NCBI RefSeq assembly: GCF_046105845.1
Contig: NZ_CP151004.1
DNA from: Escherichia coli
GTDB lineage: Bacteria > Pseudomonadota > Gammaproteobacteria > Enterobacterales > Enterobacteriaceae
Reading direction: 5' to 3' (one strand)
DNA: 64,000 nucleotides
The translations under genes were made by a program, and so were the position numbers. Each line of letters opens with the position of its first letter. Within the stretch, counting starts at the first letter, position 1. Below, one piece after another: positions 1 through 64,000 of the stretch. The notes below the pieces were generated by a model. The model had not been told where the DNA came from and searched no databases. It saw only the letters and a program-made list of their open reading frames with translations.

Positions 1-504
1 TTAGCCGGAGAAAAAGCATTACAAGAGCATTGTGCGAAGCACCTTATTTTCCGTACCAGCTGGGTCTATGCAGGTAAAGGAAATAACTTCGCCAAAACAA
101 TGTTGCGTCTGGCAAAAGAGCGTGAAGAATTAGCTGTTATTAACGATCAGTTTGGCGCACCAACTGGCGCAGAGTTGCTGGCTGATTGTACGGCACATGC
201 TATTCGTGTTGCACTGAAAAAACCAGAAGTCGCAGGCTTGTACCATCTGGTAGCCAGTGGTACCACAACCTGGCACGATTATGCTGCGCTGGTTTTTGAA
301 GAGGCGCGCAAAGCAGGCATTCCCCTTGCACTCAACAAGCTCAACGCAGTACCAACATCAGCCTATCCTACACCAGCTCGTCGTCCACATAACTCTCGCC
401 TTAATACAGAAAAATTTCAGCAGAACTTTGCGCTTGTCTTGCCTGACTGGCAGGTTGGCGTGAAACGAATGCTCAACGAATTATTTACGATTACAGCAAT
501 TTAA
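1..504 (+). CDS. rfbD: dTDP-4-dehydrorhamnose reductase, 3' portion (5' end lies upstream of the window)
   Basis: ORF track 100..504 is the C-terminus; frame 1 stays open back to position 1 (LAGEKALQEHCAKHLIFRTSWVYAGKGNNFAKT...), matching RmlD/RfbD as I recall it. Confidence 0.9.
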   Translation, partial: LAGEKALQEHCAKHLIFRTSWVYAGKGNNFAKTMLRLAKEREELAVINDQFGAPTGAELLADCTAHAIRVALKKPEVAGLYHLVASGTTTWHDYAALVFEEARKAGIPLALNKLNAVPTSAYPTPARRPHNSRLNTEKFQQNFALVLPDWQVGVKRMLNELFTITAI

Positions 505-561
505 TAGTTTTTGCATCTTGTTCGTGATGATGGAGCAAGATGAATTAAAAGGAATGATGAA

Positions 562-1437
562 ATGAAAACGCGTAAAGGTATTATTTTAGCGGGTGGTTCT
601 GGTACACGTCTTTATCCTGTGACTATGGCTGTCAGTAAACAGCTATTACCTATTTATGATAAGCCGATGATCTATTACCCGCTCTCTACACTGATGTTGG
701 CGGGTATTCGCGATATTCTAATTATAAGTACGCCACAGGATACTCCTCGTTTTCAACAACTTCTGGGTGACGGGAGCCAGTGGGGCCTGAATCTTCAGTA
801 CCAAGTGCAACCGAGTCCGGATGGACTTGCACAGGCATTTATCATTGGTGAAGAGTTTATTGGTGGTGATGATTGTGCTTTGGTACTTGGTGATAACATC
901 TTTTACGGTCACGACCTGCCGAAGTTAATGGACGCAGCTGTTAACAAAGGAAGTGGCGCAACGGTATTTGCTTATCATGTAAATGATCCTGAACGCTATG
1001 GTGTCGTTGAGTTTGATAAAAAAGGTACGGCAATTAGCCTGGAAGAAAAACCGCTACAGCCCAAAAGTAATTATGCGGTAACCGGGCTTTATTTCTATGA
1101 TAACGACGTTGTCGAAATGGCGAAAAACCTTAAGCCTTCTGCCCGTGGTGAACTGGAAATTACCGATATTAACCGTATCTATATGGAACAGGGGCGTTTA
1201 TCTGTTGCCATGATGGGCCGTGGTTATGCATGGCTGGACACGGGGACACATCAAAGCCTAATTGAGGCAAGCAACTTCATTGCTACAATTGAAGAGCGTC
1301 AGGGCTTGAAAGTTTCCTGTCCGGAAGAAATTTCTTACCGTAAAGGATTTATTGATGCTGAGCAGGTTAAAGTATTAGCTGAACCGCTGAAAAAAAATGC
1401 TTATGGTCAATATCTGCTGAAAATGATTAAAGGTTAG
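562..1437 (+). CDS. rfbA: glucose-1-phosphate thymidylyltransferase
   Basis: 291 aa; N-terminal [14 protein letters not shown] nucleotidyltransferase motif; position after rfbD. Confidence 0.95.
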
Positions 1438-1444
1438 TAATAAA

Positions 1445-1996
1445 ATGAACGTAATTAAAACAGATATTCCAGACGTATTAATTTTCGAACCGAAAGTTTT
1501 TAGGGATGAGCGCGGTTTCTTTTTCGAGAGTTTTAACCAAAAGGTTTTTGAGGATGCGGTAGGTCGCAAAATTGAGTTTGTCCAAGATAATCATTCGAAG
1601 TCATGTAAAGGGGTTTTACGTGGACTGCATTATCAGTTAGAACCTTATGCACAAGGAAAATTGGTGCGCTGTGTTGTTGGTGAGGTTTTTGATGTTGCGG
1701 TGGATATTCGTAAGTCTTCGCCTACGTTTGGTAAATGGGTTGGGGTGACTTTATCTGCGGAGAATAAGCGTCAGTTGTGGATCCCTGAAGGATTTGCACA
1801 TGGATTTATAACATTGTCAGAGTTTGCAGAGTTTCTTTATAAAACAACTAGTTTTTATTCCCCAAAACATGAAGTTTGTATTCGGTTTGATGATGAAAAA
1901 ATAGGGATAGAGTGGCAGTGTGCAGAGTATATGAAACTCTCAGAAAAAGATTCAAAAGGGATATCTCTCGATGAATACGTGCGCACGGTGGTATGA
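1445..1996 (+). CDS. rfbC: dTDP-4-dehydrorhamnose 3,5-epimerase
   Basis: 183 aa cupin-type RmlC-like sequence directly after rfbA. Confidence 0.92.
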   Translation: MNVIKTDIPDVLIFEPKVFRDERGFFFESFNQKVFEDAVGRKIEFVQDNHSKSCKGVLRGLHYQLEPYAQGKLVRCVVGEVFDVAVDIRKSSPTFGKWVGVTLSAENKRQLWIPEGFAHGFITLSEFAEFLYKTTSFYSPKHEVCIRFDDEKIGIEWQCAEYMKLSEKDSKGISLDEYVRTVV

Positions 1997-2002
1997 TAGA
2001 TT

Positions 2003-2917
2003 ATGAACAAAGTTAGCATATTAATGCCTGTTTATAATGTAGAAAAATATATTAGAGCTGCGATTGGTAGTATATTAAACCAAACATATCCGAATATAGA
2101 GTTAGTAATTGTAGACGATGCGTCTACTGACAATACATTACTCATTATAGATGAAATTGCGCAAAAAAATAATAACATAATTATTGTTCGCAATGATGTA
2201 AACTCTGGAATAACCGTAGCGCTAAACAAAGGTCTTAAATATTGTAGCGGTGATTATATAGCTCGAGCTGATGGTGATGACATACAAGATCCTTTACGAA
2301 TTCAAAAGCAAATAGACTTTCTAAAGGAGAATCAAGAATATGGATTGGTTGGATGTTGGATAAAAAACATAGATGAGTCAGGAAAACAAATAGCTTCATG
2401 TAAATATCCGGTTTCAGACTTAGAAGTGAGACAATGCGTTAGCTATACATCTCCCGTACTTCATATATGGTTAGCAAAGAAAGAAGTTTACGAAAAACTG
2501 AATGGATACAGGAATACAAATCCAGCTGAAGATTATGATTTTATTTTAAGATGTTTGGATTATGGTATAAGAATAGGGAACGTTCCGTATTATGGTTCAA
2601 TGATACGTTTACGTTCAGGGAGTACATTAACTGAATCTTCTTTAAAACAACGGGTTATATCAAACTATCTGTGTAAAAAATTTAAAAAAGGCATTATTAA
2701 TACAATTGATATCGAATCTGAACTACCTAAAACAAATGAACTTAAAATTATTACTAAATTGCATTCTTGGTCATGTTTCTTTTTAAAAAAAGCAATAGAG
2801 AACAAAAGGTCGTTAAAAGGGGCAGCTTATTTATGTTTGTCGCTTATAAGTCCTTTTACAGTTCAAAATATAATAAAGAGGCAGATTTTTAAAAGAAAAT
2901 GTAACAAGGGTTATTAA
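2003..2917 (+). CDS. family 2 glycosyltransferase (O-antigen)
   Basis: 304 aa; N-terminal SILMPVYNVEKYI...VIVDDASTD and ADGDD motifs typical of GT-A fold GT2; very AT-rich. Confidence 0.75.
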   Translation: MNKVSILMPVYNVEKYIRAAIGSILNQTYPNIELVIVDDASTDNTLLIIDEIAQKNNNIIIVRNDVNSGITVALNKGLKYCSGDYIARADGDDIQDPLRIQKQIDFLKENQEYGLVGCWIKNIDESGKQIASCKYPVSDLEVRQCVSYTSPVLHIWLAKKEVYEKLNGYRNTNPAEDYDFILRCLDYGIRIGNVPYYGSMIRLRSGSTLTESSLKQRVISNYLCKKFKKGIINTIDIESELPKTNELKIITKLHSWSCFFLKKAIENKRSLKGAAYLCLSLISPFTVQNIIKRQIFKRKCNKGY

Positions 2918-2918
2918 A

Positions 2919-3962
2919 TTGATAAAAATAGCAATAATATTACCATCATTGAAAAACGTTGGACCGAATAGAGTTGCACATACTCTTATTAACAAACTAA
3001 GTGATAAAGAAGGTGTATACCTAAAGGTTTTTTATATAAAAAAAGAATTAGGATTAAATTTTACTTGTGATACAGAACTTTTGACTTTAGTTAATGTACG
3101 AAAATTATATGCCTTCGATGTCTTGCATTCACATATGCTTAGGCCAGATGTCTTGGTTGGGCTACTTCCATTTTACAAAGGCCTTAAAATAAGCACAATC
3201 CATAATATAGTGACAGAAGATATACAATATACACATGGTAGTGTGATATCTAAAATTGTCTCTGAATTATGGTTTAGGATTTGGAATAGATTTGATAAGA
3301 TAGTCGTGCTATCAAAAGTAGCAAAAAAATACTATCTGGGACATGGGCTAAAATCTAAAAAATTAGAGATCATATATAATGGAATTGATCTGGATATAGG
3401 AAGTAATATCAATTATGAAGATAAGAAAATAATAGAGGAGTTTAAAGGAGACAGTACTCTTCTGGGAACACTTTGTTTAGCAAATCACAGGAAAGGTATA
3501 GAACAGATTCTTTATGCCTTGCCATTCTTACCTAATTATAAATTTATAATTATTGGTGATGGACCTGTAAGAGAATATTTAGAAAATTTAGCTATAAGTC
3601 TGAATGTAAGAGATCGATTTTTTATTCTGGGCTATAGAGAAAACGCTAAAGATTTACTAAAATATATCGATATTTATCTAATGCCAAGTAGATCGGAAGG
3701 ATTTGGTCTCGCATTGCTTGAGGCTGTTGCAGCAAAAATAACAGTAGTTTGCTCAAATATTCCAATATTTAAAGAAATCTTTACTGAACGACAAGTGTCT
3801 TTTTTTGAATTGGATAATACAAACTCACTTATTCAAGCGATACAGAACTCAATAAGTAATGATATAAATGACGCGTATATAAGGCTAAAACAAAATTATA
3901 GCTCAGATACGATGGCTCGATTATATCATGAATTATATATGACTTGTAAGGAAGTAAAATGA
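2919..3962 (+). CDS. family 1 (GT4-type) glycosyltransferase (O-antigen)
   Basis: 347 aa; C-terminal SRSEGFGLALLEAVAAK motif of retaining GT-B enzymes; TTG start inferred from ORF track. Confidence 0.7.
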   Translation: MIKIAIILPSLKNVGPNRVAHTLINKLSDKEGVYLKVFYIKKELGLNFTCDTELLTLVNVRKLYAFDVLHSHMLRPDVLVGLLPFYKGLKISTIHNIVTEDIQYTHGSVISKIVSELWFRIWNRFDKIVVLSKVAKKYYLGHGLKSKKLEIIYNGIDLDIGSNINYEDKKIIEEFKGDSTLLGTLCLANHRKGIEQILYALPFLPNYKFIIIGDGPVREYLENLAISLNVRDRFFILGYRENAKDLLKYIDIYLMPSRSEGFGLALLEAVAAKITVVCSNIPIFKEIFTERQVSFFELDNTNSLIQAIQNSISNDINDAYIRLKQNYSSDTMARLYHELYMTCKEVK

Positions 3963-4741
3963 GGCTTTTCATATCAGTTGTATCACATGGACACGGGGAA
4001 TTAATTGAGTCATTAGGGTGTTTAGAAAAACTTTCGAAAAAATTTAGTGTTGTGCTTAAAGATAATAAAAATGAGTCCAACCTTAAAGAGTATTGCAAAC
4101 ATAATAATATAACCTACTTAAGTAGCGATATTCCTAGAGGATTTGGGGAGAATAATAATATTATATTTAACCATTGCTCATCAGAATTAGGCATGCAACC
4201 AGATGATATATTTGTAGTAATGAATCCAGATCTGATTATTGAAGAAAATGAATTGATAAAACTTAAAAATAGGATGATGTGTGAAAATATAGACTTTGCA
4301 ACTATAAATCTTTATAAAGATAGGGACTATCAAATATATGATCCATCAATCAGGAATTATCCGGGCATTCTTGACTTTGTAAATAGTTATCTTGGTTTCT
4401 CAAATAAAACAATAATAAATAAATCGGTAATTAAATCAAATACCCCGGTGCCATGGGCTGCAGGTTCATTCTTGGCATTAAAGTCTTATCTCTATAAAGA
4501 AGTTGATGGTTTTAATATCAGATATTTCATGTATTGCGAAGATATAGATATATGTATGAGGGTAGGTTCTTATGGTTATAAATTAATTTATATACCAACA
4601 ATAAAAGCCATACATCTAGCACGGCACAATAATCGACGTTTTTTATCAAAACATTTTTATTGGCATTTACGTAGTATGCTTATATATCTATCGGAAAAAA
4701 GAAAGTATGTCGCTAAAAAAAATAAGTGCTACACTAATTAA
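3959..4741 (+). CDS. WbbL-like rhamnosyltransferase (GT2 family)
   Basis: 260 aa; ISVVSHGHGELI N-terminus and YFMYCEDIDICMR segment resemble E. coli WbbL as I recall it; overlaps previous gene by 4 nt. Confidence 0.65.
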   Translation: MRLFISVVSHGHGELIESLGCLEKLSKKFSVVLKDNKNESNLKEYCKHNNITYLSSDIPRGFGENNNIIFNHCSSELGMQPDDIFVVMNPDLIIEENELIKLKNRMMCENIDFATINLYKDRDYQIYDPSIRNYPGILDFVNSYLGFSNKTIINKSVIKSNTPVPWAAGSFLALKSYLYKEVDGFNIRYFMYCEDIDICMRVGSYGYKLIYIPTIKAIHLARHNNRRFLSKHFYWHLRSMLIYLSEKRKYVAKKNKCYTN

Positions 4742-5936
4742 AGTGATCGGTGGAAATGCATTAGCTCAGATTATTGTCATATTAGGCACTCCTTTACTTA
4801 CGAGAATGTACCAACCGAGTGATTTTGGTATATATTCGACCATTATGGCAGTAGTTTTAATAGTGGGAATTATTGCATGTGGTAGATATGACCAGATAAT
4901 GTATAACTTCAATGACAAATATTCTTGGTATAAATGTTTTTGCAATGGGGTTGTTATAGCAACATATATATCTCTGTTCTGCTTAATTGTAACCAGTATA
5001 CTGTTTTTTTTATTTGAATTTGATGTGACTTACTTTATAATTGCACCTTCAGTGTTGACATTTGCGATTTTACAGTTATATACATCTTATTTTAGCTTAT
5101 ATGCCTATTACAGAATAATAATAATATTAAATATCATTCGTTCTTCAAGTTTAATTGTATTACAATTGATGTTGTTTAAAGTTATTGCAAATGGACTTGT
5201 CGTGAGCTTTCTAATATCGCAAATAATATGCGTTTTGTTTTGCTTAAGCTTCGCGGGGAAACTGAACAAAAATTTTAATTTTGAATTTAAAGTGGTTTTT
5301 ATTAAAGCTAGAGAAGCTGGATTGAGTTCTGTACAATCTCTTGCTAATTCCTTTTCATCACAATTACCTGTTCTTTTTATTCCTAGCCAATATGGGTATT
5401 ATACCGTTGGTCTATATGGATTAGCTGTGAGGTTGACTCAGATACCAATTATTTTTTTTACAAATGCAGTTAGGCCATATATATTAGGAGAATTAAATAA
5501 AAAGAAAAATGATTATCGTCTTTTATCAAAAATCCTATGGAGAAGTTCGGCTTTATTATTGATTTTAAGTATTCTTGGGATAGTTCTCATTAATTTATTT
5601 GCGGAAGATTTTTTTAAGTTTTATGCTGGTGATGAATGGAAAGACGCAGGTAAAATAGCCTCTGTTTTGTCATGGTGGCTATTAATTGCATTCGCTAATG
5701 TTACGTCGACTTCATATCTAACTGTTGTGGGGCGATTTAAATCGTTATTTATCTATGATATGCTTCTATTGGTATTCAGATTAATGTCAGTATGCTATAG
5801 TTTTTATGCGGATTTATCATTCTTAAACTTTATATATATTTATTCAATACTTGGTATGTTTTTTAATCTAGGTATTATAGGTTATGCAATAAAATGTGGA
5901 ATTCAAGATGCAAAAAATATTAATTGTTACAGCTGA
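4707..5936 (+). CDS. wzx: O-antigen flippase Wzx (MOP-family polytopic membrane protein)
   Basis: 409 aa, hydrophobic throughout with many predicted TM segments; position within O-antigen cluster. Confidence 0.7.
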   Translation: MSLKKISATLIKVIGGNALAQIIVILGTPLLTRMYQPSDFGIYSTIMAVVLIVGIIACGRYDQIMYNFNDKYSWYKCFCNGVVIATYISLFCLIVTSILFFLFEFDVTYFIIAPSVLTFAILQLYTSYFSLYAYYRIIIILNIIRSSSLIVLQLMLFKVIANGLVVSFLISQIICVLFCLSFAGKLNKNFNFEFKVVFIKAREAGLSSVQSLANSFSSQLPVLFIPSQYGYYTVGLYGLAVRLTQIPIIFFTNAVRPYILGELNKKKNDYRLLSKILWRSSALLLILSILGIVLINLFAEDFFKFYAGDEWKDAGKIASVLSWWLLIAFANVTSTSYLTVVGRFKSLFIYDMLLLVFRLMSVCYSFYADLSFLNFIYIYSILGMFFNLGIIGYAIKCGIQDAKNINCYS

Positions 5937-6933
5937 GAACGGTTGGTTTGCGCAGGGTAAATTCCCTTGGGAAAGTATGGATATTGAAAGGATAAAGAGA
6001 AGGTTGGAAAGTAATAATAAAATTGTTAATGTGACTACTTTTCAATTTCTCAAAGATAATATTGCCTCGCTGAAAGATTACATAATAATATATACATCAT
6101 CTCAACGACTGGAACATAAATATTACATACAAGATATAATGTTCTTATTAAAAGATAACAATACTCTTATCCCTAACTATGAATCACTTTTGGCGCATGA
6201 AAACAAAGGATTTCAAAGTTTACTTGATAAGAAATATAATTTGGGTTTAATAAAGTCTGAATATTATTGCGATATTTGTGAAGTAAAGAATATTAAAAAT
6301 TTGAATTATCCCCTCGTTTATAAATCTGTGAATGGCGCATCATCAATGGGGGTAAAAAAAGTCCACAACACAGAAGAAATGTATAAATATGTTAAACAAC
6401 CTTGCTCAATTTCATTGGAATTATTGAAAAGAAAACTAAAAAAATATATTTTTAAAAGCAAATATAATCATCAGTGGGAGAAATATCTGTCATTTGCGCA
6501 ACAAAGATTTATTATTCAAGGTTTCATTCCTGATTTACAATATGATTTTAAGGTGTTGATTTTTGGTAAAAAATATTATCTCTTAAAGAGGTTCGTCGCT
6601 GAGAATGATTTTAAAGCTAGTGGCAGTGGGTTGCATTCGAGAAATATTGGTAGTGATTTGAAAATCGTGTTAGATTTCGCAAGAGGTATTAAAAATAAAT
6701 TTAGATCGCACATATATTCTTTAGATATTTGTGTGAAAAATAAAGAACCACACCTTATTGAGTTTCAAATGACGCACGTTGGTCCTGTTACGTTGAGTGA
6801 ATCTGATCACTATTTTATTTACAACGCAACAACAAATAACTGGGAAAAGGTGTTTTCTTTAAGTTCTCTTGAAGATGAATTTTCTAATGCAGTAGAAGAG
6901 TATATAAATGAAAGTGATTCATATAGTGCATAA
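5896..6933 (+). CDS. hypothetical protein, possible ATP-grasp-like enzyme (O-antigen modification?)
   Basis: 345 aa soluble ORF inside the O-antigen cluster; weak motif-level resemblance to ATP-grasp (KSVNGASSMGVKKV, FIIQGFIP, LIEFQMTHVGP); alternative start at 5908. Confidence 0.45.
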   Translation: MEFKMQKILIVTAENGWFAQGKFPWESMDIERIKRRLESNNKIVNVTTFQFLKDNIASLKDYIIIYTSSQRLEHKYYIQDIMFLLKDNNTLIPNYESLLAHENKGFQSLLDKKYNLGLIKSEYYCDICEVKNIKNLNYPLVYKSVNGASSMGVKKVHNTEEMYKYVKQPCSISLELLKRKLKKYIFKSKYNHQWEKYLSFAQQRFIIQGFIPDLQYDFKVLIFGKKYYLLKRFVAENDFKASGSGLHSRNIGSDLKIVLDFARGIKNKFRSHIYSLDICVKNKEPHLIEFQMTHVGPVTLSESDHYFIYNATTNNWEKVFSLSSLEDEFSNAVEEYINESDSYSA

Positions 6934-7966
6934 TTATTATGGATTTAGCGGTGCATCTCTTCAGGCAAAAAATTTAGCAAGGGCTTTGAATAATTATAGT
7001 CCGCATATTGAACAAATATTTGTGACTAGATGTCAGTGTTGTATTTCAAAATTAAATGACCATGATCAATTTAAGGTGATAGAGATACCGATATCATATA
7101 AACGACTTTGGCATTTTTTTCTCCTGTGTAAATCAATTAAGCCGGATGTTGTACATTTTCATGGGGCTGATTTCGGTCTGCTAAGTATTTGTGCTATTCT
7201 AAAAATACCAGTTTATTGGAAATCAACTCTATTAGATAGTGATGATTTTTATACATTATTGCATCGTGGTTCTTTGAGGAAATTTAAGTTTTGGTTGTTG
7301 AAGTTCATCTCCATAAATAACACGTTAACTAAGCAAATATATAAAGTTAACCGCCAATATATTCCTACAACTAAATTAGTTACGATTCCAAATGGTGTAA
7401 GCATTTCTTGTTGTACACACAGGAATGAGCTGAAAAAAGAAAAAAATGTTTTAATAATATCTGCAATCATACCAAGAAAAAAGATTATCGAAGGGATAAG
7501 ATTTTATAAAGATAACTTTGAAAACAAAGGATATAAACTTTTGATAATTGGCCCTGATAATGAAGAACTTGATGGTTTCGAAGCAAACTACGTAACGAAA
7601 TGTAAGAGTTTAAGTAATAATAATATCCATTTTTTAGGTAAATTGAAACATCAAAGCGTAAATGAAATAATGTGTCGCTCTCAATTTTTAATCCATTTAT
7701 CTGAGCGAGAAGGCATGCCAAACGTTGTATTGGAGGCGCTGGCCAGTGGTGTCTATCCGATTATAGGAGAAATGGGTGGACTTGCTTATGAGATTATTGA
7801 AAATGAATCGTATGGTTTTATTTTTAATAACAAAAACAAGTTTGATTTAAATAAATACACTGGTGTTAATATAATGGGGATGGATATAATTGATAAAAAA
7901 TATTCATTCGATGTGATTTCAAAAAAAACAGTTAATATATATACGAAACTTATTGGTGGAAAATGA
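6908..7966 (+). CDS. family 1 (GT4-type) glycosyltransferase (O-antigen)
   Basis: 352 aa; SEREGMPNVVLEALASG motif; AT-rich. Confidence 0.7.
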   Translation: MKVIHIVHNYYGFSGASLQAKNLARALNNYSPHIEQIFVTRCQCCISKLNDHDQFKVIEIPISYKRLWHFFLLCKSIKPDVVHFHGADFGLLSICAILKIPVYWKSTLLDSDDFYTLLHRGSLRKFKFWLLKFISINNTLTKQIYKVNRQYIPTTKLVTIPNGVSISCCTHRNELKKEKNVLIISAIIPRKKIIEGIRFYKDNFENKGYKLLIIGPDNEELDGFEANYVTKCKSLSNNNIHFLGKLKHQSVNEIMCRSQFLIHLSEREGMPNVVLEALASGVYPIIGEMGGLAYEIIENESYGFIFNNKNKFDLNKYTGVNIMGMDIIDKKYSFDVISKKTVNIYTKLIGGK

Positions 7967-9084
7967 AAGAAGAAAGTCATGATAATGATAAAGGAGTCTC
8001 TTTTATCGGTTTTTTATGGCTACTGGCATGTGGGTTATATATAACAAGGATAACTGCTATTAGTCCTGTTTATCTGGTTTTTATTCTCGCATTAATGTTA
8101 GCTATTCTTACAAATATTAATTGCGGGAAATATAAGGTTTCTGTTTTTACACTACTAAGTTTAATAATACTATTACTTTCAATATTTCTTTTTTTTAATT
8201 CACAAATACCTCTCGTAATTAATCTGTTGATAGTGTTACTATCACCAATGCTAGTGGATTCTTATTATAAGAGGCGATATATTACAAAACAAAATTTATT
8301 GAATGTGTTTTTATTTTATTCCTTGGTTTTCATTCTTGATGGTTTTTGGCGAATTAAACATCCCTATCTTGAACATGTAGATAAACTAGAAGAACTGGGC
8401 ATCGGCTTTCAAATATATAAAGTGAATTCATTCATGTATTCAGATTCTAATTTTGTTGGCCTGGAAGCTGTTTTTATACTATCTTGTTTTCTTTACATGT
8501 TTAAAGGTGTTCGACGGACTGGATTACTTCGGATAAAATATTTTTTCGTTTTTTGTGCTTTATTTTTGGGGGTTCTGTTAACTTTTTCTAGGGCTGCTAT
8601 CATAGCAATGATTTTACTTTTTATATTTTTCATTTTGATGAGGAGTAAATTTATTAAAACTGTTTCGTATATGTTAGCGCCAGTATTACTTGTGGTTTTT
8701 TCATGGTTTATATATAAGAGATTTACGGATGATATAAGTTTTGAGAGTAAATTTAATTTAATTAGGTATACTCTTGAATACATTAAAGATAGTGATATTG
8801 ATATGATATTGCTAGGTGTTGGTCTGGGAAATGCAGTCGAAGTAATTGGTATGGGGGCACATAATCTATTTTTGACTTTCTTAATCGAAACTGGTGTTAT
8901 TGGTTTAGTATTGTTTTTAGTTTTATTATGCATTATGTGGTTCTATCTCAAAGAAGATGCAATCATCATCATGCTTCCATTTCTAATAGCATCAATGTCG
9001 CTCGGGACAACCGCAGTACCTTACTTTTTTACCTTTACTTGGTTATGTATTCTTTACAAAAGAAAATTGTTTAATGTCGTCTGA
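7963..9084 (+). CDS. wzy: O-antigen polymerase Wzy (polytopic membrane protein)
   Basis: 373 aa, extremely hydrophobic with multiple TM segments; only remaining membrane protein in the cluster besides wzx. Confidence 0.6.
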   Translation: MKEESHDNDKGVSFIGFLWLLACGLYITRITAISPVYLVFILALMLAILTNINCGKYKVSVFTLLSLIILLLSIFLFFNSQIPLVINLLIVLLSPMLVDSYYKRRYITKQNLLNVFLFYSLVFILDGFWRIKHPYLEHVDKLEELGIGFQIYKVNSFMYSDSNFVGLEAVFILSCFLYMFKGVRRTGLLRIKYFFVFCALFLGVLLTFSRAAIIAMILLFIFFILMRSKFIKTVSYMLAPVLLVVFSWFIYKRFTDDISFESKFNLIRYTLEYIKDSDIDMILLGVGLGNAVEVIGMGAHNLFLTFLIETGVIGLVLFLVLLCIMWFYLKEDAIIIMLPFLIASMSLGTTAVPYFFTFTWLCILYKRKLFNVV

Positions 9085-9102
9085 CATTGGATAGGAAACA
9101 GT

Positions 9103-10110
9103 ATGAATATTTTAGTTACCGGTGGCTTAGGATATATAGGCTCTCATACTTTAATTCGATTGATTGAGCTTAAGCATAACATCATAGTGGTTGATAACCT
9201 TTCAAACTCTAAAGCAAGTGTGATCGAGCGAATAAAATCACTGAGTGGTGGAGACTTTATATTTTATAACTGTGATATTTGTAATGCTAAGTGTCTGCAA
9301 GAGATATTCTCTAAACATAATATCAATAAAGTCATTCATTTTGCCGGATTGAAATCAGTTTCAGAGTCAGGTAAGGCACCTCTAACATATTATCACAATA
9401 ATGTAGTTGGAACGTTAAATTTATTGAAGGTAATGTATTCAAATGGAATAAAGGATATTATATTTAGTTCTTCTGCAACTGTATACGGGGTGCCAGATAT
9501 TATACCTTTGACTGAAAAATGCGTAACTGGAGGAACTACAAATCCTTATGGAACCAGTAAACACATGGTCGAGCAAATCTTAATGGATTTAATTAAGTCT
9601 GATGGCGATTGGAATATAACAATTCTTCGATATTTTAATCCTATTGGAGCCCATCCTTCAGGAGAGATTGGGGAGGACCCGCAAGGAGTACCTAATAATT
9701 TAGTACCTTACGTAACTAAAGTCGCAATTGGAGATTTACCTTTTTTAACCATTTATGGCGATGATTACAGTACTCCTGATGGAACAGGAATCAGAGATTA
9801 TATTCATGTTTGTGACTTAGCTGAAGGGCATATAGCTGCATTGAACAATAAAGAAATAAGTGGTTTGCATATCTATAATTTAGGCACAGGTGTTGGCTCA
9901 TCTGTATTAGATATAATAAATACATTTGAGCAAGTTAATCATGTTTCGATTCCTTATCGTATATCTAAAAGGCGAGAGGGAGATGTCGCGCAATGCTGGG
10001 CTGACCCAACATTGATTCAAACTAAGTTAAATTGGCGTGCAAAATATAATCTTGAGGACATGCTTAAGCATGCTTGGCTTTGGCAACTCAAAAACAAGGG
10101 ATATGTTTAA
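9103..10110 (+). CDS. UDP-hexose 4-epimerase (GalE/Gne family, NAD-dependent)
   Basis: 335 aa; VTGGLGYIGSH Rossmann motif, YGTSK catalytic motif; placed just before gnd. Confidence 0.85.
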   Translation: MNILVTGGLGYIGSHTLIRLIELKHNIIVVDNLSNSKASVIERIKSLSGGDFIFYNCDICNAKCLQEIFSKHNINKVIHFAGLKSVSESGKAPLTYYHNNVVGTLNLLKVMYSNGIKDIIFSSSATVYGVPDIIPLTEKCVTGGTTNPYGTSKHMVEQILMDLIKSDGDWNITILRYFNPIGAHPSGEIGEDPQGVPNNLVPYVTKVAIGDLPFLTIYGDDYSTPDGTGIRDYIHVCDLAEGHIAALNNKEISGLHIYNLGTGVGSSVLDIINTFEQVNHVSIPYRISKRREGDVAQCWADPTLIQTKLNWRAKYNLEDMLKHAWLWQLKNKGYV

Positions 10111-10217
10111 TTGAGATGATACCTTTATTTGTGCATTAATTTTACAGTTACAAAGATGTATGCTTACATCATTTGAAATGTCATAATCAAAGCAGTGTCC
10201 CCTGACAGGAGTAAACA

Positions 10218-11624
10218 ATGTCAAAGCAACAGATCGGCGTCGTCGGTATGGCAGTGATGGGGCGCAACCTTGCGCTCAACATCGAAAGCCGTGGTTATAC
10301 CGTCTCTATTTTCAACCGTTCCCGTGAAAAGACGGAAGAAGTGATTGCCGAAAATCCAGGCAAGAAACTGGTTCCTTACTATACGGTGAAAGAGTTTGTT
10401 GAATCTCTGGAAACGCCTCGTCGCATCCTGTTAATGGTGAAAGCAGGTGCAGGCACGGATGCTGCTATTGATTCCCTCAAGCCATACCTCGATAAAGGTG
10501 ACATCATCATTGATGGCGGTAATACCTTCTTCCAGGACACCATTCGTCGTAACCGTGAGCTTTCTGCCGAAGGCTTTAACTTCATTGGTACCGGTGTCTC
10601 CGGTGGTGAAGAAGGCGCGCTGAAAGGTCCTTCCATTATGCCTGGTGGGCAGAAAGGAGCCTATGAACTGGTTGCACCGATCCTGACCAAAATCGCCGCA
10701 GTGGCTGAAGACGGTGAGCCATGCGTTACCTATATTGGTGCCGATGGCGCAGGTCACTATGTGAAGATGGTTCACAACGGTATTGAATACGGCGATATGC
10801 AGCTGATTGCTGAAGCCTATTCTCTGCTTAAAGGTGGTCTGAACCTCACCAACGAAGAACTGGCGCAGACGTTTACCGAGTGGAATAACGGTGAACTGAG
10901 CAGCTACCTGATCGACATCACCAAAGATATCTTCACCAAAAAAGATGAAGACGGTAACTACCTGGTTGATGTGATTCTGGATGAAGCAGCAAATAAAGGT
11001 ACGGGCAAATGGACCAGCCAGAGTGCGCTGGATCTCGGCGAACCTCTGTCGCTGATTACCGAGTCTGTGTTTGCACGTTATATCTCTTCTCTGAAAGATC
11101 AGCGCGTTGCCGCGTCTAAAGTTCTCTCTGGCCCGCAAGCGCAGCCAGCTGGCGACAAGGCTGAGTTCATCGAAAAAGTTCGTCGTGCTCTGTATCTGGG
11201 CAAAATCGTTTCTTACGCCCAAGGCTTCTCTCAGCTGCGTGCTGCGTCTGAAGAGTACAACTGGGATCTGAACTACGGCGAAATCGCAAAGATTTTCCGT
11301 GCTGGCTGCATCATCCGTGCACAGTTCCTGCAGAAAATCACCGATGCGTATGCCGAAAATCCGCAGATCGCTAACCTGTTGCTGGCTCCTTACTTCAAGC
11401 AAATTGCCGATGACTACCAGCAGGCGCTGCGCGATGTCGTCGCTTACGCAGTACAGAACGGTATCCCGGTTCCGACCTTCGCTGCTGCGGTTGCCTATTA
11501 TGATAGCTACCGTGCCGCTGTTCTGCCTGCGAACCTGATCCAGGCACAGCGTGACTATTTCGGTGCGCATACTTATAAGCGCATTGATAAAGACGGTGTG
11601 TTCCATACCGAATGGCTGGATTAA
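10218..11624 (+). CDS. gnd: 6-phosphogluconate dehydrogenase, decarboxylating
   Basis: 468 aa; near-identical to E. coli Gnd as I recall it. Confidence 0.98.
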
Positions 11625-11654
11625 TCTGATTTAAATCAATTAATCAATGCAAGG

Positions 11655-11680
11655 CCCGGAGAAACCCTCCGGGCTTTTTT
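11655..11680 (+). terminator. intrinsic terminator downstream of gnd
   Basis: GC hairpin cccggag...ctccggg followed by T-run. Confidence 0.7.
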
Positions 11681-11872
11681 ATTATACAAAGCGGCAGGTT
11701 AGGGCTTTTTTTTATAATTTATAGTTAAAAACGCGATATAATACAGCGCCGCACAGCAGGATCGCTGCCTTGACAGTTCATCTACATCAGCGTTAAAAAT
11801 CCCGCAGTAGATGAAGTTGTGGTGGTGGATTAATGACCACTCTAAATGTTTAACCGGAAGAAGTCAGAGCTA

Positions 11873-13039
11873 ATGAAAATAACAATTTCAGGAACAGGTT
11901 ATGTTGGTCTTTCAAATGGTATTCTGATTGCGCAAAACCACGAAGTGGTTGCACTGGATATCGTTCAGGCCAAAGTGGACATGCTTAACAAGAAGCAGTC
12001 ACCGATTGTTGATAAGGAGATTGAAGAGTATCTGGCGACTAAAGATCTCAATTTCCGCGCTACGACAGATAAGTATGACGCGTATAAAAATGCCGATTAC
12101 GTTATTATTGCCACACCTACCGATTATGATCCGAAAACAAATTATTTTAATACCTCAAGTGTGGAAGCGGTCATTCGTGATGTGACAGAAATTAATCCCA
12201 ACGCGGTAATGATTATAAAATCAACTATCCCTGTTGGTTTTACAGAGTCCATTAAAGAACGGTTTGGTATTGAAAATGTGATCTTTTCGCCGGAGTTTTT
12301 GCGCGAAGGGAAAGCACTTTATGATAACTTGCATCCATCACGCATTGTGATTGGTGAGCAATCCGATCGCGCTGAACGTTTTGCAGCGTTATTACAGGAA
12401 GGCGCTATTAAGCAAGACATACCAACATTGTTTACTGACTCAACCGAGGCTGAGGCGATTAAACTTTTTGCCAACACTTATCTGGCTATGCGTGTAGCGT
12501 ATTTCAATGAACTTGATAGTTATGCTGAAAGCCTGGGGCTTAATTCACGCCAGATTATTGAGGGCGTATGCCTTGACCCGCGTATCGGTAATCACTACAA
12601 CAACCCGTCATTCGGTTATGGTGGTTATTGTCTGCCGAAAGATACCAAGCAGTTACTAGCAAATTACCAGTCTGTGCCGAATAACCTGATCTCGGCAATT
12701 GTTGACGCCAACCGCACGCGCAAAGATTTTATTGCCGATTCTATCCTTGCACGTAAACCGAAAGTTGTTGGCGTCTATCGTTTGATTATGAAGAGTGGTT
12801 CAGACAATTTCCGTGCTTCCTCGATTCAGGGTATTATGAAGCGAATCAAAGCGAAAGGCGTGCCTGTAATCGTTTATGAGCCAGCTATGAAAGAGGACGA
12901 TTTTTTCCGGTCACGCGTGGTACGTGATCTGGATGCATTCAAACAAGAAGCTGATGTTATTATTTCTAACCGTATGTCTGCCGATCTGGCTGATGTAGCA
13001 GATAAAGTTTATACGCGCGACTTGTTTGGCAATGATTAA
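11873..13039 (+). CDS. ugd: UDP-glucose 6-dehydrogenase
   Basis: 388 aa from ATG at 11873 ([16 protein letters not shown]); ORF-track start at 11846 is an upstream in-frame extension. Confidence 0.96.
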
Positions 13040-13061
13040 TTATTTTGTTTCATTCTAAGAA

Positions 13062-13085
13062 AAGGCCCTAATAAATTAGGGCCTT
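13062..13085. terminator. bidirectional hairpin between convergent ugd and gla-like gene
   Basis: aaggccctaa...ttagggcctt stem flanked by A-run and T-run. Confidence 0.6.
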
Positions 13086-13104
13086 TTCTTATGGTTTTGT
13101 AAAA

Positions 13105-14109
13105 TCAAACTTTATAGAAGTTACGATACCATTCTACAAAGTTCTTTACCCCCTCTTTAACTGACGTTTCAGGTTTGAATCCTATTACGTCATACAGTGC
13201 TTTTGTATCAGCACTGGTTTCCAGTACATCACCGGGTTGGAGAGGCATCATATTTTTGTTGGCTTCAATACCCAGAGCCTCTTCTAAGGCATTGATATAG
13301 TCCATCAACTCCACAGGCGAACTATTACCTATGTTATAGATACGATATGGTGCTGAACTTGTTGCAGGCGAGCCTGTTTCTACAGCCCACTGTGGATCTT
13401 TTTCTGGAATAACATCCTGTAAGCGAATAATAGCTTCGGCAATATCATCAATATAAGTAAAGTCACGCTTCATTTTGCCGAAGTTGTAAACATCAATGCT
13501 TTTACCTTCCAGCATGGCTTTAGTAAATTTAAATAATGCCATATCCGGACGTCCCCATGGACCATAAACCGTAAAGAAACGCAGCCCTGTGGTCGGTAAG
13601 CCATACAAATGAGAATACGTATGGGCCATGAGTTCATTCGCTTTTTTAGTTGCTGCATAAAGCGAAACAGGATGATCTACAGAGTCATCTGTAGAGAAAG
13701 GCATCTTGCGGTTCATGCCATAAACAGAACTGGAGGAAGCGTAAAGTAGATGTTGAACATTATTATGGCGGCATCCTTCCAGTATGTTCAGGAATCCAAT
13801 CAGGTTTGCATCTGCATATGTATTGGGATTTTCAAGGGAGTAACGTACACCTGCTTGCGCAGCGAGGTTTATTACGCGATCGAACCGCTCGTCTGCAAAT
13901 AGTGCCGCCATTTTCTCACGATCGGCCAGGTCAATTTTATAAAAACTGAAATTGTCGTGCTTGAGTAAATCAAGTCGTGCTTGTTTGAGGTTGACATCGT
14001 AATAATCATTTAAGTTATCAATGCCTACAACCTGATGACCAGCTGCAAGAAGCCGTTTACTTACATAGAAACCGATAAAGCCAGCAGCTCCCGTAACCAG
14101 AAATTTCAT
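13105..14109 (-). CDS. gla: UDP-glucuronate 4-epimerase (NAD-dependent epimerase, Gla-like)
   Basis: 334 aa; [21 protein letters not shown] Rossmann N-terminus and overall resemblance to UDP-GlcA 4-epimerases. Confidence 0.75.
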
Positions 14110-14280
14110 TTATAATCCTCACTCAGGCTAGAATATAGCCAATCTTCATCTGGCATAACTGAAAGTTAAATCATACCGTTAGACAAGAAAAAAAGATAAT
14201 CGGTATCAGTTCTAAACCTGGCTGTTTTTTCTGGTAACGTGCTCATTTTGCAATCATAGCTGTTCTAAGCTGACTATTAG

Positions 14281-14388
<108 letters not shown>

Positions 14389-14397
14389 CATCCTGTT

Positions 14398-14420
14398 ATC
14401 AGGGCGATTTTCGCCCTGAT
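14398..14420 (+). terminator. hairpin after the ugd 3' fragment (likely ancestral ugd terminator)
   Basis: atcagggcgattttcgccctgat perfect stem-loop. Confidence 0.5.
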
Positions 14421-14534
14421 TCTCTTATGTTCCCTTTGTAATAATTCATTATTTTTATCATTTATCCTATAGCATTCATGGCGATTATCGCTAAACTATG
14501 GCGACTTAAAATTATTTCGTCCGTTAGGGTAATG

Positions 14535-15512
14535 ATGAGAGTAGAAAATAATAATGTTTCTGGGCAAAACCATGACCCGGAACAGATTGATTTGATTGAT
14601 TTACTGGTGCAGTTGTGGCGTGGCAAGATGACAATTATCATCTCTGTCATTGTTGCTATTGCCCTGGCTATAGGGTATCTGGCCGTTGCCAAAGAAAAGT
14701 GGACTTCCACAGCTATCGTTACTCAACCTGATGTGGGGCAAATCGCTGGTTATACCAACGCGATGAATGTGATTTACGGATCGGCTGTACCGAAAGTCTC
14801 CGACATTCAGGCTTCACTTATCGGACGTTACAGCACTGCATTCTCAGCATTAGCGGAAACGCTGGATAACCAGGAAGAAGCAGAAAAGCTGACCATTGAG
14901 CCTACCGTCAAAAATCAGTCATTACCTTTAGCAGTTTCTTATGTTGGTGAAACACCTGAAGGTGCGCAGAAGCAGCTGGCGAAGTATATCCAGCAAGTTG
15001 ACGACCAGGTAAATGAAGAACTGGAAAAAGACCTGAAAGATAACATCGCGCTGCGTATGAAAAACTTGCAGGACTCTCTGAAAACCCAGGAAGTGGTTGC
15101 GCAGGAGCAGAAAGATCTGCGTATCCGTCAGATTCAGGAAGCGTTGCAGTATGCGAATCAGGCGCAGGTGACAAAGCCACAGGTTCAGCAGACTGAAGAT
15201 GTGACGCAAGATACGTTGTTCCTTTTGGGGAGCGAAGCGCTGGAGTCGATGATTAAGCATGAGGCGACCCGTCCGTTGGTGTTCTCACCAAACTACTATC
15301 AGACACGTCAAAACCTGCTGGATATCGAAAGCTTAAAGGTTGATGATCTTGATATTCATGCTTACCGTTATGTGATGAAACCCACGTTACCTATTCGTCG
15401 CGATAGCCCGAAAAAGGCAATTACCTTGATTCTGGCGGTGCTGTTGGGTGGCATGGTTGGCGCTGGGATTGTGCTGGGGCGTAATGCTCTACGCAATTAC
15501 AACGTGAAATAA
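14535..15512 (+). CDS. wzzB: O-antigen chain-length determinant
   Basis: 325 aa from MRVENNNVSGQNH; matches E. coli WzzB as I recall it; ORF-track start is an in-frame extension. Confidence 0.95.
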   Translation: MRVENNNVSGQNHDPEQIDLIDLLVQLWRGKMTIIISVIVAIALAIGYLAVAKEKWTSTAIVTQPDVGQIAGYTNAMNVIYGSAVPKVSDIQASLIGRYSTAFSALAETLDNQEEAEKLTIEPTVKNQSLPLAVSYVGETPEGAQKQLAKYIQQVDDQVNEELEKDLKDNIALRMKNLQDSLKTQEVVAQEQKDLRIRQIQEALQYANQAQVTKPQVQQTEDVTQDTLFLLGSEALESMIKHEATRPLVFSPNYYQTRQNLLDIESLKVDDLDIHAYRYVMKPTLPIRRDSPKKAITLILAVLLGGMVGAGIVLGRNALRNYNVK

Positions 15513-15534
15513 TCTTTGCAGCTTTAAAGAAAAT

Positions 15535-15567
15535 GGGCAGGGTGGTGACACCTTGCCCGTTTTTTTT
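15535..15567 (+). terminator. intrinsic terminator downstream of wzzB
   Basis: gggcagggtggtgacaccttgccc hairpin followed by nine T. Confidence 0.75.
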
Positions 15568-15568
15568 T

Positions 15569-15596
15569 GCCGGATGCGACAACAATATCGCATCCG
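15569..15596 (-). terminator. hairpin downstream of hisI (his operon 3' end)
   Basis: gccggatgcga...tcgcatccg stem-loop immediately 3' of hisI on the minus strand. Confidence 0.45.
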
Positions 15597-15609
15597 CTTA
15601 CCCCGCAAC

Positions 15610-16214
15610 TCACTGATGCCGTTTACGCAGGTTCTCAATTACCGTAGTTAAATCCAGATCCTGATCCTGCAACAGCACCAGCAGGTGATACATCAAATCA
15701 GATGCCTCGTTGGTCAGCTCAAAGCGGTCATGTACCGTTGCTGCCAGCGCAGTTTCCACGCCTTCTTCGCCCACTTTCTGCGCAATGCGCTTGGTGCCGC
15801 TGGCGTACAGTTTGGCGGTATAGGAGGTTTCCGGGTCGGCAGATTTGCGCTCGGCGAGCAGTTGTTCTAGTTGATACAGGAACAGCCACTGGTGAGCGGT
15901 GTTGCCGAAGCAGCTGCTGGTGCCTTTGTGGCAGGTCGGGCCGATGGGATTCGCCAGCACTAATAAAGTGTCGTTGTCGCAGTCCGGCGCAATGCTCACT
16001 ACGTTGAGGAAATTGCCCGACGTTTCGCCTTTGGTCCACAGTCGCTGTTTAGTGCGCGAGAAGAAGGTGACTTTGCCGCTTTCGATGGTTTTATCTAAGG
16101 CTTCCGGGTTCATATAGCCCAGCATTAACACTTCACCGGATACCGCGTGTTGCACAATCACCGGCATCAGTCCGTCGGTTTTTTCCCAGTCCAGTTCGCG
16201 ACGTTGTTGTTCTG

Positions 16215-16221
<7 letters not shown>
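15610..16221 (-). CDS. hisI: bifunctional phosphoribosyl-AMP cyclohydrolase / phosphoribosyl-ATP pyrophosphatase
   Basis: 203 aa; matches E. coli HisIE. Confidence 0.98.
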
Positions 16222-21738
<5,517 letters not shown>

Positions 21739-21743
21739 GGCGA

Positions 21744-22643
21744 TCACTCCATCATCTTCTCAATCGGCAGGACCAGGATTGAACTGGCACCCAGCGCTTT
21801 CAGTTTTTCCATCGTTTCCCAGAACAGGGTTTCGCTACTGACCATGTGCATCGCTACGCGTTGTTGGTCACCCGCCAGCGGCAGAATGGTTGGGCGTTCG
21901 GCACCTGGCAGCAGGGCGATGACTTCATCCAGACGTTCGGTCGGTGCGTGCATCATGATGTATTTTGATTCGCGCGCCTGGATCACCCCCTGAATACGGG
22001 TCAGCAGTTTGTCGATCAGTTGCTGTTTGGATTCTTCCATTTCGCCATCGCGCTGGATCAGGCAGGCTTTCGAGCGGTAGATAACTTCGACTTCGCGCAG
22101 GCCGTTAGCTTCCAGCGTGGCACCGGTGGAAACCAGATCGCAAATCGCATCCGCCAGTCCGGCACGCGGGGCAACTTCGACAGAACCGTTCAGTAAACAG
22201 GATTTAAAAGAGATGCCTTTCTGGTCGAGATAACGCTTGAGCAGGTGAGGATAAGAGGTGGCGATACGTTTACCGTTTAAGGAGAGCGGGCCATCCCAGG
22301 CTTCATCAACCGGCGTTGCCAGTGAAAGTCGGCAGCCGCCGAAATCCAGACGACGCAGGGTAAAGTAGCGCGGATCTTCACCCTGGGCTCGGCGGTTAAG
22401 CAGCTCTTCTTCCAGCACGTTTTCGCCGATAATCCCGAGGTCAACCACGCCGTCCATTACCAGACCGGGAATGTCGTCATCACGTACGCGCAGAATATCA
22501 ATCGGCATGTTTTCTGCCATCGCGATCAGGCGCTGGGTGTGAAGATTGATTTTAATGCCACAGCGCGCCAGTAATTCGCGTGAGTCATCACTTAAACGGC
22601 CGGATTTCTGCATAGCTATGCGTAAACGAGTGTTGTCTGTCAT
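21744..22643 (-). CDS. hisG: ATP phosphoribosyltransferase
   Basis: 299 aa from [17 protein letters not shown]; ORF track extends 13 codons upstream. Confidence 0.97.
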
Positions 22644-22691
22644 TTTCTTATTCCTCTTTAAACCTGTCTGAACCGTTATCAACCGCGCAAT

Positions 22692-22729
22692 AAAAAAGCC
22701 CCCGGAAGGTGATCTTCCGGGGGCTTTCT
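22692..22729 (-). terminator. his operon attenuator terminator
   Basis: agcccccggaag...cttccgggggct hairpin followed by U-run on the minus strand, between hisL and hisG. Confidence 0.8.
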
Positions 22730-22788
22730 CATGCGTTCATGCACCACTGGAAGATCTGAATGTCTTCCAGCACACATCGCCTGAAAGA

Positions 22789-22839
22789 CTAGTCAGGATG
22801 ATGGTGATGATGGTGGTGTTTAAATTGAACGCGTGTCAT
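22789..22839 (-). CDS. hisL: his operon leader peptide
   Basis: Minus-strand translation MTRVQFKHHHHHHHPD* with seven consecutive His codons. Confidence 0.92.
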   Translation of the reverse strand: MTRVQFKHHHHHHHPD

Positions 22840-23062
22840 AAAAGTCTCTGTGAATGTTTATTCAACTGATGTCTTTTAACCTAAACCACTTTCACGTTAG
22901 AAAGCAAGGGCTTTTTTATATATTTTATGGCGATGGATTTGTTTAATGAATGAGCGGGGCAAGGTGGGTGCCTGGAGTGACTACGTTAGAAAAGAAATCG
23001 TGAAAATATGTCTTTAAAACCCTCAAGAACATTGTGTTCTGTAACTAAAGTGGGCTTTGTTC

Positions 23063-23099
23063 CTGCCGGATGCGGAGTGAATGCCTTATCTGGTCTACA
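23063..23099. repeat. REP-like palindromic element
   Basis: gcctgccggatgcggagtgaatgccttatctggtctaca resembles the REP consensus. Confidence 0.5.
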
Positions 23100-23131
23100 A
23101 ATGTTGCGTAAATTCAATATATTGATGTTTT

Positions 23132-23163
23132 TGTAGGACTGATAAGCGGAGCGCATCAGGCAA
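23132..23163. repeat. REP-like palindromic element (inverted relative to the first)
   Basis: tgtaggactgataagcggagcgcatcaggca; pairs with the preceding REP as a BIME-like unit. Confidence 0.5.
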
Positions 23164-23265
23164 TGGTATATTTGCTAACCGTTTCGATTTCATTCATAGA
23201 ATGAATTGTCAGTTTTGATACGCTAGCGTAGCCTTATAGATCTAAGGTGTATCAGGAGATAACGG

Positions 23266-24090
23266 ATGAAAAAGGTCGCAATTGTCGGGTTAGGGTGGTT
23301 AGGCATGCCGCTGGCAATGTCACTTTCAGCGCGAGGCTGGCAAGTCACCGGGAGTAAAACCACACAAGATGGTGTCGAAGCGGCCCGAATGAGTGGCATT
23401 GATAGCTATCTGCTTCGCATGGAGCCTGAGTTAGTTTGCGATTCTGACGATCTGGATGCCCTGATGGATGCCGATGCGCTGGTCATTACGCTTCCGGCAC
23501 GTCGTAGCGGCCCCGGCGATGAGTTCTATTTACAAGCGGTACAAGAGTTAGTGGATAGCGCGCTGGCCCATCGTATTCCCCGAATTATTTTTACCAGCTC
23601 AACATCTGTCTATGGCGACGCGCAAGGCACGGTTAAAGAAACTACCCCGCGTAATCCGGTAACCAACAGTGGACGAGTATTAGAAGAACTCGAAGACTGG
23701 CTGCACAATTTACCCGGTACTTCGGTCGATATTCTGCGTCTTGCGGGCCTGGTCGGACCGGGACGTCATCCCGGACGCTTCTTTGCCGGAAAAACCGCCC
23801 CTGATGGTGAACATGGTGTTAATTTAGTCCATTTAGAAGATGTTATTGGCGCTATCACTCTGTTGTTACAGGCACCTAAAGGCGGACACATCTATAATAT
23901 ATGTGCGCCAGCTCACCCTGCGCGTAATGTTTTCTATCCGCAGATGGCCCGTTTACTGGGGCTGGAACCTCCGCAGTTCAGAAATAGTCTGGACAGCGGC
24001 AAAGGTAAGATTATTGATGGCAGTCGGATTTGTAATGAACTGGGGTTTGAATACCAGTATCCCGATCCGCTGGTAATGCCGCTGGAGTAA
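23266..24090 (+). CDS. yeeZ: NAD(P)-binding epimerase/dehydratase-family protein
   Basis: 274 aa; VAIVGLGWLG Rossmann N-terminus; synteny with E. coli. Confidence 0.88.
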   Translation: MKKVAIVGLGWLGMPLAMSLSARGWQVTGSKTTQDGVEAARMSGIDSYLLRMEPELVCDSDDLDALMDADALVITLPARRSGPGDEFYLQAVQELVDSALAHRIPRIIFTSSTSVYGDAQGTVKETTPRNPVTNSGRVLEELEDWLHNLPGTSVDILRLAGLVGPGRHPGRFFAGKTAPDGEHGVNLVHLEDVIGAITLLLQAPKGGHIYNICAPAHPARNVFYPQMARLLGLEPPQFRNSLDSGKGKIIDGSRICNELGFEYQYPDPLVMPLE

Positions 24091-24135
24091 ACGATCACGC
24101 CAGCAGGACGCCGCATACACTGCAAGGGGGCGTGT

Positions 24136-25065
24136 ATGAAACCACTGCTGGATGTGTTGATGATCCTCGATGCCTTAGAAAAAGAAGGCAGTTTTGCGGC
24201 GGCGTCGGCCAAACTCTACAAGACGCCGTCCGCTCTGAGTTACACCGTTCACAAGCTGGAAAGCGACCTTAATATTCAATTGCTTGATCGTAGCGGTCAC
24301 CGCGCTAAATTCACCCGCACCGGAAAAATGTTATTAGAGAAAGGGCGGGAAGTTCTGCATACCGTGCGAGAACTGGAAAAGCAGGCTATCAAACTGCATG
24401 AAGGCTGGGAAAACGAGCTGGTGATTGGCGTGGACGACACGTTTCCTTTTTCTCTGCTTGCGCCTCTCATTGAAGCTTTTTATCAACATCATAGCGTGAC
24501 GCGCCTGAAGTTTATCAATGGCGTACTCGGTGGTTCCTGGGATGCCCTGACTCAGGGGCGAGCGGATATTATTGTTGGCGCGATGCATGAGCCACCATCT
24601 TCCAGTGAGTTTGGTTTCTCGCGGTTGGGCGATCTTGAACAAGTCTTTGCGGTCGCGCCTCATCATCCGTTAGCCCTGGAAGAAGAGCCGTTAAATCGTC
24701 GTATTATTAAGCGATATCGGGCGATTGTGGTGGGGGACACTGCACAGGCCGGCGCTTCTACGGCCTCACAACTTCTCGACGAACAAGAAGCTATTACCGT
24801 TTTCGATTTTAAAACCAAGCTGGAGCTGCAAATTAGCGGTCTTGGTTGCGGCTATTTACCCCGTTATCTGGCGCAACGTTTTCTCGATAGTGGCGCGTTA
24901 ATTGAGAAGAAAGTGGTCGCCCAAACCCTCTTTGAACCCGTCTGGATTGGCTGGAACGAACAGACCGCAGGGCTTGCCAGCGGTTGGTGGCGAGATGAAA
25001 TTTTAGCAAATAGTGCGATCGCCGGTGTTTATGCAAAATCTGATGACGGAAAATCAGCCATTTAA
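24136..25065 (+). CDS. yeeY: LysR-family transcriptional regulator
   Basis: 309 aa; N-terminal HTH plus LysR substrate-binding region. Confidence 0.88.
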   Translation: MKPLLDVLMILDALEKEGSFAAASAKLYKTPSALSYTVHKLESDLNIQLLDRSGHRAKFTRTGKMLLEKGREVLHTVRELEKQAIKLHEGWENELVIGVDDTFPFSLLAPLIEAFYQHHSVTRLKFINGVLGGSWDALTQGRADIIVGAMHEPPSSSEFGFSRLGDLEQVFAVAPHHPLALEEEPLNRRIIKRYRAIVVGDTAQAGASTASQLLDEQEAITVFDFKTKLELQISGLGCGYLPRYLAQRFLDSGALIEKKVVAQTLFEPVWIGWNEQTAGLASGWWRDEILANSAIAGVYAKSDDGKSAI

Positions 25066-25331
25066 AGAAAAATTATTATGACAAGCCTCTCATTCTCTTG
25101 TCATTTCCCCCCCATTTAGGCACAATGCGCCGCTGTCAAAAAATGACTAAAAACCGACGTTTAATTAGCGTCGGTTATTTTTTGCTTCAAACCAATCATT
25201 CATACCAAGAGGCCGGGCTTCGTACCGGATAGATATTTACTAAAAATCGACAGTTGTTGTCGCTGAGGAATCCAAAAAAATGGGGCAATTTTTTGCTTAC
25301 GCGACGGTTATCACCGTAAAGGAGAATGACC

Positions 25332-26690
25332 ATGTCGCATAACGTTACTCCAAACACCTCTCGCGTGGAATTGCGTAAAACGCTTACGTTAGTTCCGGTT
25401 GTAATGATGGGTCTTGCCTATATGCAGCCGATGACGCTGTTTGATACTTTTGGTATCGTTTCAGGCCTCACGGATGGTCATGTGCCGACAGCCTATGCGT
25501 TCGCATTGATTGCGATCCTGTTTACGGCTCTGAGCTACGGGAAGCTGGTTCGCCGCTATCCTTCTGCTGGCTCTGCATACACTTACGCCCAGAAATCCAT
25601 TAGCCCGACTGTCGGCTTTATGGTGGGTTGGTCTTCTCTGCTCGACTATCTGTTCGCGCCGATGATCAACATTCTGCTGGCGAAAATCTATTTTGAAGCT
25701 CTGGTGCCTTCCATCCCATCGTGGATGTTTGTGGTGGCGCTGGTGGCCTTTATGACCGCCTTTAACCTGCGTAGTCTGAAATCCGTAGCGAACTTCAACA
25801 CTGTAATCGTCGTGTTGCAGGTAGTGCTGATCGCGGTGATTCTGGGCATGGTTGTTTATGGCGTATTTGAAGGTGAAGGCGCGGGTACGCTGGCGAGCAC
25901 TCGTCCGTTCTGGTCTGGCGATGCGCATGTTATCCCGATGATTACCGGGGCGACAATCCTGTGCTTCTCCTTTACCGGCTTTGACGGCATCAGCAACCTG
26001 TCGGAAGAAACCAAAGATGCAGAGCGCGTGATCCCGCGTGCGATTTTCCTGACCGCGCTGATTGGCGGCATGATCTTCATCTTTGCAACTTACTTCCTGC
26101 AACTGTATTTCCCGGATATCTCTCGCTTTAAAGATCCGGATGCGTCACAGCCTGAAATCATGCTGTACGTGGCAGGTAAAGCATTCCAGGTTGGTGCGCT
26201 GATCTTCTCCACCATTACCGTACTGGCGTCCGGTATGGCGGCGCACGCAGGCGTTGCGCGTCTGATGTACGTAATGGGTCGTGACGGCGTGTTCCCGAAA
26301 AGCTTCTTCGGTTATGTACACCCGAAATGGCGTACTCCGGCGATGAACATCATCCTGGTTGGCGCGATTGCCCTGCTGGCAATCAACTTCGACCTGGTAA
26401 TGGCAACGGCGCTGATTAACTTTGGTGCGCTGGTGGCGTTCACCTTTGTTAACCTGTCGGTCATCTCGCAGTTCTGGATCCGTGAGAAGCGTAACAAGAC
26501 GCTGAAAGATCACTTCCAGTATCTGTTCCTGCCGATGTGTGGTGCGCTGACCGTTGGTGCGCTGTGGGTTAACCTGGAAGAAAGCTCAATGGTTCTGGGT
26601 CTGATCTGGGCTGCTATCGGTCTGATTTACCTGGCTTGCGTAACCAAGAGTTTCCGTAACCCGGTTCCGCAGTACGAAGACGTAGCATAA
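25332..26690 (+). CDS. plaP: putrescine importer (APC-family amino acid/polyamine permease)
   Basis: 452 aa from [16 protein letters not shown]; polytopic membrane protein; matches PlaP/YeeF. Confidence 0.92.
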
Positions 26691-26707
26691 TCATCTTTTC
26701 TAATAAT

Positions 26708-26746
26708 AAACCGGAGTCGAATGAACATTTGGCTCCGGTTTTTTTA
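26708..26746 (+). terminator. intrinsic terminator downstream of plaP
   Basis: aaaccggagtcga...ggctccggttt hairpin followed by T-run. Confidence 0.7.
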
Positions 26747-26868
26747 TTCTTTTTTATCGAAATCCTCATTAATAACCATTTGTTCTAATTTAGAGAATTT
26801 GGTTATTGGTCTGCATTCCACCAGTCATGAATAATTTCCCCATTAACATTCATCTGGTTAATTAATTT

Positions 26869-27927
26869 ATGTTTTCAATGATATTAAGCGGGCTAATTTG
26901 TGGTGCTCTGCTGGGATTTGTCATGCAGCGTGGGCGTTTTTGCCTGACTGGTGGTTTTCGCGATATGTATATCGCGAAAAATAATCGCATGTTTTACGCC
27001 TTGCTGATTGCAATTTCGGTACAAAGCGTGGGGGTTTTTGCGTTAATTCAGGCGGGCCTACTGACTTACGAAGCCGGGGCGTTCCCGTGGCTTGGTACTG
27101 TTATAGGTGGGTATCTTTTCGGGCTGGGAATTGTTCTGGCGGGTGGATGTGCCACCGGGACCTGGTATCGCGCGGGTGAGGGATTGATCGGCAGTTGGAT
27201 CGCGCTTTTCACTTATATGGTGATGAGTGCGGTGATGCGTTCTCCACACGCCAGTGGTTTAAATCAAACCTTGCAGCACTACACTACTGAACATAACTCT
27301 ATTGCTGATACTTTTAATTTGTCTGTGTGGCCGTTGGTTGCCGTTTTGCTGGTGATAACGCTCTGGGTGGTGATGAAAGAGTTGAAGAAGCCAAAACTCA
27401 AAGTCGCGACCTTACCGCCGCGCCGAACCGGGATCGCTCATATTCTGTTTGAAAAACGCTGGCATCCCTTTGTCACAGCTGTACTCATCGGTTTGATTGC
27501 GCTTTTAGCCTGGCCCCTGAGTGAAGCAACCGGACGTATGTTTGGGTTAGGCATCACTTCCCCAACGGCCAATATTCTGCAATTTCTGGTCGCGGGTGAC
27601 GTGAAATACATTAACTGGGGCGTTTTCCTGGTGTTAGGGATCTTCGTGGGGTCATTTATTGCCGCCAAAGCGAGCCGTGAGTTCCGCGTTCGCGCTGCTG
27701 ATGCACAAACAACATTACGTAGCGGGTTAGGTGGTGTACTGATGGGCTTCGGTGCCAGCATTGCAGGTGGTTGCTCTATCGGTAATGGACTGGTCATGAC
27801 TGCAATGATGACCTGGCAGGGCTGGATTGGCCTTGTATTTATGATTCTCGGAGTCTGGACTGCGTCCTGGCTTGTGTATGTTCGACCGCAGCGTAAGGCG
27901 CGACTGGCAACTGCTGCGGCAAATTAA
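26869..27927 (+). CDS. yeeE: YeeE/YedE-family inner membrane transporter (thiosulfate uptake)
   Basis: 352 aa polytopic membrane protein with internally repeated halves. Confidence 0.88.
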   Translation: MFSMILSGLICGALLGFVMQRGRFCLTGGFRDMYIAKNNRMFYALLIAISVQSVGVFALIQAGLLTYEAGAFPWLGTVIGGYLFGLGIVLAGGCATGTWYRAGEGLIGSWIALFTYMVMSAVMRSPHASGLNQTLQHYTTEHNSIADTFNLSVWPLVAVLLVITLWVVMKELKKPKLKVATLPPRRTGIAHILFEKRWHPFVTAVLIGLIALLAWPLSEATGRMFGLGITSPTANILQFLVAGDVKYINWGVFLVLGIFVGSFIAAKASREFRVRAADAQTTLRSGLGGVLMGFGASIAGGCSIGNGLVMTAMMTWQGWIGLVFMILGVWTASWLVYVRPQRKARLATAAAN

Positions 27928-27940
27928 GTAAGGTGTAAAG

Positions 27941-28168
27941 ATGGCGATTAAAAAGCTGGATGTGGTGACGCAGGTCTGTCCGTTTCCACTCATAGAAGCA
28001 AAAGCAGCACTGGCAGAAATGGCCAGCGGCGATGAGTTGGTAATTGAGTTTGATTGCACCCAGGCAACTGAAGCAATCCCACAGTGGGCGGCAGAAGAAG
28101 GGCATGCCATCACCGATTATCAGCAGATTGGCGATGCAGCGTGGAGCATCACCGTTCAAAAAGCCTGA
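27941..28168 (+). CDS. yeeD: TusA-like sulfurtransferase
   Basis: 75 aa; CPFPL active-site cysteine motif. Confidence 0.9.
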   Translation: MAIKKLDVVTQVCPFPLIEAKAALAEMASGDELVIEFDCTQATEAIPQWAAEEGHAITDYQQIGDAAWSITVQKA

Positions 28169-28179
28169 CTCAAAATTGT

Positions 28180-28204
28180 CCTCCGCCGTACCAGCGGCGG
28201 AGGC
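28180..28204. terminator. bidirectional hairpin between convergent yeeD and sbcB
   Basis: tcctccgccg...cggcggagg stem-loop. Confidence 0.55.
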
Positions 28205-28210
28205 TTCACA

Positions 28211-29638
28211 TTAGACAATCTCTTCCGCGTACTGCCAAAGTGCTTTTAACAGCGCCACTTTCTCTTTGTCATCGGCATATTGTTGTGCCAGCATCTGCAA
28301 TTCATCAGCATAGCCCTGCAAAAACTCTGGCGTGAAGACCTGGCGGCGGTGCTCCAGCCAGCGTTGCTGCTCGGCATAATCCAGCGTCCCCGGGAAGTTG
28401 CGTGCCCGATAATTGAACAACAGCTTTTCAATCCGTTTATCAACAAAAGTGATATCCAGTGCCGGTAAATTACGCGGCTCGGTTTCAAGCACAATTTTCA
28501 TTGCTGCACGATCGGCGTCACTGAAAAAACCATTATAAAGCTGTGCATCCACGTTATCTGAAGGCGTAAACGGTTCGGCTTCCGCGAATATCGCCACCAC
28601 TTTTTCACGCACTTGCGGATTTTCACGCAGAATTTTCAGGTTATCGAGGCAATGCTGACGATTAATTCCCAGTCGGTCGGCATCTTCCGGGCGTAGCGTA
28701 TTCGCCTGGGCCAGCACCGGACATTTATTGATATGCACCAGCTTAACCGGAACGGCGGCGTTATCGCCAAGATCGGTTTTTGCGGTATATAAACGCTCGC
28801 GCAATGTGTCGCTATCCAGTTCCAGTAATGGCGAAATGTCTCCTGCCAAATCCACCATAATTACGGCATTGCGATTTTCAGGATGCCACGCCAGCGGTGC
28901 CACCCAGCTGGTGTTGCCGCGCCATGCCCCAAACATTCCGGAAACGTGAACCAGGGGTTTCATCTGCGGAACATCAATCAACGCCATTAGTTTGTGTTTA
29001 TTGCGATGGGTAAAGAGATAATCAAACAGGCGTGGCTGACGCGTTTTTACCAGCTTTGCCATCGCAATAGTGGCGTACACATCAGCCATCGCATCGTGGG
29101 CGTTGCTATGTTCAATACCATTCGCTTTGGTTAAATGCTCAAGGCGAAAGCTCGGTAGACCGTCATCATTTTCAGGCCAGTTTATTCCTTCCGGGCGCAG
29201 GGCATAACAGGCACGCATAACATCCAGTAAATCCCAGCGCGAGTTATCATGCTGCCAGCTCCAGGCGTAAGGATCGTAGAAATTACGATAAAAAACGTTG
29301 CGTGTGACTTCGTCGTCGAAACGCACATTGTTGTAGCCCAGAATACAGGTCTTCGGTACGGTAAAAAGCGAGTGAATACGGGCGGCAAACGCGGCTTCGT
29401 TTTCTCCTTTCGCCCGTGCCTCCTGCGGGGTAATACCGGTAATTAATACTGCTCCAGGCTGGGGTAAATAGTCATCCGCGGGCTTGCAGTAAAAGACTTC
29501 GGGTTTGCCGATGACATTGAATTCGTTATCAGTGCGAATGGCTGCGAACTGTGCAGGGCGATCTAACGCGGGGTGCGTTCCAAAGGTTTCGTAATCGTGA
29601 AACAAAAAGGTAGATTGTTGCTTACCGTCATTCATCAT
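28211..29638 (-). CDS. sbcB: exodeoxyribonuclease I
   Basis: 475 aa from MMNDGKQQSTFLFHDYETFG (DEDDh exonuclease motif); ORF track extends 16 codons upstream. Confidence 0.97.
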   Translation of the reverse strand: MMNDGKQQSTFLFHDYETFGTHPALDRPAQFAAIRTDNEFNVIGKPEVFYCKPADDYLPQPGAVLITGITPQEARAKGENEAAFAARIHSLFTVPKTCILGYNNVRFDDEVTRNVFYRNFYDPYAWSWQHDNSRWDLLDVMRACYALRPEGINWPENDDGLPSFRLEHLTKANGIEHSNAHDAMADVYATIAMAKLVKTRQPRLFDYLFTHRNKHKLMALIDVPQMKPLVHVSGMFGAWRGNTSWVAPLAWHPENRNAVIMVDLAGDISPLLELDSDTLRERLYTAKTDLGDNAAVPVKLVHINKCPVLAQANTLRPEDADRLGINRQHCLDNLKILRENPQVREKVVAIFAEAEPFTPSDNVDAQLYNGFFSDADRAAMKIVLETEPRNLPALDITFVDKRIEKLLFNYRARNFPGTLDYAEQQRWLEHRRQVFTPEFLQGYADELQMLAQQYADDKEKVALLKALWQYAEEIV

Positions 29639-29840
29639 TAGGTTAAATCCGTTGTTTCTGCTGTCTGCCAGAGTATCAAATATCACCGTGCTAATCAGCT
29701 TTAGCGCGACAATTTGGCAGCGAGTGACAACAGATCATGTCAGATAAAAATGAGATAGTAGTCACATTTTCTTGCACTTTATTCCAGCCAGTTCATAAGT
29801 ATTTCCGTAAAAAGAACAGCTATTTGAAACTCCTGAGGGT

Positions 29841-31013
29841 TTGCTGTTGAAACGCCGTCTTATTATTGCTGCTTCTTTGTTCATTTTTAACTTATCGTCT
29901 GGTTTTGCGGCGGAAAACATTCCTTTTTCACCTCAGCCTCCAGAGATTCATGCCGGGTCCTGGGTATTGATGGATTACACCACCGGTCAGATTCTCACCG
30001 CGGGTAATGAGCATCAACAGCGCAATCCCGCCAGCCTGACAAAGCTGATGACGGGCTATGTCGTGGATCGCGCTATCGATAGTCATCGCATTACGCCAGA
30101 CGATATTGTCACCGTGGGGCGCGATGCGTGGGCGAAAGATAATCCGGTATTTGTCGGTTCTTCACTGATGTTTCTGAAAGAGGGCGATCGCGTATCGGTA
30201 CGTGATTTAAGCCGTGGTTTAATTGTGGATTCCGGAAATGACGCTTGTGTTGCTCTGGCTGACTATATTGCCGGTGGGCAACGGCAGTTTGTTGAAATGA
30301 TGAACAACTATGCCGAGAAGCTGCATCTCAACGATACGCATTTTGAAACAGTGCATGGTCTGGATGCACCAGGCCAGCATAGCTCGGCTTATGATTTAGC
30401 TGTGCTTTCTCGCGCTATCATCCACGGCGAGCCCGAGTTTTATCATATGTACAGTGAGAAAAGTCTCACCTGGAACGGTATCACCCAGCAAAACCGTAAC
30501 GGGTTATTGTGGGATAAAACCATGAATGTTGACGGCCTGAAAACGGGTCATACTTCTGGTGCCGGGTTTAATCTCATTGCTTCGGCTGTCGATGGGCAGC
30601 GTCGTCTCATTGCAGTGGTAATGGGGGCTGACAGTGCAAAAGGTCGTGAGGAAGAGGCTAGAAAATTACTGCGTTGGGGGCAACAAAACTTTACTACGGT
30701 GCAAATTTTGCACCGTGGGAAAAAGGTCGGAACGGAACGCATCTGGTATGGCGATAAAGAAAATATCGACCTGGGAACGGAACAAGAGTTCTGGATGGTG
30801 CTACCGAAAGCCGAAATTCCACATATCAAAGCCAAATATACCCTTGATGGTAAAGAACTCACCGCGCCAATTAGCGCCCATCAGCGGGTAGGGGAAATTG
30901 AACTTTACGACCGTGATAAACAGGTGGCGCACTGGCCGCTGGTTACCCTGGAATCTGTCGGGGAAGGCAGCATGTTTTCCCGCCTGAGTGATTATTTCCA
31001 CCATAAGGCCTGA
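29841..31013 (+). CDS. dacD: D-alanyl-D-alanine carboxypeptidase (PBP6b)
   Basis: 390 aa; signal peptide, SxxK (ASLTK) and SGN motifs; TTG start, alternative TTG at 29847. Confidence 0.93.
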   Translation: MLLKRRLIIAASLFIFNLSSGFAAENIPFSPQPPEIHAGSWVLMDYTTGQILTAGNEHQQRNPASLTKLMTGYVVDRAIDSHRITPDDIVTVGRDAWAKDNPVFVGSSLMFLKEGDRVSVRDLSRGLIVDSGNDACVALADYIAGGQRQFVEMMNNYAEKLHLNDTHFETVHGLDAPGQHSSAYDLAVLSRAIIHGEPEFYHMYSEKSLTWNGITQQNRNGLLWDKTMNVDGLKTGHTSGAGFNLIASAVDGQRRLIAVVMGADSAKGREEEARKLLRWGQQNFTTVQILHRGKKVGTERIWYGDKENIDLGTEQEFWMVLPKAEIPHIKAKYTLDGKELTAPISAHQRVGEIELYDRDKQVAHWPLVTLESVGEGSMFSRLSDYFHHKA

Positions 31014-31099
31014 CCTTTCTTTTGCAGCAGACTGGCAGGAGTGCGAGTCTGCTCGCATAATCAACACTCATTCCTTGTGGTTTTAATATTGCAACTATG

Positions 31100-31115
31100 C
31101 TGTATATAAAAACAG
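31100..31115 (+). promoter_or_regulatory. LexA (SOS) box upstream of sbmC
   Basis: ctgtatataaaaacag fits the CTGT-N8-ACAG consensus, 17 nt upstream of the sbmC start. Confidence 0.65.
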
Positions 31116-31131
31116 TGTTAATGGAGGCGTC

Positions 31132-31605
31132 ATGAACTACGAGATTAAGCAGGAAGATAAACGTACCGTTGCAGGTTTCCATCTCGTTGGCCCGTGGGAG
31201 CAGACGGTAAAGAAAGGTTTTGAGCAGTTGATGATGTGGGTAGATAACAAAAATATTGTGCCGAAGGAGTGGGTTGCTGTCTATTACGACAATCCAGATG
31301 AAACACCCGCCGAAAAATTACGCTGCGACACCGTCGTGACGGTACCGAATAACTTTACGCTCCCCGAAAACAGTGAGGGCGTCATTCTGACAGAAATTTC
31401 AGGTGGTCAGTATGCGGTTGCGGTGGCTCGTGTAGTCGGTGATGATTTTGCTAAACCCTGGTATCAGTTCTTTAATAGCCTCTTGCAGGACAGTGCTTAT
31501 GAAATGTTACCAAAGCCCTGCTTCGAGGTTTATTTGAACAATGGCGCGGAAGAGGGGTACTGGGATATCGAAATGTATGTTGCGGTGCAGCCAAAACATC
31601 ACTAA
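31132..31605 (+). CDS. sbmC: DNA gyrase inhibitor
   Basis: 157 aa; matches SbmC/GyrI. Confidence 0.95.
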
Positions 31606-31803
31606 TTCATCTCAGGGCGGTGTGTTAACGCGAAGACCACTCTTTTTTTTGAAAGCGAAAAGAGTAAGATGCGCCTTTCAATTTTTTCGCTCCTGCCGGG
31701 AAATTACACTGTTCCCGGTTTGTCCGTCGGATAATTCAGAGGCGCGCCTTCTGGCCGACAGATGTGTTATGAGCGCTTTTAATCTTCATTACGGAGTTTC
31801 TGC

Positions 31804-32862
31804 GTGCGTGCCGATAAGTCATTAAGCCCGTTTGAAATCCGGGTATACCGCCATTACCGCATTGTGCATGGTACTCGGGTCGCGCTGGCATTCCTGCTCA
31901 CTTTTCTCATTATCCGCCTGTTTACTATCCCGGAAAGCACCTGGCCGCTGGTCACCATGGTGGTGATTATGGGGCCAATCTCGTTCTGGGGTAACGTTGT
32001 CCCTCGTGCCTTCGAACGTATTGGCGGTACGGTGTTGGGGTCGATTTTAGGTCTTATCGCTCTGCAACTGGAGTTAATCTCGTTACCGCTGATGTTAGTC
32101 TGGTGCGCGGCGGCGATGTTTCTTTGCGGTTGGCTGGCGCTGGGCAAGAAACCGTATCAAGGTTTATTGATTGGGGTGACGCTGGCAATTGTTGTTGGTT
32201 CCCCGACAGGTGAAATTGATACGGCGTTATGGCGAAGCGGCGATGTGATCCTCGGCTCTTTACTGGCAATGTTGTTTACCGGTATCTGGCCACAACGAGC
32301 GTTCATCCACTGGCGCATTCAACTGGCAAAAAGTCTGACCGAGTATAATCGGGTCTATCAATCTGCATTCTCACCGAACTTACTCGAACGCCCACGTCTG
32401 GAAAGCCATCTACAAAAACTCCTGACCGATGCCGTGAAAATGCGTGGGCTGATTGCGCCCGCCAGCAAAGAAACCCGTATTCCAAAATCGATATATGAAG
32501 GTATCCAGACCATTAACCGCAATCTGGTTTGTATGCTGGAGTTGCAAATCAATGCGTACTGGGCCACGCGCCCCAGCCATTTCGTGTTATTGAACGCGCA
32601 AAAACTTCGTGATACCCAGCACATGATGCAGCAAATACTGCTGAGCCTTGTTCATGCGTTGTATGAAGGTAATCCGCAGCCGGTTTTTGCCAATACGGAA
32701 AAATTGAACGATGCTGTGGAAGAGCTGCGTCAGTTGCTCAATAACCACCATGACCTGAAGGTTGTGGAAACACCAATCTATGGTTATGTGTGGCTGAACA
32801 TGGAAACGGCACATCAGCTTGAGTTGCTATCGAATCTGATTTGCCGGGCCTTGCGCAAATAA
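31804..32862 (+). CDS. yeeA: FUSC-family inner membrane protein
   Basis: 352 aa; N-terminal TM helices; GTG start inferred. Confidence 0.88.
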   Translation: MRADKSLSPFEIRVYRHYRIVHGTRVALAFLLTFLIIRLFTIPESTWPLVTMVVIMGPISFWGNVVPRAFERIGGTVLGSILGLIALQLELISLPLMLVWCAAAMFLCGWLALGKKPYQGLLIGVTLAIVVGSPTGEIDTALWRSGDVILGSLLAMLFTGIWPQRAFIHWRIQLAKSLTEYNRVYQSAFSPNLLERPRLESHLQKLLTDAVKMRGLIAPASKETRIPKSIYEGIQTINRNLVCMLELQINAYWATRPSHFVLLNAQKLRDTQHMMQQILLSLVHALYEGNPQPVFANTEKLNDAVEELRQLLNNHHDLKVVETPIYGYVWLNMETAHQLELLSNLICRALRK

Positions 32863-33033
32863 TTCCTGAACTTCAGAATCATCTTGCTGCTGCTTCGATT
32901 CAGCAAGGATAAAGGGTATGATAGTGAAAAGGGATAAAAGCATTGTCATCTGCGGCAGCTATGAGTAATGTTGGCCCTAACGAATAGCGGTTGCTTAAAC
33001 GAATCCGACTCTCACATTATCAGGGGTATAAAA

Positions 33034-33363
33034 ATGGAAACTACCAAGCCTTCATTCCAGGACGTACTGGAATTTGTTCGTCTGTTCCGTCGTAAGAACA
33101 AACTGCAACGTGAAATTCAGGACGTTGAGAAAAAGATCCGTGACAACCAGAAGCGCGTCCTGCTGCTGGACAACCTGAGCGATTACATCAAGCCGGGGAT
33201 GAGCGTTGAAGCAATCCAGGGCATCATCGCCAGCATGAAAGGTGACTATGAAGATCGCGTTGACGATTACATCATCAAAAATGCCGAGCTCTCCAAAGAA
33301 CGCCGCGATATCTCCAAAAAGCTGAAAGCTATGGGCGAAATGAAAAACGGCGAAGCGAAGTAA
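33034..33363 (+). CDS. yeeX: DUF496-family protein
   Basis: 109 aa from [14 protein letters not shown]; ORF track includes a 22-codon upstream extension. Confidence 0.9.
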
Positions 33364-33378
33364 TTCCTGTTTTATTCA

Positions 33379-33403
33379 ATGAGGGTTGCCCGGCAACCCT
33401 CAT
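33379..33403. terminator. bidirectional hairpin between convergent yeeX and pduV
   Basis: atgagggttgcccggcaaccctcat perfect palindrome. Confidence 0.6.
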
Positions 33404-33463
33404 TGCTCATTGATTCTTTTCTGTGCATCACCGTCATCATTCTCATCTGAGAACCTGTCGAAA

Positions 33464-33907
33464 TTAGCGACAGCCTTCTTCTGTATGCAGCAAGGCTAAA
33501 AGTTCTGCAACTCCATTGTTATTAACCACACTGGTTACTAACACGTTGTGCGCTCCAGCTTCCCGTAACCAACATTTCACCAAAGATAGTTGTTCCATGT
33601 TGGCTAAATCTGCTTTGGTTACTACTCCAATGACCGGGCGATTCATTGACGAGGTAAAGCCTGGCGAAAAAGGTGACCACGGTGCGTCCGCATTAAGCAC
33701 CAGCGCGATAATGTCCGCTTCGCAGGCACTGACCAACAGTGCACTGTAGAGGCTGCGGTTTTCGAGGTATTCGCCTGGTGTATCAATGGTGGTCGGGGAC
33801 CAGACGATTGCCTGCGTTTTCTGATAATGAATATTTTCGCCACGCAGACATTGCGTGAGTGACGTTTTTCCGCACTGGCTGGGGCCGATGAGCATCATAC
33901 GTTGCAT
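33464..33907 (-). CDS. pduV: propanediol-utilisation microcompartment GTPase (EutP/PduV family)
   Basis: 147 aa; P-loop GPSQCGKTS; last gene of the pdu operon. Confidence 0.9.
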
Positions 33908-33911
33908 AACG

Positions 33912-34262
33912 TCAGGTTCGCGTAATGGGGCAGGCGGTAAAGCGCATCATTTCACCCAGCGTACGGGTAACCTGGCTAAGTGCATATTCGATCGCAGAAA
34001 CATCACCAGTCAGCACTACGGCACCGGTAAAACGATCAAGAAAACCGATCTCTACAGAGCCTGATTTTGTGGCGATATCACATGCGATGATAGATGCTTC
34101 GCTGGGGGTAATTGTAAGAATACCAATAGCGGAAATGGTGTCTGGTAAACCCAATTTCTTAAACAGATCCTTCCCTGGATTGGCGATGACATGTGCCAGC
34201 GTGACCTGCTTACCAGGGACATATTCCTGAATCATCCGTTCAGTTGTGTGCTGAGTTGTCAT
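33912..34262 (-). CDS. pduU: BMC shell protein PduU
   Basis: 116 aa from [20 protein letters not shown]; start overlaps the pduT stop by 1 nt; ORF track is longer by 8 codons. Confidence 0.9.
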
Positions 34263-34816
34263 TATCCCTCCACCATCTGACGCCACATGGCTCCATGTGG
34301 ACGGGCAATCACTGACCGATAGACCAACAAACCTTTTTCCCCCGCACGCTCGCTGGCGACAGAGACCGCGTTATTAACATCTGAAATATCGCCAGCAACC
34401 ACCATGTAGCATTTACCACCAATGCCAAAAGCCATATGTACGCGAACGAGAATGACATTCGCAGCTTTGACAGCACAATCGGCAGCGTCAATGCAGGCGG
34501 CGACACCCCAGGTTTCGACTACGCCGACAGCCCGGTGCTGTTCAACATGGTTAAGTCCGCTGATTGCAGAAAGGAGGCTGGGATGAATATTCGGCAGGAC
34601 AAGACTGTCGACCAGCATTTCACCAGCAAGGGACGCTCCGCTGTTGATGGCCTGTTGCACCGCGCCCACATCGCCACCGAGCATCAGCAGAAATTTTCCG
34701 GGGCATAGCGTTTTGCTGACCAGTAACTCAACGTTGGCGCTTTTCAGCATGGCGTCGCCGGTTTCCATCCCTTTCGCGATACTGCTAAGTTCTAAAATAC
34801 CTACCGCTTTCGACAT
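34262..34816 (-). CDS. pduT: tandem-BMC-domain shell protein PduT
   Basis: 184 aa with two BMC domains. Confidence 0.92.
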
Positions 34817-34818
34817 CG

Positions 34819-36162
34819 TTAACCTCTCACAAGCGTAATCGCGTTTTCTGTCACATCGCTGACCATGCCATCAATACTGGCATGAATGGGGGCACCTAAT
34901 GTGCCGTGTGGAATTTGACCTACATATTGCCCATGAACGACGCGATCGCCTTTTTGTACACACGCAATTGCGCTGGCACCGATGTGCTGGCGTAACAATA
35001 ACGTCACTTTTTCGGGTTGAGGCACCTGTTCAGACAATGGCGCATCCTGATACCACGGGATTAGGCCCAGTCTGGTTACCAGCCGTTTTACGGGAATCAG
35101 TCGATAATTTGCCATGGGATCAGCAGGATTTAAGGCACCTTCGTAGCGGAGATTTTGTGCGCGTAATTCCTGCTTAAGCAGACGGTTTATGCGCATTGGT
35201 GAAATTCCTACCGGACAGGCGACGCTGGCGCAGACGTTGCACTCCGAACAGGTGAGCGCCGTCAGTAACAGTTGTGGCGTAGCGAGCTGTTGGTAGTTAA
35301 CCGCACGTACTAATAAATGGGGGGCCAGTTCGTGACCGACTAAATGACGTGGGCAGAGATCGGTACACAAGCGGCATTGCTCACAAACAGTTTTCGCGAC
35401 GGCAAGTACGCTGCGGTCATTCTGCATTCGACGTTGGATCAGTGAATGAGAGTTGGGTAAAACCAGCAAGCCGCCAGTGGTTTTGCTGACTGGTGTGTCG
35501 AGCGATGTGATCAAACTTCCCATCATCGGCCCGCCATTGATAAAACCAGGAGCATCCACTGTTGCGCCGCCCGCCAGCGCCAGGACTTCACGTAAAGACA
35601 TGCCGATGGGGACGGTTACCGTTATTGGTTTCGCCACTGCACCATTAACGGTGAGTGTGCGGCGCGTCACTGGATACTGTTGCTCGACGGCTCTGGCAAT
35701 ATTAAGTACGGTTTGAACATTATTGACCACCACACCGACGCTAACGGGTAATGCAGCGGGTGGAACGCGGCGACCAGTTGCCATCCAGATGGTCAGCACT
35801 TCGTCTCCTGCGGGGTAAACATCGGGAAAAATATGCAGGCGGATATCCGGTGGTAATAGGGGTGTGAGTGCGTTTATTGCCAGTTGATATTTCTCTTTCA
35901 GCGCGATGATTCCGCTACTGGCCCCGGTGGCTTTCATCGCATAGTGAACACCGCGAAGCAGGCGGCTGGCTTGCTGCGCCATTAACTGTTGATCCACTTT
36001 CAACATGGGTTCGCATTCCGCCGCATTCACCAGGAACGTGTCAACACGCGCTTGTAGCTTAATATGGGTTGGGAAACCTGCGCCGCCAGCACCCACGACA
36101 CCTGCTGCCTGTACTCGCTCGCGGATGGTCTGGTCGTCGCAGGAGGTTAACTCGACGTTCAT
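34819..36162 (-). CDS. pduS: cobalamin reductase PduS (RnfC/NuoF-like flavo-iron-sulfur protein)
   Basis: 447 aa; two CxxCxxCxxxCP ferredoxin-type motifs ([25 protein letters not shown]). Confidence 0.92.
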
Positions 36163-37271
36163 AACAACTCCTCGAGCAGTTCTGCAATAGCGGTGGCATC
36201 AGCCGCACGCGGGTTGGTACGCAACGTTGCATCCGCCAGTGCCGCCTGAACCATATCTGGTATGCGTATTGACCATTCTGCTTTTTTTTCTTTCAGCACA
36301 TTGGTAAGAGTCGGTAGCTTACAGGTTGTTTTAAGCTGTTCAATATGTTGAATAAGTGCATTCAGGCTGGCGGTGTCATTGGCGTTGTCCGGGCATAAAT
36401 GGCACGTTTTCGCCAGCCGGGCGTAGCGTTTGGCAGCGCGCGGATCGCCAGCATTAAAGCGGATAACTGCCGTGAGCAGGAGCGCATTCGCCAGGCCGTG
36501 TGGCAGATGAAACTGTCCGCCGAGTTGATGAGCAATTGCATGGTTTAAACCGAGTCCGGCCTGGCTAAAGGCCATTCCTGCAAGCGTCGATGCATTATGC
36601 ATTTTGCCACGGGTGGCAAGACAATTGCCTTTTTTCACTGCAGTGGGCAGGTATTGAAAAACAATTTGCACGGCTTTTTCGACCAGTGCATCCGTGAAGT
36701 CGCTGGCGCGAGGAGAAACATAAGCTTCAAGCGCATGGGTTAAAACATCCATCCCGGTATTGGCCGTTATCGCCGGTGGCACGCTGACGATCAGAGATGG
36801 ATCAAGGATCGCGATATCCGGATAAAGTGCATTATCGAAAAGGGGATATTTAATCCCTTTCTCAGGATCGCTGATGACACAAGCACTGGTCACTTCGGAA
36901 CCGGTACCGCTGGTGGTAGGAATGGCTACGCAGGTTTCAATTTCAATGCCACACTGGCGACCGAACCAGACAATCGCTTTTGCGGCGTCCAGGGCAGAAC
37001 CGCCGCCAAAACCGATAACCACATCCGGGCGTAAAGTCTGCATTTGCGCAATGCCTTTCACCACGGTCTGGATAGTTGGGTCGGGCGTTATTTCGCTAAA
37101 AATACTAAGACGATTACTGTCGGGCAGCGCCTGATGCAACGTGTCAATAAGTGGTGAGCGTGCCAGAAAGGCATCGCAAATAATCCAGATGTGTCTATGA
37201 GAGAAACGGCTAAGTACCTTGAGACTTCCTGGTCCGCTGTATAAACGCGTCTGCAGTGAAAAAGTATTCAT
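36159..37271 (-). CDS. pduQ: 1-propanol dehydrogenase (iron-containing alcohol dehydrogenase)
   Basis: 370 aa; Fe-ADH family (GGGSALDAAK motif). Confidence 0.92.
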   Translation of the reverse strand: MNTFSLQTRLYSGPGSLKVLSRFSHRHIWIICDAFLARSPLIDTLHQALPDSNRLSIFSEITPDPTIQTVVKGIAQMQTLRPDVVIGFGGGSALDAAKAIVWFGRQCGIEIETCVAIPTTSGTGSEVTSACVISDPEKGIKYPLFDNALYPDIAILDPSLIVSVPPAITANTGMDVLTHALEAYVSPRASDFTDALVEKAVQIVFQYLPTAVKKGNCLATRGKMHNASTLAGMAFSQAGLGLNHAIAHQLGGQFHLPHGLANALLLTAVIRFNAGDPRAAKRYARLAKTCHLCPDNANDTASLNALIQHIEQLKTTCKLPTLTNVLKEKKAEWSIRIPDMVQAALADATLRTNPRAADATAIAELLEELL

Positions 37272-37281
37272 TTCCGTTTCT

Positions 37282-38667
37282 CTAGCGAATTGAAAAGCCG
37301 CTGGTTAACACGCAGCGTCGTGAGCGGGCAAAAGTCCGTGCTGACGTTGTCCCTTCTCCGGTCGGTGTTGCAATGGTAAAGGTCGTAAAGCCTTCGCCGC
37401 CGACGCCAATACCCGCCCAGGAGGGGCCGTTTTTGACAAAGATTGAGGTTTGCATAACGCGTGCGGCAAGGTTGAGCCGTGAGACGTTCTGCGAGTGCAT
37501 AATTGCCGTGTGGTGCAAGCCGTCTTCCACTTTCAGCGCCAGGGTGAGAGCGCTATCAAAATCGTTGACCTTCACAATGGGCAGCATTGGCATCAGTTGT
37601 TCACAAGTAACCCAACTATCATTGGCGTCGACAACAGCAATCAGTAGGCGCGGCGCTTTTGCGGGCAAAGGGAGGCCTGCCGCTTCCAGCAAGGCTGATG
37701 GGCTTTTCCCAACCAGTTTTTTGTTGGCGCTACCGTCTGGCAGGCAAATTGCACGCAATTTCTCCGTTTGCTCATAGTTAAGAAGAAGCGCGCCAAAACT
37801 TTGCATCTGCTGAATTAAATACTCTGCCACTGATGCTACGACAATCAGGCTTTTTTCAGCGATACACGGCAGGTTGTAATCAAATGAAGCGCCGTTGATG
37901 ATATCTTCGGCGGCTTTCACAATATCCGCCGTTTCATCGACGATACACGGAGGGTTACCCGCTCCGGCACCAATCACTTTCTTGCCACTTTTCATTCCCA
38001 TGGCGACGATCCCCGGACCGCCGGTAATCGCCAGAACGCTGATTTTAGGGTGCGCCATCATCTGTTCGGTAGCAGCAAAGGTCGGTTCAGATACGGTAAC
38101 GATCAGGTTATGAATGCCACTACAGCGAAACGCGATGTCTTCGATTATGGTAATCAGTTTTAACGAAACGTTTTTGGCTCCCGGGTGTGGACTGAAGTAG
38201 ACGCTATTACCTGCTGCCAGCATGCTGATGCTGTTGTTAATGATGGTTTCCGTGGGGTTGGTGCTTGGCGTGACCGAGCCAATCACCCCAAACGGAGAGT
38301 ATTCAAACAAAACCATGCCACCATCACCGGTCAGTGCTGTGGTGGTTAAATCTTCAATTCCAGGCGTGTTATCAAGTGCCGCTTTGTTTTTTAGGTACTT
38401 ATCTTCTTTATTTCCCATCCCCGTTTCTTTGGCGCTTTCTTCTGCCAGTTCGGTCAGGCGGGGCATTAATTCTTCGCGAATGGCGCTGATAATGGCGCTA
38501 CGGGTTTTAAGCGGGCACTGTTGAAAGCGTAAAAAGGCCTGGTGTGCTGCGCAGACCGCTTCATCAACAGTCTGGAAAATAGCGTTTCTTTGCGCTCGTT
38601 GCGTAGCGGGGGCAAGCTGCTCACGCAGAATATTGCGGATCAGTGTTTCTAATTCAGAGTTATTCAT
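37282..38667 (-). CDS. pduP: CoA-acylating propionaldehyde dehydrogenase
   Basis: 461 aa aldehyde dehydrogenase with amphipathic N-terminal extension MNNSELETLIRNILREQLA. Confidence 0.93.
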   Translation of the reverse strand: MNNSELETLIRNILREQLAPATQRAQRNAIFQTVDEAVCAAHQAFLRFQQCPLKTRSAIISAIREELMPRLTELAEESAKETGMGNKEDKYLKNKAALDNTPGIEDLTTTALTGDGGMVLFEYSPFGVIGSVTPSTNPTETIINNSISMLAAGNSVYFSPHPGAKNVSLKLITIIEDIAFRCSGIHNLIVTVSEPTFAATEQMMAHPKISVLAITGGPGIVAMGMKSGKKVIGAGAGNPPCIVDETADIVKAAEDIINGASFDYNLPCIAEKSLIVVASVAEYLIQQMQSFGALLLNYEQTEKLRAICLPDGSANKKLVGKSPSALLEAAGLPLPAKAPRLLIAVVDANDSWVTCEQLMPMLPIVKVNDFDSALTLALKVEDGLHHTAIMHSQNVSRLNLAARVMQTSIFVKNGPSWAGIGVGGEGFTTFTIATPTGEGTTSARTFARSRRCVLTSGFSIR

Positions 38668-39671
38668 TGGTTTACTCCCACGTTAATTGCCGCCATTGCG
38701 CTTTGGGCAATATCCATGTCTTGTTCAACGCTACCACCGCTGATGCCAAGCCCCCCGAGCAATATTCCGTCACGCCAGAGGGGGAAGCCGCCACCAAAGG
38801 TGACGACTTTGCCTTGCATATGGCTTTCGAGCCCATAAAGCGGCGCGCCGGGTTGCACGGTATCAGCAAGCTTGTGGGTTGCTGTTTTCATCGCCACGGC
38901 GGTCCAGGCTTTTTTCGGTGCCAGTTCACTGCTGACCAACAGGGCATCAGGCATCCGCCAGGTAACACTTTCTGTTCCGTTGGCATCAACAATGCTGATG
39001 ACAACGGGAATATGCAGTTCATCCGCGCGCATTGCCGCACTACGAATGAGCTGGTGAAGATCCTGAAATGTGAGCGGCATTGTGCGTTCCTTCAATGCTG
39101 GTGTGTGGTTGGCTTCGTGATAACGTTTTGTGATTTCCTGAATCATCAGGTTTTGATGAGCAACGTTGTCTTCCACTCGGGCGAGGGCATACAGGCAATC
39201 GGAAAGTCGGTTGATATAGTGCAGCAAAACATTCCGGACGTTGGTTTCCGTTGTCAGTTCAACCAGACGTCTTTCAGCCCGTCGAGCCACTGTGCGGGCG
39301 AAATGCATGTGGCTTGCGGCTTCAGATCGACCAGGCAGAATGAAGCTGTGAACTGGGGGGACGGCGTTCATTGCGCTATCGATCGCGTTTTCCAGCGCAG
39401 CAATTTCTTCCGTACTGATGTAACGCTGCTTCGCTGACGGCTGTTCGCTTTCACTCGCGAGTTCGGCGCTAAACCAAAATATCTGTTGTTGAATGGCTTC
39501 CAGTAAGATGCGATGGCTTTCGATGGCGGTGGCGCAATAACACAGACTGAGTGTCGCGTTCAGTTCATCCAGCGTGCCATAGGTTTCGACACGTAGATGA
39601 GTTTTGCTGACGCGCTGTCCGGTAAATAAAGACGTACTTCCTGAATCACCTGTTCGGGTATAAATTGCCAT
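38664..39671 (-). CDS. pduO: ATP:cob(I)alamin adenosyltransferase PduO
   Basis: 335 aa; N-terminal MAIYTRTGDSGSTSL PduO-type ATR domain plus C-terminal domain. Confidence 0.93.
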   Translation of the reverse strand: MAIYTRTGDSGSTSLFTGQRVSKTHLRVETYGTLDELNATLSLCYCATAIESHRILLEAIQQQIFWFSAELASESEQPSAKQRYISTEEIAALENAIDSAMNAVPPVHSFILPGRSEAASHMHFARTVARRAERRLVELTTETNVRNVLLHYINRLSDCLYALARVEDNVAHQNLMIQEITKRYHEANHTPALKERTMPLTFQDLHQLIRSAAMRADELHIPVVISIVDANGTESVTWRMPDALLVSSELAPKKAWTAVAMKTATHKLADTVQPGAPLYGLESHMQGKVVTFGGGFPLWRDGILLGGLGISGGSVEQDMDIAQSAMAAINVGVNQ

Positions 39672-39682
39672 CTTTCAGCTCC

Positions 39683-39958
39683 TTAGCGCGAAAGCGTATC
39701 GACAATGCCGACCACTGCCAGGTCGATGGCTTCGTTAGGGCCGGAAAACACATGTCTGGCGCTGGAACCACTGCTGAGGAGTACCAACTCACCAACGCCT
39801 GCGCCGACGGAATCAACGGCAACTTCGTCGCCAGTTAATGGCGTGAGAGGCAGTTCGCCGTCAGCACTGACCCGGCGAACCAGCAGCAGTTTTTTCCCGA
39901 TCAGAGAAGGTGATTTTTGCGTGGATACTACCGCGCCAGTGACTCGAGCCAGATGCAT
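39683..39958 (-). CDS. pduN: BMC vertex (pentamer) protein PduN
   Basis: 91 aa EutN/CcmL-family. Confidence 0.9.
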
Positions 39959-39961
39959 AGG

Positions 39962-40453
39962 TTACTCCTGCCTGATTAACTGAATATTTCGGGTAATTGC
40001 CGCTTCACGAGCCAGTGCGGTCACACAACATTTCCGCTGTAACACCAATATTCCCGAGCTTAACTGTGCGATATCGACATAACTTAAAAGTCGATCATGA
40101 TGTAGGTAGATCGGTTGCCCTTGTTCGTCGCACCAGCTTAGCGGTAGACGGGCGAGAGTCTTCAATTCAATGGCGTTCAGGAAATGACGCTGCAACGCCA
40201 ATTGAATGTGCATTCCCCAGGCTAACGCTTCGTGTATCTGGATTGCTGCTCGATCTGACGTTTCGTTCTCCGCAAGTTGTCGCAGCAGCGGCAGATCGAC
40301 ATATCGGATTTGTAATGACGCATACTGATGAACGCTCTCTTGAACGCTGGCGTCTCGCAGTTGAAAAACAGTCAGCACGAGTGTTTTTCCCGCACGTTGT
40401 TTAAGGCGAAAAACCACTTCGTCAACAATACGTTGCATCAGTATGTTATTCAT
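39962..40453 (-). CDS. pduM: microcompartment structural protein PduM
   Basis: 163 aa; position between pduL and pduN; overlaps pduL stop. Confidence 0.85.
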   Translation of the reverse strand: MNNILMQRIVDEVVFRLKQRAGKTLVLTVFQLRDASVQESVHQYASLQIRYVDLPLLRQLAENETSDRAAIQIHEALAWGMHIQLALQRHFLNAIELKTLARLPLSWCDEQGQPIYLHHDRLLSYVDIAQLSSGILVLQRKCCVTALAREAAITRNIQLIRQE

Positions 40454-41082
40454 GGCATTGACACCAGTGTGGCAAAAACGTCAGGGCTATCAGCCCCTGC
40501 GGCGTTGGCCTCATCGGTATCAATATGCATTTCAAGACGCATATCCGGAGAGACGCGAACAGCGACGTTTTCGAATATCAGTCGTCGCTCATCACCTTCA
40601 ATGGCAACCGCCACTTTTTCGCCATGCGTAACGCCATAAATCAGGGCATCCAGCGGAGACATATGAATATGCCGTTGCGCGACAATGACGCCAGATGTGA
40701 TCTCCAGTTCCGCAAATGGACTTATCAAACGAATCCCCGGAGTGCCGCTGAGATCGCCTGACATGCGTAGCGGGGCGGTGATCCCTAACGTTCTGGCGTC
40801 CGTCCGGGAAATTTCCACCTGACTTGCATTGCGTAGCGGCCCCAACAAGCGAACGTTGTGCAATTTACCTTTTGGTCCCTCCAGCGTAACAACCTGTTCA
40901 GCAGCGAATTGGCCAGGTTGCATTAACGGCTTTTTCTCGCTAATCGGTTGTTCAGGAAAAAGACGCAAATAATCCGCTGTTGAAAGATGAATATGACGAC
41001 TGGAAACACCCAGAGGGATAGGGCGCTCACGCATCTCATCCAGAATCTGGCTCACTGTTTCCTGCAAGGTTTGTTTATCCAC
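40450..41082 (-). CDS. pduL: phosphate propanoyltransferase PduL
   Basis: 210 aa; PduL/EutD-type phosphotransacylase with N-terminal amphipathic peptide. Confidence 0.92.
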   Translation of the reverse strand: MDKQTLQETVSQILDEMRERPIPLGVSSRHIHLSTADYLRLFPEQPISEKKPLMQPGQFAAEQVVTLEGPKGKLHNVRLLGPLRNASQVEISRTDARTLGITAPLRMSGDLSGTPGIRLISPFAELEITSGVIVAQRHIHMSPLDALIYGVTHGEKVAVAIEGDERRLIFENVAVRVSPDMRLEMHIDTDEANAAGADSPDVFATLVSMP

Positions 41083-41084
41083 TG

Positions 41085-41507
41085 CTACTCCCCTCGCTTA
41101 TTGGTGTGCAGGCAAAGTGAGCGGGGCTCACCTTTTTGCCGCTGACATGCCGGGTCAAGACACAAATTACAACTGATAATCTCTGAGGTGACGGTTGTTG
41201 CTGGTGTTTCGCTTGTTTCAACCGTCCCAGTCAATGCTTCAGTTGTGTGGGGCAGAATGCCGTCTCCCGGGCGGGCAATTACTTTGTGTGCGACAAGGCT
41301 ATTTCGCTGTCCGGCGAAACTGGCTCCCGTCGCGATCGCCGCATTAACCGAGGCGACGTCACCGGTGATTTTGATGAGCGTCCAGCCTGAGCCATTGGTC
41401 TTCTCAAGGCCAACCAGCATGATAGACGCGGCTTTTGCCATAGCGTCTGCGCAACTGATGGCGAGAGCCAGACCACTGACTTCAAGTAATCCCAGTGATT
41501 GCTTCAC
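41085..41507 (-). CDS. pduK: BMC shell protein PduK
   Basis: 140 aa; N-terminal BMC domain plus Cys-containing C-terminal tail. Confidence 0.88.
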   Translation of the reverse strand: MKQSLGLLEVSGLALAISCADAMAKAASIMLVGLEKTNGSGWTLIKITGDVASVNAAIATGASFAGQRNSLVAHKVIARPGDGILPHTTEALTGTVETSETPATTVTSEIISCNLCLDPACQRQKGEPRSLCLHTNKRGE

Positions 41508-41530
41508 GCTGTGCTCCTTAGCAAATGGGG

Positions 41531-41806
41531 TTATGCCGATTTAGGTAAAATAGCCTCAACATCACTGTGTGGGCGCGGGATGACATGGCAGGATTTCACT
41601 TCGCCAACTGCGCTTGCCGCAGCGCTCCCCGCATCCACGGCGGCCTTTACTGCACCAACATCACCGCGGACCATCACCGTAATCAGACCCGAACCAATCT
41701 TTTCATAGCCAACCAGTTGCACGTTGGCGGATTTAACCATGGCATCTGCAGCTTCAATTGCGCCAACTAACCCTTTTGTTTCAACCAGTCCTAGTGCGTT
41801 GTTCAT
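41531..41806 (-). CDS. pduJ: BMC shell protein PduJ
   Basis: 91 aa canonical BMC hexamer protein, close paralogue of PduA. Confidence 0.93.
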
Positions 41807-41825
41807 ACTGCTTTTCTCCTGTGGA

Positions 41826-42176
41826 TTATGAGTGGAGTTCCCGGAAGGGAATCCCTTTTACCAGGCGGGCAGCGTTAGAGCCAATGCTGCGCCGGGCATG
41901 GTTATCTTGTTGATACATCAGCGTAAACAGTGGCGCTGATGCCGGTAAGTTTTTGTAATGCACAATCAGTTTTTCCTGATCGCAGGCAATGCCAACCAAC
42001 AGGGGAGATTGACGAGCAGCCAGCCAGGCGCTATCGATAACTTCACCTGACGGAATGTGTTGAATGCGAAAGGGAATACCTTCCTCTTCAATGCCAAGAA
42101 GCACCTCATCCCATATAGTGATGCAGTTACCGATCTCCATGACGACGATGGCTGGTGCTCGCTCTTTACTTTCCAT
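41826..42176 (-). CDS. pduH: diol dehydratase reactivase small subunit
   Basis: 116 aa; follows pduG with an 11-nt overlap. Confidence 0.9.
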
Positions 42177-43998
42177 GAATCGACTCCTTGTGCCAGGCGA
42201 TGAGTAGCCCAGTAGCTACCGCGTTGCGCGGACCTTCGCTACCACGGATATTCCCCCGTCCGGCGACCAATCGATAATGCGCCAATGCATCGGTGACTAA
42301 CTGCGGTACTTCGAAATCCAGCGAAGAACCGCCCACCAGAACGACGAACGGAATATCGCGAATATTTCCTGCAGGGCTTACCTGACGTAGCGCGCGCAGG
42401 GCATTGGTTACGAAGACACGCTCTTTCGCACTGCGACGGACAGCGCGTACTTTTTCCAGCGTCAAATCACCGGGAATAGGCACCAGTTCGTCGGGTTTCA
42501 CTACACAGACGCGGGCAAATACATGGGGGGATAGGGGAGTAGGGAAGAACTGAACGCTGCCATCTTCATGGCGTAAGTGGAACAGGCTTTCTACTTTTGC
42601 CAACGGGTACTTTTTGATTTCTTCTGCCAGATAACGATCATTTAAGCCCAGCTCACGAACGATAATCATCGTTACCATGTCGCCCGCACCCGCAAGGTGA
42701 GTGGCAACAATTTCCCCTTTCTGATTGATGATGGAGGCATCGGTAGAGCCTGCACCTAAGTCCAGAATTGCCAGTGGACGTGTGGTTCCAGGGGTAGTCA
42801 AGGCCCCCTGAATGGCGGCTTCTGCTTCTGCGCCTCCTACCTGAACATCAACATGCAGTTTTTGCTTAATTTCACTGGCGATCATTGCCATTTGCAGACG
42901 GTCGGATTTCACCATAGAGGCAATACCCACAGCCTGTTCCAGTGAAAATTCACCTGCCAGACCGCCGGTTACGCTGACGGGGACAGAGGTATCTATCGCC
43001 AGCAAATCCTGAATAAAAATTTCGTTGCTGGGTTTGTTGGTCAGTTCCGCCATGGTCTGGCGAACATGTTCCAGCATTCCGCCGATGTTGGTGCCTGGTT
43101 CTCCCGTCACGTTTTCCAGTTTTGGGCACTCACCGACCGCTTTCATAATGGCATCGGCACCAGCAGCTACATCAACGCGCGTTGTGCGCCCGGCAGAAAG
43201 CAGTTCGATATTTCCGGCGGGTATCGAACGGGCTTTAACGTCGCCAGAAGGCGTTTTCACTACCACTGCTGAACGGTTGCCGATTAGCGCCCGCGCGACA
43301 GGAACAATATTTTTAGTCTCTTCAGCATTGAGGGCGAAAACGGTGGCAATCCCATACGGGTTAGATAGGGTTTCGATAACTTTCCCGGGAACGGCAACTT
43401 CAATTGCAGCCAGCATGCCGAGCGGAATACGATCGATGTAGAGGACTTCATCAACAATAGGTAGAGGAATTTCCAGGCGGTTATTGACCAGTACGCCATC
43501 GTCGCGTTGCAGAATAACGCCAGTCAGCTGATATCCGGCGCGTACGGAGGCGTTTATCATCGTCGCGATATCGGCAAAATCAAATGCCGATGACACCACC
43601 AGGATGTAAGGTGTGTCCGCCGGGCGTGTTAATAACTCTTGCGGAGTGATGGTGAGCCCTACGCCCAGCCCCACTCCGCCCGGAGTTTTCGGGTTGTGAC
43701 CGATCATGGTTGATTCGGTGATGATGGTTTCAGTGATGGTTTCCATCGCCACATCACCAATGACCGGAGTTGCTTCGTTGATACGAATAAGCGAAATATC
43801 GCTAACATTGATGCCGACTTTTTTCGTTGCCTGTGCGAGCGCCTCCTGAATACCATGGACGTTACGCAACGTACCTTTAATTCCGGTGGTTTCCGCCAGG
43901 GCGCTACTTACGAACGACAACTCTCCAGTTGCACTGAGCGTTGCCAGCGCAATCTCTGTTGATGAGTTACCGATATCAATGCCTGCTATATATCGCAT
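42166..43998 (-). CDS. pduG: diol dehydratase reactivase large subunit
   Basis: 610 aa; actin/Hsp70-like ATPase fold, N-terminal MRYIAGIDIGNSSTE. Confidence 0.95.
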   Translation of the reverse strand: MRYIAGIDIGNSSTEIALATLSATGELSFVSSALAETTGIKGTLRNVHGIQEALAQATKKVGINVSDISLIRINEATPVIGDVAMETITETIITESTMIGHNPKTPGGVGLGVGLTITPQELLTRPADTPYILVVSSAFDFADIATMINASVRAGYQLTGVILQRDDGVLVNNRLEIPLPIVDEVLYIDRIPLGMLAAIEVAVPGKVIETLSNPYGIATVFALNAEETKNIVPVARALIGNRSAVVVKTPSGDVKARSIPAGNIELLSAGRTTRVDVAAGADAIMKAVGECPKLENVTGEPGTNIGGMLEHVRQTMAELTNKPSNEIFIQDLLAIDTSVPVSVTGGLAGEFSLEQAVGIASMVKSDRLQMAMIASEIKQKLHVDVQVGGAEAEAAIQGALTTPGTTRPLAILDLGAGSTDASIINQKGEIVATHLAGAGDMVTMIIVRELGLNDRYLAEEIKKYPLAKVESLFHLRHEDGSVQFFPTPLSPHVFARVCVVKPDELVPIPGDLTLEKVRAVRRSAKERVFVTNALRALRQVSPAGNIRDIPFVVLVGGSSLDFEVPQLVTDALAHYRLVAGRGNIRGSEGPRNAVATGLLIAWHKESIHGK

Positions 43999-44007
43999 AG
44001 TTCGTCC

Positions 44008-44526
44008 TTAATCGTCGCCTTTCAGTTTTTTGCGCTCGACATAAAGCTCCGCAGCTTCACGGACAAATGCAGCACAAATTTTGGCCTGATAACGCCGTTC
44101 AAGATCGTCAGCAATGGCAATGAGTTCTTGCTTAGTCGAACGATAAGGGCGTAACGCATTGTAGATTTCGAGGATACGATCATCCGGTACTGAGGTAAGC
44201 TCAGCGGCGCGTTCAAAATTCATCGCCAGACGATCGCGACCAGCATCTCTGGCAATCGCAGCCTGAATACGCAATGTTTCAGGGGTAATGCGCATATCCT
44301 GGGCGGTGACGTTATCGCTTAGCACATTTTCCAGAGTGAAATCGTCGAGCGTTTTATTGGTTGCTGTTTTAACCCATTCCGGATGTTTATTTGCCAGCGG
44401 ATAATCCGTCACTTTGGCGCTCTGTATTGACGCGCTGGGGACCGCAGAAACAGGAGCTGCATCCTGTAAACTGTTCATGCGATTCAACACGTCCCTGACC
44501 ATCGACTCAATTGCATCGGTATTCAT
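44008..44526 (-). CDS. pduE: B12-dependent diol dehydratase small (gamma) subunit
   Basis: 172 aa. Confidence 0.93.
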   Translation of the reverse strand: MNTDAIESMVRDVLNRMNSLQDAAPVSAVPSASIQSAKVTDYPLANKHPEWVKTATNKTLDDFTLENVLSDNVTAQDMRITPETLRIQAAIARDAGRDRLAMNFERAAELTSVPDDRILEIYNALRPYRSTKQELIAIADDLERRYQAKICAAFVREAAELYVERKKLKGDD

Positions 44527-44540
44527 GAAGATTTCCTTTG

Positions 44541-45209
44541 TTAAAACGTCACGCGCAGTTCTTGCGGTTTTTTGCCAGTGACCACGTACTTCGTCTCTTT
44601 GATATGCAAAATGGCAGATTTAGCCTGGTATTTCGGCCGCGCCATTTGATCGTTGAGGGTCGGCACCGGTTGTGGAGACTCACGCTTTGCATAACGCGCG
44701 GCGTTTTTGCCAATCTGACGATAAGTTTCCAGCGTCAACAAAGGCGCTTGTGGGAATAGTTCCAGGTTAGACAAGGGAGGAAGACCCTGCTGGTGGATAA
44801 CCGTTGTGCCTTTCGACTGAATACCGATAGCAATACCTGAACCACTAAGACGATCGCCTTCGACTGCTACGAATGCGACATCGGACGATTTAAAGCAGCG
44901 AATCACACGGGCTTTAATGCCTTCTTCTTCAATACCAGCAATCACTTCGCGCAAGATGTTTTTATGCGGAATACCGATGATATTGACGGTTTGCGCCAGG
45001 CCGAACGCCGGGCCTACAGCAATAATGACTTCATCTTGCTGAGTGCCTTGTTGGGCTTCGCCAATTTCGGTCAGAAAATTTCCGGTATCTGGCGCGGAAG
45101 AGGCAGTTGCAGAGACAGGTGCGCGAAATGAAACGGGCTTGTCGCTGGTTTGCATTTCTGCCAGCACGTCTTCGATAATCTGACGCAGTAATTTTTCGTT
45201 AATTTCCAT
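44541..45209 (-). CDS. pduD: B12-dependent diol dehydratase medium (beta) subunit
   Basis: 222 aa with N-terminal amphipathic extension [19 protein letters not shown]. Confidence 0.93.
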
Positions 45210-45218
45210 GTCTCACCC

Positions 45219-46883
45219 TTAGTCAATTTCGTTGGGATCAAGTGCACCGGGAATATTTTTGATCTCTTCCCAGCGTTCCCCTTGCAGGCGGTAACCTGTA
45301 GCCGGTCCGGCGTAATCATTGACGTCATTGACCGCAGAGAGCACTTGTCCGTCATCGACGATGATGGCTGAGGTATGGAGATAATCGCCGGTCAGTTTTG
45401 CTTTTTGCATGTTGAGCATGTCCTGGGCGACATCGGTAAAACCGCCTTGCGCCAGGGCTTTCACCACTTCCAGGCTGTTCCGGTTTTTATTGATAATCTC
45501 CTGGGCGAACTTGATGTCTTCCACAATATTGCGCTCAGGCATATCTTTTGAACCGTGGGCATAGGTTGCCGCTTCGACTTCTTCATCGGTAATAGGCGGT
45601 AGTCCCATACCGGCAAAGACAGCCTGTAAAGCGCGAGCGGCTTTATTGCGGATAGCGATAACATCTTCTTCGCGTACTGGTCGCAGGCCGCCATCAACCT
45701 TCAGGTCACGCTGAATGACGTTGTAATCATCGAAGTCTTCAGCATCTTCGTTTGAACCAGCAAACATGTTGTCATAGTTCGGCACAGCGGAAAAACCGGA
45801 AGAGATAAAGTCGGTACCTGGCAGAAACTGCATCAGGAAACGTGCGGTACGGCGCATATCCGAGTGGGTAAAGGTCTGGTCATTACTGGAGGCGCATTCC
45901 AGATCCAGCGATGAGCAAATTAAGTTTTCCGCTAATACTGCGCGGATGCCTGATGGCACAGCTGATGGAACACCGATGCAGCTTACCGAACCATTCTGCA
46001 GGCCCTGAACGCCTGCGGCTTTGGTGATGTAAATGCAACGAGCCTCGAGATAAAGCATTGATTTGCCTTCCGCGTAACCCATCTGTACTTCAGAGCCGGA
46101 GCCGGAAGTAAAGCGCATTTTTAAGCCGCGAGACGCATAGGATGACGCGAGAAATCCTTTTGACCACGGGGTGTCATCGCCATCGGTGAAAACAGGTTCT
46201 GTACCATAGACAGAAATTGTTTCGGCGTAACAGGTGTGGCCTAACATACCGAGTTTCAGTTCGGTGGCTTCTTCCAGTGAACACTGGGTCAAGACGCCCG
46301 GACGTCCCACCTGTGAGCCGACCAGCAGGGCGATGGCGTTGAACGGGGCATAGCGAGCAACGGCAACGGTGGTTTCCTGTTCATCAAACCCGCGCCATGC
46401 GCCTTCAGCTGCGTCGGCGGCAATTTGTACCGGGTTATCTTTGACGTTGGTGACGTGAGCCTGTTGTGATGGTGTTCGACGGGCGCGCATTTTCTGCATC
46501 GCCATCATCATCTCTACCACGTTCATCAGCGAAACAACTTCGACGATTTTTGCAGGCGTCATTGCTGTGGTAAGGGGAACGATATTGCTACGTTTGACAT
46601 TTGGATCGCACAACATATTGGCAAGTTTTACCGAATCCATCGCGATGACTTCTTCTGCGCGCGCGAGATTGATGCCGTAGCGGGCGATAAAGTGGTCGAT
46701 CAGGTCAAACTGGCTGGCGGGTTTTCCATCCAGTTCGGTAACGACGCCGTTAACAATTTTGATTGATGGTTTAGGATCGTTCGGGCTTTCCATCGCAATG
46801 AAGCCTTCTTCAATCCACTCTTTAACGAAACCGTCCTGGTTGACCGGGCGTTTTGCCAGTGCTTCAAATCTTTTCGATCTCAT
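45219..46883 (-). CDS. pduC: B12-dependent diol dehydratase large (alpha) subunit
   Basis: 554 aa; matches PduC throughout. Confidence 0.97.
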   Translation of the reverse strand: MRSKRFEALAKRPVNQDGFVKEWIEEGFIAMESPNDPKPSIKIVNGVVTELDGKPASQFDLIDHFIARYGINLARAEEVIAMDSVKLANMLCDPNVKRSNIVPLTTAMTPAKIVEVVSLMNVVEMMMAMQKMRARRTPSQQAHVTNVKDNPVQIAADAAEGAWRGFDEQETTVAVARYAPFNAIALLVGSQVGRPGVLTQCSLEEATELKLGMLGHTCYAETISVYGTEPVFTDGDDTPWSKGFLASSYASRGLKMRFTSGSGSEVQMGYAEGKSMLYLEARCIYITKAAGVQGLQNGSVSCIGVPSAVPSGIRAVLAENLICSSLDLECASSNDQTFTHSDMRRTARFLMQFLPGTDFISSGFSAVPNYDNMFAGSNEDAEDFDDYNVIQRDLKVDGGLRPVREEDVIAIRNKAARALQAVFAGMGLPPITDEEVEAATYAHGSKDMPERNIVEDIKFAQEIINKNRNSLEVVKALAQGGFTDVAQDMLNMQKAKLTGDYLHTSAIIVDDGQVLSAVNDVNDYAGPATGYRLQGERWEEIKNIPGALDPNEID

Positions 46884-46901
46884 AAATCTGCCTCAGAGAA
46901 T

Positions 46902-47714
46902 TCAGATGTAGGAAGGGCGATCGTTTTTCGGTGTATCGCCGAGAGTCGAAAGCACGGTTTTACCGATTTCGCGTGCAGAGATGACCGCCTGGCGGACTGC
47001 GCCGGAGTCACCCGAGATAATCAGAATGACTTCATTGCTGTAGCTGGTGCCTTGAGCGGGGGAGCTGTATGCCACAACATCCACATTGGCGGACTTCAGC
47101 GCGGTGTCGGCCATCAGAACACCCACAGCAGCCGGAGCGCCGACAATAACGCCGCAAGCCCGTCCCAATGGTGCACCAAACGCTTTTTCCAGTGCATAGC
47201 TGGCGCGGGCGGTATATTGCAGCTCAAGATGTCCGGCTTCGTTGGCATAGACATCGCCAAAGGTCCGATCGAGTTCTTTCAGGGCGACTTCAATACCGCG
47301 TTTCACGTCGGAAACATCGTTGCCACCTAAGAGGATCAATGAGCCATGTCCGGCACCGCCTTTAGTATCCCGAGGAAGTTCAATGCTAATAACTTCAGTG
47401 TTGGTGGCTTTTACCGCTTCATCAGCGGCCATAATGTGTGGCCCTGCGCCAATACGCGCACCCAGAATGCCAATGGAACGATAGCGTTTTTCAAGTTTCA
47501 TTGCGTCCAACAGGGCGCTATCAACGTTCGCAATGACCAGACCTACAGTGTCGCCAATAGCGGTGCCAACAAATTCTGTTAACGTGCAGCTTTTTTCTGC
47601 CATAGCCGTCTCTCGTATTTGATGAGTGGTTTTCGGGAGAACCTCATGCTCTGGCGTCGCTACGCGAGCGATGACCTGCGCCATGATCTGTTTGACCAGT
47701 TCATTGCTGCTCAT
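46902..47714 (-). CDS. pduB: BMC shell protein PduB (tandem BMC domains; internal start gives PduB')
   Basis: 270 aa; in-frame internal Met at residue 38 (codon 47601..47603). Confidence 0.95.
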
Positions 47715-47995
47715 GGGTTAATTCCCTTTGGTAAGATTTTTTCGACATCGGTATGTGGGCGGGGAATAATGTGCACGGCTTTTACTTCGCCGACGTTACG
47801 CGCAGCTGCGGCACCTGCGTCTGTTGCCGCTTTTACCGCCCCGACATCACCACGAACGATGACGGTCACCAGCCCGGAACCTATTTTTTCGTAGCCGACC
47901 AGCAAAACATTTGCCGACTTCACCATGGCGTCTGCGGCCTCTATGGCGGCAGTTAAGCCTTTGGTTTCTACCATTCCTAACGCTTCTTGTTGCAT
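47711..47995 (-). CDS. pduA: BMC shell protein PduA
   Basis: 94 aa canonical BMC hexamer protein; first gene of the pdu operon. Confidence 0.96.
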
Positions 47996-48506
47996 AAAGA
48001 CCTCGCCTGGATTTTTTTGACGATATGACTATAAAAAAAAACGAGGAAAAAGAATGGCTGACTTAATCGGCTAATCAGAAAAATTAATAGAGAACAAATA
48101 TTATAAAATTGCTTTTATGAACTATATGTTGTTAATTTATTAGTTGTTTTGTGGATATTTCAATGTGAATTAATTGCGTTGGCTAGTGAGTTTAATCGCG
48201 AGTAATATTTCGTTGAGTTTGGTTCGAGGAAGGAACTGTGATATTTGTTTCAATTTTATTATGTCATGATGGCAATTTTTTACTGTAAAAGTTTGGTGGA
48301 AATTATTACTTTCAACACTGATTAACGCTGTGTTGCATGATTCGGCAATGACAATAATTTGTTATGTTAGCACGATTTTTACACGAGTCTGTCATGCATG
48401 TTAGCAATATTTTCTGCAGAGCAATTTTTTATAGTTGCGCTCGATATACACAACAATCAGCGCATAGTTGGCTGATAAAGAAAAACTCCGTAAAGAAGGT
48501 GTCACT
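47996..48506. promoter_or_regulatory. divergent pdu / pduF-pocR control region
   Basis: About 510 nt AT-rich non-coding DNA between divergently oriented pduA and pduF; in Salmonella the equivalent region carries the PocR-dependent pdu promoter. Confidence 0.5.
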
Positions 48507-49316
48507 ATGAATGATTCACTCAAGGCGCAATGCGTTGCCGAGTTTTTGGGCACCGGACTGTTCCTCTTTTTTGGCATTGGTTGTTTGTGCGCCCTGAAAC
48601 TTGCCGGGGCAAGTCTGGGACTGTGGGAAATTTGTATCATTTGGGGGTTAGGGATTTCGCTTGCTGTTTACCTTACGGCAGGTATTTCCGGCGCTCATCT
48701 CAACCCGGCTGTTACCATTGCTCTGTGGCTGTTTGCCTCTTTCCCTGCCCGTAAAGTGCTGCCATTTTGTGTGGCGCAATTAGCGGGTGCCTTTGGTGGT
48801 GCGGTTCTGGCATATTTTCTCTACAGCAGTTTGTTTACCGATTTTGAATCTGCTCACAATATGGTGCGTGGTAGTGCAGAAAGTTTACAACTCGCCAGTA
48901 TCTTCAGTACTTATCCGGCAGCGGCGATTAATGTATGGCAAGCTGCGTTGGTCGAAGTGGTCATAACGTCCATGTTAATGGGGTTGATTATGGCGTTGAC
49001 CGATGACGGTAATGGCGTACCCAAAGGACCGCTTGCGCCTTTACTTATTGGTATTCTGGTTGCTGTTATTGGTGCTTCTACCGGACCATTAACCGGTTTT
49101 GCCATGAATCCAGCGCGTGATTTTGGACCTAAAATTTTCACCTGGCTTGCGGGTTGGGGGGAAATTGCGATGACTGGTGGACGCAATATTCCTTATTTCA
49201 TTGTACCCATTATTGCACCGATCATTGGCGCATGTGTTGGTGCGGCGATTTATCGCTATCTCATTGCAAAGAATTTACCTGTCAATAGTGTAACGCCTAA
49301 AGAAATTAGCGAATAA
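48507..49316 (+). CDS. pduF: propanediol diffusion facilitator (MIP/aquaglyceroporin family)
   Basis: 269 aa from MNDSLKAQC; two NPA motifs (HLNPAVT, MNPARD); ORF-track start 13 codons upstream. Confidence 0.93.
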   Translation: MNDSLKAQCVAEFLGTGLFLFFGIGCLCALKLAGASLGLWEICIIWGLGISLAVYLTAGISGAHLNPAVTIALWLFASFPARKVLPFCVAQLAGAFGGAVLAYFLYSSLFTDFESAHNMVRGSAESLQLASIFSTYPAAAINVWQAALVEVVITSMLMGLIMALTDDGNGVPKGPLAPLLIGILVAVIGASTGPLTGFAMNPARDFGPKIFTWLAGWGEIAMTGGRNIPYFIVPIIAPIIGACVGAAIYRYLIAKNLPVNSVTPKEISE

Positions 49317-49518
49317 CGAAATAATCTGGCAGTTATAAACGTTTATTTTTTTACTGTTTGTGATCTGCTTTCCGAACTTATTAAAAAGTCTCCCGCTTCA
49401 CGGAGGCTTTTGTTATTGTCCTTTGTGCTTCTCGTCAGTAAATCATCAGGGATGATGTGAAGATTAAATGTAAAACAATTGTTTTGCTATAACAATAAAT
49501 TAACTGGGAGGTTTTATC

Positions 49519-50433
49519 ATGATTTCTGCGGCGACACTTAATTCAGAACTCATTAATAAAATCGCGCAGGATTTTGCGCAGGCGACCAGCCTTGCGGTTG
49601 TCGTGGTCAATATTCACGGCGATGAAATTTCCGAGCTGTTTAACTTCACTCCATTTTGTCAGATGATGCGGCAACACCCTCAGCTAAGCACTCGATGTCG
49701 CATGAGCGATCGTTGTGGGGGCTTGGAAGCCTCTAAATCCGATCAGCCTTGTATTTATCGCTGTCATGCCGGATTAACCGATTTCTCTATTCCACTGGTA
49801 ATCGCCGGGCATTTAGTCGGTTTTGTATTGTGCGGGCAAGTTCGTCTGCGTAATGATGATGTCGATTTGGTCGATATTCTGAATGTCGATGATTGCTGGC
49901 AGGCAGATCCCGAATTACTTAATGAATTCCGCAAAGTTCCTGAGATGGATTACTCAAGAGTTATGGCCTCTGCTGATTTGTTGAAGTTGATTGTGGAAAA
50001 TTGCCTCAAAAAACAACTCAATTTTGTGGTTATTAAAGAGAACAAATCTCAGTCAGATTCGGTGCGCCAGACTCGTGCGCCTAATCCCCACGACAATAAA
50101 ATGAAAAAAGCTTTACGCTATATTGATGCGCATTTATCAGACGATTTGCGTCTGGAAGATGTCGCCTCACACGTTTATCTAAGCCCTTATTATTTCAGTA
50201 AGTTATTTAAGAAATACCATGGAATCGGGTTTAATGCGTGGGTAAACCAACAACGGATGGCCAGCGCTCGTGAGTTACTGTGCCATAGTGACTGGAGCAT
50301 CGCCAGCATTGCGCGTAATTTAGGTTTTTCACAAACAAGTTATTTTTGCAAAGTTTTCCGTCAGACTTATCAGGTTACGCCGCAGGTGTATCGACAGCAA
50401 GTGAGTGATAATGCGGCGATGGAAACGGTATAG
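49519..50433 (+). CDS. pocR: AraC-family activator of pdu/cob regulon
   Basis: 304 aa; C-terminal AraC HTH; matches Salmonella PocR as I recall it. Confidence 0.94.
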   Translation: MISAATLNSELINKIAQDFAQATSLAVVVVNIHGDEISELFNFTPFCQMMRQHPQLSTRCRMSDRCGGLEASKSDQPCIYRCHAGLTDFSIPLVIAGHLVGFVLCGQVRLRNDDVDLVDILNVDDCWQADPELLNEFRKVPEMDYSRVMASADLLKLIVENCLKKQLNFVVIKENKSQSDSVRQTRAPNPHDNKMKKALRYIDAHLSDDLRLEDVASHVYLSPYYFSKLFKKYHGIGFNAWVNQQRMASARELLCHSDWSIASIARNLGFSQTSYFCKVFRQTYQVTPQVYRQQVSDNAAMETV

Positions 50434-50544
50434 AGTAAATGCCCCAAAAAAAGAGGACGGTTTAAATAAACTCTGCAATGAATAATTAACGTTATTTACC
50501 TGTTATGGGAAAAGTGAAATCAGCTCATAACATACGCTGACAGG

Positions 50545-50760
50545 TGTGGCACATTTGTGCCTGGGAAGAGGGTGAAAATCCCTCGCAGCCCCCGCTGCTG
50601 TAATGCTGACAAACCCGAAAATGCCACTGATCGCGAGATTGGGAAGGTCGGGAGAGGATGACGCTAAGCCAGAAGACCAGCCAGTCAGTCAATACCAACA
50701 ACTTCGGTGGGAAGTGGGTTGCCCGGAAGCGTCCGGTAGAGTACCGGCGCGTCTTTATAC
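50545..50760 (+). promoter_or_regulatory. cobalamin (B12) riboswitch-like leader
   Basis: Contains GGTGAAAATCCC, GCAGCCCCCGCTGCTGTAATG, B12-box GCCACTG, GGGAAGG and AAGCCAGAAGACC elements in the order typical of cobalamin riboswitches. Confidence 0.6.
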
Positions 50761-50917
50761 CCCTACCACCCTGAAAGGATCAGGGTATGGCGGCATCATT
50801 TAGTTCTTTCATCGCAGTGCCGACAGGCACCAGGGCTGCACTTAAGGTGTGGCAATCTTGTTTCATGGCTCATCAACCAGACCGCCATTACAGGAAACTA
50901 AGTGGAGGGCGAGAGGC

Positions 50918-51355
50918 ATGAAAACGATAAAACCCGAATCGATAGCTCTTTTTTGCCTCTTATCTGGAGATGTGGATCTGGCGAAATATCTGGCTGAAAT
51001 ATTGCCAATAACCTGTTTTGTTGGTGAGGACTGGCAGCAAGATTTCCAGCCTCTTGATGGTGGGTCTGTGCAATCGTTATCAGATGTGTATGGCGATTAT
51101 TCAGTGCTGCTATTGATAGCAGCTGAAAGCGAGATATCCGTACCAGAATGGCTCGCTCATTCTGAAGGAACGACGGTAATTGTGATTGCAGAACACAATG
51201 CCCGTTTGCTGACTGGTCCGGCTGGTGGGGCTGTAGCATTGATCCATTATCTGAATGAAATCTGTCATTCCAGAGAAACCGCTGTCAATGACGCATTTTG
51301 TCGTACGTTAACACGAGGAAGTCTGGCTATTCCGCAATGCCATCTTCTTTCGTAA
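50918..51355 (+). CDS. hypothetical protein downstream of the B12 leader (possible cbi remnant or novel ORF)
   Basis: ORF 50849..51355; internal ATG at 50918 preceded by GGAGGG; no family recognised by eye. Confidence 0.3.
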   Translation: MKTIKPESIALFCLLSGDVDLAKYLAEILPITCFVGEDWQQDFQPLDGGSVQSLSDVYGDYSVLLLIAAESEISVPEWLAHSEGTTVIVIAEHNARLLTGPAGGAVALIHYLNEICHSRETAVNDAFCRTLTRGSLAIPQCHLLS

Positions 51356-51488
51356 TGGATTGAGAATGCTGGATTTTTAATTATATTACGCGCAGTATTA
51401 ATCGCGTAAATGTTTTGCGGTCAGCAACGGTGGGGGATCCATTGTTCTGTTCAATGAATACCATCATACAATTGAATCAGGAGTCGGT

Positions 51489-52034
51489 ATGATGATTTTG
51501 GTGACAGGTGGAGCACGGAGCGGGAAGAGTCGCCATGCAGAGGCGCTTATTGGGGACTCTTCACAGGTTCTGTATATCGCCACCTCGCAAATCCTTGATG
51601 ATGAGATGGCTGCACGGATAGAACATCATCGGAAAGGCCGCCCGGCGCACTGGCGCACGGTGGAGCGTTGGCAACATCTTGATGAATTAATTCATGCAGA
51701 CATTAACCCGCATGAAGCTGTGTTGCTGGAATGCGTTACCACAATGGTGACTAATCTGTTGTTTGATTATGGCGGAGATAAAGACCCTGATGAATGGGAT
51801 TATCAGGCGATGGAACAGGCAATTAATGCTGAGATTCAGTCGTTGATTGCTGCCTGCCAACGTTGCCCCGCGAAGATTGTATTAGTGACTAACGAAGTGG
51901 GAATGGGGATTGTGCCGGAGAGTCGTCTGGCACGACATTTTCGTGATATTGCCGGGCGGGTAAATCAGCAACTGGCCGCTGCGGCAAATGAAGTGTGGCT
52001 GGTGGTTTCGGGTATTGGAGTAAAAATCAAATGA
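51489..52034 (+). CDS. cobU: adenosylcobinamide kinase / adenosylcobinamide-phosphate guanylyltransferase
   Basis: 181 aa; P-loop GGARSGKS. Confidence 0.96.
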
Positions 52035-52774
52035 GTAAATTATTTTGGGCGATGCTCTCTTTTATTACGCGTCTGCCTGTGCCGCGTCGCTGGTCCCAGG
52101 GACTGGATTTCGAGCATTATTCTCGCGGTATTATTACTTTTCCTTTAATTGGTTTATTGCTTGGCGCGATTAGCGGGCTGGTCTTCATGGCGTTGCAGGC
52201 ATGGTTTGGCGTACCACTGGCGGCACTGTTTAGCGTGCTGGTGCTGGCGCTGATGACCGGGGGATTCCACCTGGACGGCCTCGCCGATACCTGTGATGGC
52301 GTATTTTCTGCACGTAGCCGCGATCGCATGTTGGAAATCATGCGTGATAGTCGTTTAGGCACCCACGGCGGTCTGGCATTGATTTTTGTTGTACTGGCAA
52401 AGATTCTGGTGTTAAGCGAATTGGCTCTGCGTGGCGAACCGATCCTTGCATCGCTGGCGGCAGCATGCGCGGTTAGCCGCGGGACTGCCGCATTATTGAT
52501 GTATCGTCATCGTTATGCCCGGGAAGAAGGGCTTGGCAATGTGTTCATTGGCAAAATTGATGGGCGACAAACCTGCGTCACACTCGGCTTAGCCGCTATT
52601 TTTGCTGCCGTATTATTGCCGGGTATGCATGGTGTGGCTGCTATGGTGGTGACGATGGTGGCGATTTTCATCCTCGGTCAGCTTCTCAAACGTACGCTGG
52701 GCGGGCAAACCGGCGATACGCTGGGAGCAGCCATAGAGCTTGGTGAACTGGTCTTCCTGCTGGCACTGCTATAA
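52031..52774 (+). CDS. cobS: cobalamin 5'-phosphate synthase
   Basis: 247 aa membrane protein from MSKLFWAML; ATGA overlap with cobU stop. Confidence 0.95.
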
Positions 52775-52785
52775 AGAGACGTGAC

Positions 52786-53865
52786 ATGCAAACACTTGCC
52801 AATTTACTGAATACGATCCCTGCCATCGATCCTGCCACTATGTCGCGTGCACAACGGCATATTGACGGGTTACTCAAACCTGTTGGTAGCCTGGGAAGGC
52901 TGGAGGCGCTTGGCGTACAACTGGCGGGAATGCCGGGGTTGAATGGCATACCGCATGTGGGCAAAAAAGCGGTACTGGTTATGTGTGCCGATCACGGCGT
53001 CTGGGAGGAAGGGGTCGCTATTTCCCCAAAAGAAGTCACAGCCATTCAGGCTGAAAATATGACCCGCGGAACAACCGGCGTGTGTGTGCTGGCAGCACAA
53101 GCGGGCGCTAACGTCCACGTAATTGATGTTGGTATTGATACTGCTGAGCCTATCCCCGGGCTTATCAACATGCGTGTCGCACGAGGTAGCGGCAATATTG
53201 CTTCAGCTCCGGCAATGAGTCGCCGTCAGGCTGAAACGTTGCTTTTGGACGTCATATGCTATACGCGGGAGCTGGCAAAAAACGGTGTCACGCTGTTTGG
53301 TGTAGGTGAACTGGGGATGGCAAACACGACACCGGCAGCGGCGATAGTGAGCACAATCACTGGCCTGGATCCTGAAGAAGTGGTTGGGATTGGCGCAAAC
53401 CTGCCGACAGATAAACTGGCTAATAAAATTGATGTTGTGCGACGGGCGATTACGTTGAATCAACCAAATCCGCAGGATGGCGTTGATGTCCTGGCAAAAG
53501 TGGGTGGATTTGATTTGGTCGGAATGGCTGGCGTGATGTTAGGCGCTGCGTCCTGCGGTTTACCGGTGTTGCTGGATGGATTTCTTTCTTATGCTGCCGC
53601 GCTCGCAGCCTGCCAGATGTCTCCTGCAATCAAACCGTATCTCATTCCTTCTCACCTGTCGGCAGAAAAAGGGGCGCGTATAGCGCTGTCGCATTTGGGG
53701 CTGGAGCCTTATCTCAATATGGATATGCGTTTAGGTGAGGGAAGTGGCGCAGCTCTGGCGATGCCCATCATCGAAGCTGCCTGTGCGATATACAACAGCA
53801 TGGGCGAACTTGCTGCCAGTAATATTGTTCTACCGGGGAATACGACTTCTGATTTGAACAGTTAA
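52786..53865 (+). CDS. cobT: nicotinate-nucleotide:dimethylbenzimidazole phosphoribosyltransferase
   Basis: 359 aa; matches CobT. Confidence 0.96.
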
Positions 53866-53926
53866 AAACGAAAAGTCTGATAAAAGCTATACTTAACTGA
53901 TAGCTTTCGCGACTTAGGAAAGGGAC

Positions 53927-54853
53927 ATGATGCGTCGTGTAAATATTTTTTGGTCATTTGCTCTACTTTTTGCCAGCCATAATAGCCTGGCGGTAACTTA
54001 TCCATTACCTCCAGAGGGTAGCCGTTTAGTGGGACAGTCGCTTACTGTAACTGTTCCTGATCACAATACCCAGCCGCTGGAGACTTTTGCCGCACAATAC
54101 GGGCAAGGGTTAAGTAACATGCTGGAAGCGAATCCGGGCGCTGATGTTTTCTTGCCGAAGTCAGGCTCGCAACTCACCATTCCGCAGCAACTGATTTTGC
54201 CCGCCACTGTTCGTAAAGGGATTGTGATTAACGTCGCTGAGATGCGTCTTTATTACTACCCACCAGACAGTAATACTGTGGAGGTTTTTCCTATTGGTAT
54301 CGGCCAGGCTGGGCGAGAAACCCCGCGTAACTGGGTGACTACCGTTGAACGTAAACAAGAAGCACCAACCTGGACGCCAACGCCGAACACCCGGCGCGAA
54401 TATGCGAAACGAGGGGAGAGTTTGCCCGCATTTGTTCCTGCGGGGCCCGATAATCCCATGGGGCTGTACGCGATTTATATTGGCAGGCTATATGCCATCC
54501 ACGGTACCAATGCCAATTTTGGTATTGGGCTCCGGGTAAGTCAGGGCTGTATTCGTCTGCGCAATGACGATATCAAATATCTGTTTGATAATGTTCCTGT
54601 AGGTACTCGTGTTCAAATTATTGATCAGCCAGTGAAATACACAATGGAACCGGATGGTTCAAAGTGGCTGGAAGTTCATGAGCCGCTGTCGCGCAATCGT
54701 GCAGAATATGATTCTGACCGAAAAGTGCCATTGCCGGTAACCCCATCTTTGCGGGCGTTTATCAACGGGCAAGAAGTTGATGTAAATCGCGCAAATGTTG
54801 CGTTGCAACGTCGATCGGGAATGCCTGTGAATATCAACCGTAACGGATTTTGA
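53927..54853 (+). CDS. ldtA: L,D-transpeptidase (YkuD domain)
   Basis: 308 aa; signal peptide; catalytic SQGCIRL motif; position after cobT matches erfK/ldtA. Confidence 0.92.
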
Positions 54854-55014
54854 CATTCAAAACGTCTGGTTTGTCGGTCTGTGTAAGCATTCCGTCATGC
54901 AGAACAGGTTGTTTCGAATCATACAAATGATAATTTTCTTCTCATATGCGCATCTCTTATGAGCATAAACGTTATACTCTTCTGATTTATACATGTTTGC
55001 GGATGACATGATCA

Positions 55015-55992
55015 ATGGAAAAGAGAATGACGAAACAGAATAAAAACAGCCGTTGGCAGGGTTACGATCCTCGTTACATATACTCGCTCGTGGTCAGACG
55101 CTATTTTGCGGATATGAAAACCAAGATTGAGATTGCTGAGGAGCTTGGCGTTTCCCGCTTTAAAGTTGCCAGATTGATCGATGAGGCGATCGAACAGGAT
55201 TACGTGAGGTTTATCTTCCCTAAGCAGCAAGCGATGGATGAAGAAATCGCCAATAATCTACGGAAAAAATTTCATCTGGAAGATGCAATTGTTCTTTCAG
55301 TTGCTGAATCATGGACGACGCAAGAAGAACTCAATCACAAATTGGGTGAAGTCACCGCTGAATATCTTACGCAATCTCTTCATGAAGGTATGAAAGTGGG
55401 GATCGCCTGGGGACGTGTATTATCAAGTACGGTCAGTAAGTTGAGCAAGCTGCCTCCTTTAGACGTTGTGCAGTTATCTGGCGTACATCCGGGGATTGAG
55501 TTTAGTCAAGGGCCAATAGATCTTATTCATAAGATCGCTGCCATTTCGCAGGGAAAAGCGCACCCAATGTACGTGCCGATGTGGGTCGATGACGAAGAGC
55601 TTGCTGCCAGACTGGCAGGTGATCCTGCGGTATTAGATACACAGCAATATTACTCACAGTTGGATGTGGTTATCACCGGGATAGGTGACTGGAAATCAGG
55701 TTCTTCAAGCTTGTGTAAAATATTTCCGGATACCTGGTGCGAAGCTTTGTTTCAACAAGATATCGCTGCGGATGTGTGTATCTCGTTGGTCAGCAGGGAA
55801 GGGAAGATTCTTCATAGTCCTATTGAACGTCTGGGATTTGGCATTTCGACGGATCAACTACAAAAAGCCAAAAAAGTGATTGGTGTCGCCGGAGGGGAAG
55901 AGAAATATGAAGGCATTCTTGCTTCGCTGAAATCTGGACTTTTGAATGTCTTAATTACTGATTTTGATACGGCCATTAAACTTCTGGATTAA
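55015..55992 (+). CDS. SorC-family transcriptional regulator (sugar-binding domain)
   Basis: 325 aa; N-terminal HTH (IAEELGVSRFKVARLI) and C-terminal sugar-binding domain. Confidence 0.8.
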   Translation: MEKRMTKQNKNSRWQGYDPRYIYSLVVRRYFADMKTKIEIAEELGVSRFKVARLIDEAIEQDYVRFIFPKQQAMDEEIANNLRKKFHLEDAIVLSVAESWTTQEELNHKLGEVTAEYLTQSLHEGMKVGIAWGRVLSSTVSKLSKLPPLDVVQLSGVHPGIEFSQGPIDLIHKIAAISQGKAHPMYVPMWVDDEELAARLAGDPAVLDTQQYYSQLDVVITGIGDWKSGSSSLCKIFPDTWCEALFQQDIAADVCISLVSREGKILHSPIERLGFGISTDQLQKAKKVIGVAGGEEKYEGILASLKSGLLNVLITDFDTAIKLLD

Positions 55993-56043
55993 TAGCCGTA
56001 TCTGTGAAGAAAGGGCAGTACCGCTGATTCTGCCCTTTTAATT

Positions 56044-56502
56044 TCAGGATGCTGCGAGCGTATCCTCTACATATTTAGCCACGCGCGTTGCAGGTAAATT
56101 GCGGCAAGTCTCAACAAAGGCGTTATCCTGAAACAGTGTGAATAAACGACGCAATATCGACATATGTTGATCACTGGTGGCAAATGCCAGGTTAAACATA
56201 ATGCTACAATCAACTGTTAAAGCAGCATCTTCCATCTGTCCGAAAGTGACATCATTGGAGAAACGAACAATACTGATGCTGTTTACATTTACCAGCGTGT
56301 AATCGGCATGGGGAATGGCGATACCCTGACCGTTTGCCATCATTAATCCTGTCGGATAGCTTTTTTCACGTTCCAGACAGGCGTCAATGTATTCTGCAGT
56401 GATGTAGCCTTTTTCCAATAATTGCGTACCAGCAAAGGTGATCGCCGTTTGATAGTCGTTGATGCTGTTATCAACATCATTTACCAGAATTTCAAATTTC
56501 AT
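56044..56502 (-). CDS. PTS EIIA component (type 2)
   Basis: 152 aa; conserved phosphorylatable His in GIAIPHAD. Confidence 0.85.
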   Translation of the reverse strand: MKFEILVNDVDNSINDYQTAITFAGTQLLEKGYITAEYIDACLEREKSYPTGLMMANGQGIAIPHADYTLVNVNSISIVRFSNDVTFGQMEDAALTVDCSIMFNLAFATSDQHMSILRRLFTLFQDNAFVETCRNLPATRVAKYVEDTLAAS

Positions 56503-56512
56503 TGCACACCTG

Positions 56513-56797
56513 TTATTTCAGTATCTCTTCTTTAACTGCAGCGAAAATCTCATCTTCGCCCAGACCAGTCAGTAATCCAGCGCCAACGATGACACGAGTA
56601 GTAATGGCCGGGTTATCGAGTTTGGTCGATGAAACCACCAGGTCATAGCTGTTGAAGGTATCGCTGGTGCATGCCATTAACGAAGATTTATCGACTTGCG
56701 CTTCAATTTTCTCTTCTTTCAGTAAGTCCTGCAGTACAGAGACCATGATGGAAGATGAGGCAATTCCGTTTCCGCAAACTACTAAGATTTTTTTCAT
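56513..56797 (-). CDS. PTS EIIB component (galactitol-type)
   Basis: 94 aa; active-site Cys in KILVVCGNGIASS. Confidence 0.85.
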   Translation of the reverse strand: MKKILVVCGNGIASSSIMVSVLQDLLKEEKIEAQVDKSSLMACTSDTFNSYDLVVSSTKLDNPAITTRVIVGAGLLTGLGEDEIFAAVKEEILK

Positions 56798-56820
56798 TTG
56801 ATTATTCCTCTGTAAAAGAT

Positions 56821-58191
56821 TTAAAGCGCTTTTTCTAAATCCGTTTCAATCTGGCGACGTGATTTTTGTTTAATTAAGTATCCAATAGATAACAAAAGGA
56901 TACCTGCCATCACATAGCCAATGATTCCAACATGGCTCAGGGCGGCAAACAGACCAGTAAATGGATTCGCAGACGGGTTAAGCGAAGAGTACATCACGCT
57001 GGCATCCGGGTTTGTACCAAACTTCTGGAAGACTTCGTTGGTAGCCGGTGCCATCCACGATGCAATATACAGACCACCACCGAACAAAATGATCGAGGTC
57101 ACCCAGGTGCGAATAATGTTGCCATTGAAAACAGGCACCATGCAGGCAATGAAAAACACAAACTGAGAGAGGTCACCCAGTGGCATAACGCGGTTGCCGG
57201 GCAAGATCACTGCGAGGATCACAATCACCGGGATCAGTAATAATGCCGGGGCGATAACTGACGGATGACCCACAATCAGGGCAGTGTCCATTCCAACAGT
57301 GATTTGACGATCCGGGAAACGTTTGACCAGTTTTTTGCGTGCCACGTTGGAAAGCGGAACAAGCCCTTCCATCATGATAGAGGTCATACGTGGCAACAGA
57401 AGCATGACTGCAGCCAGATACATCCCTAACTGTAGGCTGGCAATTATGGTGTGGTAGGGGGATTTCCAGCCATAACCACAAAAGCCCAACAAAATACCAA
57501 TAATAAAACCAACCATAGTTGGATCGCCCAGAATGCCAAACCGTTTTTGAATAGTTTCGGCGGTCACATTCAGATTACGGAAGCCTGGGATGCGATCATA
57601 AATCCAGTTGAATGGATAAGCGAAAAGTAAGTAGGTATTGGCAACCGGGTGAGAGATCGCAACACCTTTTGGCAGGTTAAAGAATTTTTCGTTATTTTTA
57701 GCACCGAGATCGGCAGCGATCAGCGCCCAGACATGGAATAGCGCGGCGGTCAATGCGCCATACAGGAAGCTACCAGAATAGACGCCAACAATTGCCCCCA
57801 TTGACGCATTTTGATGAAGGTTGAAAACATCAACGTTAACACAGTCAGTCAGGCGGGCGACCAGCATTGCAATATTTACCGCAACACAGAGGGGAATAAT
57901 GATAGCGCCCATGCTGGAGCCAAATCCCATCACTGCAGTCGCTGCGCCACCAACATCGATGGCACTGAGCGAGGAACCTGTTGCTTCTGCTAATCCGGTG
58001 ACTGCCGGTTGCATTTTTTCCAGCATCAGTTTGATGGTCATGGTTAGCGCAATGAAACCAATGCCGACTTTGATGGCGGAGGAGATACATTCTGAAAGAG
58101 GACGGCCAAGTATCTTCATCAGTACCAGAAAGATGACCGGGATAAATATAAAATTTCCCAGATCGTTTATAAATTGCGTGATCAGTTCCAT
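56821..58191 (-). CDS. PTS EIIC permease (galactitol family)
   Basis: 456 aa polytopic membrane protein. Confidence 0.85.
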   Translation of the reverse strand: MELITQFINDLGNFIFIPVIFLVLMKILGRPLSECISSAIKVGIGFIALTMTIKLMLEKMQPAVTGLAEATGSSLSAIDVGGAATAVMGFGSSMGAIIIPLCVAVNIAMLVARLTDCVNVDVFNLHQNASMGAIVGVYSGSFLYGALTAALFHVWALIAADLGAKNNEKFFNLPKGVAISHPVANTYLLFAYPFNWIYDRIPGFRNLNVTAETIQKRFGILGDPTMVGFIIGILLGFCGYGWKSPYHTIIASLQLGMYLAAVMLLLPRMTSIMMEGLVPLSNVARKKLVKRFPDRQITVGMDTALIVGHPSVIAPALLLIPVIVILAVILPGNRVMPLGDLSQFVFFIACMVPVFNGNIIRTWVTSIILFGGGLYIASWMAPATNEVFQKFGTNPDASVMYSSLNPSANPFTGLFAALSHVGIIGYVMAGILLLSIGYLIKQKSRRQIETDLEKAL

Positions 58192-58194
58192 ACA

Positions 58195-58731
58195 TTAACC
58201 CTCAGATTTTTCATCATCTGGTCGGAAACCCATATTCCAGCGTACATCAGCGGGCTTAACCAGCAATGCATTATCGTTACGTTCAGCTTCTAGTAAGTTC
58301 TTTTTAGAATTTTCTCTGGCGGTGGTGAAGTCGAATGGGTTATCCAACCATGCATCGACAATCATTTTGCTGTATTCGAGATCGTTGACCCGGCAACCCA
58401 GTCCAATAACTTGTGCGTTATTGCTGAGTCGCGCCCGCTTTGCGGAGTAGGGGTTAGTAACCGCAACGGCTCTTATGCCCCAGTGTTTGTTGATCTGACA
58501 AGTAAAGCCAATGCCAGTCCCACAAATGTAAATTCCCAGACGGCACTCATCGCGTTGAATAATGCCTGCCATTTCGTCGGCTAGACGCGCGAAGTTATTG
58601 ACACCTTGTTCCTTACATGTGACGGGATCGTACACGATCTCCATGTTTTTCTCTTCTATGAGGTATTTTTTTATCTCCTCTTTACGTGCAAAACCTACAT
58701 CATCGCTTGCGATAGCAATCTTCGTTTTCAT
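58195..58731 (-). CDS. RpiB/LacAB-family sugar-phosphate isomerase
   Basis: 178 aa; CGTGIGFTCQINKHWGIRAV and KMIVDAWL closely parallel RpiB motifs. Confidence 0.85.
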   Translation of the reverse strand: MKTKIAIASDDVGFARKEEIKKYLIEEKNMEIVYDPVTCKEQGVNNFARLADEMAGIIQRDECRLGIYICGTGIGFTCQINKHWGIRAVAVTNPYSAKRARLSNNAQVIGLGCRVNDLEYSKMIVDAWLDNPFDFTTARENSKKNLLEAERNDNALLVKPADVRWNMGFRPDDEKSEG

Positions 58732-59079
58732 TTCATTTTGCCTGTCGTTAAGTAACTAAAGCCAAGTATGCTGTTGGTAAATATTGGTTGTCAATTGAGA
58801 TCTAAATCACAAAATTTATAACTGATTGATTTTTATGATAAAAAAAACCAATAAAAACAAATAAAAAATAAATTAAGCCAATTGAGACAAATTGGGATTG
58901 TACAGTGGCGTTGTAATGAATAATAAAAACTCATTTATTATCAATCGGATATATGGTTTTTGAACTATTGTCTTTATTGGGTTTATTTGTACTTTCCACT
59001 GTTAGTGTTTGTTTTTGTTTGCATCATCTGTGCTATGCTTGGCGTTTTCTAAGATGGGTAATAGATTTCAGGAGGAAGG

Positions 59080-59835
59080 ATGTATCTGGTTGATGAAAGG
59101 CGAAAGTTAATACTTGAAGACTTAATGTCGGCAGGTACGGTCTATGTCAGTGATCTTGCACGAAAGTATGAAGTAACGTATGAGACCATCAGGAAAGATT
59201 TGACCCATCTTGAACAAAAAGGGCTGCTGATCAAAAGCCATGGTGGGGCGACTTTAAAGCAAAGGGCCATAGAGCATCCCTTTCAGGTCAGGGAAAAAGA
59301 AAATAACTCTTATAAGAAGGCGATAGCTCGTAAAGCGCTTGATTTCATTCCGCCTAATAGTTCGATGATTATCGGTACGGGCAGTACCACTTTTGAGCTG
59401 GCTAACCTGTTATGTATGAAGTCTGGGTTTAAAATCTTCACAGATTCGCTCCCCGTTGCCAGTGTGTTGATTGAATCTGACAATCAGGTTTTTCTCTTTG
59501 GCGGCGAACTGCGTAGAAAGAGTTCCTCAGTGTTTGGGGGGTGGGCGGTATCTATGATCAACGATATACATGTTGATCTCTGTTTCATTGGAACCGACGG
59601 TTTTAGTAACATGACTGGTCCATCGACGCCTTCTTCTTCTGATGCGTTTTTGGATCGCACGATAATTTCGCACTCAGACAAAAAATATATCCTCGGTGAT
59701 TACACCAAGTTTGAGCGCAGCAGTTTGTTTAAGATCTGCGACTGGTCGGAGATCACCGCCCTTATTACCAACGATCATGCCGACAAAGAGGGGATTGCCG
59801 AAGTCGCAAAATACACGTCAGTAATAACCTGTTAG
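59080..59835 (+). CDS. DeoR-family transcriptional repressor
   Basis: 251 aa; N-terminal HTH and DeoR C-terminal sensor domain; divergent from the isomerase-PTS operon. Confidence 0.85.
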   Translation: MYLVDERRKLILEDLMSAGTVYVSDLARKYEVTYETIRKDLTHLEQKGLLIKSHGGATLKQRAIEHPFQVREKENNSYKKAIARKALDFIPPNSSMIIGTGSTTFELANLLCMKSGFKIFTDSLPVASVLIESDNQVFLFGGELRRKSSSVFGGWAVSMINDIHVDLCFIGTDGFSNMTGPSTPSSSDAFLDRTIISHSDKKYILGDYTKFERSSLFKICDWSEITALITNDHADKEGIAEVAKYTSVITC

Positions 59836-60172
59836 AACTCACTACGACACGCCTTCTCTCTTCGAATCAGCTTTGCCAAATGTAATCATTTCATAATTAT
59901 CAAGTGAGCATCCATGGCGATGCTTGCTTAGCGCCCTCTATTGAATACATCCTCTACATATTGCCAGTTTCACTTCATTTTTAGCGACGAAATCATTTTT
60001 TGAATCACGATTTGCTCATATGAGCGTAAATAGTGTCGCCATTATGTGATTTTTTGTGATCTGGATTTAATTTCTCAGATCTCGTCATTTGTCCACAGGA
60101 TCGTTGTGCTATAACTGCTCATATGAAGGTTGTTCAATGCTCATGTGAGCATTGGGGGTGAGGGGGAAGGAT

Positions 60173-60616
60173 ATGATATCGATCAGTGTTGCCGATGGTG
60201 CGGGACTACAGAACTACGATGCCGTGCTTGAACATATTTATAACACGCATCGTGAAACGAATACGGTGAAAGAGAGCTGGCTCAATGCTATGCGTAAACG
60301 CGAAGCGGAATATCCGACAGGAATAGAACTGGAAGGTTATTCTATCGCTATACCACACTGTGATAGTGAACATGCGAATCAACCGGCTATTTACATCATC
60401 CGTCTGCCAGACGCAATACCTGTGAACAGGGCTGATGAAGATGGAATATTGTGGGTCAGACTGGTCGTTAATATCATTGTTACGGATCCTGCTGACCAGC
60501 TTCGATTGTTAAAGTCATTATTTAACCATCTCCAAAATGAAGAATTCTACCAAAACTTACTGACACTTCCCGTCGAGGATGCAAAAGCACTTTTTGTATC
60601 CAGGATAATCCAATAG
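60173..60616 (+). CDS. PTS EIIA component (type 2)
   Basis: 147 aa from the ATG preceded by AGGGGGAAGG; His in IAIPHCD; ORF-track TTG start lies 7 codons upstream. Confidence 0.8.
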   Translation: MISISVADGAGLQNYDAVLEHIYNTHRETNTVKESWLNAMRKREAEYPTGIELEGYSIAIPHCDSEHANQPAIYIIRLPDAIPVNRADEDGILWVRLVVNIIVTDPADQLRLLKSLFNHLQNEEFYQNLLTLPVEDAKALFVSRIIQ

Positions 60617-60634
60617 TAAAAACTGGAGTTTATT

Positions 60635-60928
60635 ATGATTAATATTCTTGTTGCTTGTGGTAGCGGTGTCGCTACATCTACGCTTGCTGCTGATGAAGTG
60701 AAGTCAGTATGTGCTGAATATGGTATTACGGCATTTAAAATCAACAAATGCAGTATGGCTGAACTTTCTTCTGAGATGGCTCATGCAGATATTGTACTCA
60801 CAACTAATAATTATAAAGGTGATATTGGGAAACCACATATGAGCGTTGCAGGTTTTGTAACGGGTATTAATGAAGGAGCATTACGCAAGAAATTAGGAGA
60901 GTTATTAACTGAATTAGCAAATAGCTAA
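60635..60928 (+). CDS. PTS EIIB component (galactitol-type)
   Basis: 97 aa; active-site Cys in ILVACGSGVATS. Confidence 0.85.
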   Translation: MINILVACGSGVATSTLAADEVKSVCAEYGITAFKINKCSMAELSSEMAHADIVLTTNNYKGDIGKPHMSVAGFVTGINEGALRKKLGELLTELANS

Positions 60929-60948
60929 ACCTGACAGGAATAATAAAA

Positions 60949-62202
60949 ATGGAAATGTTGAAAAATTTAATGGAAACAATCACCGGAATGGGGGCGACTG
61001 CAATACTGCCGCTGGTGATATTTATTTTAGGTCTGGTGTTCAGAATGAAACCAGGTGCCGCGATCAAGTCGGGCATCACCGTCGGTATTGGTTTTATTGG
61101 TTTAGGTTTAGTTGTTGGTTTATTAAATAGTTCATTACAGCCAGCTATCGAGTATTACTCAAAAGTAGGCAGTGGTTTTACGGTTGCAGATATTGGTTGG
61201 CCAGCAGTCGGTGCGGCTGCATGGGTAGCACCTTTTGCCGCATTAGTGATACCAGTTGGCATCGTACTTAACCTGATTCTGGTGCGCCTGAAATTAACCA
61301 AAACGTTAAATGTTGATATCTGGAACTATATGCATTTTTTAGTTCCGGGCGCTCTGGCATATTTTGTGTTCGACAGTTTTATCATCGGCTTCTCTGTCGC
61401 GGTGGCTTTGAGTATTGCGGCCCTGTTTATTGGCGATTTGATTGCGCCCAGATGGCAAAAATATTATGGACTCGAGGGAACAACCTGTACCACGATGATT
61501 CATATCGGCTGGACTCTACCGTTCGCCTGGGTAGTAAATAAAATCATTGATTACATCCCTGGGTTAAATAAGTTAGATGTTGACTTAAACAGTGTGCAAA
61601 AACGCCTGGGTGTCTTTGGTGAACCTGCAATTATCGGTGTTATCGTTGGCGCATTACTCGGAGTTTTAACGAAACAGGCAATTACCACAATTGTTCCCAT
61701 GGCGATGGGGGTTGCTGGTGTAATGGTATTGTTACCTAAAGTGGTCGGTGTGCTGATGGAAGGTCTTAACCCGATTGGGAAAAGTGCCAAAGAAATCATG
61801 CAAAAACAGATGGGTAAAGATGCTGAATTAAACATCGGTATGGATTGTGCACTGGCGTTGGGGGATCCGGCGACGGTCACCGTGACAGTCATTACCATTC
61901 CTTTAACTATGCTATGTGCTCTGGTATTGCCTGATATTAAGATCTTCCCAATTGGCGTATTGATGTCAATTATTTATATGACCACCATGACCGTAATGGC
62001 GAGCAACGGTAACGTGATTCGTTCGATTATCTCGACCTTGTTATTCTGCGTTGTAGTGATGTATTTAGGCGGTTATGTCGCACCAGGGGCAACGCAATTT
62101 TTAGCTGGAGCCGGTGTAGGCTTGCAAGGACAAGGTACTGATTTTGTATTAACCGGCCCGTGGGAAATTTTAACCTATTGGTTGAGCACCGTATTACATT
62201 GA
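60949..62202 (+). CDS. PTS EIIC permease (galactitol family)
   Basis: 417 aa polytopic membrane protein. Confidence 0.85.
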   Translation: MEMLKNLMETITGMGATAILPLVIFILGLVFRMKPGAAIKSGITVGIGFIGLGLVVGLLNSSLQPAIEYYSKVGSGFTVADIGWPAVGAAAWVAPFAALVIPVGIVLNLILVRLKLTKTLNVDIWNYMHFLVPGALAYFVFDSFIIGFSVAVALSIAALFIGDLIAPRWQKYYGLEGTTCTTMIHIGWTLPFAWVVNKIIDYIPGLNKLDVDLNSVQKRLGVFGEPAIIGVIVGALLGVLTKQAITTIVPMAMGVAGVMVLLPKVVGVLMEGLNPIGKSAKEIMQKQMGKDAELNIGMDCALALGDPATVTVTVITIPLTMLCALVLPDIKIFPIGVLMSIIYMTTMTVMASNGNVIRSIISTLLFCVVVMYLGGYVAPGATQFLAGAGVGLQGQGTDFVLTGPWEILTYWLSTVLH

Positions 62203-62224
62203 TTTAATAATCTGGAGTTTTAAC

Positions 62225-62869
62225 ATGGCAAAAATATTACCTTCTATATTTGGCGCGGATATTTTACGCCTGAAAGATGAAATTCATTTTCTGGAAGAGG
62301 AACAAACCGAAATATTGCACGTTGATTTAATGGATGGCACTTACGTCAGTAATATTGCCTTTGGCCCAAATCAAATTGCAGCAATGAAAAAAGCCAGTTC
62401 GATGATCTTTGACGTGCATATGATGCTGGCAAATCCTGAGCGACATATTGATGATGTAATCAATACCGGGGCGGAGATGATTTCTGTACATTATGAGTCG
62501 ACGCCACATGTGCATTATATTATTCAAAAAATCAAAAAAGCGGGGCGCAAAGCAGGTGTTGTGCTTAATCCTGGGACACCTGAATCTGTCATCGAGTATT
62601 TATTAGATGATATTGATTATATATTGTTAATGACAATTAATCCGGGGCAACTAGGCCAGACATTTATTCATAAAAGCCTGGAGAAAATCCGTAACACCAA
62701 AAAATTGATATCTGGCAGAGATATTCAAATTGAAGTGGATGGTGGCGTTAATCTTGATAATGTGAAACAAGTTAAAGAAGCGGGGGCTGACCTTATTGTT
62801 GTTGGCGGTGCATTATTTAACAAACAGCCTCATGAAAGTTATCAGGCATTAAAAATCGCTGTTCAGTGA
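62225..62869 (+). CDS. ribulose-phosphate 3-epimerase family protein
   Basis: 214 aa TIM-barrel epimerase signature (HVDLMDG, MTINPGQ). Confidence 0.85.
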   Translation: MAKILPSIFGADILRLKDEIHFLEEEQTEILHVDLMDGTYVSNIAFGPNQIAAMKKASSMIFDVHMMLANPERHIDDVINTGAEMISVHYESTPHVHYIIQKIKKAGRKAGVVLNPGTPESVIEYLLDDIDYILLMTINPGQLGQTFIHKSLEKIRNTKKLISGRDIQIEVDGGVNLDNVKQVKEAGADLIVVGGALFNKQPHESYQALKIAVQ

Positions 62870-62964
62870 TCATAATCTAAAAATTTTACATCCAGCTAAG
62901 TGAGGTTTTCGATTTCATATCGGGAGGAAAACCCCAACTAAAAAGTCTTTAATGGAGAAAAGTA

Positions 62965-63717
62965 ATGAGTAATTTTGCAGGTAAAGTGGTTTTAGTTACC
63001 GGAGGTGCTCACGGTATTGGCAAAGGGATAGCTAAACAATTTGCTGATCGTGGTGCACATACTGTTATTGTTGACTATAACGAAGAGAACGGCAAGGCCA
63101 CTGCAGCAGAGTTAACTTTTGGCGATGTTAAATCGCTGTTTGTTAAAACAGATGTCTCCGATCCACAGGCATTAGTGGATGTACGGGAAAAAGTATTTGC
63201 TACCTTTGGTCGTATTGATGTGTTGATATTAAATGCCGGTGTGGCATTTGCCAATAAAGTTAACAATATTTCTTTTGAGGAATGGAATAAGACTATCGCA
63301 ATTAACTTATCGGGATTATTTAATACCGTTAAGGCATTTTATGATGATTTCCTGACAAATAAGGGATCTATTGTTTATATCTCATCGGGATCAGCGCTTT
63401 CGGGGACTGGGGGCGGCGTGAGCTATCCTGCCAGTAAAGCGGGAGGCGAAGGATTGATTCGTGGTCTGGCAAAAGAGTTAGGACCAAAAGGCGTAAATGT
63501 TAATGCGATTGCTCCCCGCTTAATAGACACCGGAGATATGATGCGGGTCAACTATCCAACACAAGCCGATTTAGACGCTGTCCTGGAAAAAATACCCGTC
63601 CGTCGTCTGGGGACTATCGATGATGTGGCTAACCTGGCAATATTTTTGGCAGATAAAGATAACTCTTATATTCAGGGACAAACCATTTTAATGGATGGTG
63701 GCCGGACTATTGCTTAA
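62965..63717 (+). CDS. short-chain dehydrogenase/reductase (SDR)
   Basis: 250 aa; TGGAHGIGK NAD-binding motif and YxxxK catalytic motif (YPASK). Confidence 0.88.
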   Translation: MSNFAGKVVLVTGGAHGIGKGIAKQFADRGAHTVIVDYNEENGKATAAELTFGDVKSLFVKTDVSDPQALVDVREKVFATFGRIDVLILNAGVAFANKVNNISFEEWNKTIAINLSGLFNTVKAFYDDFLTNKGSIVYISSGSALSGTGGGVSYPASKAGGEGLIRGLAKELGPKGVNVNAIAPRLIDTGDMMRVNYPTQADLDAVLEKIPVRRLGTIDDVANLAIFLADKDNSYIQGQTILMDGGRTIA

Positions 63718-63731
63718 AAAGGGAGAGGAAA

Positions 63732-64000
63732 AATGAGTGTTCAGGAAAATACTCTTAATATTCTGCATGAATTAGAGAGTAATGCACTGAAGATTGACGA
63801 TGCTCAGGCTGCACAGTTTATTTCGCAAATCAGAAATGCCCGGCATATTTTTTTGCAGGGAGCTGGGCGCAGTGGCATTGCTATTCGCGCTTTTGCTAAT
63901 CGCTTGCTGCATTTAGGTTTTTCAGTAAGCGTTGTGGGAGAAATATCATCACCGCATACCCAACCTGGAGATCTATTAATTATTGGGTCAGGCAGTGGTG
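63732..64000 (+). CDS. SIS-domain sugar-phosphate isomerase, 5' portion (runs off window end)
   Basis: ATG at 63732; GAGRSGIA phosphosugar-binding motif typical of SIS domains. Confidence 0.7.

Follow-up and report, generated by a model that had tools for sequence, protein, structure and literature searches.

Probable N-terminal encapsulation peptides on PduP, PduD and PduL in the propanediol-utilisation locus of an Escherichia coli genome

Do the N-terminal extensions of the enzymes encoded in an Escherichia coli pdu operon target them to the propanediol-utilisation microcompartment? The question arises from a 64,000-nucleotide stretch of E. coli DNA (hereafter the window; contig NZ_CP151004.1 of assembly GCF_046105845.1), for which an earlier note proposed that PduP, PduD and PduL begin with short amphipathic segments of the kind that carry cargo enzymes into Pdu microcompartments. 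Encapsulation peptides on these three enzymes are already known, having been characterised since 2010-2015, and they are in wide use as synthetic-biology tags. The practical value of the present analysis is the annotation of peptide, linker and domain positions in the E. coli pdu locus (Table 1).

The pdu locus and its reading frames

At 33.4-48.0 kb of the window, the minus strand carries an E. coli pdu operon with the gene set pduABCDEGHJKLMNOPQSTUV and all 19 pdu reading frames full length and intact. The genes run from pduA to pduV, where the operon ends without pduW or pduX. Next to it there are no cbi genes (B12 synthesis), and pocR, pduF and cobUST are intact. The operon is 99% identical to E. 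coli chromosomes. The locus was found in 647 of 5426 complete E. coli genomes (12%), with an identity of 95-99% across those 647. Shell proteins are encoded in the same operon as the peptides, by pduA, pduB, pduJ, pduK, pduT and pduU (BMC domain) and by pduN (EutN/CcmL).

RefSeq annotation, Pfam and NCBIfam agreed with the gene names PduP, PduD and PduL that had been assigned from the sequence. PduP matched the NCBIfam model NF011927 with 718 bits over residues 1-461 (cut-off 403), and further full-length matches were obtained to NF011616 (393 bits, cut-off 248) and NF011652 (255 bits, cut-off 209). PduD matched the Klebsiella oxytoca diol dehydratase beta chain 1DIO_B with an E value of 1.6e-126. 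Judging from the full-length family-model matches and the conserved operon position, the three proteins are rightly regarded as orthologues of their Salmonella and Citrobacter namesakes. The same three starts (pduP, pduD and pduL) are annotated by RefSeq in an E. coli chromosome of 99% identity. The pduL gene starts with GTG, its product beginning (M)DKQTLQETVSQILDEMRER, and a Shine-Dalgarno sequence, GAGGGGAG, lies 5 nt upstream of this codon. In Citrobacter the homologous codon is ATG and the codons downstream differ synonymously. By the Shine-Dalgarno sequence and the Citrobacter ATG, the GTG start is sound.

Table 1 Features of the pdu locus related to the putative encapsulation peptides, in window positions
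Feature	Position	Strand	Basis
pduP, CoA-acylating propionaldehyde dehydrogenase, 461 aa, ATG start	37282..38667	-	ORF, RefSeq annotation, Pfam, NCBIfam
PduP linker, residues 20-31, PATQRAQRNAIF, running into catalytic domain start	38575..38610	-	Translation, alignment starts
PduP putative encapsulation peptide, residues 1-19, MNNSELETLIRNILREQLA	38611..38667	-	Translation, tag identity, hydrophobic moment
PduM residues 1-23, MNNILMQRIVDEVVFRLKQRAGK, signal-sequence motif on structural protein	40385..40453	-	Translation, NCBIfam PduM equivalog
pduL, phosphate propanoyltransferase, 210 aa, GTG start	40450..41082	-	ORF, RefSeq start, Pfam
PduL linker, residues 21-23 (PIP), ahead of first PTAC strand	41014..41022	-	Translation, structure model
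PduL putative encapsulation peptide, residues 1-20, MDKQTLQETVSQILDEMRER	41023..41082	-	Translation, predicted helix, L20 identity
pduJ, shell hexamer, proposed peptide-binding partner	41531..41806	-	Annotation and review
PduE N-terminal extension, residues 1-20, MNTDAIESMVRDVLNRMNSL, probably no targeting signal	44467..44526	-	Translation, moment 0.67
pduD, diol dehydratase medium (beta) subunit, 222 aa, ATG start	44541..45209	-	ORF, Pfam, 1DIO_B match
PduD linker, residues 20-47, Ser/Ala/Pro/Thr-rich	45069..45152	-	Translation, K. oxytoca alignment
PduD putative encapsulation peptide, residues 1-19	45153..45209	-	Translation, Salmonella/K. oxytoca identity
PduB residues 1-37, amphipathic helix (about 1-22) and linker, before internal PduB' start M38	47604..47714	-	Moment 0.69
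pduA, shell hexamer, proposed peptide-binding partner	47711..47995	-	Annotation and literature

Amphipathic helices, linkers and catalytic domains

The N-terminal segments were present on all three minus-strand genes as quoted in the earlier note, and each precedes a catalytic domain. The Pfam domains span residues 32-289 of PduP (Aldedh), 67-179 of PduD (Dehydratase_MU) and 24-197 of PduL (PTAC). For PduL, both the general NCBIfam model and the solved structure 5CUO match from residue 22 onwards, and solved relatives of PduP align with it from residues 22-28. The linkers between peptide and domain are about 5 residues long in PduP, 3-5 in PduL and about 28 in PduD; a published review gives about 5 residues as typical of microcompartment phosphotransacylases. 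Between PduD and its K. oxytoca counterpart, the linker (residues 20-44) shows about 44% identical columns with two indels, whereas the peptide is about 95% identical, as is the remainder of the protein outside the linker.

Residues 4-18 of PduP, PduD and PduL contain no Gly or Pro and have a mean helix-propensity cost of 0.36-0.42 kcal/mol. The sequences repeat a pattern of two hydrophobic residues followed by two polar ones, with a period of about four residues. The earlier note's description of alternating hydrophobic and charged residues needs one qualification, the intervening residues being polar (N, Q, S, T) as often as charged. Because a period of about four residues corresponds to 85-90 degrees, the maximum hydrophobic moment of residues 4-18 was scanned at 80-110 degrees per residue and set against real N-termini and internal windows. 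The moments were 0.61 for PduP, 0.70 for PduD (the highest in the window) and 0.55 for PduL. The helical propensity is good, and the moments lie above the background of 56 other N-termini in the window (mean 0.32, standard deviation 0.11), of which 0, 0 and 1 reached the values of PduP, PduD and PduL, respectively. Internal 15-mers (N = 15,205) that matched the moment and were free of Gly and Pro amounted to 0.7% (PduP), 0.2% (PduD) and 1.6% (PduL). Shuffling of each peptide's own residues, a weaker test, gave fractions of 0.096, 0.010 and 0.027 for PduP, PduD and PduL when scanned at 80-110 degrees. With the angle fixed at 100 degrees per residue, the fractions were 0.07, 0.18 and 0.008, PduP and PduD not being distinct from their own shuffles at this angle. 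Given the modest shuffle fractions, amphipathicity alone is supportive and not decisive. A regular expression that required two pairs of hydrophobic residues with a spacing of two residues was rejected as unspecific, since among 45 non-Pdu N-termini it also matched about 10, most of them from membrane proteins.

In an AlphaFold2 model of PduL, residues 3-18 are helical and are predicted with the highest confidence of the whole chain (pLDDT 80-85); residues 19-21 form coil, and the strand that follows starts at residue 22. For PduD, a single-sequence AlphaFold2 model with a mean pLDDT of 37 placed a helix at residues 5-21 (pLDDT 41-53), which is a weak hint. A comparison of the PduP peptide with a library of solved chains of at least 20 residues returned one irrelevant weak match (E = 0.3).

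The extensions were then compared with relatives that function outside microcompartments. Residue 17 of the glycerol dehydratase beta subunit (194 aa) aligns to PduD residue 48, and this subunit therefore lacks about 31 residues. Residues 7-9 of AdhE-type chains align to PduP residue 25, from which the AdhE NCBIfam model also aligns, so that AdhE is without about 16-18 N-terminal residues relative to PduP. The DhaB2/DhaB3 subunits and the AdhE-type dehydrogenases thus have homologous catalytic domains but no N-terminal helix and linker. Since the listed homologues of PduL were all close relatives (at least 79% identity), absence in this family was judged from the boundary at residue 22 in the NCBIfam model and 5CUO together with the review, which sets 227 compartment-associated sequences against 20 controls.

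Identity of the peptides and alternative readings

The list of PduP, PduD and PduL as bearers of such peptides was right for these three and incomplete, as PduM and PduB carry the same motif and are functional signals in Salmonella. There, PduM(1-23) is sufficient for core targeting, and the N-terminus of PduB works as a signal sequence as well as connecting shell and core. PduE also has the motif. Residue 4 of the glycerol dehydratase gamma subunit aligns to PduE residue 35, about 31 residues being absent. In Salmonella, however, PduE(1-16)-GFP was not targeted, and the PduE extension is needed for activity. Because Salmonella PduE has the motif without targeting GFP, the motif alone is insufficient evidence of targeting.

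An encapsulation peptide has been defined by Kinney 2012 and Aussignargues 2015, as quoted in the review, and the three N-termini agree with that definition on each point that concerns the sequence. They are short terminal segments (about 15-20 residues) outside the functional domain. An amphipathic alpha-helix is predicted for them by the moments and the PduL model, with the PduP shuffle fraction standing at 0.096. A linker of small and hydrophilic residues with low conservation joins helix and domain, as seen from composition and conservation in PduD and from length in PduL and PduP. The segments are absent from homologues outside microcompartments, directly for PduD and PduP and indirectly for PduL, and the locus contains shell-protein genes. 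Experiments in Salmonella and Citrobacter showed that the Pdu peptides are necessary and sufficient for microcompartment targeting. The microcompartment-targeting reading of the earlier note is supported by the near-identity of the E. coli sequences to these tested peptides. Taken together, the N-termini of PduP, PduD and PduL are very probably encapsulation peptides of the E. coli propanediol-utilisation microcompartment, and what we infer for targeting and for the binding partner in E. coli comes from the orthologues.

By this reading, residues ~3-18 of each of the three proteins would form a short amphipathic helix, held clear of the enzyme body by a linker whose length is about 28 residues in PduD and about 5 in PduP and PduL. 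On this helix, the repeated hydrophobic pairs, four residues apart, would make up the hydrophobic face. The tagged enzymes would join the cargo condensate enclosed by the shell, and PduC and PduE would be carried in through their complex with PduD. The binding partner is disputed in the literature, the candidates being the core, the groove between PduA hexamers, and the C-terminal helix of PduA/PduJ. It is improbable, in our judgement, that changes particular to E. coli retune the amounts of packaged enzyme or the partner bound relative to Salmonella and Citrobacter; if they did, cargo stoichiometry in E. coli would be measurably different.

The dispute over the partner bears on a different account of how the peptides work, in which they mainly self-associate and nucleate a liquid-like enzyme core without docking to the shell, which joins later through PduB(1-37) and PduM. 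This account concerns the mechanism and not the identity of the peptides. It agrees with the observations that signal sequences stay with the core once core and shell are separated and that D18 and P18 tags co-aggregate the proteins bearing them, with the liquid-like core described by Yang et al., and with the period-4 hydrophobic pairs, which would create a wide hydrophobic surface on which helices could pack against one another. However, PduL binds tessellating PduA in vitro, docking puts all three peptides into the groove between PduA hexamers, alanine scanning implicates the PduA/PduJ C-terminal helix, and D18 and L20 tags send cargo to recombinant empty shells. We regard this self-association account as quite possible, if somewhat less likely than not.

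The remaining alternatives touch on function or on the peptides themselves. That the extensions serve folding, activity or solubility of the enzymes instead of targeting is suggested by Salmonella PduE, whose extension has the same motif, is no signal and is required for activity, and by the use of chains without the N-terminal regions in solved structures of K. oxytoca diol dehydratase, for example 5YRT. Yet the non-compartment relatives function without such extensions, and the PduL model places a helix and then coil before the first domain strand, so that we consider this role very unlikely. It is likewise highly improbable that the operon is a decaying relic whose peptides are kept by descent and no longer used. 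The absence of pduW and pduX, the missing adjoining cbi genes and the restriction of the locus to 12% of complete E. coli genomes would fit decay, but all 19 frames are intact, sequence identity of the locus stays at 95-99% throughout the 647 genomes, pocR, pduF and cobUST are intact, and in published work adherent-invasive E. coli has reportedly been associated with the pdu operon. Finally, an amphipathic N-terminus could arise by chance or from a mis-called start: PduL has an in-frame ATG at codon 17 behind its GTG, and the peptide would be gone if translation really began at Met17, while amphipathic 15-mers occur at about 2-6% of internal positions. Against a start at Met17 stand the Shine-Dalgarno sequence ahead of the GTG, the Citrobacter ATG in the corresponding place, followed by synonymous codon changes, the conservation of PduL residues 1-20 as protein across 120 relatives and the identical pduL start in RefSeq; against chance, six Pdu N-termini hold six of the top seven hydrophobic-moment ranks (N = 62). 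We consider such an error or coincidence exceedingly remote. Encapsulation peptides thus remain the preferred reading of the three N-termini.

Comparison with characterised tags and other microcompartments

The closest counterparts are the Salmonella LT2 signal sequences ssPduP(1-18), ssPduD(1-18) and ssPduL(1-20), which belong to the same genes and share the N-terminal position and the motif of hydrophobic and hydrophilic pairs with the E. coli peptides. The order of the Salmonella pdu operon is also that of E. coli, the E. coli version being without pduW and pduX. The Salmonella PduP(1-18) tag, MNTSELETLIRTILSEQL, is identical to the E. coli peptide at 15 of 18 residues, and the three differences (T3N, T12N and S15R) are all at polar positions. 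The residues L6, E7, L9, I10, I13 and L14, listed in the review as required for encapsulation of PduP, are all present (6/6) in MNNSELETLIRNILREQL. E. coli PduD and the Salmonella PduD(1-20) tag likewise share 17 of 20 residues, the first 16 among them, and R17A, D18E and K20Q are again at polar positions.

C. freundii is the source of the P18, D18 and L20 tags. Its L20 tag, MDKQQLETTVTKVLDEMRER, and the E. coli PduL peptide, MDKQTLQETVSQILDEMRER, are identical at 14 of 20 residues and keep the face formed by L6, V10, I/V13, L14 and M17. Five of the six substitutions are at polar positions and one is conservative (V13I); the start codon is ATG in Citrobacter and GTG in E. coli. Across 23 PduL relatives there is no variation at T9, V10, L14 or M17 and hardly any at L6, and only I or V occurs at position 13, whereas positions 5, 7, 8, 11 and 12 are variable. 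This pattern supports selection on the hydrophobic face of the PduL peptide. The E. coli-specific changes thus comprise three polar substitutions in PduP, six substitutions in PduL, a weak GTG start in pduL and a divergent PduD linker.

The K. oxytoca diol dehydratase beta subunit (PDB 1DIO and 1EEX, chain B/E) is identical to PduD at 18 of its first 19 residues and about 95% identical in the catalytic part, whereas the linker at residues 20-44 diverges. More distant counterparts, compared by description, are the N-termini of EutC and EutE and the C-terminus of CcmN. According to the review, these also place an amphipathic helix of about 18 residues and a linker on a cargo or assembly protein, as in the Pdu peptides, but they belong to different proteins, lack sequence similarity to the Pdu peptides and are sometimes C-terminal.

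N-terminal segments of PduP, PduD and PduL

A complete propanediol-utilisation (pdu) operon occupies the minus strand of the window at 33.4-48.0 kb, in the order pduA, B, C, D, E, G, H, J, K, L, M, N, O, P, Q, S, T, U and V, with pduF and pocR transcribed divergently from it. Of 5426 complete E. coli genomes, 647 contain the stretch 37000-45500, which matches E. coli chromosomes at 99% identity, and the RefSeq annotation of an E. coli chromosome gives identical pdu genes with identical starts. The N-termini that the earlier note had quoted for PduP, PduD and PduL match the translated ORFs exactly.

Coordinates, strands and start codons of the features in the window
Feature	Coordinates	Strand	Start	Remark
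PduP	37282-38667	minus	ATG	N-terminus MNNSELETLIRNILREQLA
PduD	44541-45209	minus	ATG	N-terminus of 19 residues
PduL	40450-41082	minus	GTG	N-terminus MDKQTLQETVSQILDEMRER
pduL start codon	41080-41082	minus	GTG	
PduE N-terminus	44467-44526	minus		MNTDAIESMVRDVLNRMNSL; paired hydrophobic motif
PduM N-terminus	40385-40453	minus		MNNILMQRIVDEVVFRLKQR; paired hydrophobic motif
PduB N-terminus	47604-47714	minus		residues 1-37, ahead of internal PduB' start M38; paired hydrophobic motif
PduK	41085-41507	minus		140 aa
pduV end and tmaR	32968-33907			
STnc230 small RNA match	49375-49458	minus		RF02075, 74.8 bits
Cobalamin riboswitch	50525-50699	plus		RF00174, 109 bits
145-aa ORF	50918-51355	plus		
Sugar-utilisation island	55015-63717			

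The segments also precede the catalytic domains, as had been claimed, since the Pfam matches start at residue 32 in PduP (Aldedh), 67 in PduD (Dehydratase_MU) and 24 in PduL (PTAC). Both the general NCBIfam phosphate propanoyltransferase model and the solved PduL chain 5CUO align from PduL residue 22, while PduP residue 25 is aligned to residue 7 of the NCBIfam AdhE model and to residues 7-9 of AdhE chains. In glycerol dehydratase beta (194 aa), which is not microcompartment-associated, residue 17 aligns to PduD residue 48, and PduD therefore carries about 31 extra residues. It was this kind of alignment argument that originally revealed these peptides. Ser, Ala, Pro and Thr are abundant in the PduD linker (residues 20-47). 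Alignment with Klebsiella oxytoca gives about 44% identical columns and two indels over residues 20-44, and about 95% identity for the peptide and for the catalytic part. The linkers of PduP (about 5 residues) and PduL (3-5 residues) are short, and the PduL type is typical for microcompartment phosphotransacylases according to a review of encapsulation peptides.

Were pduL to begin at its in-frame ATG (codon 17) and not at the GTG, the peptide would be lost, so the choice of start is important. The GTG is supported by four results: a ribosome-binding site, GAGGGGAG, lies 5 nt upstream; the homologous codon in Citrobacter is ATG, and the differences that follow it are synonymous; protein-level conservation of residues 1-20 extends over 120 relatives; and RefSeq uses the same GTG. 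The pduK TAG ends two bases before this GTG, whereas the Citrobacter pduK stop and pduL ATG overlap. PduK is shorter than its 154-aa counterpart in a Citrobacter locus (L003), and the difference falls within the C-terminal extension. In a set of PduL relatives (P0003, P0007, P0015 and P0040), a 340-aa protein encoded on one contig joins a shell-protein (BMC) domain to the PTAC domain of PduL and is apparently a PduK-PduL fusion, and three PduL variants of 186-189 aa, one of them from E. coli, keep the N-terminal peptide.

Helical character and conservation

As expected from the amphipathic extensions that had been proposed, residues 4-18 of all three proteins lack Gly and Pro and have good helix propensity. 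Hydrophobic pairs spaced four residues apart occur in PduP (L9 I10 and I13 L14), PduD (L7 L8, I11 I12 and V15 L16) and PduL (T9 V10 and I13 L14). Because of this spacing the periodicity peaks at about 85-90 degrees per residue instead of 100, so that the strict 100-degree hydrophobic moment is unimpressive against shuffles. When the maximum over 80-110 degrees was taken, the moments were 0.61 (PduP), 0.70 (PduD) and 0.55 (PduL), against a mean of 0.32 ± 0.11 for the window's other 56 N-termini, only one of which exceeds PduL. Those three values were reached without Gly or Pro by 0.7%, 0.2% and 1.6%, respectively, of internal 15-mers (N = 15,205). An AlphaFold2 model of PduL (23-sequence alignment) predicts a helix at residues 3-18 (pLDDT 80-85), where this mediocre model (mean pLDDT 68) is at its most confident, followed by coil and a first strand from residue 22. 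The single-sequence PduD model is poor (mean 37) and gives only a hint of a helix at residues 5-21.

Among 23 distinct PduL relatives, no change is seen at T9, V10, L14 or M17 and almost none at L6; position 13 holds I or V, and positions 5, 7, 8, 11 and 12 vary freely. The hydrophobic face is thus under selection. The PduD peptide is identical to the Salmonella LT2 PduD(1-20) tag at 17 of 20 positions, including the first 16. PduP shares 15 of 18 residues with the LT2 PduP(1-18) tag MNTSELETLIRTILSEQL, all three differences being at polar positions, and keeps every residue shown to be important by mutagenesis (L6, E7, L9, I10, I13 and L14). PduL matches the C. freundii L20 tag MDKQQLETTVTKVLDEMRER at 14 of 20 positions, with the hydrophobic face kept.

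Surroundings of the pdu locus

The operon ends with pduV and is directly followed by tmaR on the opposite strand; the Salmonella operon closes with pduW and pduX, both absent here. The match to STnc230, an enterobacterial small RNA, falls between pduF and pocR, on the strand that encodes neither of them. Downstream of the riboswitch are the 145-aa ORF, which has no Pfam match, and then cobU, cobS and cobT. In Salmonella the cbi genes for B12 synthesis follow this riboswitch; they are missing here, and thus the riboswitch now stands ahead of an uncharacterised ORF. The sugar-utilisation island downstream of ldtA encodes one SorC-type and one DeoR-type regulator, two sets of PTS EIIA_2 plus EIIC-GAT, an RpiB/LacAB isomerase, a ribulose-phosphate 3-epimerase and a short-chain dehydrogenase. 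In its place, the strain used for comparison, O17_K12a, carries tRNA-Asn, nac and cbl; no tRNA genes were found in the whole window.

Proposed targeting role and related Pdu N-termini

The N-termini of PduE, PduM and PduB carry the same motif, and when the 62 N-termini of the window are ranked by amphipathicity, these three and those of PduP, PduD and PduL fill six of the first seven places. The internal PduB' start is conserved. In Salmonella, a 2025 study showed signal-sequence function for the N-termini of PduM and PduB but not for PduE(1-16), even though PduE is extended compared with glycerol dehydratase gamma. Since Salmonella PduE has the motif yet no signal function, the motif is a good lead to targeting and not proof of it.

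On the favoured reading, weak, multivalent contacts made by the hydrophobic face of each helix would draw the tagged enzymes into the cargo condensate and also anchor this condensate to the shell, with PduC and PduE carried in by PduD. The bound partner is debated in the literature. Core components are one candidate, as the tags stay with the core once it is parted from the shell; others are the groove between tessellating hexamers of PduA, a shell protein, and the helix at the C-terminus of PduA/PduJ.

The segments of PduP, PduD and PduL are confirmed as observed. Their proposed role in targeting is supported by sequence orthology but was incompletely drawn, as PduE, PduM and PduB had not been listed. 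The feature is already known: orthologous peptides have been characterised by experiment, and hundreds of E. coli genomes have it annotated.

Follow-up and report, generated by a model that had tools for sequence, protein, structure and literature searches.

A putative internal start codon for PduB' in pduB of a pdu-positive Escherichia coli, an orthologue of the Salmonella and Citrobacter genes

Whether pduB of a pdu-positive Escherichia coli specifies one shell protein or two is the question raised by an in-frame methionine close to the beginning of the gene. In Salmonella and Citrobacter two PduB species are on record, the full-length PduB of about 28 kDa and the shorter PduB' of about 24 kDa, which begins at Met38/Ala39 (PMC7181861, PMC5109269, PMC9132943), and a single pduB CDS is annotated by RefSeq in pdu-positive E. 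coli. Absolute quantification of the Salmonella compartment gave 671 PduB and 834 PduB' monomers, roughly 1:1 (PMC7181861), in C. freundii the two forms stood at 18% and 31%, respectively, and an E. coli host expressing the C. freundii operon makes both of them (PMC5109269). These counts from orthologues agree with the proposal of a first-pass annotation of this DNA that the N-terminal extension of PduB would be present in only a fraction of the subunits. The existence of the isoforms, their ratio and the roles of residues 1-37 are taken here from published work on orthologues; the present analysis supplies the sequence features, how far they are conserved and where the domain boundary lies. 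N-terminal sequencing of the PduB forms was reportedly covered by Havemann and Bobik in 2003, by Parsons in 2008 and by Lehman in 2017, and a literature search on N-terminal sequencing of PduB, ribosome profiling and 'internal start' returned nothing usable.

Within the window (the whole stretch of E. coli DNA that was analysed, 64,000 nucleotides), pduB lies on the minus strand, which corrects the first-pass annotation. The gene and its immediate upstream surroundings comprise the following features:

46902..47714, minus strand: full-length pduB CDS, 270 aa, PduB (ORF list, NCBIfam, two BMC stretches, annotated in RefSeq at an E. coli locus of 99.4% identity)
47711..47995, minus strand: pduA, BMC-H shell protein of 94 aa, first gene of the operon
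47711..47714, minus strand: ATGA overlap of the pduB start codon (47712..47714) with the pduA stop codon (47711..47713)
47723..47728, minus strand: AAGGGA, Shine-Dalgarno (SD) sequence of the full-length PduB start, within the 3' end of pduA (duplex energy -5.3 kcal/mol)

The encoded protein matches NCBIfam NF011944 with 473.5 bits (cutoff 173) over residues 3-270 and TIGR04501 with 397.7 bits (cutoff 310) over residues 46-270, and the Pfam BMC domain (PF00936) is found in two tandem stretches (88 bits). Judged by these profile matches, the gene at 46902..47714 is a bona fide PduB, a shell protein of the BMC-T type. The operon context pduA-pduB-pduCDE is present, with pduCDE (45219..46883, 44541..45209 and 44008..44526) on the other side of pduB from pduA and with pduF and pocR transcribed divergently. 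The ATGA overlap points to translational coupling of pduA and pduB. An antisense ORF at 47619..47894 on the plus strand and other overlapping ORFs were treated as spurious shadows of pduA and pduB. With pdu-positive E. coli chromosomes the 1.3-kb pduB region shares 99.4% identity, and of 5426 complete E. coli genomes 642 contain it. As in S. enterica LT2 and C. freundii, the gene is orthologous and holds the same place in the operon, the long and short forms would measure 270 and 233 aa, and the methionine stands at residue 38. The protein is about 90% identical to those of S. enterica arizonae/diarizonae and of Citrobacter species.

Several observations concern the wider locus. On the minus strand, pduV (33464..33907) is the last gene of the pdu operon, and no ORF of the size of pduW or pduX was found beyond it (window 28211-33907); a 352-aa ORF at 31804..32862 on the plus strand without NCBIfam match, sbmC, dacD and sbcB lie there. 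The pduG gene is intact in the window (42166..43998, 958.9 bits to TIGR04491) and is annotated as a frameshifted pseudogene in E. coli K_EC180, the closest complete genome (L001:7103-7301). A cobalamin riboswitch is located at 50525..50699 (109 bits), and between it and cobU/cobS/cobT (window 50525-53865) stands only a CbiG-like fragment at 50849..51355, which reaches 67.6 bits against a cutoff of 546 and covers profile positions 1-125 of 351. The body of cbiA-cbiP thus seems to have been deleted in the window, and therefore this pdu-positive strain would probably depend on imported corrinoids. Further Rfam matches above the gathering score are the sRNA STnc230 (49375-49458, minus strand) between pduF and pocR, the sRNA STnc240 (25111-25185, plus strand) and the histidine operon leader (22690-22813, minus strand).

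Codons 1-38 of pduB correspond exactly to the span 47601..47714. Six methionines occur in PduB, at residues 1, 11, 38, 72, 95 and 201, and the third of these, which the first-pass annotation had named along with its protein context, is read from ATG at 47603..47601 on the minus strand. The features associated with it are:

47601..47603, minus strand: putative internal start codon ATG, Met38 (ATG in 38 of 38 Enterobacterales)
46902..47603, minus strand: nested in-frame CDS for the predicted short isoform PduB', 233 aa from Met38
47610..47614, minus strand: weak SD-like GAGAG at positions -11 to -7, 6-nt spacer before ATG38
47577..47615, minus strand: codons 34-46, zone of suppressed synonymous variation, a candidate embedded translation initiation region

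The sequence 5' of ATG38 reads CGAGAGACGGCTATG, also given as CGAGAGACGGCT-ATG, and an A-rich stretch, GCAGAAAAAAGC, follows on the 3' side. The duplex with the anti-SD has an energy of -3.6 kcal/mol with three contiguous base pairs. Across the long ORFs of the window, 21% of 430 internal in-frame ATGs reach this value, and the first ATGs of these ORFs have a median of -5.6. Judged on the window alone, the ATG38 site is not above chance, and SD strength within the window was dropped as stand-alone evidence because it does not discriminate. The weak GAGA-like element that had been noted upstream of codon 38 is thus present and indeed weak, but the exact element is GAGAG and alone it proves nothing. 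Folding around ATG38 amounts to -7.9 kcal/mol over 51 nt (sliding MFE), which falls at about the 24th-33rd percentile of least structure, and local RNA structure is accordingly unremarkable and only modestly low. Met11 was also considered as an internal start and rejected, as its -2.2 kcal/mol equals no SD and other clades have L or I at this position, which falls in an amphipathic helix.

These values would suit an explanation in which Met38 is an ordinary internal residue in this strain, GAGAG is too weak for ribosomes and only full-length PduB is made. The energies before M95 and M201, both -3.7 kcal/mol, are at least as strong as that before ATG38, and the unremarkable RNA structure is likewise in keeping with it. 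Conservation, however, speaks against it. GAGAG with its 6-nt spacer is weak and does not exceed the background in the window; it is identical to that of Salmonella and lies within the zone of synonymous constraint. When the codons of 38 Enterobacterales were aligned, normalised synonymous entropy was 0.31 for codons 34-46 and 0.28 for codons 1-10, compared with 0.63 for codons 47-270, and every 13-codon window outside the two troughs had a value of at least 0.44. A column-permutation test for codons 34-46 gave p of about 5e-5, a value without phylogenetic correction. The codons that are held constant are minor ones in the operon: Arg34 is CGA in 37 of 38 Enterobacterales (CGA making up 11% of operon Arg codons), unlike Arg17 of the same gene, which is CGC or CGT; Ala37 is GCT in 36 of 36 (16% of Ala codons), Ser44 is AGT in 33 of 33 (14% of Ser codons) and Leu45 is TTA in 38 of 38 (15% of Leu codons). 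A third, milder synonymous dip in Enterobacterales covers codons 221-231 (47022-47054; 0.37-0.38). It was rejected as an embedded signal, as it consists mostly of preferred codons (GGC, ACC, AGC, AAC, GAA, CTG) and fits codon preference.

The same region stands out at the level of nucleotide identity. The 34 nt around ATG38 (-14 to +19) are identical between the window and S. enterica pduB (L082), and Met38 takes the position at which PduB' is known to start in Salmonella, as had been claimed, while the 35 nt of linker-coding sequence just 5' of the identical block have strongly diverged from S. enterica. Of the 642 pdu-positive complete E. coli genomes, 639 have the 36-nt initiation region without a single change, even though most of them reach no more than 95-99% identity across the 1.3-kb locus. 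Taken together, these comparisons show that the putative initiation site at codon 38 is under selection. An ordinary internal Met38 is therefore highly improbable: the initiation region matches that of S. enterica nucleotide for nucleotide, and PduB' is abundant there (PMC7181861); Citrobacter has the same site, and PduB' is produced when an E. coli host expresses the C. freundii operon (PMC5109269); around ATG38 the synonymous sites are frozen; and Met is not structurally required at this position, as it is replaced in 5 of 110 homologues.

What the extension would add to the protein is indicated by the structural model. Full-length PduB begins with two parts that would be missing from PduB':

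47658..47708, minus strand: codons 3-19, predicted amphipathic N-terminal helix, only in full-length PduB (AF2 model)
47604..47657, minus strand: codons 20-37, hypervariable, predicted disordered linker of full-length PduB (pLDDT <50 for residues 19-36)

The AlphaFold2 model of PduB has a mean pLDDT of 77 and a folded core from about residue 46. The structure of L. reuteri PduB (4FAY) matches PduB residues 40-270 with E=1.8e-79, that of EtuB (3IO0) gives E=2.8e-79 with an alignment from PduB residue 44, and the linker is rich in indels among homologues. The extension of about 37 residues is thus predicted to consist of an amphipathic helix and a flexible linker, and the starts of 4FAY, 3IO0 and TIGR04501, along with the modelled helix and linker, therefore place Met38 exactly where a dispensable appendage meets the tile-forming core. 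This corresponds to Salmonella, in which PduB residues 1-22 form an amphipathic helix that can target cargo and residues 23-37 form a linker (PMC11463388). From S. enterica PduB the present protein differs at 9 of the 15 linker residues (23-37) and at a single one of residues 1-22. This one is residue 8, which is Lys in the window (47691-47693) and in the near-identical E. coli K_EC180, and Glu in 30 of 38 Enterobacterales and in S. enterica; E8K is a charge reversal within the amphipathic helix by which shell and core are tethered.

The position of Met38 recurs well beyond Enterobacterales. In a protein alignment of 120 cluster representatives, 110 of which have the N-terminal extension (long form), a Met stands 6-8 residues before the invariant TEFVG in 105 of the 110, and the remaining five have V, I, T, N or another residue in its place. 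The linker preceding it is hypervariable in both sequence and length. At the DNA level, 80 loci from a scan of species-representative genomes were compared, and a purine-rich SD was found 6-9 nt 5' of the Met38-equivalent ATG in all clades sampled, with the following forms and energies:

Enterobacterales: cGAGAg/a, -3.0 to -3.6 kcal/mol
Aeromonas/Tolumonas/Vibrio: cGAGG, about -5.9 kcal/mol
Listeria: GGAGGA, -9.3 kcal/mol
Enterococcus: GGAGGA or close variants, -8.8 to -10.3 kcal/mol
Long-form Negativicutes: AAGGAG or GGAGGA, -8.3 to -9.3 kcal/mol
Control Mets 72, 95 and 201 in any clade: no SD, medians -0.2 to -4.3 kcal/mol

Firmicutes overall range from -8.3 to -10.3 kcal/mol before this ATG, and Citrobacter species have cGAGAg/a-ACGGCT-ATG, the same as the window. 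The dipeptides R-E, R-G and G-G that recur at positions -4/-3 of the protein alignment are most simply read as the amino-acid shadow of this SD. Most Veillonella loci (among L057-L080, e.g. L072:1516-2229) are without pduA and have a short pduB that starts at the Met38-equivalent ATG, with GGAGGG before it and a PocR-like regulator adjoining divergently. Such loci are natural 'PduB'-only' systems. In V. intestinalis, V. magna and V. seminalis, pduA is followed by a long pduB with an internal AAGGAG-ATG (cf. L049:1199-2310). The long-form homologues of Anaerosolibacter and Tepidibacter (L066, L076, L081), on the other hand, have no Met near the boundary of linker and core, where they read …KPQQKFCGLTEFVG and …SNKKYCGLTEFVG, and therefore the dual-start design is not universal.

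Alternatively, PduB' could arise by proteolytic trimming of full-length PduB within the linker, without internal initiation. The linker is predicted to be disordered over residues 19-36, hence accessible to proteases, and the sequence analysis taken alone would be compatible with such processing. The genetics of Salmonella are not: changing the PduB' start codon to GCT gave a strain without PduB', whereas deletion of codons 1-37 left PduB' in place and uncoupled the shell from the enzyme core (PMC9132943). An SD at the correct spacing across phyla, combined with synonymous constraint, is moreover a trait of an initiation site and not of a cleavage site, and the stand-alone genes of Veillonella start at this very codon. 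The probability left to proteolysis is close to negligible.

A further possibility is that PduB' is translated from a separate, shorter transcript, with an internal promoter in pduA or in the 5' part of pduB, and that the conserved nucleotides serve transcription. A crude consensus scan for sigma-70 found no such site from 46800 to 48130 on the minus strand, the sole match on this strand being upstream of pduA (48163..48134); the crudeness of the scan leaves some room for a promoter. The conserved block, however, extends from -12 to about +27 of the ATG, which fits a ribosome footprint and not a promoter, and a shorter transcript would still require the SD for PduB' to be made. An internal promoter is thus very unlikely as the source of PduB'.

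Internal initiation at ATG38 is the reading that accounts for these observations, and it is very likely, from comparison with the orthologues, that both PduB and PduB' are also made in this strain. One region of the pduB mRNA would contain two in-frame start codons. Initiation at ATG1, with its AAGGGA SD and the ATGA overlap with pduA, would give the 270-aa PduB, and independent binding of the 30S subunit at the embedded GAGAG-N6-ATG38 would give the 233-aa PduB'. Both would share the tandem-BMC core and co-assemble into shell trimers, and only PduB would bear residues 1-37, i.e. the helix (3-19) and the disordered linker (20-37). In Salmonella it is through these residues that the enzyme core is tethered to the shell, and consequently only part of the PduB-type tiles would carry the tether here. 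One might speculate that the weak SD, fixed in Enterobacterales, sets the ratio of PduB to PduB'.

The arrangement is the already known PduB/PduB' system in an Escherichia orthologue and as such textbook biology; unlike in Salmonella and Citrobacter, the host is an Escherichia and PduB' is here a prediction from sequence. In-frame dual starts are also found in other bacterial genes, such as infB (IF2 alpha/beta), ClpB 93/79 and the long and short forms of CheA. As in pduB, one ORF contains an internal SD and start codon that give a shorter isoform, and this isoform, which has no N-terminal module for interaction, assembles together with the long form. The proteins themselves are unrelated, however, and the PduB isoforms differ from them in being tiles of an organelle shell, with an extension that is a tether to cargo and core. 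The extension resembles the N-terminal encapsulation peptides of the BMC cargo proteins PduD, PduP and PduL, which likewise combine a short amphipathic helix with a flexible linker after it (PMC11463388). Unlike those, that of PduB sits on a shell protein rather than on an enzyme, and its dosage would be set by alternative initiation.

Because an SD and an ATG occur at the boundary of linker and core from Listeria and Enterococcus to Vibrio, the two-isoform design might be ancestral and common to the whole family of PduB-type BMC-T proteins, a proposition for which the chances appear about even. Individual lineages may tune or abolish the dual start, with strong GGAGG-type SDs in Firmicutes, only the short form in most Veillonella and only the long form in some Clostridia. 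The GAGAG of Enterobacterales may then be deliberately attenuated and fixed by minor codons, giving a ratio near 1:1.

In principle none of this is new. Two modest additions are the clear synonymous-constraint footprint of the internal initiation region, and an SD that is conserved across phyla (Firmicutes and Proteobacteria), much stronger outside Enterobacterales and subject to lineage-specific loss. For annotation, the locus would encode two shell proteins, as opposed to the one CDS given in RefSeq. The attachment of enzyme cargo to the microcompartment shell is influenced by how much PduB, with its tether, there is relative to PduB', which has none. This is of relevance for the use of 1,2-propanediol by gut Escherichia and for the engineering of Pdu compartments. 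If the design is indeed ancestral, the strength of the linker-encoded SD would act as a genetic dial that sets how densely tethers join shell and core.

Follow-up and report, generated by a model that had tools for sequence, protein, structure and literature searches.

The vitamin B12-sensing RNA that lies downstream of pocR in Escherichia coli is, judged from sequence, a real and intact adenosylcobalamin riboswitch, the one that belonged to the ancestral cob operon of enterobacteria. In the window analysed here (a 64,000-nucleotide stretch of E. coli contig NZ_CP151004.1), it stands in an operon from which the cbi genes have been deleted, followed by a short leader ORF, a CbiG-derived ORF (CbiG′) and cobUST (Table 1). 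The explanation that we favour on balance is that riboswitch and ORFs form a unit that is kept by selection and whose translation is probably repressed by B12.

Table 1. Features of the pocR–cobUST locus, in window coordinates.
Feature	Coordinates	Strand	Basis
pocR	49519–50433	+	NCBIfam NF047788 PocR, 554 bits against a cut-off of 500
Conserved hairpin 5′ of aptamer	50502–50531	+	Sequence reading, compensatory differences, conservation edge
Aptamer (RF00174)	50525–50699	+	cmscan, 109.4 bits; B12 box at 50623–50629
Expression platform	50700–50786	+	Alignment to Salmonella/Citrobacter pocR–cbiA leader, through ATG
Leader ORF, 44 codons	50787–50921	+	Starts at ancestral cbiA ATG; TGA overlaps next ATG (ATGA)
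cbiF 3′ end remnant	50885–50917	+	blastn/nhmmer homology to cbiF–cbiG junction from ~50885–50905
CbiG′ ORF, 145 aa	50918–51355	+	N-terminal ~140 CbiG residues, diverged, plus short new tail
cbiP 3′ end remnant, ORF–cobU spacer	51335–51491	+	blastn to cbiP end and cobU start
cobU	51489–52034	+	NCBIfam CobU, 246 bits; RefSeq annotation
cobS	52031–52774	+	RefSeq annotation
cobT	52786–53865	+	RefSeq annotation

The original prediction of a cobalamin riboswitch-like leader with a B12 box downstream of pocR was borne out. The match to RF00174 (Cobalamin) covered the full model, positions 1–189 (E value 1.7e-26; gathering score 31.5 bits), and the B12 box GCCACTG aligned with the family consensus gCCACUG; the CCACTG of the box was unchanged in seven lineages, with the preceding G changed to A in five of the seven. 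Scores were 105.6–112.9 bits in six other Escherichia lineages (112.8 in E. albertii, 112.9 in E. fergusonii), 106.9 in Salmonella and 112.5 in Citrobacter. The leader is longer at its 5′ end than had been predicted: the aptamer begins 15 nt earlier, and the conserved RNA extends to ~50496, taking in a further hairpin in which GTTATGGG (50502–50509) pairs with CTCATAAC (50524–50531). In E. fergusonii the stem is GTTATGAG/CTCATAAC, in Citrobacter GTTATGGG/CCCATAAC; the differences are compensatory. Conservation jumps from 74% to at least 90% at ~50494, and the hairpin marks the 5′ edge of the conserved RNA block. Within the aptamer the Rfam structure is kept across relatives (86.3% of cells pair, against 30–48% in slid controls), with compensatory changes at two pairs (UA to AU and UA to CG), and there is no indel across the seven lineages; covariation within Escherichia does not exceed the shuffle control, there being too little variation among the sequences.

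The expression platform closes with a hairpin at the ribosome-binding site (RBS), ACCCTGA-AAGGA-TCAGGGT (50768–50786), whose loop contains the old cbiA Shine-Dalgarno sequence and which the ATG at 50787 adjoins. Its stem is the same in Salmonella, Citrobacter and the window, and the hairpin is present in the minimum-free-energy fold. Identity of the platform is 91–95% within Escherichia and 93% to E. fergusonii. This hairpin, homologous to the one that precedes cbiA, is predicted to link the aptamer to the start codon.

Upstream, the neighbour of the riboswitch is pocR, whose product is the AraC-type protein that regulates the pdu/cob regulon and shares 89% of its amino acids with Salmonella PocR. 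Scanning from the pocR stop to the aptamer revealed neither a sigma-70-like promoter nor a terminator-like site on the + strand, so that read-through from pocR is the probable source of the leader transcript.

Operons of the Salmonella type run pocR-leader-cbiABCDETFGHJKLMNQOP-cobUST (PMC5282855). Alignment to complete Salmonella and Citrobacter operons gives, for the window, the order pocR, cob leader, deletion 1 (cbiA to cbiF), the 5′ part of cbiG, deletion 2 (the rest of cbiG through cbiP), the end of cbiP and cobUST. The idea that an internal deletion had spared the sensor RNA was therefore correct in substance, except that there were two deletions and that ~220 nt of the pocR–cob intergenic region, in which a Salmonella promoter-like site (~475 nt before cbiA) lies, are absent as well. 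Likewise, the statement that no cbi genes stand behind the leader holds for intact genes, but fragments remain, namely the start of cbiA, the 3′ end of cbiF, ~140 codons from the beginning of cbiG and ~150 nt from the end of cbiP. Between riboswitch and cobU, tblastn with all 17 Salmonella Cbi proteins (CbiA and CbiP had originally been proposed as queries) found no intact cbi gene and matched CbiG residues 1–119 only, to which blastn added the cbiA start and the 3′ ends of cbiF and cbiP. An nhmmer profile of cbiA 5′ ends had no match; the extent of cbiA sequence past codon 3 is uncertain, with pairwise alignments hinting at ~codon 19. The order pduF, pocR, leader, cobU, cobS, cobT, ldtA is shared, on the same strand, with two comparison loci (L084 and L086), so by flanks and leader the locus is a Salmonella-type cob operon, and what it lacks are the cbi genes for corrin-ring synthesis. 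Both deletions are common to all Escherichia species examined and, on this evidence, predate the divergence of the genus.

Where the original prediction had a single short ORF ahead of cobUST, there are two. The first, the leader ORF, opens with ATGGCGGCA, encoding Met-Ala-Ala as in CbiA, and its first 9 nt are the same as those of Salmonella and Citrobacter cbiA; its TGA (50919–50921) overlaps the CbiG′ ATG (50918–50920). The structure is that of a leader relay, a short ORF beginning at the switch-controlled initiation region with a stop that overlaps the next start. In six lineages the leader ORF is open, of the same length and free of indels, though nucleotide identity is only 73–82%; the E. 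fergusonii version has 49 codons, 44% nucleotide identity and no sequence similarity; its stop codon is homologous to that of native cbiF, and it overlaps the next ORF by 20 nt. In one allele (P0001) the two ORFs are fused in frame. The leader ORF is conserved in frame, its sequence being free to change.

The cbiF remnant lies inside the leader ORF and carries a Shine-Dalgarno sequence, GGAGG, at 50904–50908. Anti-Shine-Dalgarno duplex energy before CbiG′ is −9.5 to −10 kcal/mol in Escherichia and −7.3 in E. albertii, as against a mean of −4.4 (range −2.8 to −6.1) kcal/mol among ~30 distinct upstream sequences of cbi+ species; the strong Shine-Dalgarno of CbiG′ is a derived, acquired trait. 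Given this site, translation of CbiG′ might not depend on the start that the riboswitch controls. A resemblance between the end of the leader ORF (..RHYRK..) and the CbiF C-terminus (..HEYRKA) was discounted, as the nucleotide positions are not homologous, and a terminator-like hairpin at 50835–50853 was judged a chance occurrence (2 found, 1.0 expected). A hairpin pairing the CbiG′ start with leader-ORF sequence was predicted in the E. coli clade; it was not recovered in E. fergusonii and for that reason is not relied on here. No Rho-loading region (C-rich, G-poor) was found in either ORF.

The second ORF, at first guessed to be a remnant of cbiP or cbiA and described in the original prediction as unrecognised, proved to be a recognisable CbiG N-terminus (NCBIfam NF004463, E 6.5e-19, profile positions 1–125 of 351, 68.3 bits against a cut-off of 546). 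Its identity to Salmonella CbiG residues 1–119 is 43%, compared with 79–89% for the neighbouring proteins. Of the 69 columns with conservation of 95% or more among 45 enterobacterial CbiG N-domains, 27–31 are retained, and the GATGIAVRV segment is replaced and shortened. Having failed on three-domain architecture, family cut-off score and near-invariant residues alike, CbiG′ is not a cobalt-precorrin-5A hydrolase. Pfam returned no match even at E ≤10, PADLOC none for either ORF, and a sequence search against solved structures chance-level matches only; the AlphaFold2 model (mean pLDDT 73.6) drew from the PDB, by Foldseek, only generic Rossmann-like matches with E >0.01. No DNA-binding, corrinoid-binding or other functional motif emerged from these Pfam, structure, PADLOC and fold searches. 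Our best guess at a role is an accessory or regulatory one, related to B12 or corrinoids and tied to the Pdu system. Across the genus, ORFs of this type are 144–156 codons long; that of E. fergusonii, with 156 aa, was seen on ~177 contigs.

cobU, cobS and cobT, genes of cobinamide salvage and nucleotide-loop assembly, were found downstream as predicted, their products sharing 81, 83 and 79% identity, respectively, with the Salmonella proteins. The cbiP remnant that separates them from CbiG′ matches the cbiP end and cobU start of Citrobacter at 62% (E 3e-8) and of Salmonella at 66% (E 4e-9), and contains a promoter-like site, TTGAGA-16 nt-TATATT, at 51360–51387, with 10/12 consensus matches. 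At least the 3′ part of this segment is kept in almost all E. coli genomes, pdu-negative ones included, and cobUST probably have a promoter of their own within it. E. albertii has cobT deleted and cobU reduced to a decayed pseudogene with frameshifts; in E. fergusonii cobUST were not at the locus in any of the five loci read. cobUST are accordingly optional downstream passengers of the riboswitch–ORF unit.

The riboswitch was found in 644/5426 complete E. coli genomes (~12%) and pduC in 642/5426, and the arrangement is common to E. coli, E. whittamii, E. marmotae, E. albertii and E. fergusonii. Wherever the riboswitch occurs it is accompanied by the leader ORF and the CbiG-derived ORF. The unit is missing from the remaining 88% of E. 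coli genomes, which nevertheless have cobUST, implying that the unit is dispensable in the absence of pdu. RefSeq annotates the arrangement; no published description was found in the literature searched, and Lawrence and Roth (1995, 1996) possibly mention a K-12 remnant.

Conservation is concentrated on the RNA. The block 50494–50793 is 89–98% identical among Escherichia lineages, compared with 71–88% downstream, has 11% variable columns versus 31% downstream (Fisher p 6e-12), and is without indels. Against E. fergusonii the block is 88% identical, the upstream spacer 40% and the leader ORF 44%. These patterns indicate that the riboswitch is clearly under purifying selection throughout Escherichia. 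The ORFs are constrained differently. Nonsense mutations in the two together numbered 0 versus 5.5 expected under neutrality in lineages found through PocR only (P ~0.002), and 0 versus 8 over all six lineages (P ~2e-4); the ORF protein was the route to the loci of E. albertii, E. marmotae and E. fergusonii, so that broken alleles in those species would be missed. The 569-nt ORF region contains a single indel, of 3 nt and in frame, compared with 3 in the 60-nt spacer and 2–4 in the 133-nt cbiP remnant; alleles P0004 and P0007 have in-frame deletions. CbiG′ dN/dS is 0.3–0.6 across Escherichia lineages, where true CbiG has 0.04, and the ORF is open against E. fergusonii at a dS of ~1.1–1.5 (omega 0.31–0.42). 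An omega of 0.3–0.6 is weak constraint, and a frame kept just for translation, to guard against polarity or to shield the mRNA, would look similar. In E. albertii both ORFs are open, with omega unchanged, despite the dead cobU.

In the Salmonella cob leader, bound adenosylcobalamin favours a hairpin that hides the ribosome-binding site. By the same logic, adenosylcobalamin bound to the Escherichia RNA would stabilise the fold in which the RBS hairpin forms; with B12 present, translation of the leader ORF would stop, and that of CbiG′, coupled to it by the overlapping stop and start codons, would drop as well. Where cobUST survive, B12 may also cut the read-through share of their expression. 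Transcription of the leader most likely comes from pocR by read-through, so that propanediol would induce the unit and B12 would repress it. Such an arrangement has precedents: riboswitches that act on translation also reduce mRNA levels via Rho, as documented in E. coli (PMC5499598), and a B12 riboswitch is known to govern a uORF whose translation the downstream gene needs (PMC11260477).

Within this favoured account, a more specific proposal can be made only tentatively: that the CbiG N-domain fragment was exapted as a new, B12-repressed, Escherichia-specific gene, physically and functionally tied to the Pdu microcompartment, and that the cob riboswitch was re-targeted to it. If so, the switch would have moved from a 20-gene pathway to a single product, which would tune propanediol use or corrinoid handling to the external B12 supply.

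It is conceivable, but on present evidence rather unlikely, that the unit instead feeds B12 status to Pdu, with CbiG′ or the leader RNA modulating PocR and pdu induction or handling microcompartment corrinoids; a genus unable to make B12 would then tune propanediol use to its supply. The unit is always directly 3′ of pocR, matches pdu in E. coli nearly genome for genome (644 against 642) and persists in species that have pdu but lack cobUST; moreover, with its native promoter-like segment gone, the leader is probably part of the pocR transcript. B12 riboswitches act through RNAs on pocR or on eut regulators in Listeria and Enterococcus, which would provide a parallel. Against this, the case rests on context, the motif searches of CbiG′ having found nothing functional, and co-occurrence with pdu may be mere adjacency, since deletions that remove pdu cut into the unit.

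B12 elements before genes of the cobU/cobS/cobT type are common in other bacteria, and the original prediction had offered, as its alternative to deletion, that the riboswitch was kept to regulate the salvage genes. Purifying selection on the RNA agrees with retention. As the sole explanation, in which the riboswitch serves only B12 feedback on cobUST and both ORFs are a translated bridge against polarity or mRNA decay, it seems improbable. In E. coli, E. whittamii, E. marmotae and the L006/L007 lineages cobUST do follow on the same strand after 133 nt, the leader ORF holds its frame and not its sequence as a relay would, and translational control is coupled to Rho and mRNA levels in E. coli riboswitches (PMC5499598). 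However, switch and ORFs are intact, at the same omega, in E. fergusonii, whose locus lacks cobUST, and in E. albertii, where cobU is dead and cobT deleted, so cobUST regulation is not the whole reason for retention. In addition, the cbiP remnant holds a promoter-like site, pdu-negative E. coli retain cobUST without the switch, rut-like composition is absent, and CbiG′ shows some amino-acid constraint (omega <1) and conserved motifs. cobUST are not the only target of the riboswitch, and probably not the main one.

That the locus is a non-functional leftover of a recent deletion, its RNA and ORFs yet to decay, is very improbable: the cbi genes are certainly lost and CbiG′ fails every test of a working CbiG, but the same deletions occur in lineages at dS 0.3–1.5, flanking relics have fallen to 40–80% identity while the riboswitch block stands at 88–98% with no indels, both ORFs are open where 5–8 stop codons are expected, E. 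albertii cobU shows real decay over an equal period, and recent horizontal transfer of one allele is opposed by 12–27% divergence in the relic parts.

An ancestral riboswitch kept by selection in a gutted operon thus remains the preferred reading, and it bears on several questions. E. coli is usually credited with one cobalamin riboswitch, that of btuB, whereas approximately one in eight complete genomes, those of propanediol-using strains, have a second, fully intact one. The locus records what survives under selection when a large operon is lost (a sensor, a start codon, a leader frame free of sequence demands and a gene fragment), and makes directly testable both the re-targeting of a riboswitch and the domestication of a pseudogene fragment, as coding sequence or as translated relay. 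As for the loss of B12 synthesis in enteric bacteria, the ancestor of Escherichia clearly possessed a complete pdu–cob cluster, placed on the chromosome where Salmonella and Citrobacter have theirs, and its cbi genes were lost by internal deletion. Finally, pdu-positive E. coli are of interest in gut colonisation, and a predicted B12-responsive element beside pocR is therefore worth knowing.

The closest known system is the Salmonella enterica cob leader, an orthologous RNA in an orthologous place, where the adenosylcobalamin riboswitch governs cbiA translation. The alignment with the Salmonella pocR–cbiA leader that had been suggested at the outset ran through the cbiA ATG, with 78–85% identity from ~50477; aptamer, RBS hairpin stem, Met-Ala-Ala start and flanks (pduF–pocR and cobUST–ldtA) are held in common. 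The Escherichia locus differs in lacking the 17 cbi genes except for cbiA′, cbiF′, cbiG′ (the N-terminal third) and cbiP′, in lacking the ~220 nt that include the Salmonella promoter-like site, and in that the ORF beginning at its controlled start has 44 codons and encodes no enzyme.

E. coli itself has another member of the Rfam family, the btuB riboswitch (present in K-12), at another locus and with another target, whereas the pocR-adjacent switch is found only in ~12% of complete E. coli genomes, those with pdu. The btuB switch is thought to act on translation, with secondary effects on mRNA (PMC5499598, PMC11162775). For the relay itself, the likeness is to ppe2 of Mycobacterium tuberculosis, where a B12 riboswitch controls translation of a short uORF and downstream expression needs that translation, via termination–reinitiation or the overlapping codons (PMC11260477); by analogy, the same dependence is predicted in Escherichia. 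The two are unrelated in sequence, the ppe2 switch is of another riboswitch class, and the Escherichia uORF consists of what is left of two biosynthetic genes, fused together.

CbiG′, lastly, descends from the first ~140 codons of cbiG, with the N-terminal 35 residues and the motif LLxGxxGGA...YL still recognisable by comparison with CbiG (NF004463). It has, however, one of the three domains (CbiG_N, CbiG_mid and CbiG_C) that Salmonella and Citrobacter CbiG all carry, has lost 55–60% of the near-invariant CbiG positions, the GATGIAVRV motif included, has an omega of ~0.4 as opposed to 0.04 for true CbiG, and has no cbi pathway around it.

Scanned over its whole length with Rfam, the window gave a full-model match to the cobalamin riboswitch family RF00174 at 109.4 bits (gathering score 31.5, E 1.7e-26), confirming the original prediction of a cobalamin-riboswitch leader along with its B12 box, its position directly 3′ of pocR, and the order of one ORF, then cobU, cobS and cobT, behind it (see table). 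The element itself is not new, since RefSeq already annotates riboswitch and ORF: the stretch 50434-51488, which 643 of 5426 complete E. coli genomes carry with 97-99% identity, is labelled there ‘riboswitch’ and ‘hypothetical protein’. The interval between pduF and pocR encodes a small RNA, STnc230, on the opposite strand, and Salmonella, Citrobacter and every Escherichia locus scanned have it there too; the his operon leader and STnc240 are ordinary for this chromosomal region.

Features of the riboswitch locus and other annotated elements of the window
Feature	Position	Strand	Basis or remark
his operon leader (RF00514)	22690-22813	-	131.6 bits
STnc240 sRNA	25111-25185	+	69.3 bits
STnc230 sRNA (RF02075)	49375-49458	-	74.8 bits
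pocR	49519-50433		NCBIfam PocR, 554 bits
Cobalamin riboswitch (RF00174)	50525-50699	+	Rfam scan
B12 box GCCACTG	50623-50629
RBS hairpin ACCCTGA-AAGGA-TCAGGGT	50768-50786		inside pocR-cbiA leader homology
cbiA start ATGGCGGCA	50787		alignment with pocR-cbiA leader of Citrobacter/Salmonella
Leader ORF	50787-50921		44 codons, from old cbiA ATG directly after RBS hairpin
Shine-Dalgarno GGAGG	50904-50908		before CbiG′ ORF
CbiG′ ORF	50918-51355		145 aa
End of cbiP and cbiP/cobU junction	51335-51500		3′ of CbiG′ ORF
Promoter-like site TTGAGA-16 nt-TATATT	51360-51387	+	10/12 matches; in cbiP remnant, 100 nt before cobU
Sugar-utilisation clusters	54854-63717		after ldtA

For comparison, pocR loci were taken from a single genome of each species, along with the whole pduF-to-ldtA operon from Citrobacter (L084) and from Salmonella (L086). 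Window ~50477-50795 matched the pocR-cbiA leader, including the Salmonella one, at 78-85% nucleotide identity, with aptamer, hairpin and cbiA start included. Past the cbiA start ~6 kb is skipped: homology resumes with the final ~15-35 nt of cbiF and continues into the beginning of cbiG. Residues 1-112 of the following ORF, previously described as unrecognised, align with CbiG residues 1-119 (43% identity), and it matches positions 1-125 of the 351 in the NCBIfam CbiG profile (E 6.5e-19), making it recognisable as an N-terminal part of CbiG (hence CbiG′); aligning the proteins suggests that the homology extends to about CbiG residue 140. Beyond it comes sequence matching the final ~150 nt of cbiP and its junction with cobU (62-66% identity; E 3e-8 and 4e-9), and no Cbi protein other than CbiG left a detectable trace between leader and cobU. 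Because homology to the Citrobacter and Salmonella operons has these two gaps, the alignments indicate two internal deletions, cbiA to cbiF and mid-cbiG to cbiP; the suggestion that the cbi genes were lost and the sensor RNA left thus stands, with two deletions in place of one. The aptamer begins 91 nt from the pocR stop codon, versus ~310-325 nt in Salmonella and Citrobacter, and the Salmonella part absent from E. coli carries a promoter-like site (TTGTCA-16 nt-TAAAAT) ~475 nt before cbiA, which fits the ~468 nt length of the S. Typhimurium cob leader. As no sigma-70-like site or plus-strand terminator-like site was found between pocR and aptamer in the window, the leader transcript most likely arises by read-through from pocR.

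The same layout was found in E. whittamii (L005), two further Escherichia species representatives (L006, L007), Escherichia sp. L091, E. marmotae (L090), E. albertii (L088) and E. fergusonii (L093-L097), and the deletions are therefore older than the radiation of the genus. Among these lineages the riboswitch has changed far less than its surroundings, as shown in the identity table. In an unbiased set of four lineages, found through PocR and so chosen independently of the ORF, 11% of columns varied in the riboswitch block versus 31% downstream (Fisher p 6e-12). Indels numbered zero in the block and one (3 nt, in frame) in 569 nt of ORFs; the spacer had three in its 60 nt, and the cbiP remnant two to four in 133 nt. 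Aptamer scores in all the Escherichia lineages (105.6-112.9 bits) were level with the 106.9 of Salmonella and the 112.5 of Citrobacter, and 86% of cells in the Rfam structure could pair, against 30-48% in slid controls, with two pairs altered on both sides. Block identity, column variation, indels, aptamer scores and pairing together show purifying selection on the riboswitch, platform included as far as the start codon, persisting well beyond the loss of the cbi genes.

Nucleotide identity by region, for six non-fergusonii lineages among themselves and for E. fergusonii against the window
Region	Six lineages	E. fergusonii vs window
Upstream spacer	~74% (mean pairwise)	40%
Riboswitch block 50494-50793	89-98%	88% (platform 93%)
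Leader ORF	73-82%	44%
cbiG′ part of ORF	81-86%	66%
ORF tail	72-76%	49%
cbiP remnant	78-91%	not aligned

Three loci bear on the taxonomic labels. L004 (a MAG labelled Citrobacter sp. HRGM_Genome_0066; pocR 99% E. coli-like, riboswitch-ORF arrangement at 98%) and L065 (a 383-nt contig of Streptomyces cahuitamycinicus; pocR sequence 99% identical to E. coli) look like E. coli contigs mis-binned in, or contaminating, public assemblies. L038 (Escherichia sp. MOD1-EC7003, 10001-18932) has a full leader followed by the genes from cbiA to cbiG at least. At just 84% identity, its PocR stands about as far from that of the window as Klebsiella does; the genome either bears the wrong genus name or represents a lineage with the operon still undeleted.

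Judged by the substitutions, both ORFs behind the riboswitch are being kept. The leader ORF is open in every lineage (44 codons; 49 in E. fergusonii), as is CbiG′ (144-156 codons). Scattering the observed substitutions at random over the consensus gave ~5.5 expected nonsense changes in the two ORFs for the unbiased set and ~8 for all six lineages, versus none seen (joint P ~0.002 and P ~2e-4, respectively). The leader peptide is unconstrained, with no likeness between E. coli and E. fergusonii, yet its start, frame and overlap with the next start (stop TGA within ATGA) are all maintained. In E. fergusonii the leader ORF stop is the homologue of the native cbiF stop and the overlap is 20 nt, as in Salmonella cbiF/cbiG, which suggests that the first deletion was originally an in-frame cbiA′-′cbiF fusion. 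A 1-nt change in one allele (P0001, Logan assembly, 188 aa) joins the two ORFs into one continuous frame, with the old cbiA ATG as start.

Codon-level constraint on CbiG′ appears weak but real: omega was ~0.43 among non-fergusonii lineages (pairwise 0.30-0.64) and 0.31-0.42 against E. fergusonii (dS 1.1-1.5), beside 0.04 for pocR, 0.03 for cobS, 0.14 for cobU and 0.04 for the true CbiG N-domain (Salmonella versus Citrobacter). A strong Shine-Dalgarno sequence has been gained before it (duplex energy -9.5 to -10 kcal/mol, versus an average of -4.4 across cbi+ species, in which the same sequence is constrained as cbiF coding). In-frame deletions hit the most CbiG-like motif in some E. coli alleles; P0004 and P0007 have lost GGA in frame within GPAGGA and have a shorter C-terminus. 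The AlphaFold2 model had a pLDDT of 73.6, and neither structure nor family searches gave the ORF an informative match.

That the riboswitch has been kept to regulate the salvage genes, the other option proposed, is right in that the switch has been selectively kept, but in two species cobUST are reduced or gone although the unit of riboswitch and two ORFs is intact. In E. albertii (L088/L089 6436-7876) cobU is a strongly decayed pseudogene (61-65% identical fragments, frameshifts, a 148-nt gap), cobT is deleted outright and cobS is intact (93% identity), while the unit has a 112.8-bit aptamer, both ORFs open and omega unchanged. This lineage keeps pdu and probably cannot salvage cobinamide. 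In E. fergusonii ldtA directly follows the unit, window homology resuming only at the cobT/ldtA boundary; cobUST were absent from the locus in L093 and four further loci, and the 156-aa ORF occurs on ~177 contigs. On this gene content, the switch would regulate nothing of the salvage-gene kind in either species, with only CbiG′ behind it in E. fergusonii, and salvage-gene regulation therefore cannot be the whole story. The E. fergusonii sequence 3′ of ldtA (for example L093 8472-16471) holds a glycyl-radical-enzyme microcompartment cluster encoding a PFL-like protein, radical-SAM activase, BMC shell protein and PTAC, so that two microcompartment systems flank the unit.

Within E. coli the unit tracks pdu (riboswitch in 644 and pduC in 642 of the 5426 complete genomes). 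What genomes lacking pdu retain is the 3′ portion of the ORF together with the cbiP remnant and cobUST, and no more; this stretch is either joined to a remnant of pduV or else cut by an IS element. The promoter-like site in the cbiP remnant, whose -35 hexamer is kept in all lineages but E. albertii, is a candidate internal promoter that could serve cobUST independently of the riboswitch, and would explain how cobUST work in strains without it. In E. coli Combat13F7 (H47, NZ_CP019245.1 3510658-3510937) a strain-specific deletion has apparently joined a pduO-like gene to a riboswitch that is truncated. The window has no tRNA genes, tRNA-Asn and nac following directly after ldtA in other E. coli; in the window two galactitol-type PTS sugar clusters come after ldtA, accompanied by SorC/DeoR-family regulators, an RpiB-like isomerase, a ribulose-phosphate 3-epimerase and an SDR, and this stretch is probably an island, either inserted or alternative.

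With adenosylcobalamin bound, the Salmonella cob leader represses cbiA translation. The Escherichia sequences conserve an intact AdoCbl-type aptamer, a Shine-Dalgarno hairpin abutting the old cbiA ATG, and a leader ORF running from that ATG to a stop overlapping the CbiG′ start. B12 would thus switch off translation of the leader ORF and, via the stop/start overlap, of CbiG′ as well; where cobUST survive, the read-through share of their expression may also drop. Translationally acting E. coli riboswitches commonly reduce mRNA levels via Rho (PMC5499598), and a B12 riboswitch in M. tuberculosis controls a uORF required for the downstream gene (PMC11260477). Weak points are, for coupling, the strong Shine-Dalgarno sequence of CbiG′ itself and a predicted coupling hairpin not conserved in E. 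fergusonii and, for Rho, the absence of rut-like composition.

The original observation is therefore confirmed and its interpretation partly supported. The novelty, as far as we found in the full-text literature, lies in the setting: the pdu-positive eighth of E. coli, like the other Escherichia species examined, has a second cobalamin riboswitch, retained over the whole history of the genus after its pathway went, and paired with a leader ORF of freely changing sequence and a domesticated gene fragment. The riboswitch goes unmentioned in a paper on how E. coli ST372 gained and lost pdu (PMC9997745). Set against known systems, CbiG′ has one of the three CbiG domains, scores 68 bits where the cut-off is 546, has no Pfam match, keeps 27-31 of 69 near-invariant N-domain positions and has the GATGIAVRV core replaced; it is derived from CbiG without being a family member, and on these grounds is predicted to be dead as an enzyme. 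The RNA, by comparison, is an orthologue of the Salmonella cob leader riboswitch and a straightforward member of RF00174.

Follow-up and report, generated by a model that had tools for sequence, protein, structure and literature searches.

A riboswitch-linked 5' fragment of cbiG, preserved as a weakly constrained open reading frame in Escherichia

What occupies the interval between the cobalamin leader and cobU in an Escherichia coli locus where the cbi genes would be expected? The question was raised by an open reading frame (ORF) in a 64,000-nucleotide stretch of E. coli DNA (assembly GCF_046105845.1, contig NZ_CP151004.1), which is called the window here. An earlier sequence-only reading had described a frame of 168 aa, or 145 aa from the ATG at 50918 with its GGAGGG ribosome-binding site, and both were found again in the ORF list and in the sequence. 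The position was also judged correctly, as the same riboswitch-cobU interval in the Salmonella locus L085 contains cbiA through cbiP. That reading had left two explanations side by side, a fusion or remnant of the cbi deletion and a small gene under riboswitch control, and the two appear to be true together. The ORF consists of the 5' third of cbiG between the cbiA start codon and the 3' end of cbiP, and it is placed behind an intact AdoCbl riboswitch and its hairpin over a ribosome-binding site (RBS). It is a known kind of relic, unusually preserved.

The biological start of the ORF is the ATG at 50918 and not the GTG at 50849, because every homologue begins with MKTIKPES or MQTIKPDS and most RefSeq records contain 145 codons. 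This ATG (50918-50920) corresponds to position 1 of CbiG, and the frame closes with a TAA at 51353-51355. A purine-rich GGAGG or GGGAG was present in the Shine-Dalgarno region of all Escherichia alleles. The 23 codons that a GTG start would add lie across an upstream ORF read in a different frame, and they are unlikely to form part of the ORF protein. The conservation in frame across the genus Escherichia indicates that the ORF is more than a product of chance. An antisense gene was considered on the minus strand (113-aa ORF, 50898-51239) and was rejected, since every antisense frame has 2-12 stops per allele in other species. The features of the locus are listed in Table 1.

Table 1. Coordinates of the features around the ORF in the window.
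Feature	Position	Strand	Description
pocR	49519-50433	+	Pdu/Cob AraC-type regulator; ORF list, and RefSeq annotation in E. coli loci with 99-100% identity
cob operon leader	50500-50786	+	Riboswitch aptamer and expression platform
uORF (cbiA')	50787-50921	+	44 codons; opens at the ancestral cbiA start codon ATG GCG GCA
Mechanical ORF	50849-51355	+	GTG start, 168 aa; program-made ORF list
Shine-Dalgarno-like GGAGGG	50904-50909	+	8 nt 5' of the ORF ATG
cbiG' proper	50918-51292	+	ORF codons 1-125, homologous to the CbiG N-terminal domain (cobalt-precorrin-5A hydrolase)
C-terminal tail and stop of the ORF	51293-51355	+	aa 126-145; proposed second deletion joint in or near it
cbiP 3'-end relic	51353-51488	+	Non-coding ORF-cobU spacer; collinear alignment with the cbiP end
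cobU	51489-52034	+	First intact cobalamin gene downstream, then cobS and cobT; ORF list, RefSeq

The homology of the ORF was clear from several comparisons. The NCBIfam equivalog model for CbiG, NF004463, matched the ORF with 67.6 bits (E 1.1e-18) over model positions 1-125 of 351. CobU was used as a query to collect 80 loci from GTDB representative genomes, and tblastn matched the ORF to cbiG in more than 50 loci of Citrobacter, Salmonella, Klebsiella, Kosakonia and Buttiauxella. The identity was 37-45% (42-45% for Citrobacter and Salmonella), and the match always began at residue 1. About 8.1 kb separates cbiG from cobU downstream in those enteric loci, and in Escherichia the ORF adjoins cobU. 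When the ORF family was compared with enteric CbiG by hhalign, aa 1-117 were aligned on CbiG 1-124 with 99.8% probability and an E value of 9e-29. The similarity to cbiG runs in frame and the ORF is conserved across related genomes; out-of-frame cbi fragments or a lack of conservation had been named beforehand as evidence against a gene. The reading by eye had found no family, with CbiA and CbiP considered, and had called the ORF unrecognised. The ORF does match a family, CbiG, and it was already annotated, as 'cobalamin biosynthesis protein' in RefSeq and as 'CbiG' in LF82_328. On the basis of these alignments, the ORF is the 5' third of cbiG. It is a truncated and degenerate member of the CbiG lineage, homologous in sequence, yet failing the tests that define the family.

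The differences from CbiG are extensive. CbiG of the anaerobic B12 pathway in Salmonella, Citrobacter and Klebsiella has 351 aa, against 145 aa for the ORF, and the match to NF004463 is far below the curated cut-off of 546 bits for a whole CbiG protein. The three-domain architecture of CbiG_N, CbiG_mid and CbiG_C (about 351 aa) is absent; Salmonella CbiG carries PF11760, PF11761 and PF01890. No Pfam family matched the window protein at E <= 10, and CbiG_N (PF11760) matched none of 10 ORF family members at E <= 1. True CbiG N-termini do match PF11760.

The N-domain of enteric CbiG has two invariant motifs, ATG(I/V)xVR..AP and SGHxGGAN. The first, GATGIAVRVLAP in CbiG, is changed to AAESEISV----P in the ORF, so that GATGIAVR is lost, and the alignment contains a 4-aa and a 3-aa deletion. 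The second is changed from SGHAGGAN to TGPAGGAV in the ORF and to SSSGKAT in E. fergusonii. Some E. coli alleles (136 aa) lack the GGA of the most conserved GGA motif. A new motif, GE(D/E)WQQxF, replaces SEKLLEEGF of CbiG. This derived motif is invariant among Escherichia alleles, and its Gln codons show silent changes between the window and E. fergusonii.

The genomic setting and the structural searches were also examined. The ORF has no cbiF or cbiH beside it and is located between cbiA and cbiP relics, outside any cbi operon. With a Citrobacter cbiP query in distant mode, cbiP-like DNA was absent from 5,426 complete E. coli genomes, and no cbi gene was found between the leader and cobU in the Escherichia loci examined. 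There is thus no evident pathway to supply a substrate, and none of the genomes examined yielded a cbi pathway. A PDB sequence search with the ORF returned nothing below E 0.48, and Foldseek against the PDB returned nothing below E 0.01, with generic Rossmann-like matches only. The AF2 model suggests an alpha/beta protein of about 145 aa with the CbiG N-domain fold. Its pLDDT is below 50 at residues 135-145, and the fold leans toward CbiG because true CbiG sequences dominated the alignment used.

With the middle and CobE-like C-terminal domains missing and the conserved motifs lost, the product cannot, as judged from its sequence, be the CbiG enzyme, and hydrolase activity is implausible. The names given by RefSeq and LF82 would suit a working CbiG (cobalt-precorrin-5A hydrolase), and the complete lack of Pfam matches would suit a novel small gene unrelated to cbi; we regard either as exceedingly improbable. 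The former was rejected on the match to positions 1-125 only, the low score, the degenerate motifs and the missing cbiP-like DNA and pathway, and the latter since the homology to CbiG shown by hhalign is beyond doubt.

The flanks of the ORF were compared with the complete Salmonella locus L085, which is arranged as pdu-pduF-pocR-leader-cbiA...cbiP-cobU. In the window, pocR lies directly upstream on the same strand, with about 80% nucleotide identity to Salmonella pocR. The segment 50500-50795 runs collinear with the Salmonella leader (L085 5001-5303) at 82% identity. Nucleotide homology runs through ATG GCG GCA of cbiA, which both loci share, and ends at 50795. The AdoCbl riboswitch aptamer at 50525-50699 matched Rfam RF00174 over its full length with 109.4 bits, against a gathering score of 31.5, and six other Escherichia loci scored 105-113 bits. 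Across Escherichia the identity is 87-95% in the aptamer and 91-94% in the platform, against 42-75% in neutral-like segments.

The platform ends in an RBS-sequestering hairpin, with a stem of ACCCUGA (50768-50774) and UCAGGGU (50780-50786) and a loop of AAGGA (50775-50779). Its predicted energy is -13.9 kcal/mol, and the same ACCCUGA/UCAGGGU pairing around AGGA is found in Salmonella, with the same fold in E. fergusonii. The hairpin is directly 5' of the AUG at 50787 and is predicted to be able to occlude the ribosome-binding site of the uORF.

The uORF ends with a UGA (50919-50921) that overlaps the AUG of the ORF as AUGA. Its first 15 or so residues resemble the CbiA N-terminus by eye (MAA..FI..TG). 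The uORF interior (50796-50913) and the ORF tail (51293-51352) gave no significant match to the cbi genes of Salmonella, Citrobacter and Klebsiella by tblastx or blastn; within Escherichia, all alleles share a homologous tail, and E. fergusonii is no exception. In all eight alleles other than E. fergusonii, the uORF has exactly 44 codons, the AUGA overlap and no indel. The E. fergusonii uORF is 49 codons long and runs 20 nt into the ORF, as cbiF overlaps cbiG in Salmonella. A candidate attenuator or terminator in the uORF (hairpin and T-run, 50835-50863) was rejected, as it is weak (-7 to -11 kcal/mol), folds no better than shuffles and has an interrupted T-run in the window. No covariation support was found for an RNA structure occluding the ORF Shine-Dalgarno, and the structure predicted near the ORF start likewise lacked covariation in favour of coupling.

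The spacer between the ORF and cobU aligned collinearly with the last 135-145 nt or so of cbiP in six enterics. The local scores were 15-20 against 8.2-8.7 +/- 1.2-1.4 for shuffles, none of 300 shuffles reached an equal score, and the identity to cbiP per 15 nt increases from 51353 onward. The TAA of the ORF falls in this cbiP-derived sequence, out of the cbiP frame. The Shine-Dalgarno of cobU (AGGAG, 51479-51483) lies within the relic, and cobU itself has 74% nucleotide identity to Salmonella cobU. A promoter-like site in the relic (TTGAGA-16-TATATT, 51360-51387) was no better than shuffles.

The leader match that ends after the cbiA start, the cbiG fragment and the cbiP relic together suggest that two deletions removed the cbi block. 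The first would have extended from cbiA (codon 3-15 or so) through cbiF, up to just before the cbiG start. The second would have taken out cbiG from roughly codon 125 on and everything up to the final 135 nt or so of cbiP. Both deletions are placed in an ancestor of the genus Escherichia. The anatomy of the locus thus pins both deletion joints, and the window represents the ancestral Escherichia state after the loss of B12 synthesis, with pdu, pduF, pocR, riboswitch, relic frames and cobUST.

The distribution of the truncated form was examined in two protein collections, of 5.8 billion clusters and of 1.84 billion representatives, and it was seen only in Escherichia. The ORF has 144-145 aa in E. 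coli, E. albertii, E. marmotae, E. whittamii and cryptic-clade genomes, and 156 aa in E. fergusonii, where the identity is 47-50% depending on the alignment. All of them share the architecture pdu-pduF-pocR-riboswitch-uORF-ORF. This common architecture and the homologous C-terminal tails indicate that the truncation predates the divergence of these species. The ORF was open in every copy examined with pocR and riboswitch, including those of E. albertii and E. fergusonii. The open copies comprise all seven sampled E. coli with riboswitch context, which span the identity range, as well as the E. coli E69 allele, E. whittamii, E. marmotae and two Escherichia clade genomes. Within E. coli as a whole, at least 80% of the ORF was present in 644 of 5,426 complete genomes. 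In about 88% of the complete genomes it is partly or wholly deleted, and the left ends of these deletions fall at seven or more different points. Therefore, the ORF is dispensable, at least once pdu/pocR has been lost.

To what extent is the protein sequence itself constrained? The dN/dS of the ORF (NG86) was 0.38 in frame, with a bootstrap 95% confidence interval of 0.27-0.51, against 0.81 and 0.86 when the same alignment was read in the other two sense frames. A neutral simulation with the observed ts/tv gave a mean of 0.76. Pairwise divergence at codon positions 1, 2 and 3 was 0.151, 0.127 and 0.236, respectively, and all indels were multiples of three. The constraint was distributed unevenly along the protein, with a dN/dS of 0.25 at aa 1-66, 0.23 at aa 88-121 and 0.46 in the tail, where the nucleotide identity is neutral-like (70-75%). 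The former GATGIAVR loop (aa 67-87) displayed a value of 1.07, which indicates neutral evolution.

Compared with its neighbours, the ORF is weakly constrained. Maximum-likelihood pairwise omega was 0.42-0.74 for the ORF, 0.15-0.26 for cobU and 0.04-0.12 for pocR, and it reached 0.73-0.94 in ORF pairs with the E69 allele. Within E. coli, omega was 0.50 for the ORF and 0.09 for cobU of the same genomes, and the ORF contained 17 amino-acid-changing and 9 silent polymorphic codons. Amino-acid identity among Escherichia alleles was 68-74% for the ORF, 88-91% for cobU and 96-97% for pocR and pduF, which places the ORF below every other coding stretch of the locus in conservation.

These values bear on the reading of the ORF as a plain pseudogene, a relic that has so far escaped disruption and whose apparent constraint is noise, riboswitch hitch-hiking or ascertainment. 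A fragment without catalytic domains or motifs, evolving faster than any other coding stretch of the locus, near neutral in some allele pairs and widely deleted in E. coli, is what such a reading would predict, and the ORF did arise from a gene that was truncated and lost its ancestral function. However, two other properties of a neutral pseudogene, namely disrupting mutations and a dN/dS indistinguishable from neutral, were not found in the ORF. The pattern is specific to codon phase, and the bootstrap interval lies below the neutral simulation. About 15 alleles with riboswitch context contained no frameshift or stop at a dS of 0.3-0.5 (above 1.2 to E. fergusonii). Under substitutions alone, a neutral ORF would stay open with a probability of 0.10-0.15 per lineage at a branch of 0.15-0.2, and of 0.011 at 0.6. 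Several alleles came from a protein database, which favours intact ORFs, yet the ORF was also intact in loci L004 and L006, which were reached through cobU. We therefore consider the plain pseudogene unlikely. The ORF is under weak, frame-specific purifying selection and is not a decaying pseudogene.

Two species separate the fate of the ORF from that of the cobalamin genes downstream. In E. albertii, cobU has decayed, with its ATG changed to CTG, deletions of 95, 9, 43 and 1 nt, and stops; cobT is deleted, and the ORF is intact beside the cobU pseudogene. This real decay over the same period, which also argues against the pseudogene reading, makes cobU of E. albertii a true-pseudogene internal control beside the ORF. 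E. fergusonii has no cobUST, and the ORF is followed there by a REP-like sequence and then ldtA. The riboswitch scored about 113 bits in both species, and omega of the ORF was not raised in pairs with either of them (0.30-0.44). Thus, the ORF is retained independently of cobUST.

This independence weighs on the main rival explanation, in which the product is irrelevant and only the translatability of the uORF and ORF stretch (about 570 nt) is selected. Ribosomes on this stretch would prevent Rho-dependent polarity or mRNA decay and so pass PocR- and riboswitch-controlled transcription on to cobUST. The strict length of the uORF and its AUGA overlap, combined with weak amino-acid constraint (dN/dS 0.55 in frame against 0.75-0.76 out of frame), fit such a cis-acting spacer, as does the weak overall constraint of the ORF. 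The cobUST genes come next in the same orientation, no convincing terminator stands before them, and PocR/AdoCbl control of cobinamide salvage beside pdu would be physiologically sensible. However, the avoidance of stops alone would leave missense changes neutral, and two blocks of the ORF have a dN/dS of 0.23-0.25. The derived motif is also invariant despite silent changes. Both E. fergusonii, without cobUST, and E. albertii, with a decayed cobU and a deleted cobT, have kept the ORF together with a riboswitch of full strength. In addition, an untranslated gap of 133 nt precedes cobU, which has its own Shine-Dalgarno, and most E. coli have intact cobU/cobS/cobT coding sequences without the leader or the ORF. 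Weakened by the two species without a functional cobUST and by the constraint at the amino-acid level, a spacer role for the ORF and a polarity effect of its translation both seem rather improbable to us.

In Salmonella, an RBS-sequestering hairpin under an AdoCbl riboswitch reportedly precedes cbiA in the cob leader, as is said to follow from the work of Ravnum and Andersson and of Nahvi et al. By analogy with this leader, AdoCbl binding would occlude the ribosome-binding site of the uORF, and riboswitch and hairpin would control initiation at the old cbiA start codon. The hairpin would act on the uORF, and the ORF would be reached only via the AUGA overlap, by ribosomes that finish the uORF and re-initiate on cbiG'. 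Since the UGA of the uORF overlaps the AUG of cbiG', a shortage of AdoCbl would probably lead to coupled translation of the latter. The protein would then be made at low AdoCbl with the PocR-dependent promoter active. We infer that the riboswitch controls the uORF and that translation is coupled, and whatever role the protein may have is likewise an inference.

Transcription of the ORF has been recorded in the adherent-invasive strain AIEC LF82, in which LF82_328, annotated as 'cobalamin biosynthesis protein CbiG', lies next to pocR (LF82_329) and pduF (LF82_330) (PMC4509574). In pure culture its RPKM was 16.7 at 2 h and 13.0 at 24 h, above most pdu genes of the same table (PMC4509574).

A translated gene kept under weak purifying selection and independent of cobUST led us to propose a minor, non-enzymatic role. 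We thus lean towards a reading in which cbiG' encodes a weakly constrained, non-enzymatic protein with a minor role tied to the pocR/pdu/B12 regulon, and is not dead DNA. A stronger version is possible and is put forward tentatively, in which cbiG' is a neofunctionalised mini-protein and the real cargo of the cob riboswitch (its sole cargo in E. fergusonii and E. albertii), feeding cofactor status into Pdu. Produced when AdoCbl is scarce, it would hold or hand over corrinoids, or damp PocR/pdu without cofactor. Such a mini-protein would explain the riboswitch, the uORF coupling and an ORF kept without any cobalamin gene downstream. It would also explain the rise of the derived invariant motif and an intact ORF beside a rotting cobU.

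If the minor non-enzymatic product that we favour does have a role, the locus would encode a riboswitch-controlled protein derived from an enzyme domain, with relevance to how gut and pathogenic E. coli, LF82 among them, use 1,2-propanediol. Without such a role, the locus would serve as a calibration case for separating relic ORFs from genes. In either case it is a natural example of a gene fragment that outlives its pathway as a weakly constrained and apparently translated ORF. The arrangement further suggests that PocR and AdoCbl may still govern the salvage genes of pdu-positive Escherichia, or the relic at the least.

The contrast with Salmonella lies in what follows the shared leader. The Salmonella riboswitch frame is a cbiA of 459 codons with 16 more biosynthetic genes behind it, whereas the Escherichia frame is a relic that ends on the cbiG' start, and in E. 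fergusonii, unlike Salmonella, no cobalamin-related gene follows at all.

In Firmicutes, B12 riboswitches control regulators of propanediol and ethanolamine use, such as AspocR and Rli55 of Listeria and EutX of Enterococcus. These are non-coding RNAs that act by antisense pairing or protein sequestration. The Escherichia locus may be analogous, in that a cobalamin riboswitch beside pocR or eut regulators controls an element concerned with neither synthesis nor transport, and an arrangement of this type would link cofactor availability to catabolic operons. Unlike the Firmicutes RNAs, the putative regulatory element described here displays a protein-coding selection signature.

That E. coli lost its cbi genes is textbook knowledge, associated with Lawrence and Roth. 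In the searchable literature, which does not extend to the cob papers of Lawrence and Roth, no study of the ORF was found beyond the LF82 transcript table. The exact relic anatomy, the retained riboswitch-uORF-ORF coupling and the genus-wide preservation, which extends to species whose downstream cobalamin genes are all gone, were found undescribed in the same literature.

In K-12 and most other E. coli, cobU is preceded by a pseudogene fragment named 'cobalamin biosynthesis protein', which belongs to the same locus and the same ancestral sequence and spans the last 48-57 or so codons of the ORF and the cbiP relic. In K-12 the riboswitch, the uORF and the first 90 or so codons are deleted, in contrast to the window, where the complete ancestral arrangement is preserved together with pocR and pduF. 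Genomes of the K-12 type keep only the last 57 or so codons of the ORF, with IS5 adjoining, and RefSeq flags the fragment as 'incomplete; missing N-terminus'. In another deletion type of E. coli, a pduV fragment is joined to codon 34 of the ORF.

Deletions and insertions upstream of cobU were compared among E. coli genomes. They have at least seven distinct left end points, at window positions 51015, 51184, 51229, 51301, 51306, 51349 and 51361, and include a pduV'-ORF' joint and, in K-12, an adjacent IS5. The region next to cobU is a hot spot for rearrangement. In addition, window positions 50918-52034, from the cbiG' relic ORF to the end of cobU, were compared with the loci L002 and L004 and with E. 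coli genomes, and very divergent haplotypes were found within E. coli. The K-12-type remnant showed 86-88% nucleotide identity to the window. The ORF of the divergent E69-type allele showed only 69% amino-acid identity, with 91% for CobU. Such divergence suggests that the polymorphism is old, or that sequence has introgressed from one Escherichia lineage into another.

In one allele (protein P0001), the uORF that starts at the old cbiA start codon and the ORF are joined in frame as a single 188-aa protein (MAASFSS...KLWRARGMKTIKPES...), because of a small change immediately 5' of the ORF ATG.

The cobUST genes have been lost to different extents in two related species. In E. albertii (L087), cobU carries deletions of 95, 9, 43 and 1 nt in addition to stops, cobS is still open, and cobT is deleted. 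This decayed cobU provides a useful internal control for neutral decay at the cob locus. In E. fergusonii (L084 8001-8700), cobUST is wholly missing, and downstream of the cbiG' ORF (156 aa) lie a REP-like palindromic element and, beyond it, ldtA. At this locus the riboswitch nevertheless remains at full strength (112.9 bits), despite the lack of any cobalamin gene downstream.

Features of the cob locus and other RNA elements (window positions unless a locus is named)
Feature	Position	Strand	Remark
Small hairpin GCUGCAC...GUGUGGC, then AAUCUUGUUU	50835-50863		inside uORF
AUGGCGG (uORF start) / CCGCCAU	50787-50793 and 50882-50888		perfect complementarity; 95 nt apart
Promoter-like TTGAGA-16-TATATT	51360-51387		10/12 matches; within cbiP relic
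cobU pseudogene, E. albertii	L087 6436-6957		heavily decayed; start codon ATG to CTG, deletions, stops
STnc230 sRNA	49375-49458	-	Rfam; between pduF and pocR, opposite strand
Histidine operon leader	22690-22813	-	whole-window Rfam scan
STnc240 sRNA	25111-25185	+	whole-window Rfam scan

The uORF hairpin and the T-run behind it, which is longer in other Escherichia (6-8 T), could form a translation-sensitive attenuator. The hairpin did not fold better than shuffles, and clear covariation was absent. Six Escherichia alleles were folded, and each retained the pairing between the uORF start and the downstream CCGCCAU, some G-C pairs being replaced by G-U. This pairing might block access to the start codon, or the complementarity might be due to chance.

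The promoter-like site in the cbiP relic is conserved in K-12-type genomes and is a candidate cobU promoter. If real, it would explain cobUST expression in genomes with a deleted leader. In the promoter scan, sites were no more numerous than in shuffles.

The position of STnc230 was conserved in Salmonella and in every Escherichia locus examined. The histidine operon leader and STnc240 have no relation to the cbiG' ORF finding.

What the first reader, a model, noticed from the sequence alone, without database searches (positions are those of the whole stretch)
54854..64000. Carbohydrate island with two galactitol-family PTS systems next to erfK/ldtA
After ldtA the window does not continue into the tRNA-Asn, nac and cbl genes that follow in K-12 as I recall. 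Instead it carries a SorC regulator, a minus-strand operon (RpiB/LacAB isomerase, EIIC, EIIB, EIIA), a divergent DeoR repressor, and a plus-strand operon (EIIA, EIIB, EIIC, ribulose-phosphate 3-epimerase-like, SDR dehydrogenase, SIS isomerase...). The enzyme set suggests uptake and conversion of a polyol or ketose to a pentose-phosphate intermediate; the substrate is not deducible from sequence. No integrase or tRNA is visible in the window, and tRNA-Asn genes are known island insertion sites in E. coli.
Basis: partly seen in the sequence, partly recalled or inferred. Interest (0 to 1): 0.6.

Follow-up and report, generated by a model that had tools for sequence, protein, structure and literature searches.

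The report
Accessory two-PTS sugar-alcohol islet beside ldtA
This is a real but fairly ordinary 9.5-kb accessory gene block, present in about 4% of complete E. coli genomes, that encodes two uptake systems and a few enzymes for an unidentified sugar alcohol or rare sugar; it lies next to, but was not inserted into, the tRNA-Asn gene.

Summary

The block is accessory. At least 80% of it is present in 225 of 5,426 complete E. coli genomes, always next to ldtA. K-12 goes straight from ldtA to asnV, nac and cbl.

It is not a tRNA-integrated island:
- The left junction is inside ldtA, at 54829/54830, and replaces the last 33 nt of the K-12 gene.
- In relatives the right junction lies 5 nt after hxlB. 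The K-12-type ldtA terminator and an intact asnV follow.
- 142 genomes have no integrase there at all.
- Integrase islands, where present, sit between the block and asnV inside their own 17-bp repeat.

The block is a composite of two modules:
- A SorC-type regulator plus IIA-IIB-IIC-Rpe-SDR-PHI. A conserved TGCTCAYRTGAGCA operator triplet lies upstream of IIA.
- A DeoR regulator plus RpiB-IIC-IIB-IIA, inserted between the SorC gene and its operon.

The same composite occurs in five other Enterobacterales, the second operon alone in seven more, and both modules in Enterococcus.

The genes are under purifying selection. The function is most likely polyol uptake and conversion to fructose-6-P or pentose phosphates. 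The substrate is unknown, and I found no paper on this block. Interest is modest.

The parts
53927..54853 (+). ldtA (L,D-transpeptidase), 308 codons. Codons 1-301 are shared with K-12. The last 7 codons and the stop come from the block.
   Evidence: K-12 ends ...GMPVQISSGSRQMF* (311 aa) and the window ends ...[11 protein letters not shown]. The megablast match to K-12-type genomes stops at 54829.
54830..55014 (+). Left end of the block: the new ldtA tail (54830-54853) and the regulator's upstream region. The upstream region holds two degenerate copies of the operator palindrome, at 54939-54952 and 54952-54965.
   Evidence: This stretch has no homologue in the other Enterobacterales loci, where similarity starts at 55014.
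55015..55992 (+). SorC/DeoR(Bsu)/LsrR-family sugar-binding transcriptional regulator (RefSeq start equivalent 55027). Inferred repressor of the plus-strand operon.
   Evidence: NF053881 at 131 bits and LsrR at 77 bits, both below cut-off. In seven taxa this gene sits directly upstream of the IIA2 operon with no module 1, and in Rouxiella it lies inside the operon.
56044..56502 (-). EIIA-1 (PTS_EIIA_2 type; AIPH phosphorylation motif present).
   Evidence: Best match is the GatA model NF007236, E 2e-22.
56513..56797 (-). EIIB-1 (N-terminal VVCGNG cysteine motif).
56821..58191 (-). EIIC-1, galactitol-family permease (456 aa).
   Evidence: TIGR00827 at 350.7 bits, below the 542 cut-off. 95-96% identical to Citrobacter, Klebsiella oxytoca and Enterobacter orthologues and 81-82% to Enterococcus.
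58195..58731 (-). RpiB/LacA/LacB-family sugar-phosphate isomerase, first gene of the minus-strand operon.
   Evidence: TIGR00689 at 99.7 bits against a cut-off of 88.3. The specific RpiB, LacA/B and erythrulose-4-P isomerase models all score below their cut-offs.
58757..58873 (-). Conserved promoter region of the minus-strand operon. It has a sigma-70-like TTGACA-18-CATACT (58794 to 58765), a CRP-like TGTGATTTAGATCTCA (58811 to 58796) and an A-rich repeat AAAAACAAATAAAA.
   Evidence: (10 of 12 match) and alignment A2 of six species. Function is inferred, not shown.
59007..59039 (+). Conserved region upstream of the DeoR gene: GTTTGTTTTTGTTTGCA, then an extended -10-like TGTGCTATGCT.
   Evidence: Alignment A2. 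Inferred DeoR promoter and operator.
59080..59835 (+). DeoR/GlpR-family regulator, divergent from the RpiB operon. Inferred repressor of that operon.
   Evidence: AgaR model at 170.7 bits, below cut-off. The same divergent pairing with RpiB-IIC-IIB-IIA occurs in Enterococcus L018 and L026.
60013..60151 (+). Promoter and operator region of the plus-strand operon. Three copies of the palindrome TGCTCAYRTGAGCA lie at 60013-60026, 60116-60129 and 60138-60151, around an extended -10 TGTGCTATAAC (60105-60115).
   Evidence: Alignment A1 of eight species. The exact motif occurs 15 times in 12 of 42 loci, all of them Enterobacterales with the SorC gene and always upstream of IIA2; there are none in the Firmicutes loci or K-12.
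60173..60616 (+). EIIA-2 (the mechanical ORF starts at TTG 60152; the likely start is ATG 60173). AIPH motif present.
   Evidence: The GatA model NF007236 scores 134.3 bits against a cut-off of 139.
60635..60928 (+). EIIB-2 (VACGSG cysteine motif).
   Evidence: The GatB model scores 50.7 bits, below the cut-off of 95.
60949..62202 (+). EIIC-2, galactitol-family permease (417 aa).
   Evidence: TIGR00827 at 322.5 bits. Orthologues are 90-94% identical in 12 other Enterobacterales and 69-77% in Streptococcus, Enterococcus and Breznakia.
62225..62869 (+). Ribulose-phosphate 3-epimerase family enzyme.
   Evidence: TIGR01163 at 232.8 bits against a cut-off of 212.6; the AlsE model at 177.7 against 271. 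The closest solved structure is Streptococcus pyogenes Rpe 2fli, E 1e-55.
62965..63717 (+). Classical SDR dehydrogenase (TGGAHGIG and YPASK motifs). Inferred polyol-phosphate dehydrogenase.
   Evidence: Only generic FabG/glucose-DH-type matches. In nine related loci it is replaced by a GatD-like Zn-MDR.
63733..64000 (+). 5' part (89 codons) of hxlB-type 6-phospho-3-hexuloisomerase (SIS domain), cut by the window end. The full gene in relatives is 561 nt.
   Evidence: translation; RefSeq annotation in relatives; 152.9 bits to Bacillus subtilis YckF/HxlB, 1m3s.

Best explanation
The span is an accessory catabolic islet of about 9.56 kb lying between ldtA and the ldtA terminator/asnV. It carries no mobility genes of its own.

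It is a composite of two regulator-plus-operon modules. Each encodes a complete galactitol-family (TC 4.A.5) EIIA/EIIB/EIIC set.

Module 2 is a SorC-type repressor plus IIA-IIB-IIC-Rpe-SDR-PHI. The repressor is inferred to bind three TGCTCAYRTGAGCA palindromes around an extended -10 promoter. Module 1 is a DeoR-type repressor and the divergent RpiB-IIC-IIB-IIA operon. It sits inserted between the SorC gene and its target operon.

Inferred mechanism: a sugar alcohol is taken up and phosphorylated by PTS-2. The SDR oxidises it to a keto-sugar phosphate. The epimerase and the hexuloisomerase then bring that product to fructose-6-P, or to Ru5P/Xu5P. PTS-1 takes up a stereochemically related aldose or ketose, and the RpiB-like enzyme isomerises its phosphate into the same pool.

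What is shown: gene content, intactness, distribution, junctions, conservation and the operator footprint. What is inferred: regulator-operator assignment, the order of reactions, and the class of substrate. The substrate itself is unknown.
For: Gene identities.

Accessory status and fixed position:
- The block is at least 80% present in 225 of 5,426 genomes, all on the chromosome. 226 genomes have it contiguous with ldtA.

Junctions:
- Left junction at 54829/54830, inside ldtA.
- Right junction 5 nt after the hxlB stop, followed by the K-12-type spacer and asnV.
- 142 genomes have hxlB directly followed by an intact asnV.

Modular origin:
- The full composite occurs in Citrobacter, K. oxytoca, Enterobacter wuhouensis, Entomohabitans and Providencia vermicola.
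- SorC plus operon 2 alone occurs in seven other taxa.
- DeoR plus operon 1 lies next to operon 2 in two Enterococcus, in a different orientation, so the juxtaposition arose independently.

Operator: conserved in eight species. The exact motif is found only in SorC-bearing loci and always upstream of IIA2.

Polyol inference: the SDR is exchanged for GatD-like MDR dehydrogenases in nine loci, and PHI for a true HPS in three. Characterised Gat-family PTS operons take galactitol or D-arabitol (PMC6685057).

Functional maintenance: 80 synonymous against 17 non-synonymous differing codons versus EC28, and 106 against 17 versus ATCC 8739. Both EIIC genes have 0 non-synonymous changes in 62 differing codons.
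Against: - No experimental datum on this block was found in ten literature searches.
- The SDR has no specific family assignment.
- A role for PHI is hard to fit to a simple pentitol route, and a role for Rpe is hard to fit to a simple hexitol route. The order of reactions is therefore conjecture.
- Regulator-operator pairing rests on co-occurrence, not binding data.
- The right-hand end and what follows it in this particular genome lie outside the window.
- Whether the block was gained once and often lost, or spread by recombination, is unresolved. Diversity within the block (up to 2.3%) is close to that of the flanks.
Confidence: 0.7

Rival explanations
1. The block is the distal cargo of a genomic island that an integrase inserted site-specifically into tRNA-Asn (asnV). 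The integrase and tRNA simply lie beyond the window end.
For: asnV is a documented integration site for HPI-ICE and pks islands (PMC7545054, PMC8209727). In EC28 a P4-type integrase and asnV lie about 15 kb beyond hxlB. Composition is atypical.
Against: - There is no tRNA-Asn 3' repeat at the ldtA side in the window or in EC28.
- A spacer of about 55 nt with the K-12-type ldtA terminator separates the block from asnV.
- In ATCC 8739 the 17-bp att repeat lies between the block and the further island.
- 142 of about 225 carriers have no integrase at all.
Confidence: 0.07
2. The block is ancestral to E. coli (core-like), and the K-12 arrangement results from repeated deletion.
For: - Block diversity among E. 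coli copies (97.7-99.6% identity) is similar to that of the flanking cobUST-ldtA region (96.5-99.2%).
- Deletion derivatives exist: an IS1 cut in Ec1120, a fusion to an integrase-domain gene in strain 1409, and an IS in IIC2 of ECZP248.
Against: - Only 4-5% of complete genomes carry it.
- No Escherichia, Shigella or Salmonella species representative among 100,044 genomes has it. The closest relatives are scattered Enterobacterales at 70-78% nucleotide identity, and Firmicutes.
- G+C is 42.7%, and GC3 falls as low as 0.22-0.34 in IIB2, Rpe and SDR.
- K-12 has 33 nt of its own at the junction, so a simple deletion does not give the K-12 state.
Confidence: 0.15
3. Functional rival: the islet is a pentitol (ribitol, D-arabitol or xylitol) system of the Listeria / Bacillus methanolicus type. 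The pentitol phosphate would be oxidised to Ru5P or Xu5P, and Rpe and RpiB would feed the pentose-phosphate pathway. PHI would be peripheral.
For: - Characterised Gat-family PTS operons with polyol-phosphate dehydrogenases take D-arabitol (PMC6685057 and references therein).
- The epimerase scores as a true Rpe, closer to Rpe than to AlsE.
- An RpiB-family isomerase is present.
Against: - PHI is kept in all 24 non-E. coli SDR-type loci and is replaced by HPS in three MDR-type loci. This points to a 3-hexulose-6-P intermediate.
- No transketolase or phosphoketolase is linked.
Confidence: 0.3
4. The block is a silent, decaying remnant without present function.
For: 52 genomes carry only partial copies. 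No phenotype is known.
Against: - All twelve genes are full length in the window and in relatives.
- There is a strong excess of synonymous over non-synonymous change, stronger than in the flanking core genes.
- Promoter and operator elements are conserved across genera.
Confidence: 0.05

Closest known systems
E. coli K-12 gatYZABCD (galactitol PTS and tagatose-6-P pathway)
   Same: Separate EIIA, EIIB and EIIC of the same PTS family (TC 4.A.5). EIIA-2 almost reaches the GatA equivalog cut-off (134.3 against 139 bits). A dehydrogenase acts after the PTS step, and a DeoR-type repressor is present in the system.
   Different: Both EIIC proteins score far below the TIGR00827 trusted cut-off (350 and 322 against 542 bits). 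The dehydrogenase is an SDR, not the Zn-MDR GatD. There is no GatZ/GatY aldolase or kinase; Rpe, PHI and RpiB are present instead.
E. coli K-12 sgcXBCQAER operon (uncharacterised Gat-family PTS with the Rpe paralogue SgcE, in the KpLE2 island)
   Same: An accessory Gat-family PTS operon with an Rpe-family epimerase and a DeoR-type regulator. The substrate was still unknown in 2026 (PMC13343008).
   Different: The epimerase here is not SgcE-like (NF005944 at 116 bits against a cut-off of 376). There are no SgcQ or SgcX homologues. SDR, PHI, RpiB and a SorC regulator are added, and the chromosomal site is different.
Firmicute D-arabitol/pentitol PTS operons (Listeria monocytogenes; Enterococcus avium APDH operon; Bacillus methanolicus atlABCD)
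   Same: A Gat-family EIIABC followed by a polyol-phosphate dehydrogenase. The Firmicute homologues of operon 2 have the same PRD/BglG-type activator upstream. Pentose-phosphate enzymes are linked in Listeria (my knowledge of Kentache et al. 2016, which I did not read here).
   Different: The dehydrogenase in E. coli is an SDR, not an MDR. PHI is strictly linked. In Enterobacterales the regulators are SorC and DeoR repressors rather than PRD activators. No substrate has been tested.
Ribulose monophosphate pathway (HPS/PHI; hxlAB of Bacillus subtilis)
   Same: A bona fide PHI-type SIS isomerase (152.9 bits to YckF/HxlB).
   Different: There is no HPS in the block and no link to formaldehyde. 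PHI is embedded in a PTS sugar operon.
asnV/asnT/asnW-integrated islands of E. coli (HPI, pks, ICEEc1)
   Same: The same chromosomal neighbourhood. In some carriers such an island lies next to the block.
   Different: The block has no integrase and no att repeats, and it is not contiguous with the tRNA.

Membership tests
PTS galactitol (Gat) family, TC 4.A.5 | EIIC permease homologous to GatC/SgcC | tested here: met
   TIGR00827 EIIC-GAT: E 1e-104 (EIIC-1) and 4e-96 (EIIC-2). Both are below the curated 542-bit cut-off, so this is family membership, not GatC orthology.
PTS galactitol (Gat) family, TC 4.A.5 | Separate soluble EIIA (PTS_EIIA_2 type, phosphorylatable His) and EIIB (N-terminal Cys) partners encoded with the EIIC | tested here: met
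   The GatA model is the best hit for both EIIA proteins, and the GatB model for EIIB-2. AIPH motifs are present in both EIIA and CG(N/S)G motifs in both EIIB. Phosphotransfer itself was not tested.
PTS galactitol (Gat) family, TC 4.A.5 | Galactitol as the transported substrate | not testable with these tools
   No equivalog cut-off is reached by EIIB or EIIC. Characterised family members take galactitol or D-arabitol (PMC6685057).
tRNA-integrated genomic island | Tyrosine integrase gene inside the element | tested here: not met
   There is none in 54830-64000. DETEC-P881 has none between ldtA and asnV, and 142 genomes show the same direct hxlB-asnV junction.
tRNA-integrated genomic island | Direct repeats of the tRNA 3' end at both borders, with one border inside the tRNA gene | tested here: not met
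   There is no match to TTGGCTCCTCTGACTGG(ACTCGAACC) in the window at up to 3 mismatches, nor near ldtA in EC28. The block is separated from asnV by the K-12-type terminator spacer.
tRNA-integrated genomic island | Sporadic distribution and atypical base composition | tested here: met
   4-5% of complete E. coli genomes carry it. G+C is 42.7%.
Ribulose monophosphate (HPS+PHI) formaldehyde pathway | 3-hexulose-6-phosphate synthase together with PHI | tested here: not met
   PHI is present and HPS is absent from the block. True HPS (TIGR03128, 273-276 bits) occurs only in the distant Enterococcus pallens and Propionispira variants, which lack PHI.
sgc operon of K-12 | SgcE-type epimerase plus SgcQ and SgcX | tested here: not met
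   The SgcE-type model NF005944 scores 116 bits against a cut-off of 376. There are no further ORFs of SgcQ or SgcX type in the block.
Firmicute pentitol/D-arabitol PTS operons | Zn-dependent MDR arabitol-phosphate dehydrogenase and PRD-type activator | tested here: not met
   E. coli has an SDR and SorC/DeoR repressors. GatD-like MDR enzymes and PRD-type regulators of about 690 aa occur in the Firmicute relatives of operon 2.
SorC/DeoR(Bsu)/LsrR family of sugar-phosphate-responsive repressors | N-terminal HTH plus C-terminal sugar-binding domain, and a palindromic operator near the regulated promoter | tested here: inconclusive
   Full-length matches to the B. subtilis DeoR and LsrR models are below their cut-offs. 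A conserved palindrome triplet co-occurs with the gene. Binding and effector were not tested.

The most novel reading that the evidence does not exclude
The invariant trio of dehydrogenase, Rpe-family epimerase and PHI defines an undescribed PTS-dependent route. In it a hexitol phosphate, or tagatose/sorbose-type ketohexose phosphate, reaches fructose-6-P through 3-hexulose-6-phosphate intermediates. PHI would shift the carbonyl between C2 and C3. The Rpe-like enzyme would epimerise C4, which lies at the same distance from the phosphate as C3 of Ru5P. This would be a kinase- and aldolase-free alternative to the tagatose-6-P pathway, and a non-methylotrophic use of a RuMP enzyme.
Probability: 0.2. 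Interest if true: 0.6.

Novelty: new member of a known kind. Interest (0 to 1): 0.3.

Why it matters
It adds a well-delimited, selectively maintained but unstudied catabolic module to the E. coli accessory genome. The module is carried by, among others, the widely used strain ATCC 8739.

It also shows that a block sitting beside a classic tRNA hot spot need not have arrived through that hot spot.

If the enzyme trio proves to be a new hexitol or rare-sugar route, it would be of use to metabolic engineers working on rare sugars and polyols. It would also help explain niche differences among gut and plant-associated Enterobacterales, enterococci and bee-gut lactobacilli.

As it stands, this is an ordinary accessory sugar operon with an unknown substrate.

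Tried and rejected
- **tRNA-Asn repeats.** I searched the window and EC28 for tRNA-Asn 3'-end repeats at the ldtA border and found none. The tRNA-integration model for the block was therefore rejected.
- **Recent transfer from Enterococcus.** The SDR is 92% identical at protein level to that of Enterococcus sp. CU9D, but the DNA is only 72% identical. This is a conserved protein, not a recent transfer.
- **Solved structures.** Searches with the SDR, PHI and Rpe gave only generic FabG-type neighbours for the SDR, so there is no substrate clue.
- **Rfam.** The scan of the whole window found no RNA family inside the block.
- **Repeats.** The repeat search in the block found no terminal inverted or direct repeats suggesting a transposon.
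- **CRP site upstream of operon 2.** I considered one, but only one half-site fits, so it is not claimed. The CRP-like site upstream of operon 1 is better (9 of 10) but untested.
- **Literature.** Nothing was found on this block. The Klebsiella psicose locus (PMC6020474) and the B2 PHI-PtsG locus (PMC12928451) are different loci.
- **Bee-gut transcriptome supplements (PMC8456714).** A PHI gene adjacent to a Gat-family EIIA gene, in a strain other than L. helsingborgensis, was up in pollen extract in vitro and down in vivo. I could not tie this to an orthologue, so it remains a lead only.
- **LdtA outgroups.** I ran no further search on LdtA outgroups. The direction of the event at the junction therefore remains inferred.

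Full report
**Observation**

- ldtA ends at 54853.
- A SorC/DeoR(Bsu)/LsrR-type regulator lies at 55015-55992.
- A minus-strand operon follows: RpiB/LacAB, EIIC, EIIB and EIIA (58731 down to 56044).
- A divergent DeoR/GlpR regulator lies at 59080-59835.
- A plus-strand operon follows: EIIA, EIIB, EIIC, Rpe and SDR (60173-63717).
- The first 89 codons of a PHI-type SIS isomerase are cut by the window end.

Both EIIC proteins belong to the galactitol family (TIGR00827, E 1e-104 and 4e-96) but score below the curated cut-off. The epimerase passes the Rpe equivalog cut-off. Phosphorylation motifs (AIPH in both EIIA, CG(N/S)G in both EIIB) and the SDR motifs are intact. No tRNA is found in the window.

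**Accessory status and position**

Megablast against 5,426 complete E. coli genomes gives the following.

- ldtA is found in 5,417 genomes.
- At least 80% of the block is found in only 225, and any part of it in 277. All copies are chromosomal.
- 226 genomes have the block contiguous with ldtA, so the site is fixed.
- K-12 runs ldtA, tRNA-Asn (asnV), nac, cbl.

The best identity of any genome to the window's block is 98.5%. The flanks are 96.4-97.2% identical to the genomes compared, so the source lineage is not closely represented.

**Borders**

Similarity to K-12-type genomes stops at 54829, exactly after codon 301 of ldtA.

- K-12 continues with 33 nt encoding QISSGSRQMF*.
- The window continues with NINRNGF*.

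The right border lies outside the window and has to be read in relatives. In DETEC-P881 the hxlB stop is followed by 5 nt. Then come the K-12-type sequence gagttggtaattagaaagc, the terminator hairpin and an intact tRNA-Asn.

The block therefore replaces 33 nt at the end of ldtA. It remains separated from asnV by the ancestral spacer.

- No copy of the tRNA-Asn 3' end occurs at the ldtA side.
- A junction probe shows hxlB directly followed by spacer, intact asnV and its flank in 142 genomes.
- In ATCC 8739 the spacer is followed by the 17-bp repeat TTGGCTCCTCTGACTGG and then a different island.
- In EC28 an IS3 element cuts the spacer, and about 15 kb with integrases follows before asnV.

asnV is a documented hot spot (PMC7545054, PMC8209727). 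Those islands are separate insertions on the tRNA side of the block.

Deletion derivatives of the block also exist: an IS1 cut in Ec1120, a fusion in strain 1409, and an IS in EIIC-2 of ECZP248.

**Origin and modular structure**

A scan of one genome per species (100,044 species) with EIIC-2 returned 36 loci. None came from Escherichia, Shigella or Salmonella. A tblastn synteny table shows three patterns.

1. The full composite occurs in Citrobacter sp., Klebsiella oxytoca, Enterobacter wuhouensis, Entomohabitans and Providencia vermicola. A degraded copy occurs in Enterobacter sp. EA-1. Protein identity is about 71-96% and DNA identity 70-78%.
2. A short form, with the SorC gene directly upstream of IIA-IIB-IIC-Rpe-SDR-PHI, occurs in Pseudocitrobacter, Brenneria, an uncultured Enterobacteriaceae genome, Erwinia typographi, two Pantoea and Izhakiella.
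3. Firmicute versions occur in Enterococcus, Streptococcus cuniculi, Breznakia, bee-gut Lactobacillus and Paenibacillus. Here a regulator of about 690 aa precedes the same six genes.

In two Enterococcus genomes the DeoR plus RpiB-IIC-IIB-IIA module lies just upstream of operon 2, in the opposite relative orientation to E. coli. The two modules have thus been brought together at least twice, which suggests related substrates.

G+C of the block is 42.7%, with GC3 down to 0.22.

Within E. coli the block differs by up to 2.3%, close to the flanks. It shows 80:17 and 106:17 synonymous to non-synonymous differing codons, and no amino-acid change in either EIIC. It is old in the species, mosaic, and under purifying selection.

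**Regulation**

*Operon 2.* Aligning the region upstream of IIA-2 from eight species gives a clear footprint. Three copies of TGCTCAYRTGAGCA lie at 60013, 60116 and 60138, around an extended -10 TGTGCTATAAC. Two degenerate copies lie upstream of the SorC gene, at 54939 and 54952.

The exact motif occurs 15 times in 12 of the 42 loci held. All 12 are Enterobacterales with the SorC gene, and the motif is always upstream of IIA-2. There are none in the Firmicute loci or in K-12. In Rouxiella the SorC gene sits inside the operon.

I infer that the SorC-type protein represses operon 2 and itself, acting across the inserted module 1.

*Operon 1.* The RpiB-DeoR intergenic region carries three conserved elements:

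- a sigma-70-like promoter;
- a CRP-like site matching 9 of 10 positions;
- A/T-rich repeats at both promoters.

I take these as the DeoR operator region. None of this has been tested by binding.

**Function**

The PTS parts are clear. The enzymes allow only an inference.

- The SDR has no specific relatives.
- In nine related loci it is replaced by Zn-MDR enzymes whose best model is galactitol-1-P 5-dehydrogenase (210-236 bits, below cut-off). This supports a polyol-phosphate dehydrogenase step.
- PHI accompanies all SDR-type loci. In Enterococcus pallens and Propionispira it is replaced by a true HPS.
- PHI and HPS share only 3-hexulose-6-P as a metabolite, which points to a hexulose-phosphate intermediate.
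- Rpe is present in every complete locus.

I therefore favour the route polyol, polyol phosphate, keto-sugar phosphate, then epimerisation and isomerisation to fructose-6-P. The rival is a plain pentitol route as in Listeria and Bacillus methanolicus (PMC6685057), in which PHI has no obvious role. The RpiB-like enzyme of module 1 would isomerise a related aldose phosphate.

**Comparison and novelty**

The closest known systems are:

- gat of K-12, which shares the PTS family but has different enzymes;
- the still uncharacterised sgc operon (PMC13343008);
- the Firmicute D-arabitol PTS operons.

The block fails the defining tests of a tRNA-integrated island, of the RuMP pathway (no HPS) and of sgc. 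The genes are already annotated in RefSeq genomes, and I found no paper on them.

I class the block as a new member of a known kind, namely accessory Gat-family PTS catabolic operons. The most novel reading still open is a new route through 3-hexulose-6-P using PHI and an Rpe-like 4-epimerase (probability about 0.2).

**Verdict**

This is a well-defined but ordinary accessory sugar islet, and interest is 0.3.

Noticed in passing
window 54830-54853: Carriers of the block have an ldtA allele with a different C-terminus: NINRNGF* (308 aa) in place of QISSGSRQMF* (311 aa) in K-12. The block replaces the last 33 nt of the K-12 ldtA gene. Whether this affects LdtA is unknown.
   Followed up: partly
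window 49519-51355: pocR is followed by a cobalamin riboswitch (50525-50699, 109 bits). After it come only a 168-codon ORF and then cobUST. The cbi biosynthesis genes that the riboswitch normally precedes are missing, although a full pdu operon lies upstream, as in EC28.
   Followed up: partly
window 1-25000 and 51489-54829: The his/gnd/O-antigen part matches its best complete E. coli genome at only 97.6% (two genomes cover it). cobUST-ldtA is 96.4-97.2% identical to the genomes compared. The source lineage is not closely represented among 5,426 complete genomes.
   Followed up: no
window 22690-22813 (-), 25111-25185 (+), 49375-49458 (-): Rfam hits above gathering score: His leader, STnc240 and STnc230 sRNAs.
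   Followed up: no
L001 (EC28) 28415-43150: Between the block and asnV, EC28 carries an IS3 element, an AAA ATPase with two very large hypothetical proteins (2.5 and 3.9 kb genes), a MazEF pair and two integrase genes. This may be a defence-type island. The spacer before asnV is cut by the IS.
   Followed up: no
L003 (ATCC 8739) 21443-32679: A 17-bp tRNA-Asn 3' repeat directly after the ldtA-terminator spacer marks the border of a different island. That island has two large hypothetical genes (4.0 and 2.1 kb) and an Rhs element with an immunity gene.
   Followed up: partly
L018 (Enterococcus sp. CU9D) 5-2417: A third Gat-family PTS set (IIC end, IIB) with its own Rpe-like (225 aa) and PHI-like (183 aa) genes lies upstream of the two modules. 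The Rpe plus PHI pairing with Gat-family PTS genes therefore recurs.
   Followed up: no
window 56821-58191 versus L001: EIIC-1 is identical at every nucleotide to EC28, while the neighbouring DeoR gene differs at 12 synonymous sites. This indicates recombination mosaicism inside the block among E. coli lineages.
   Followed up: no
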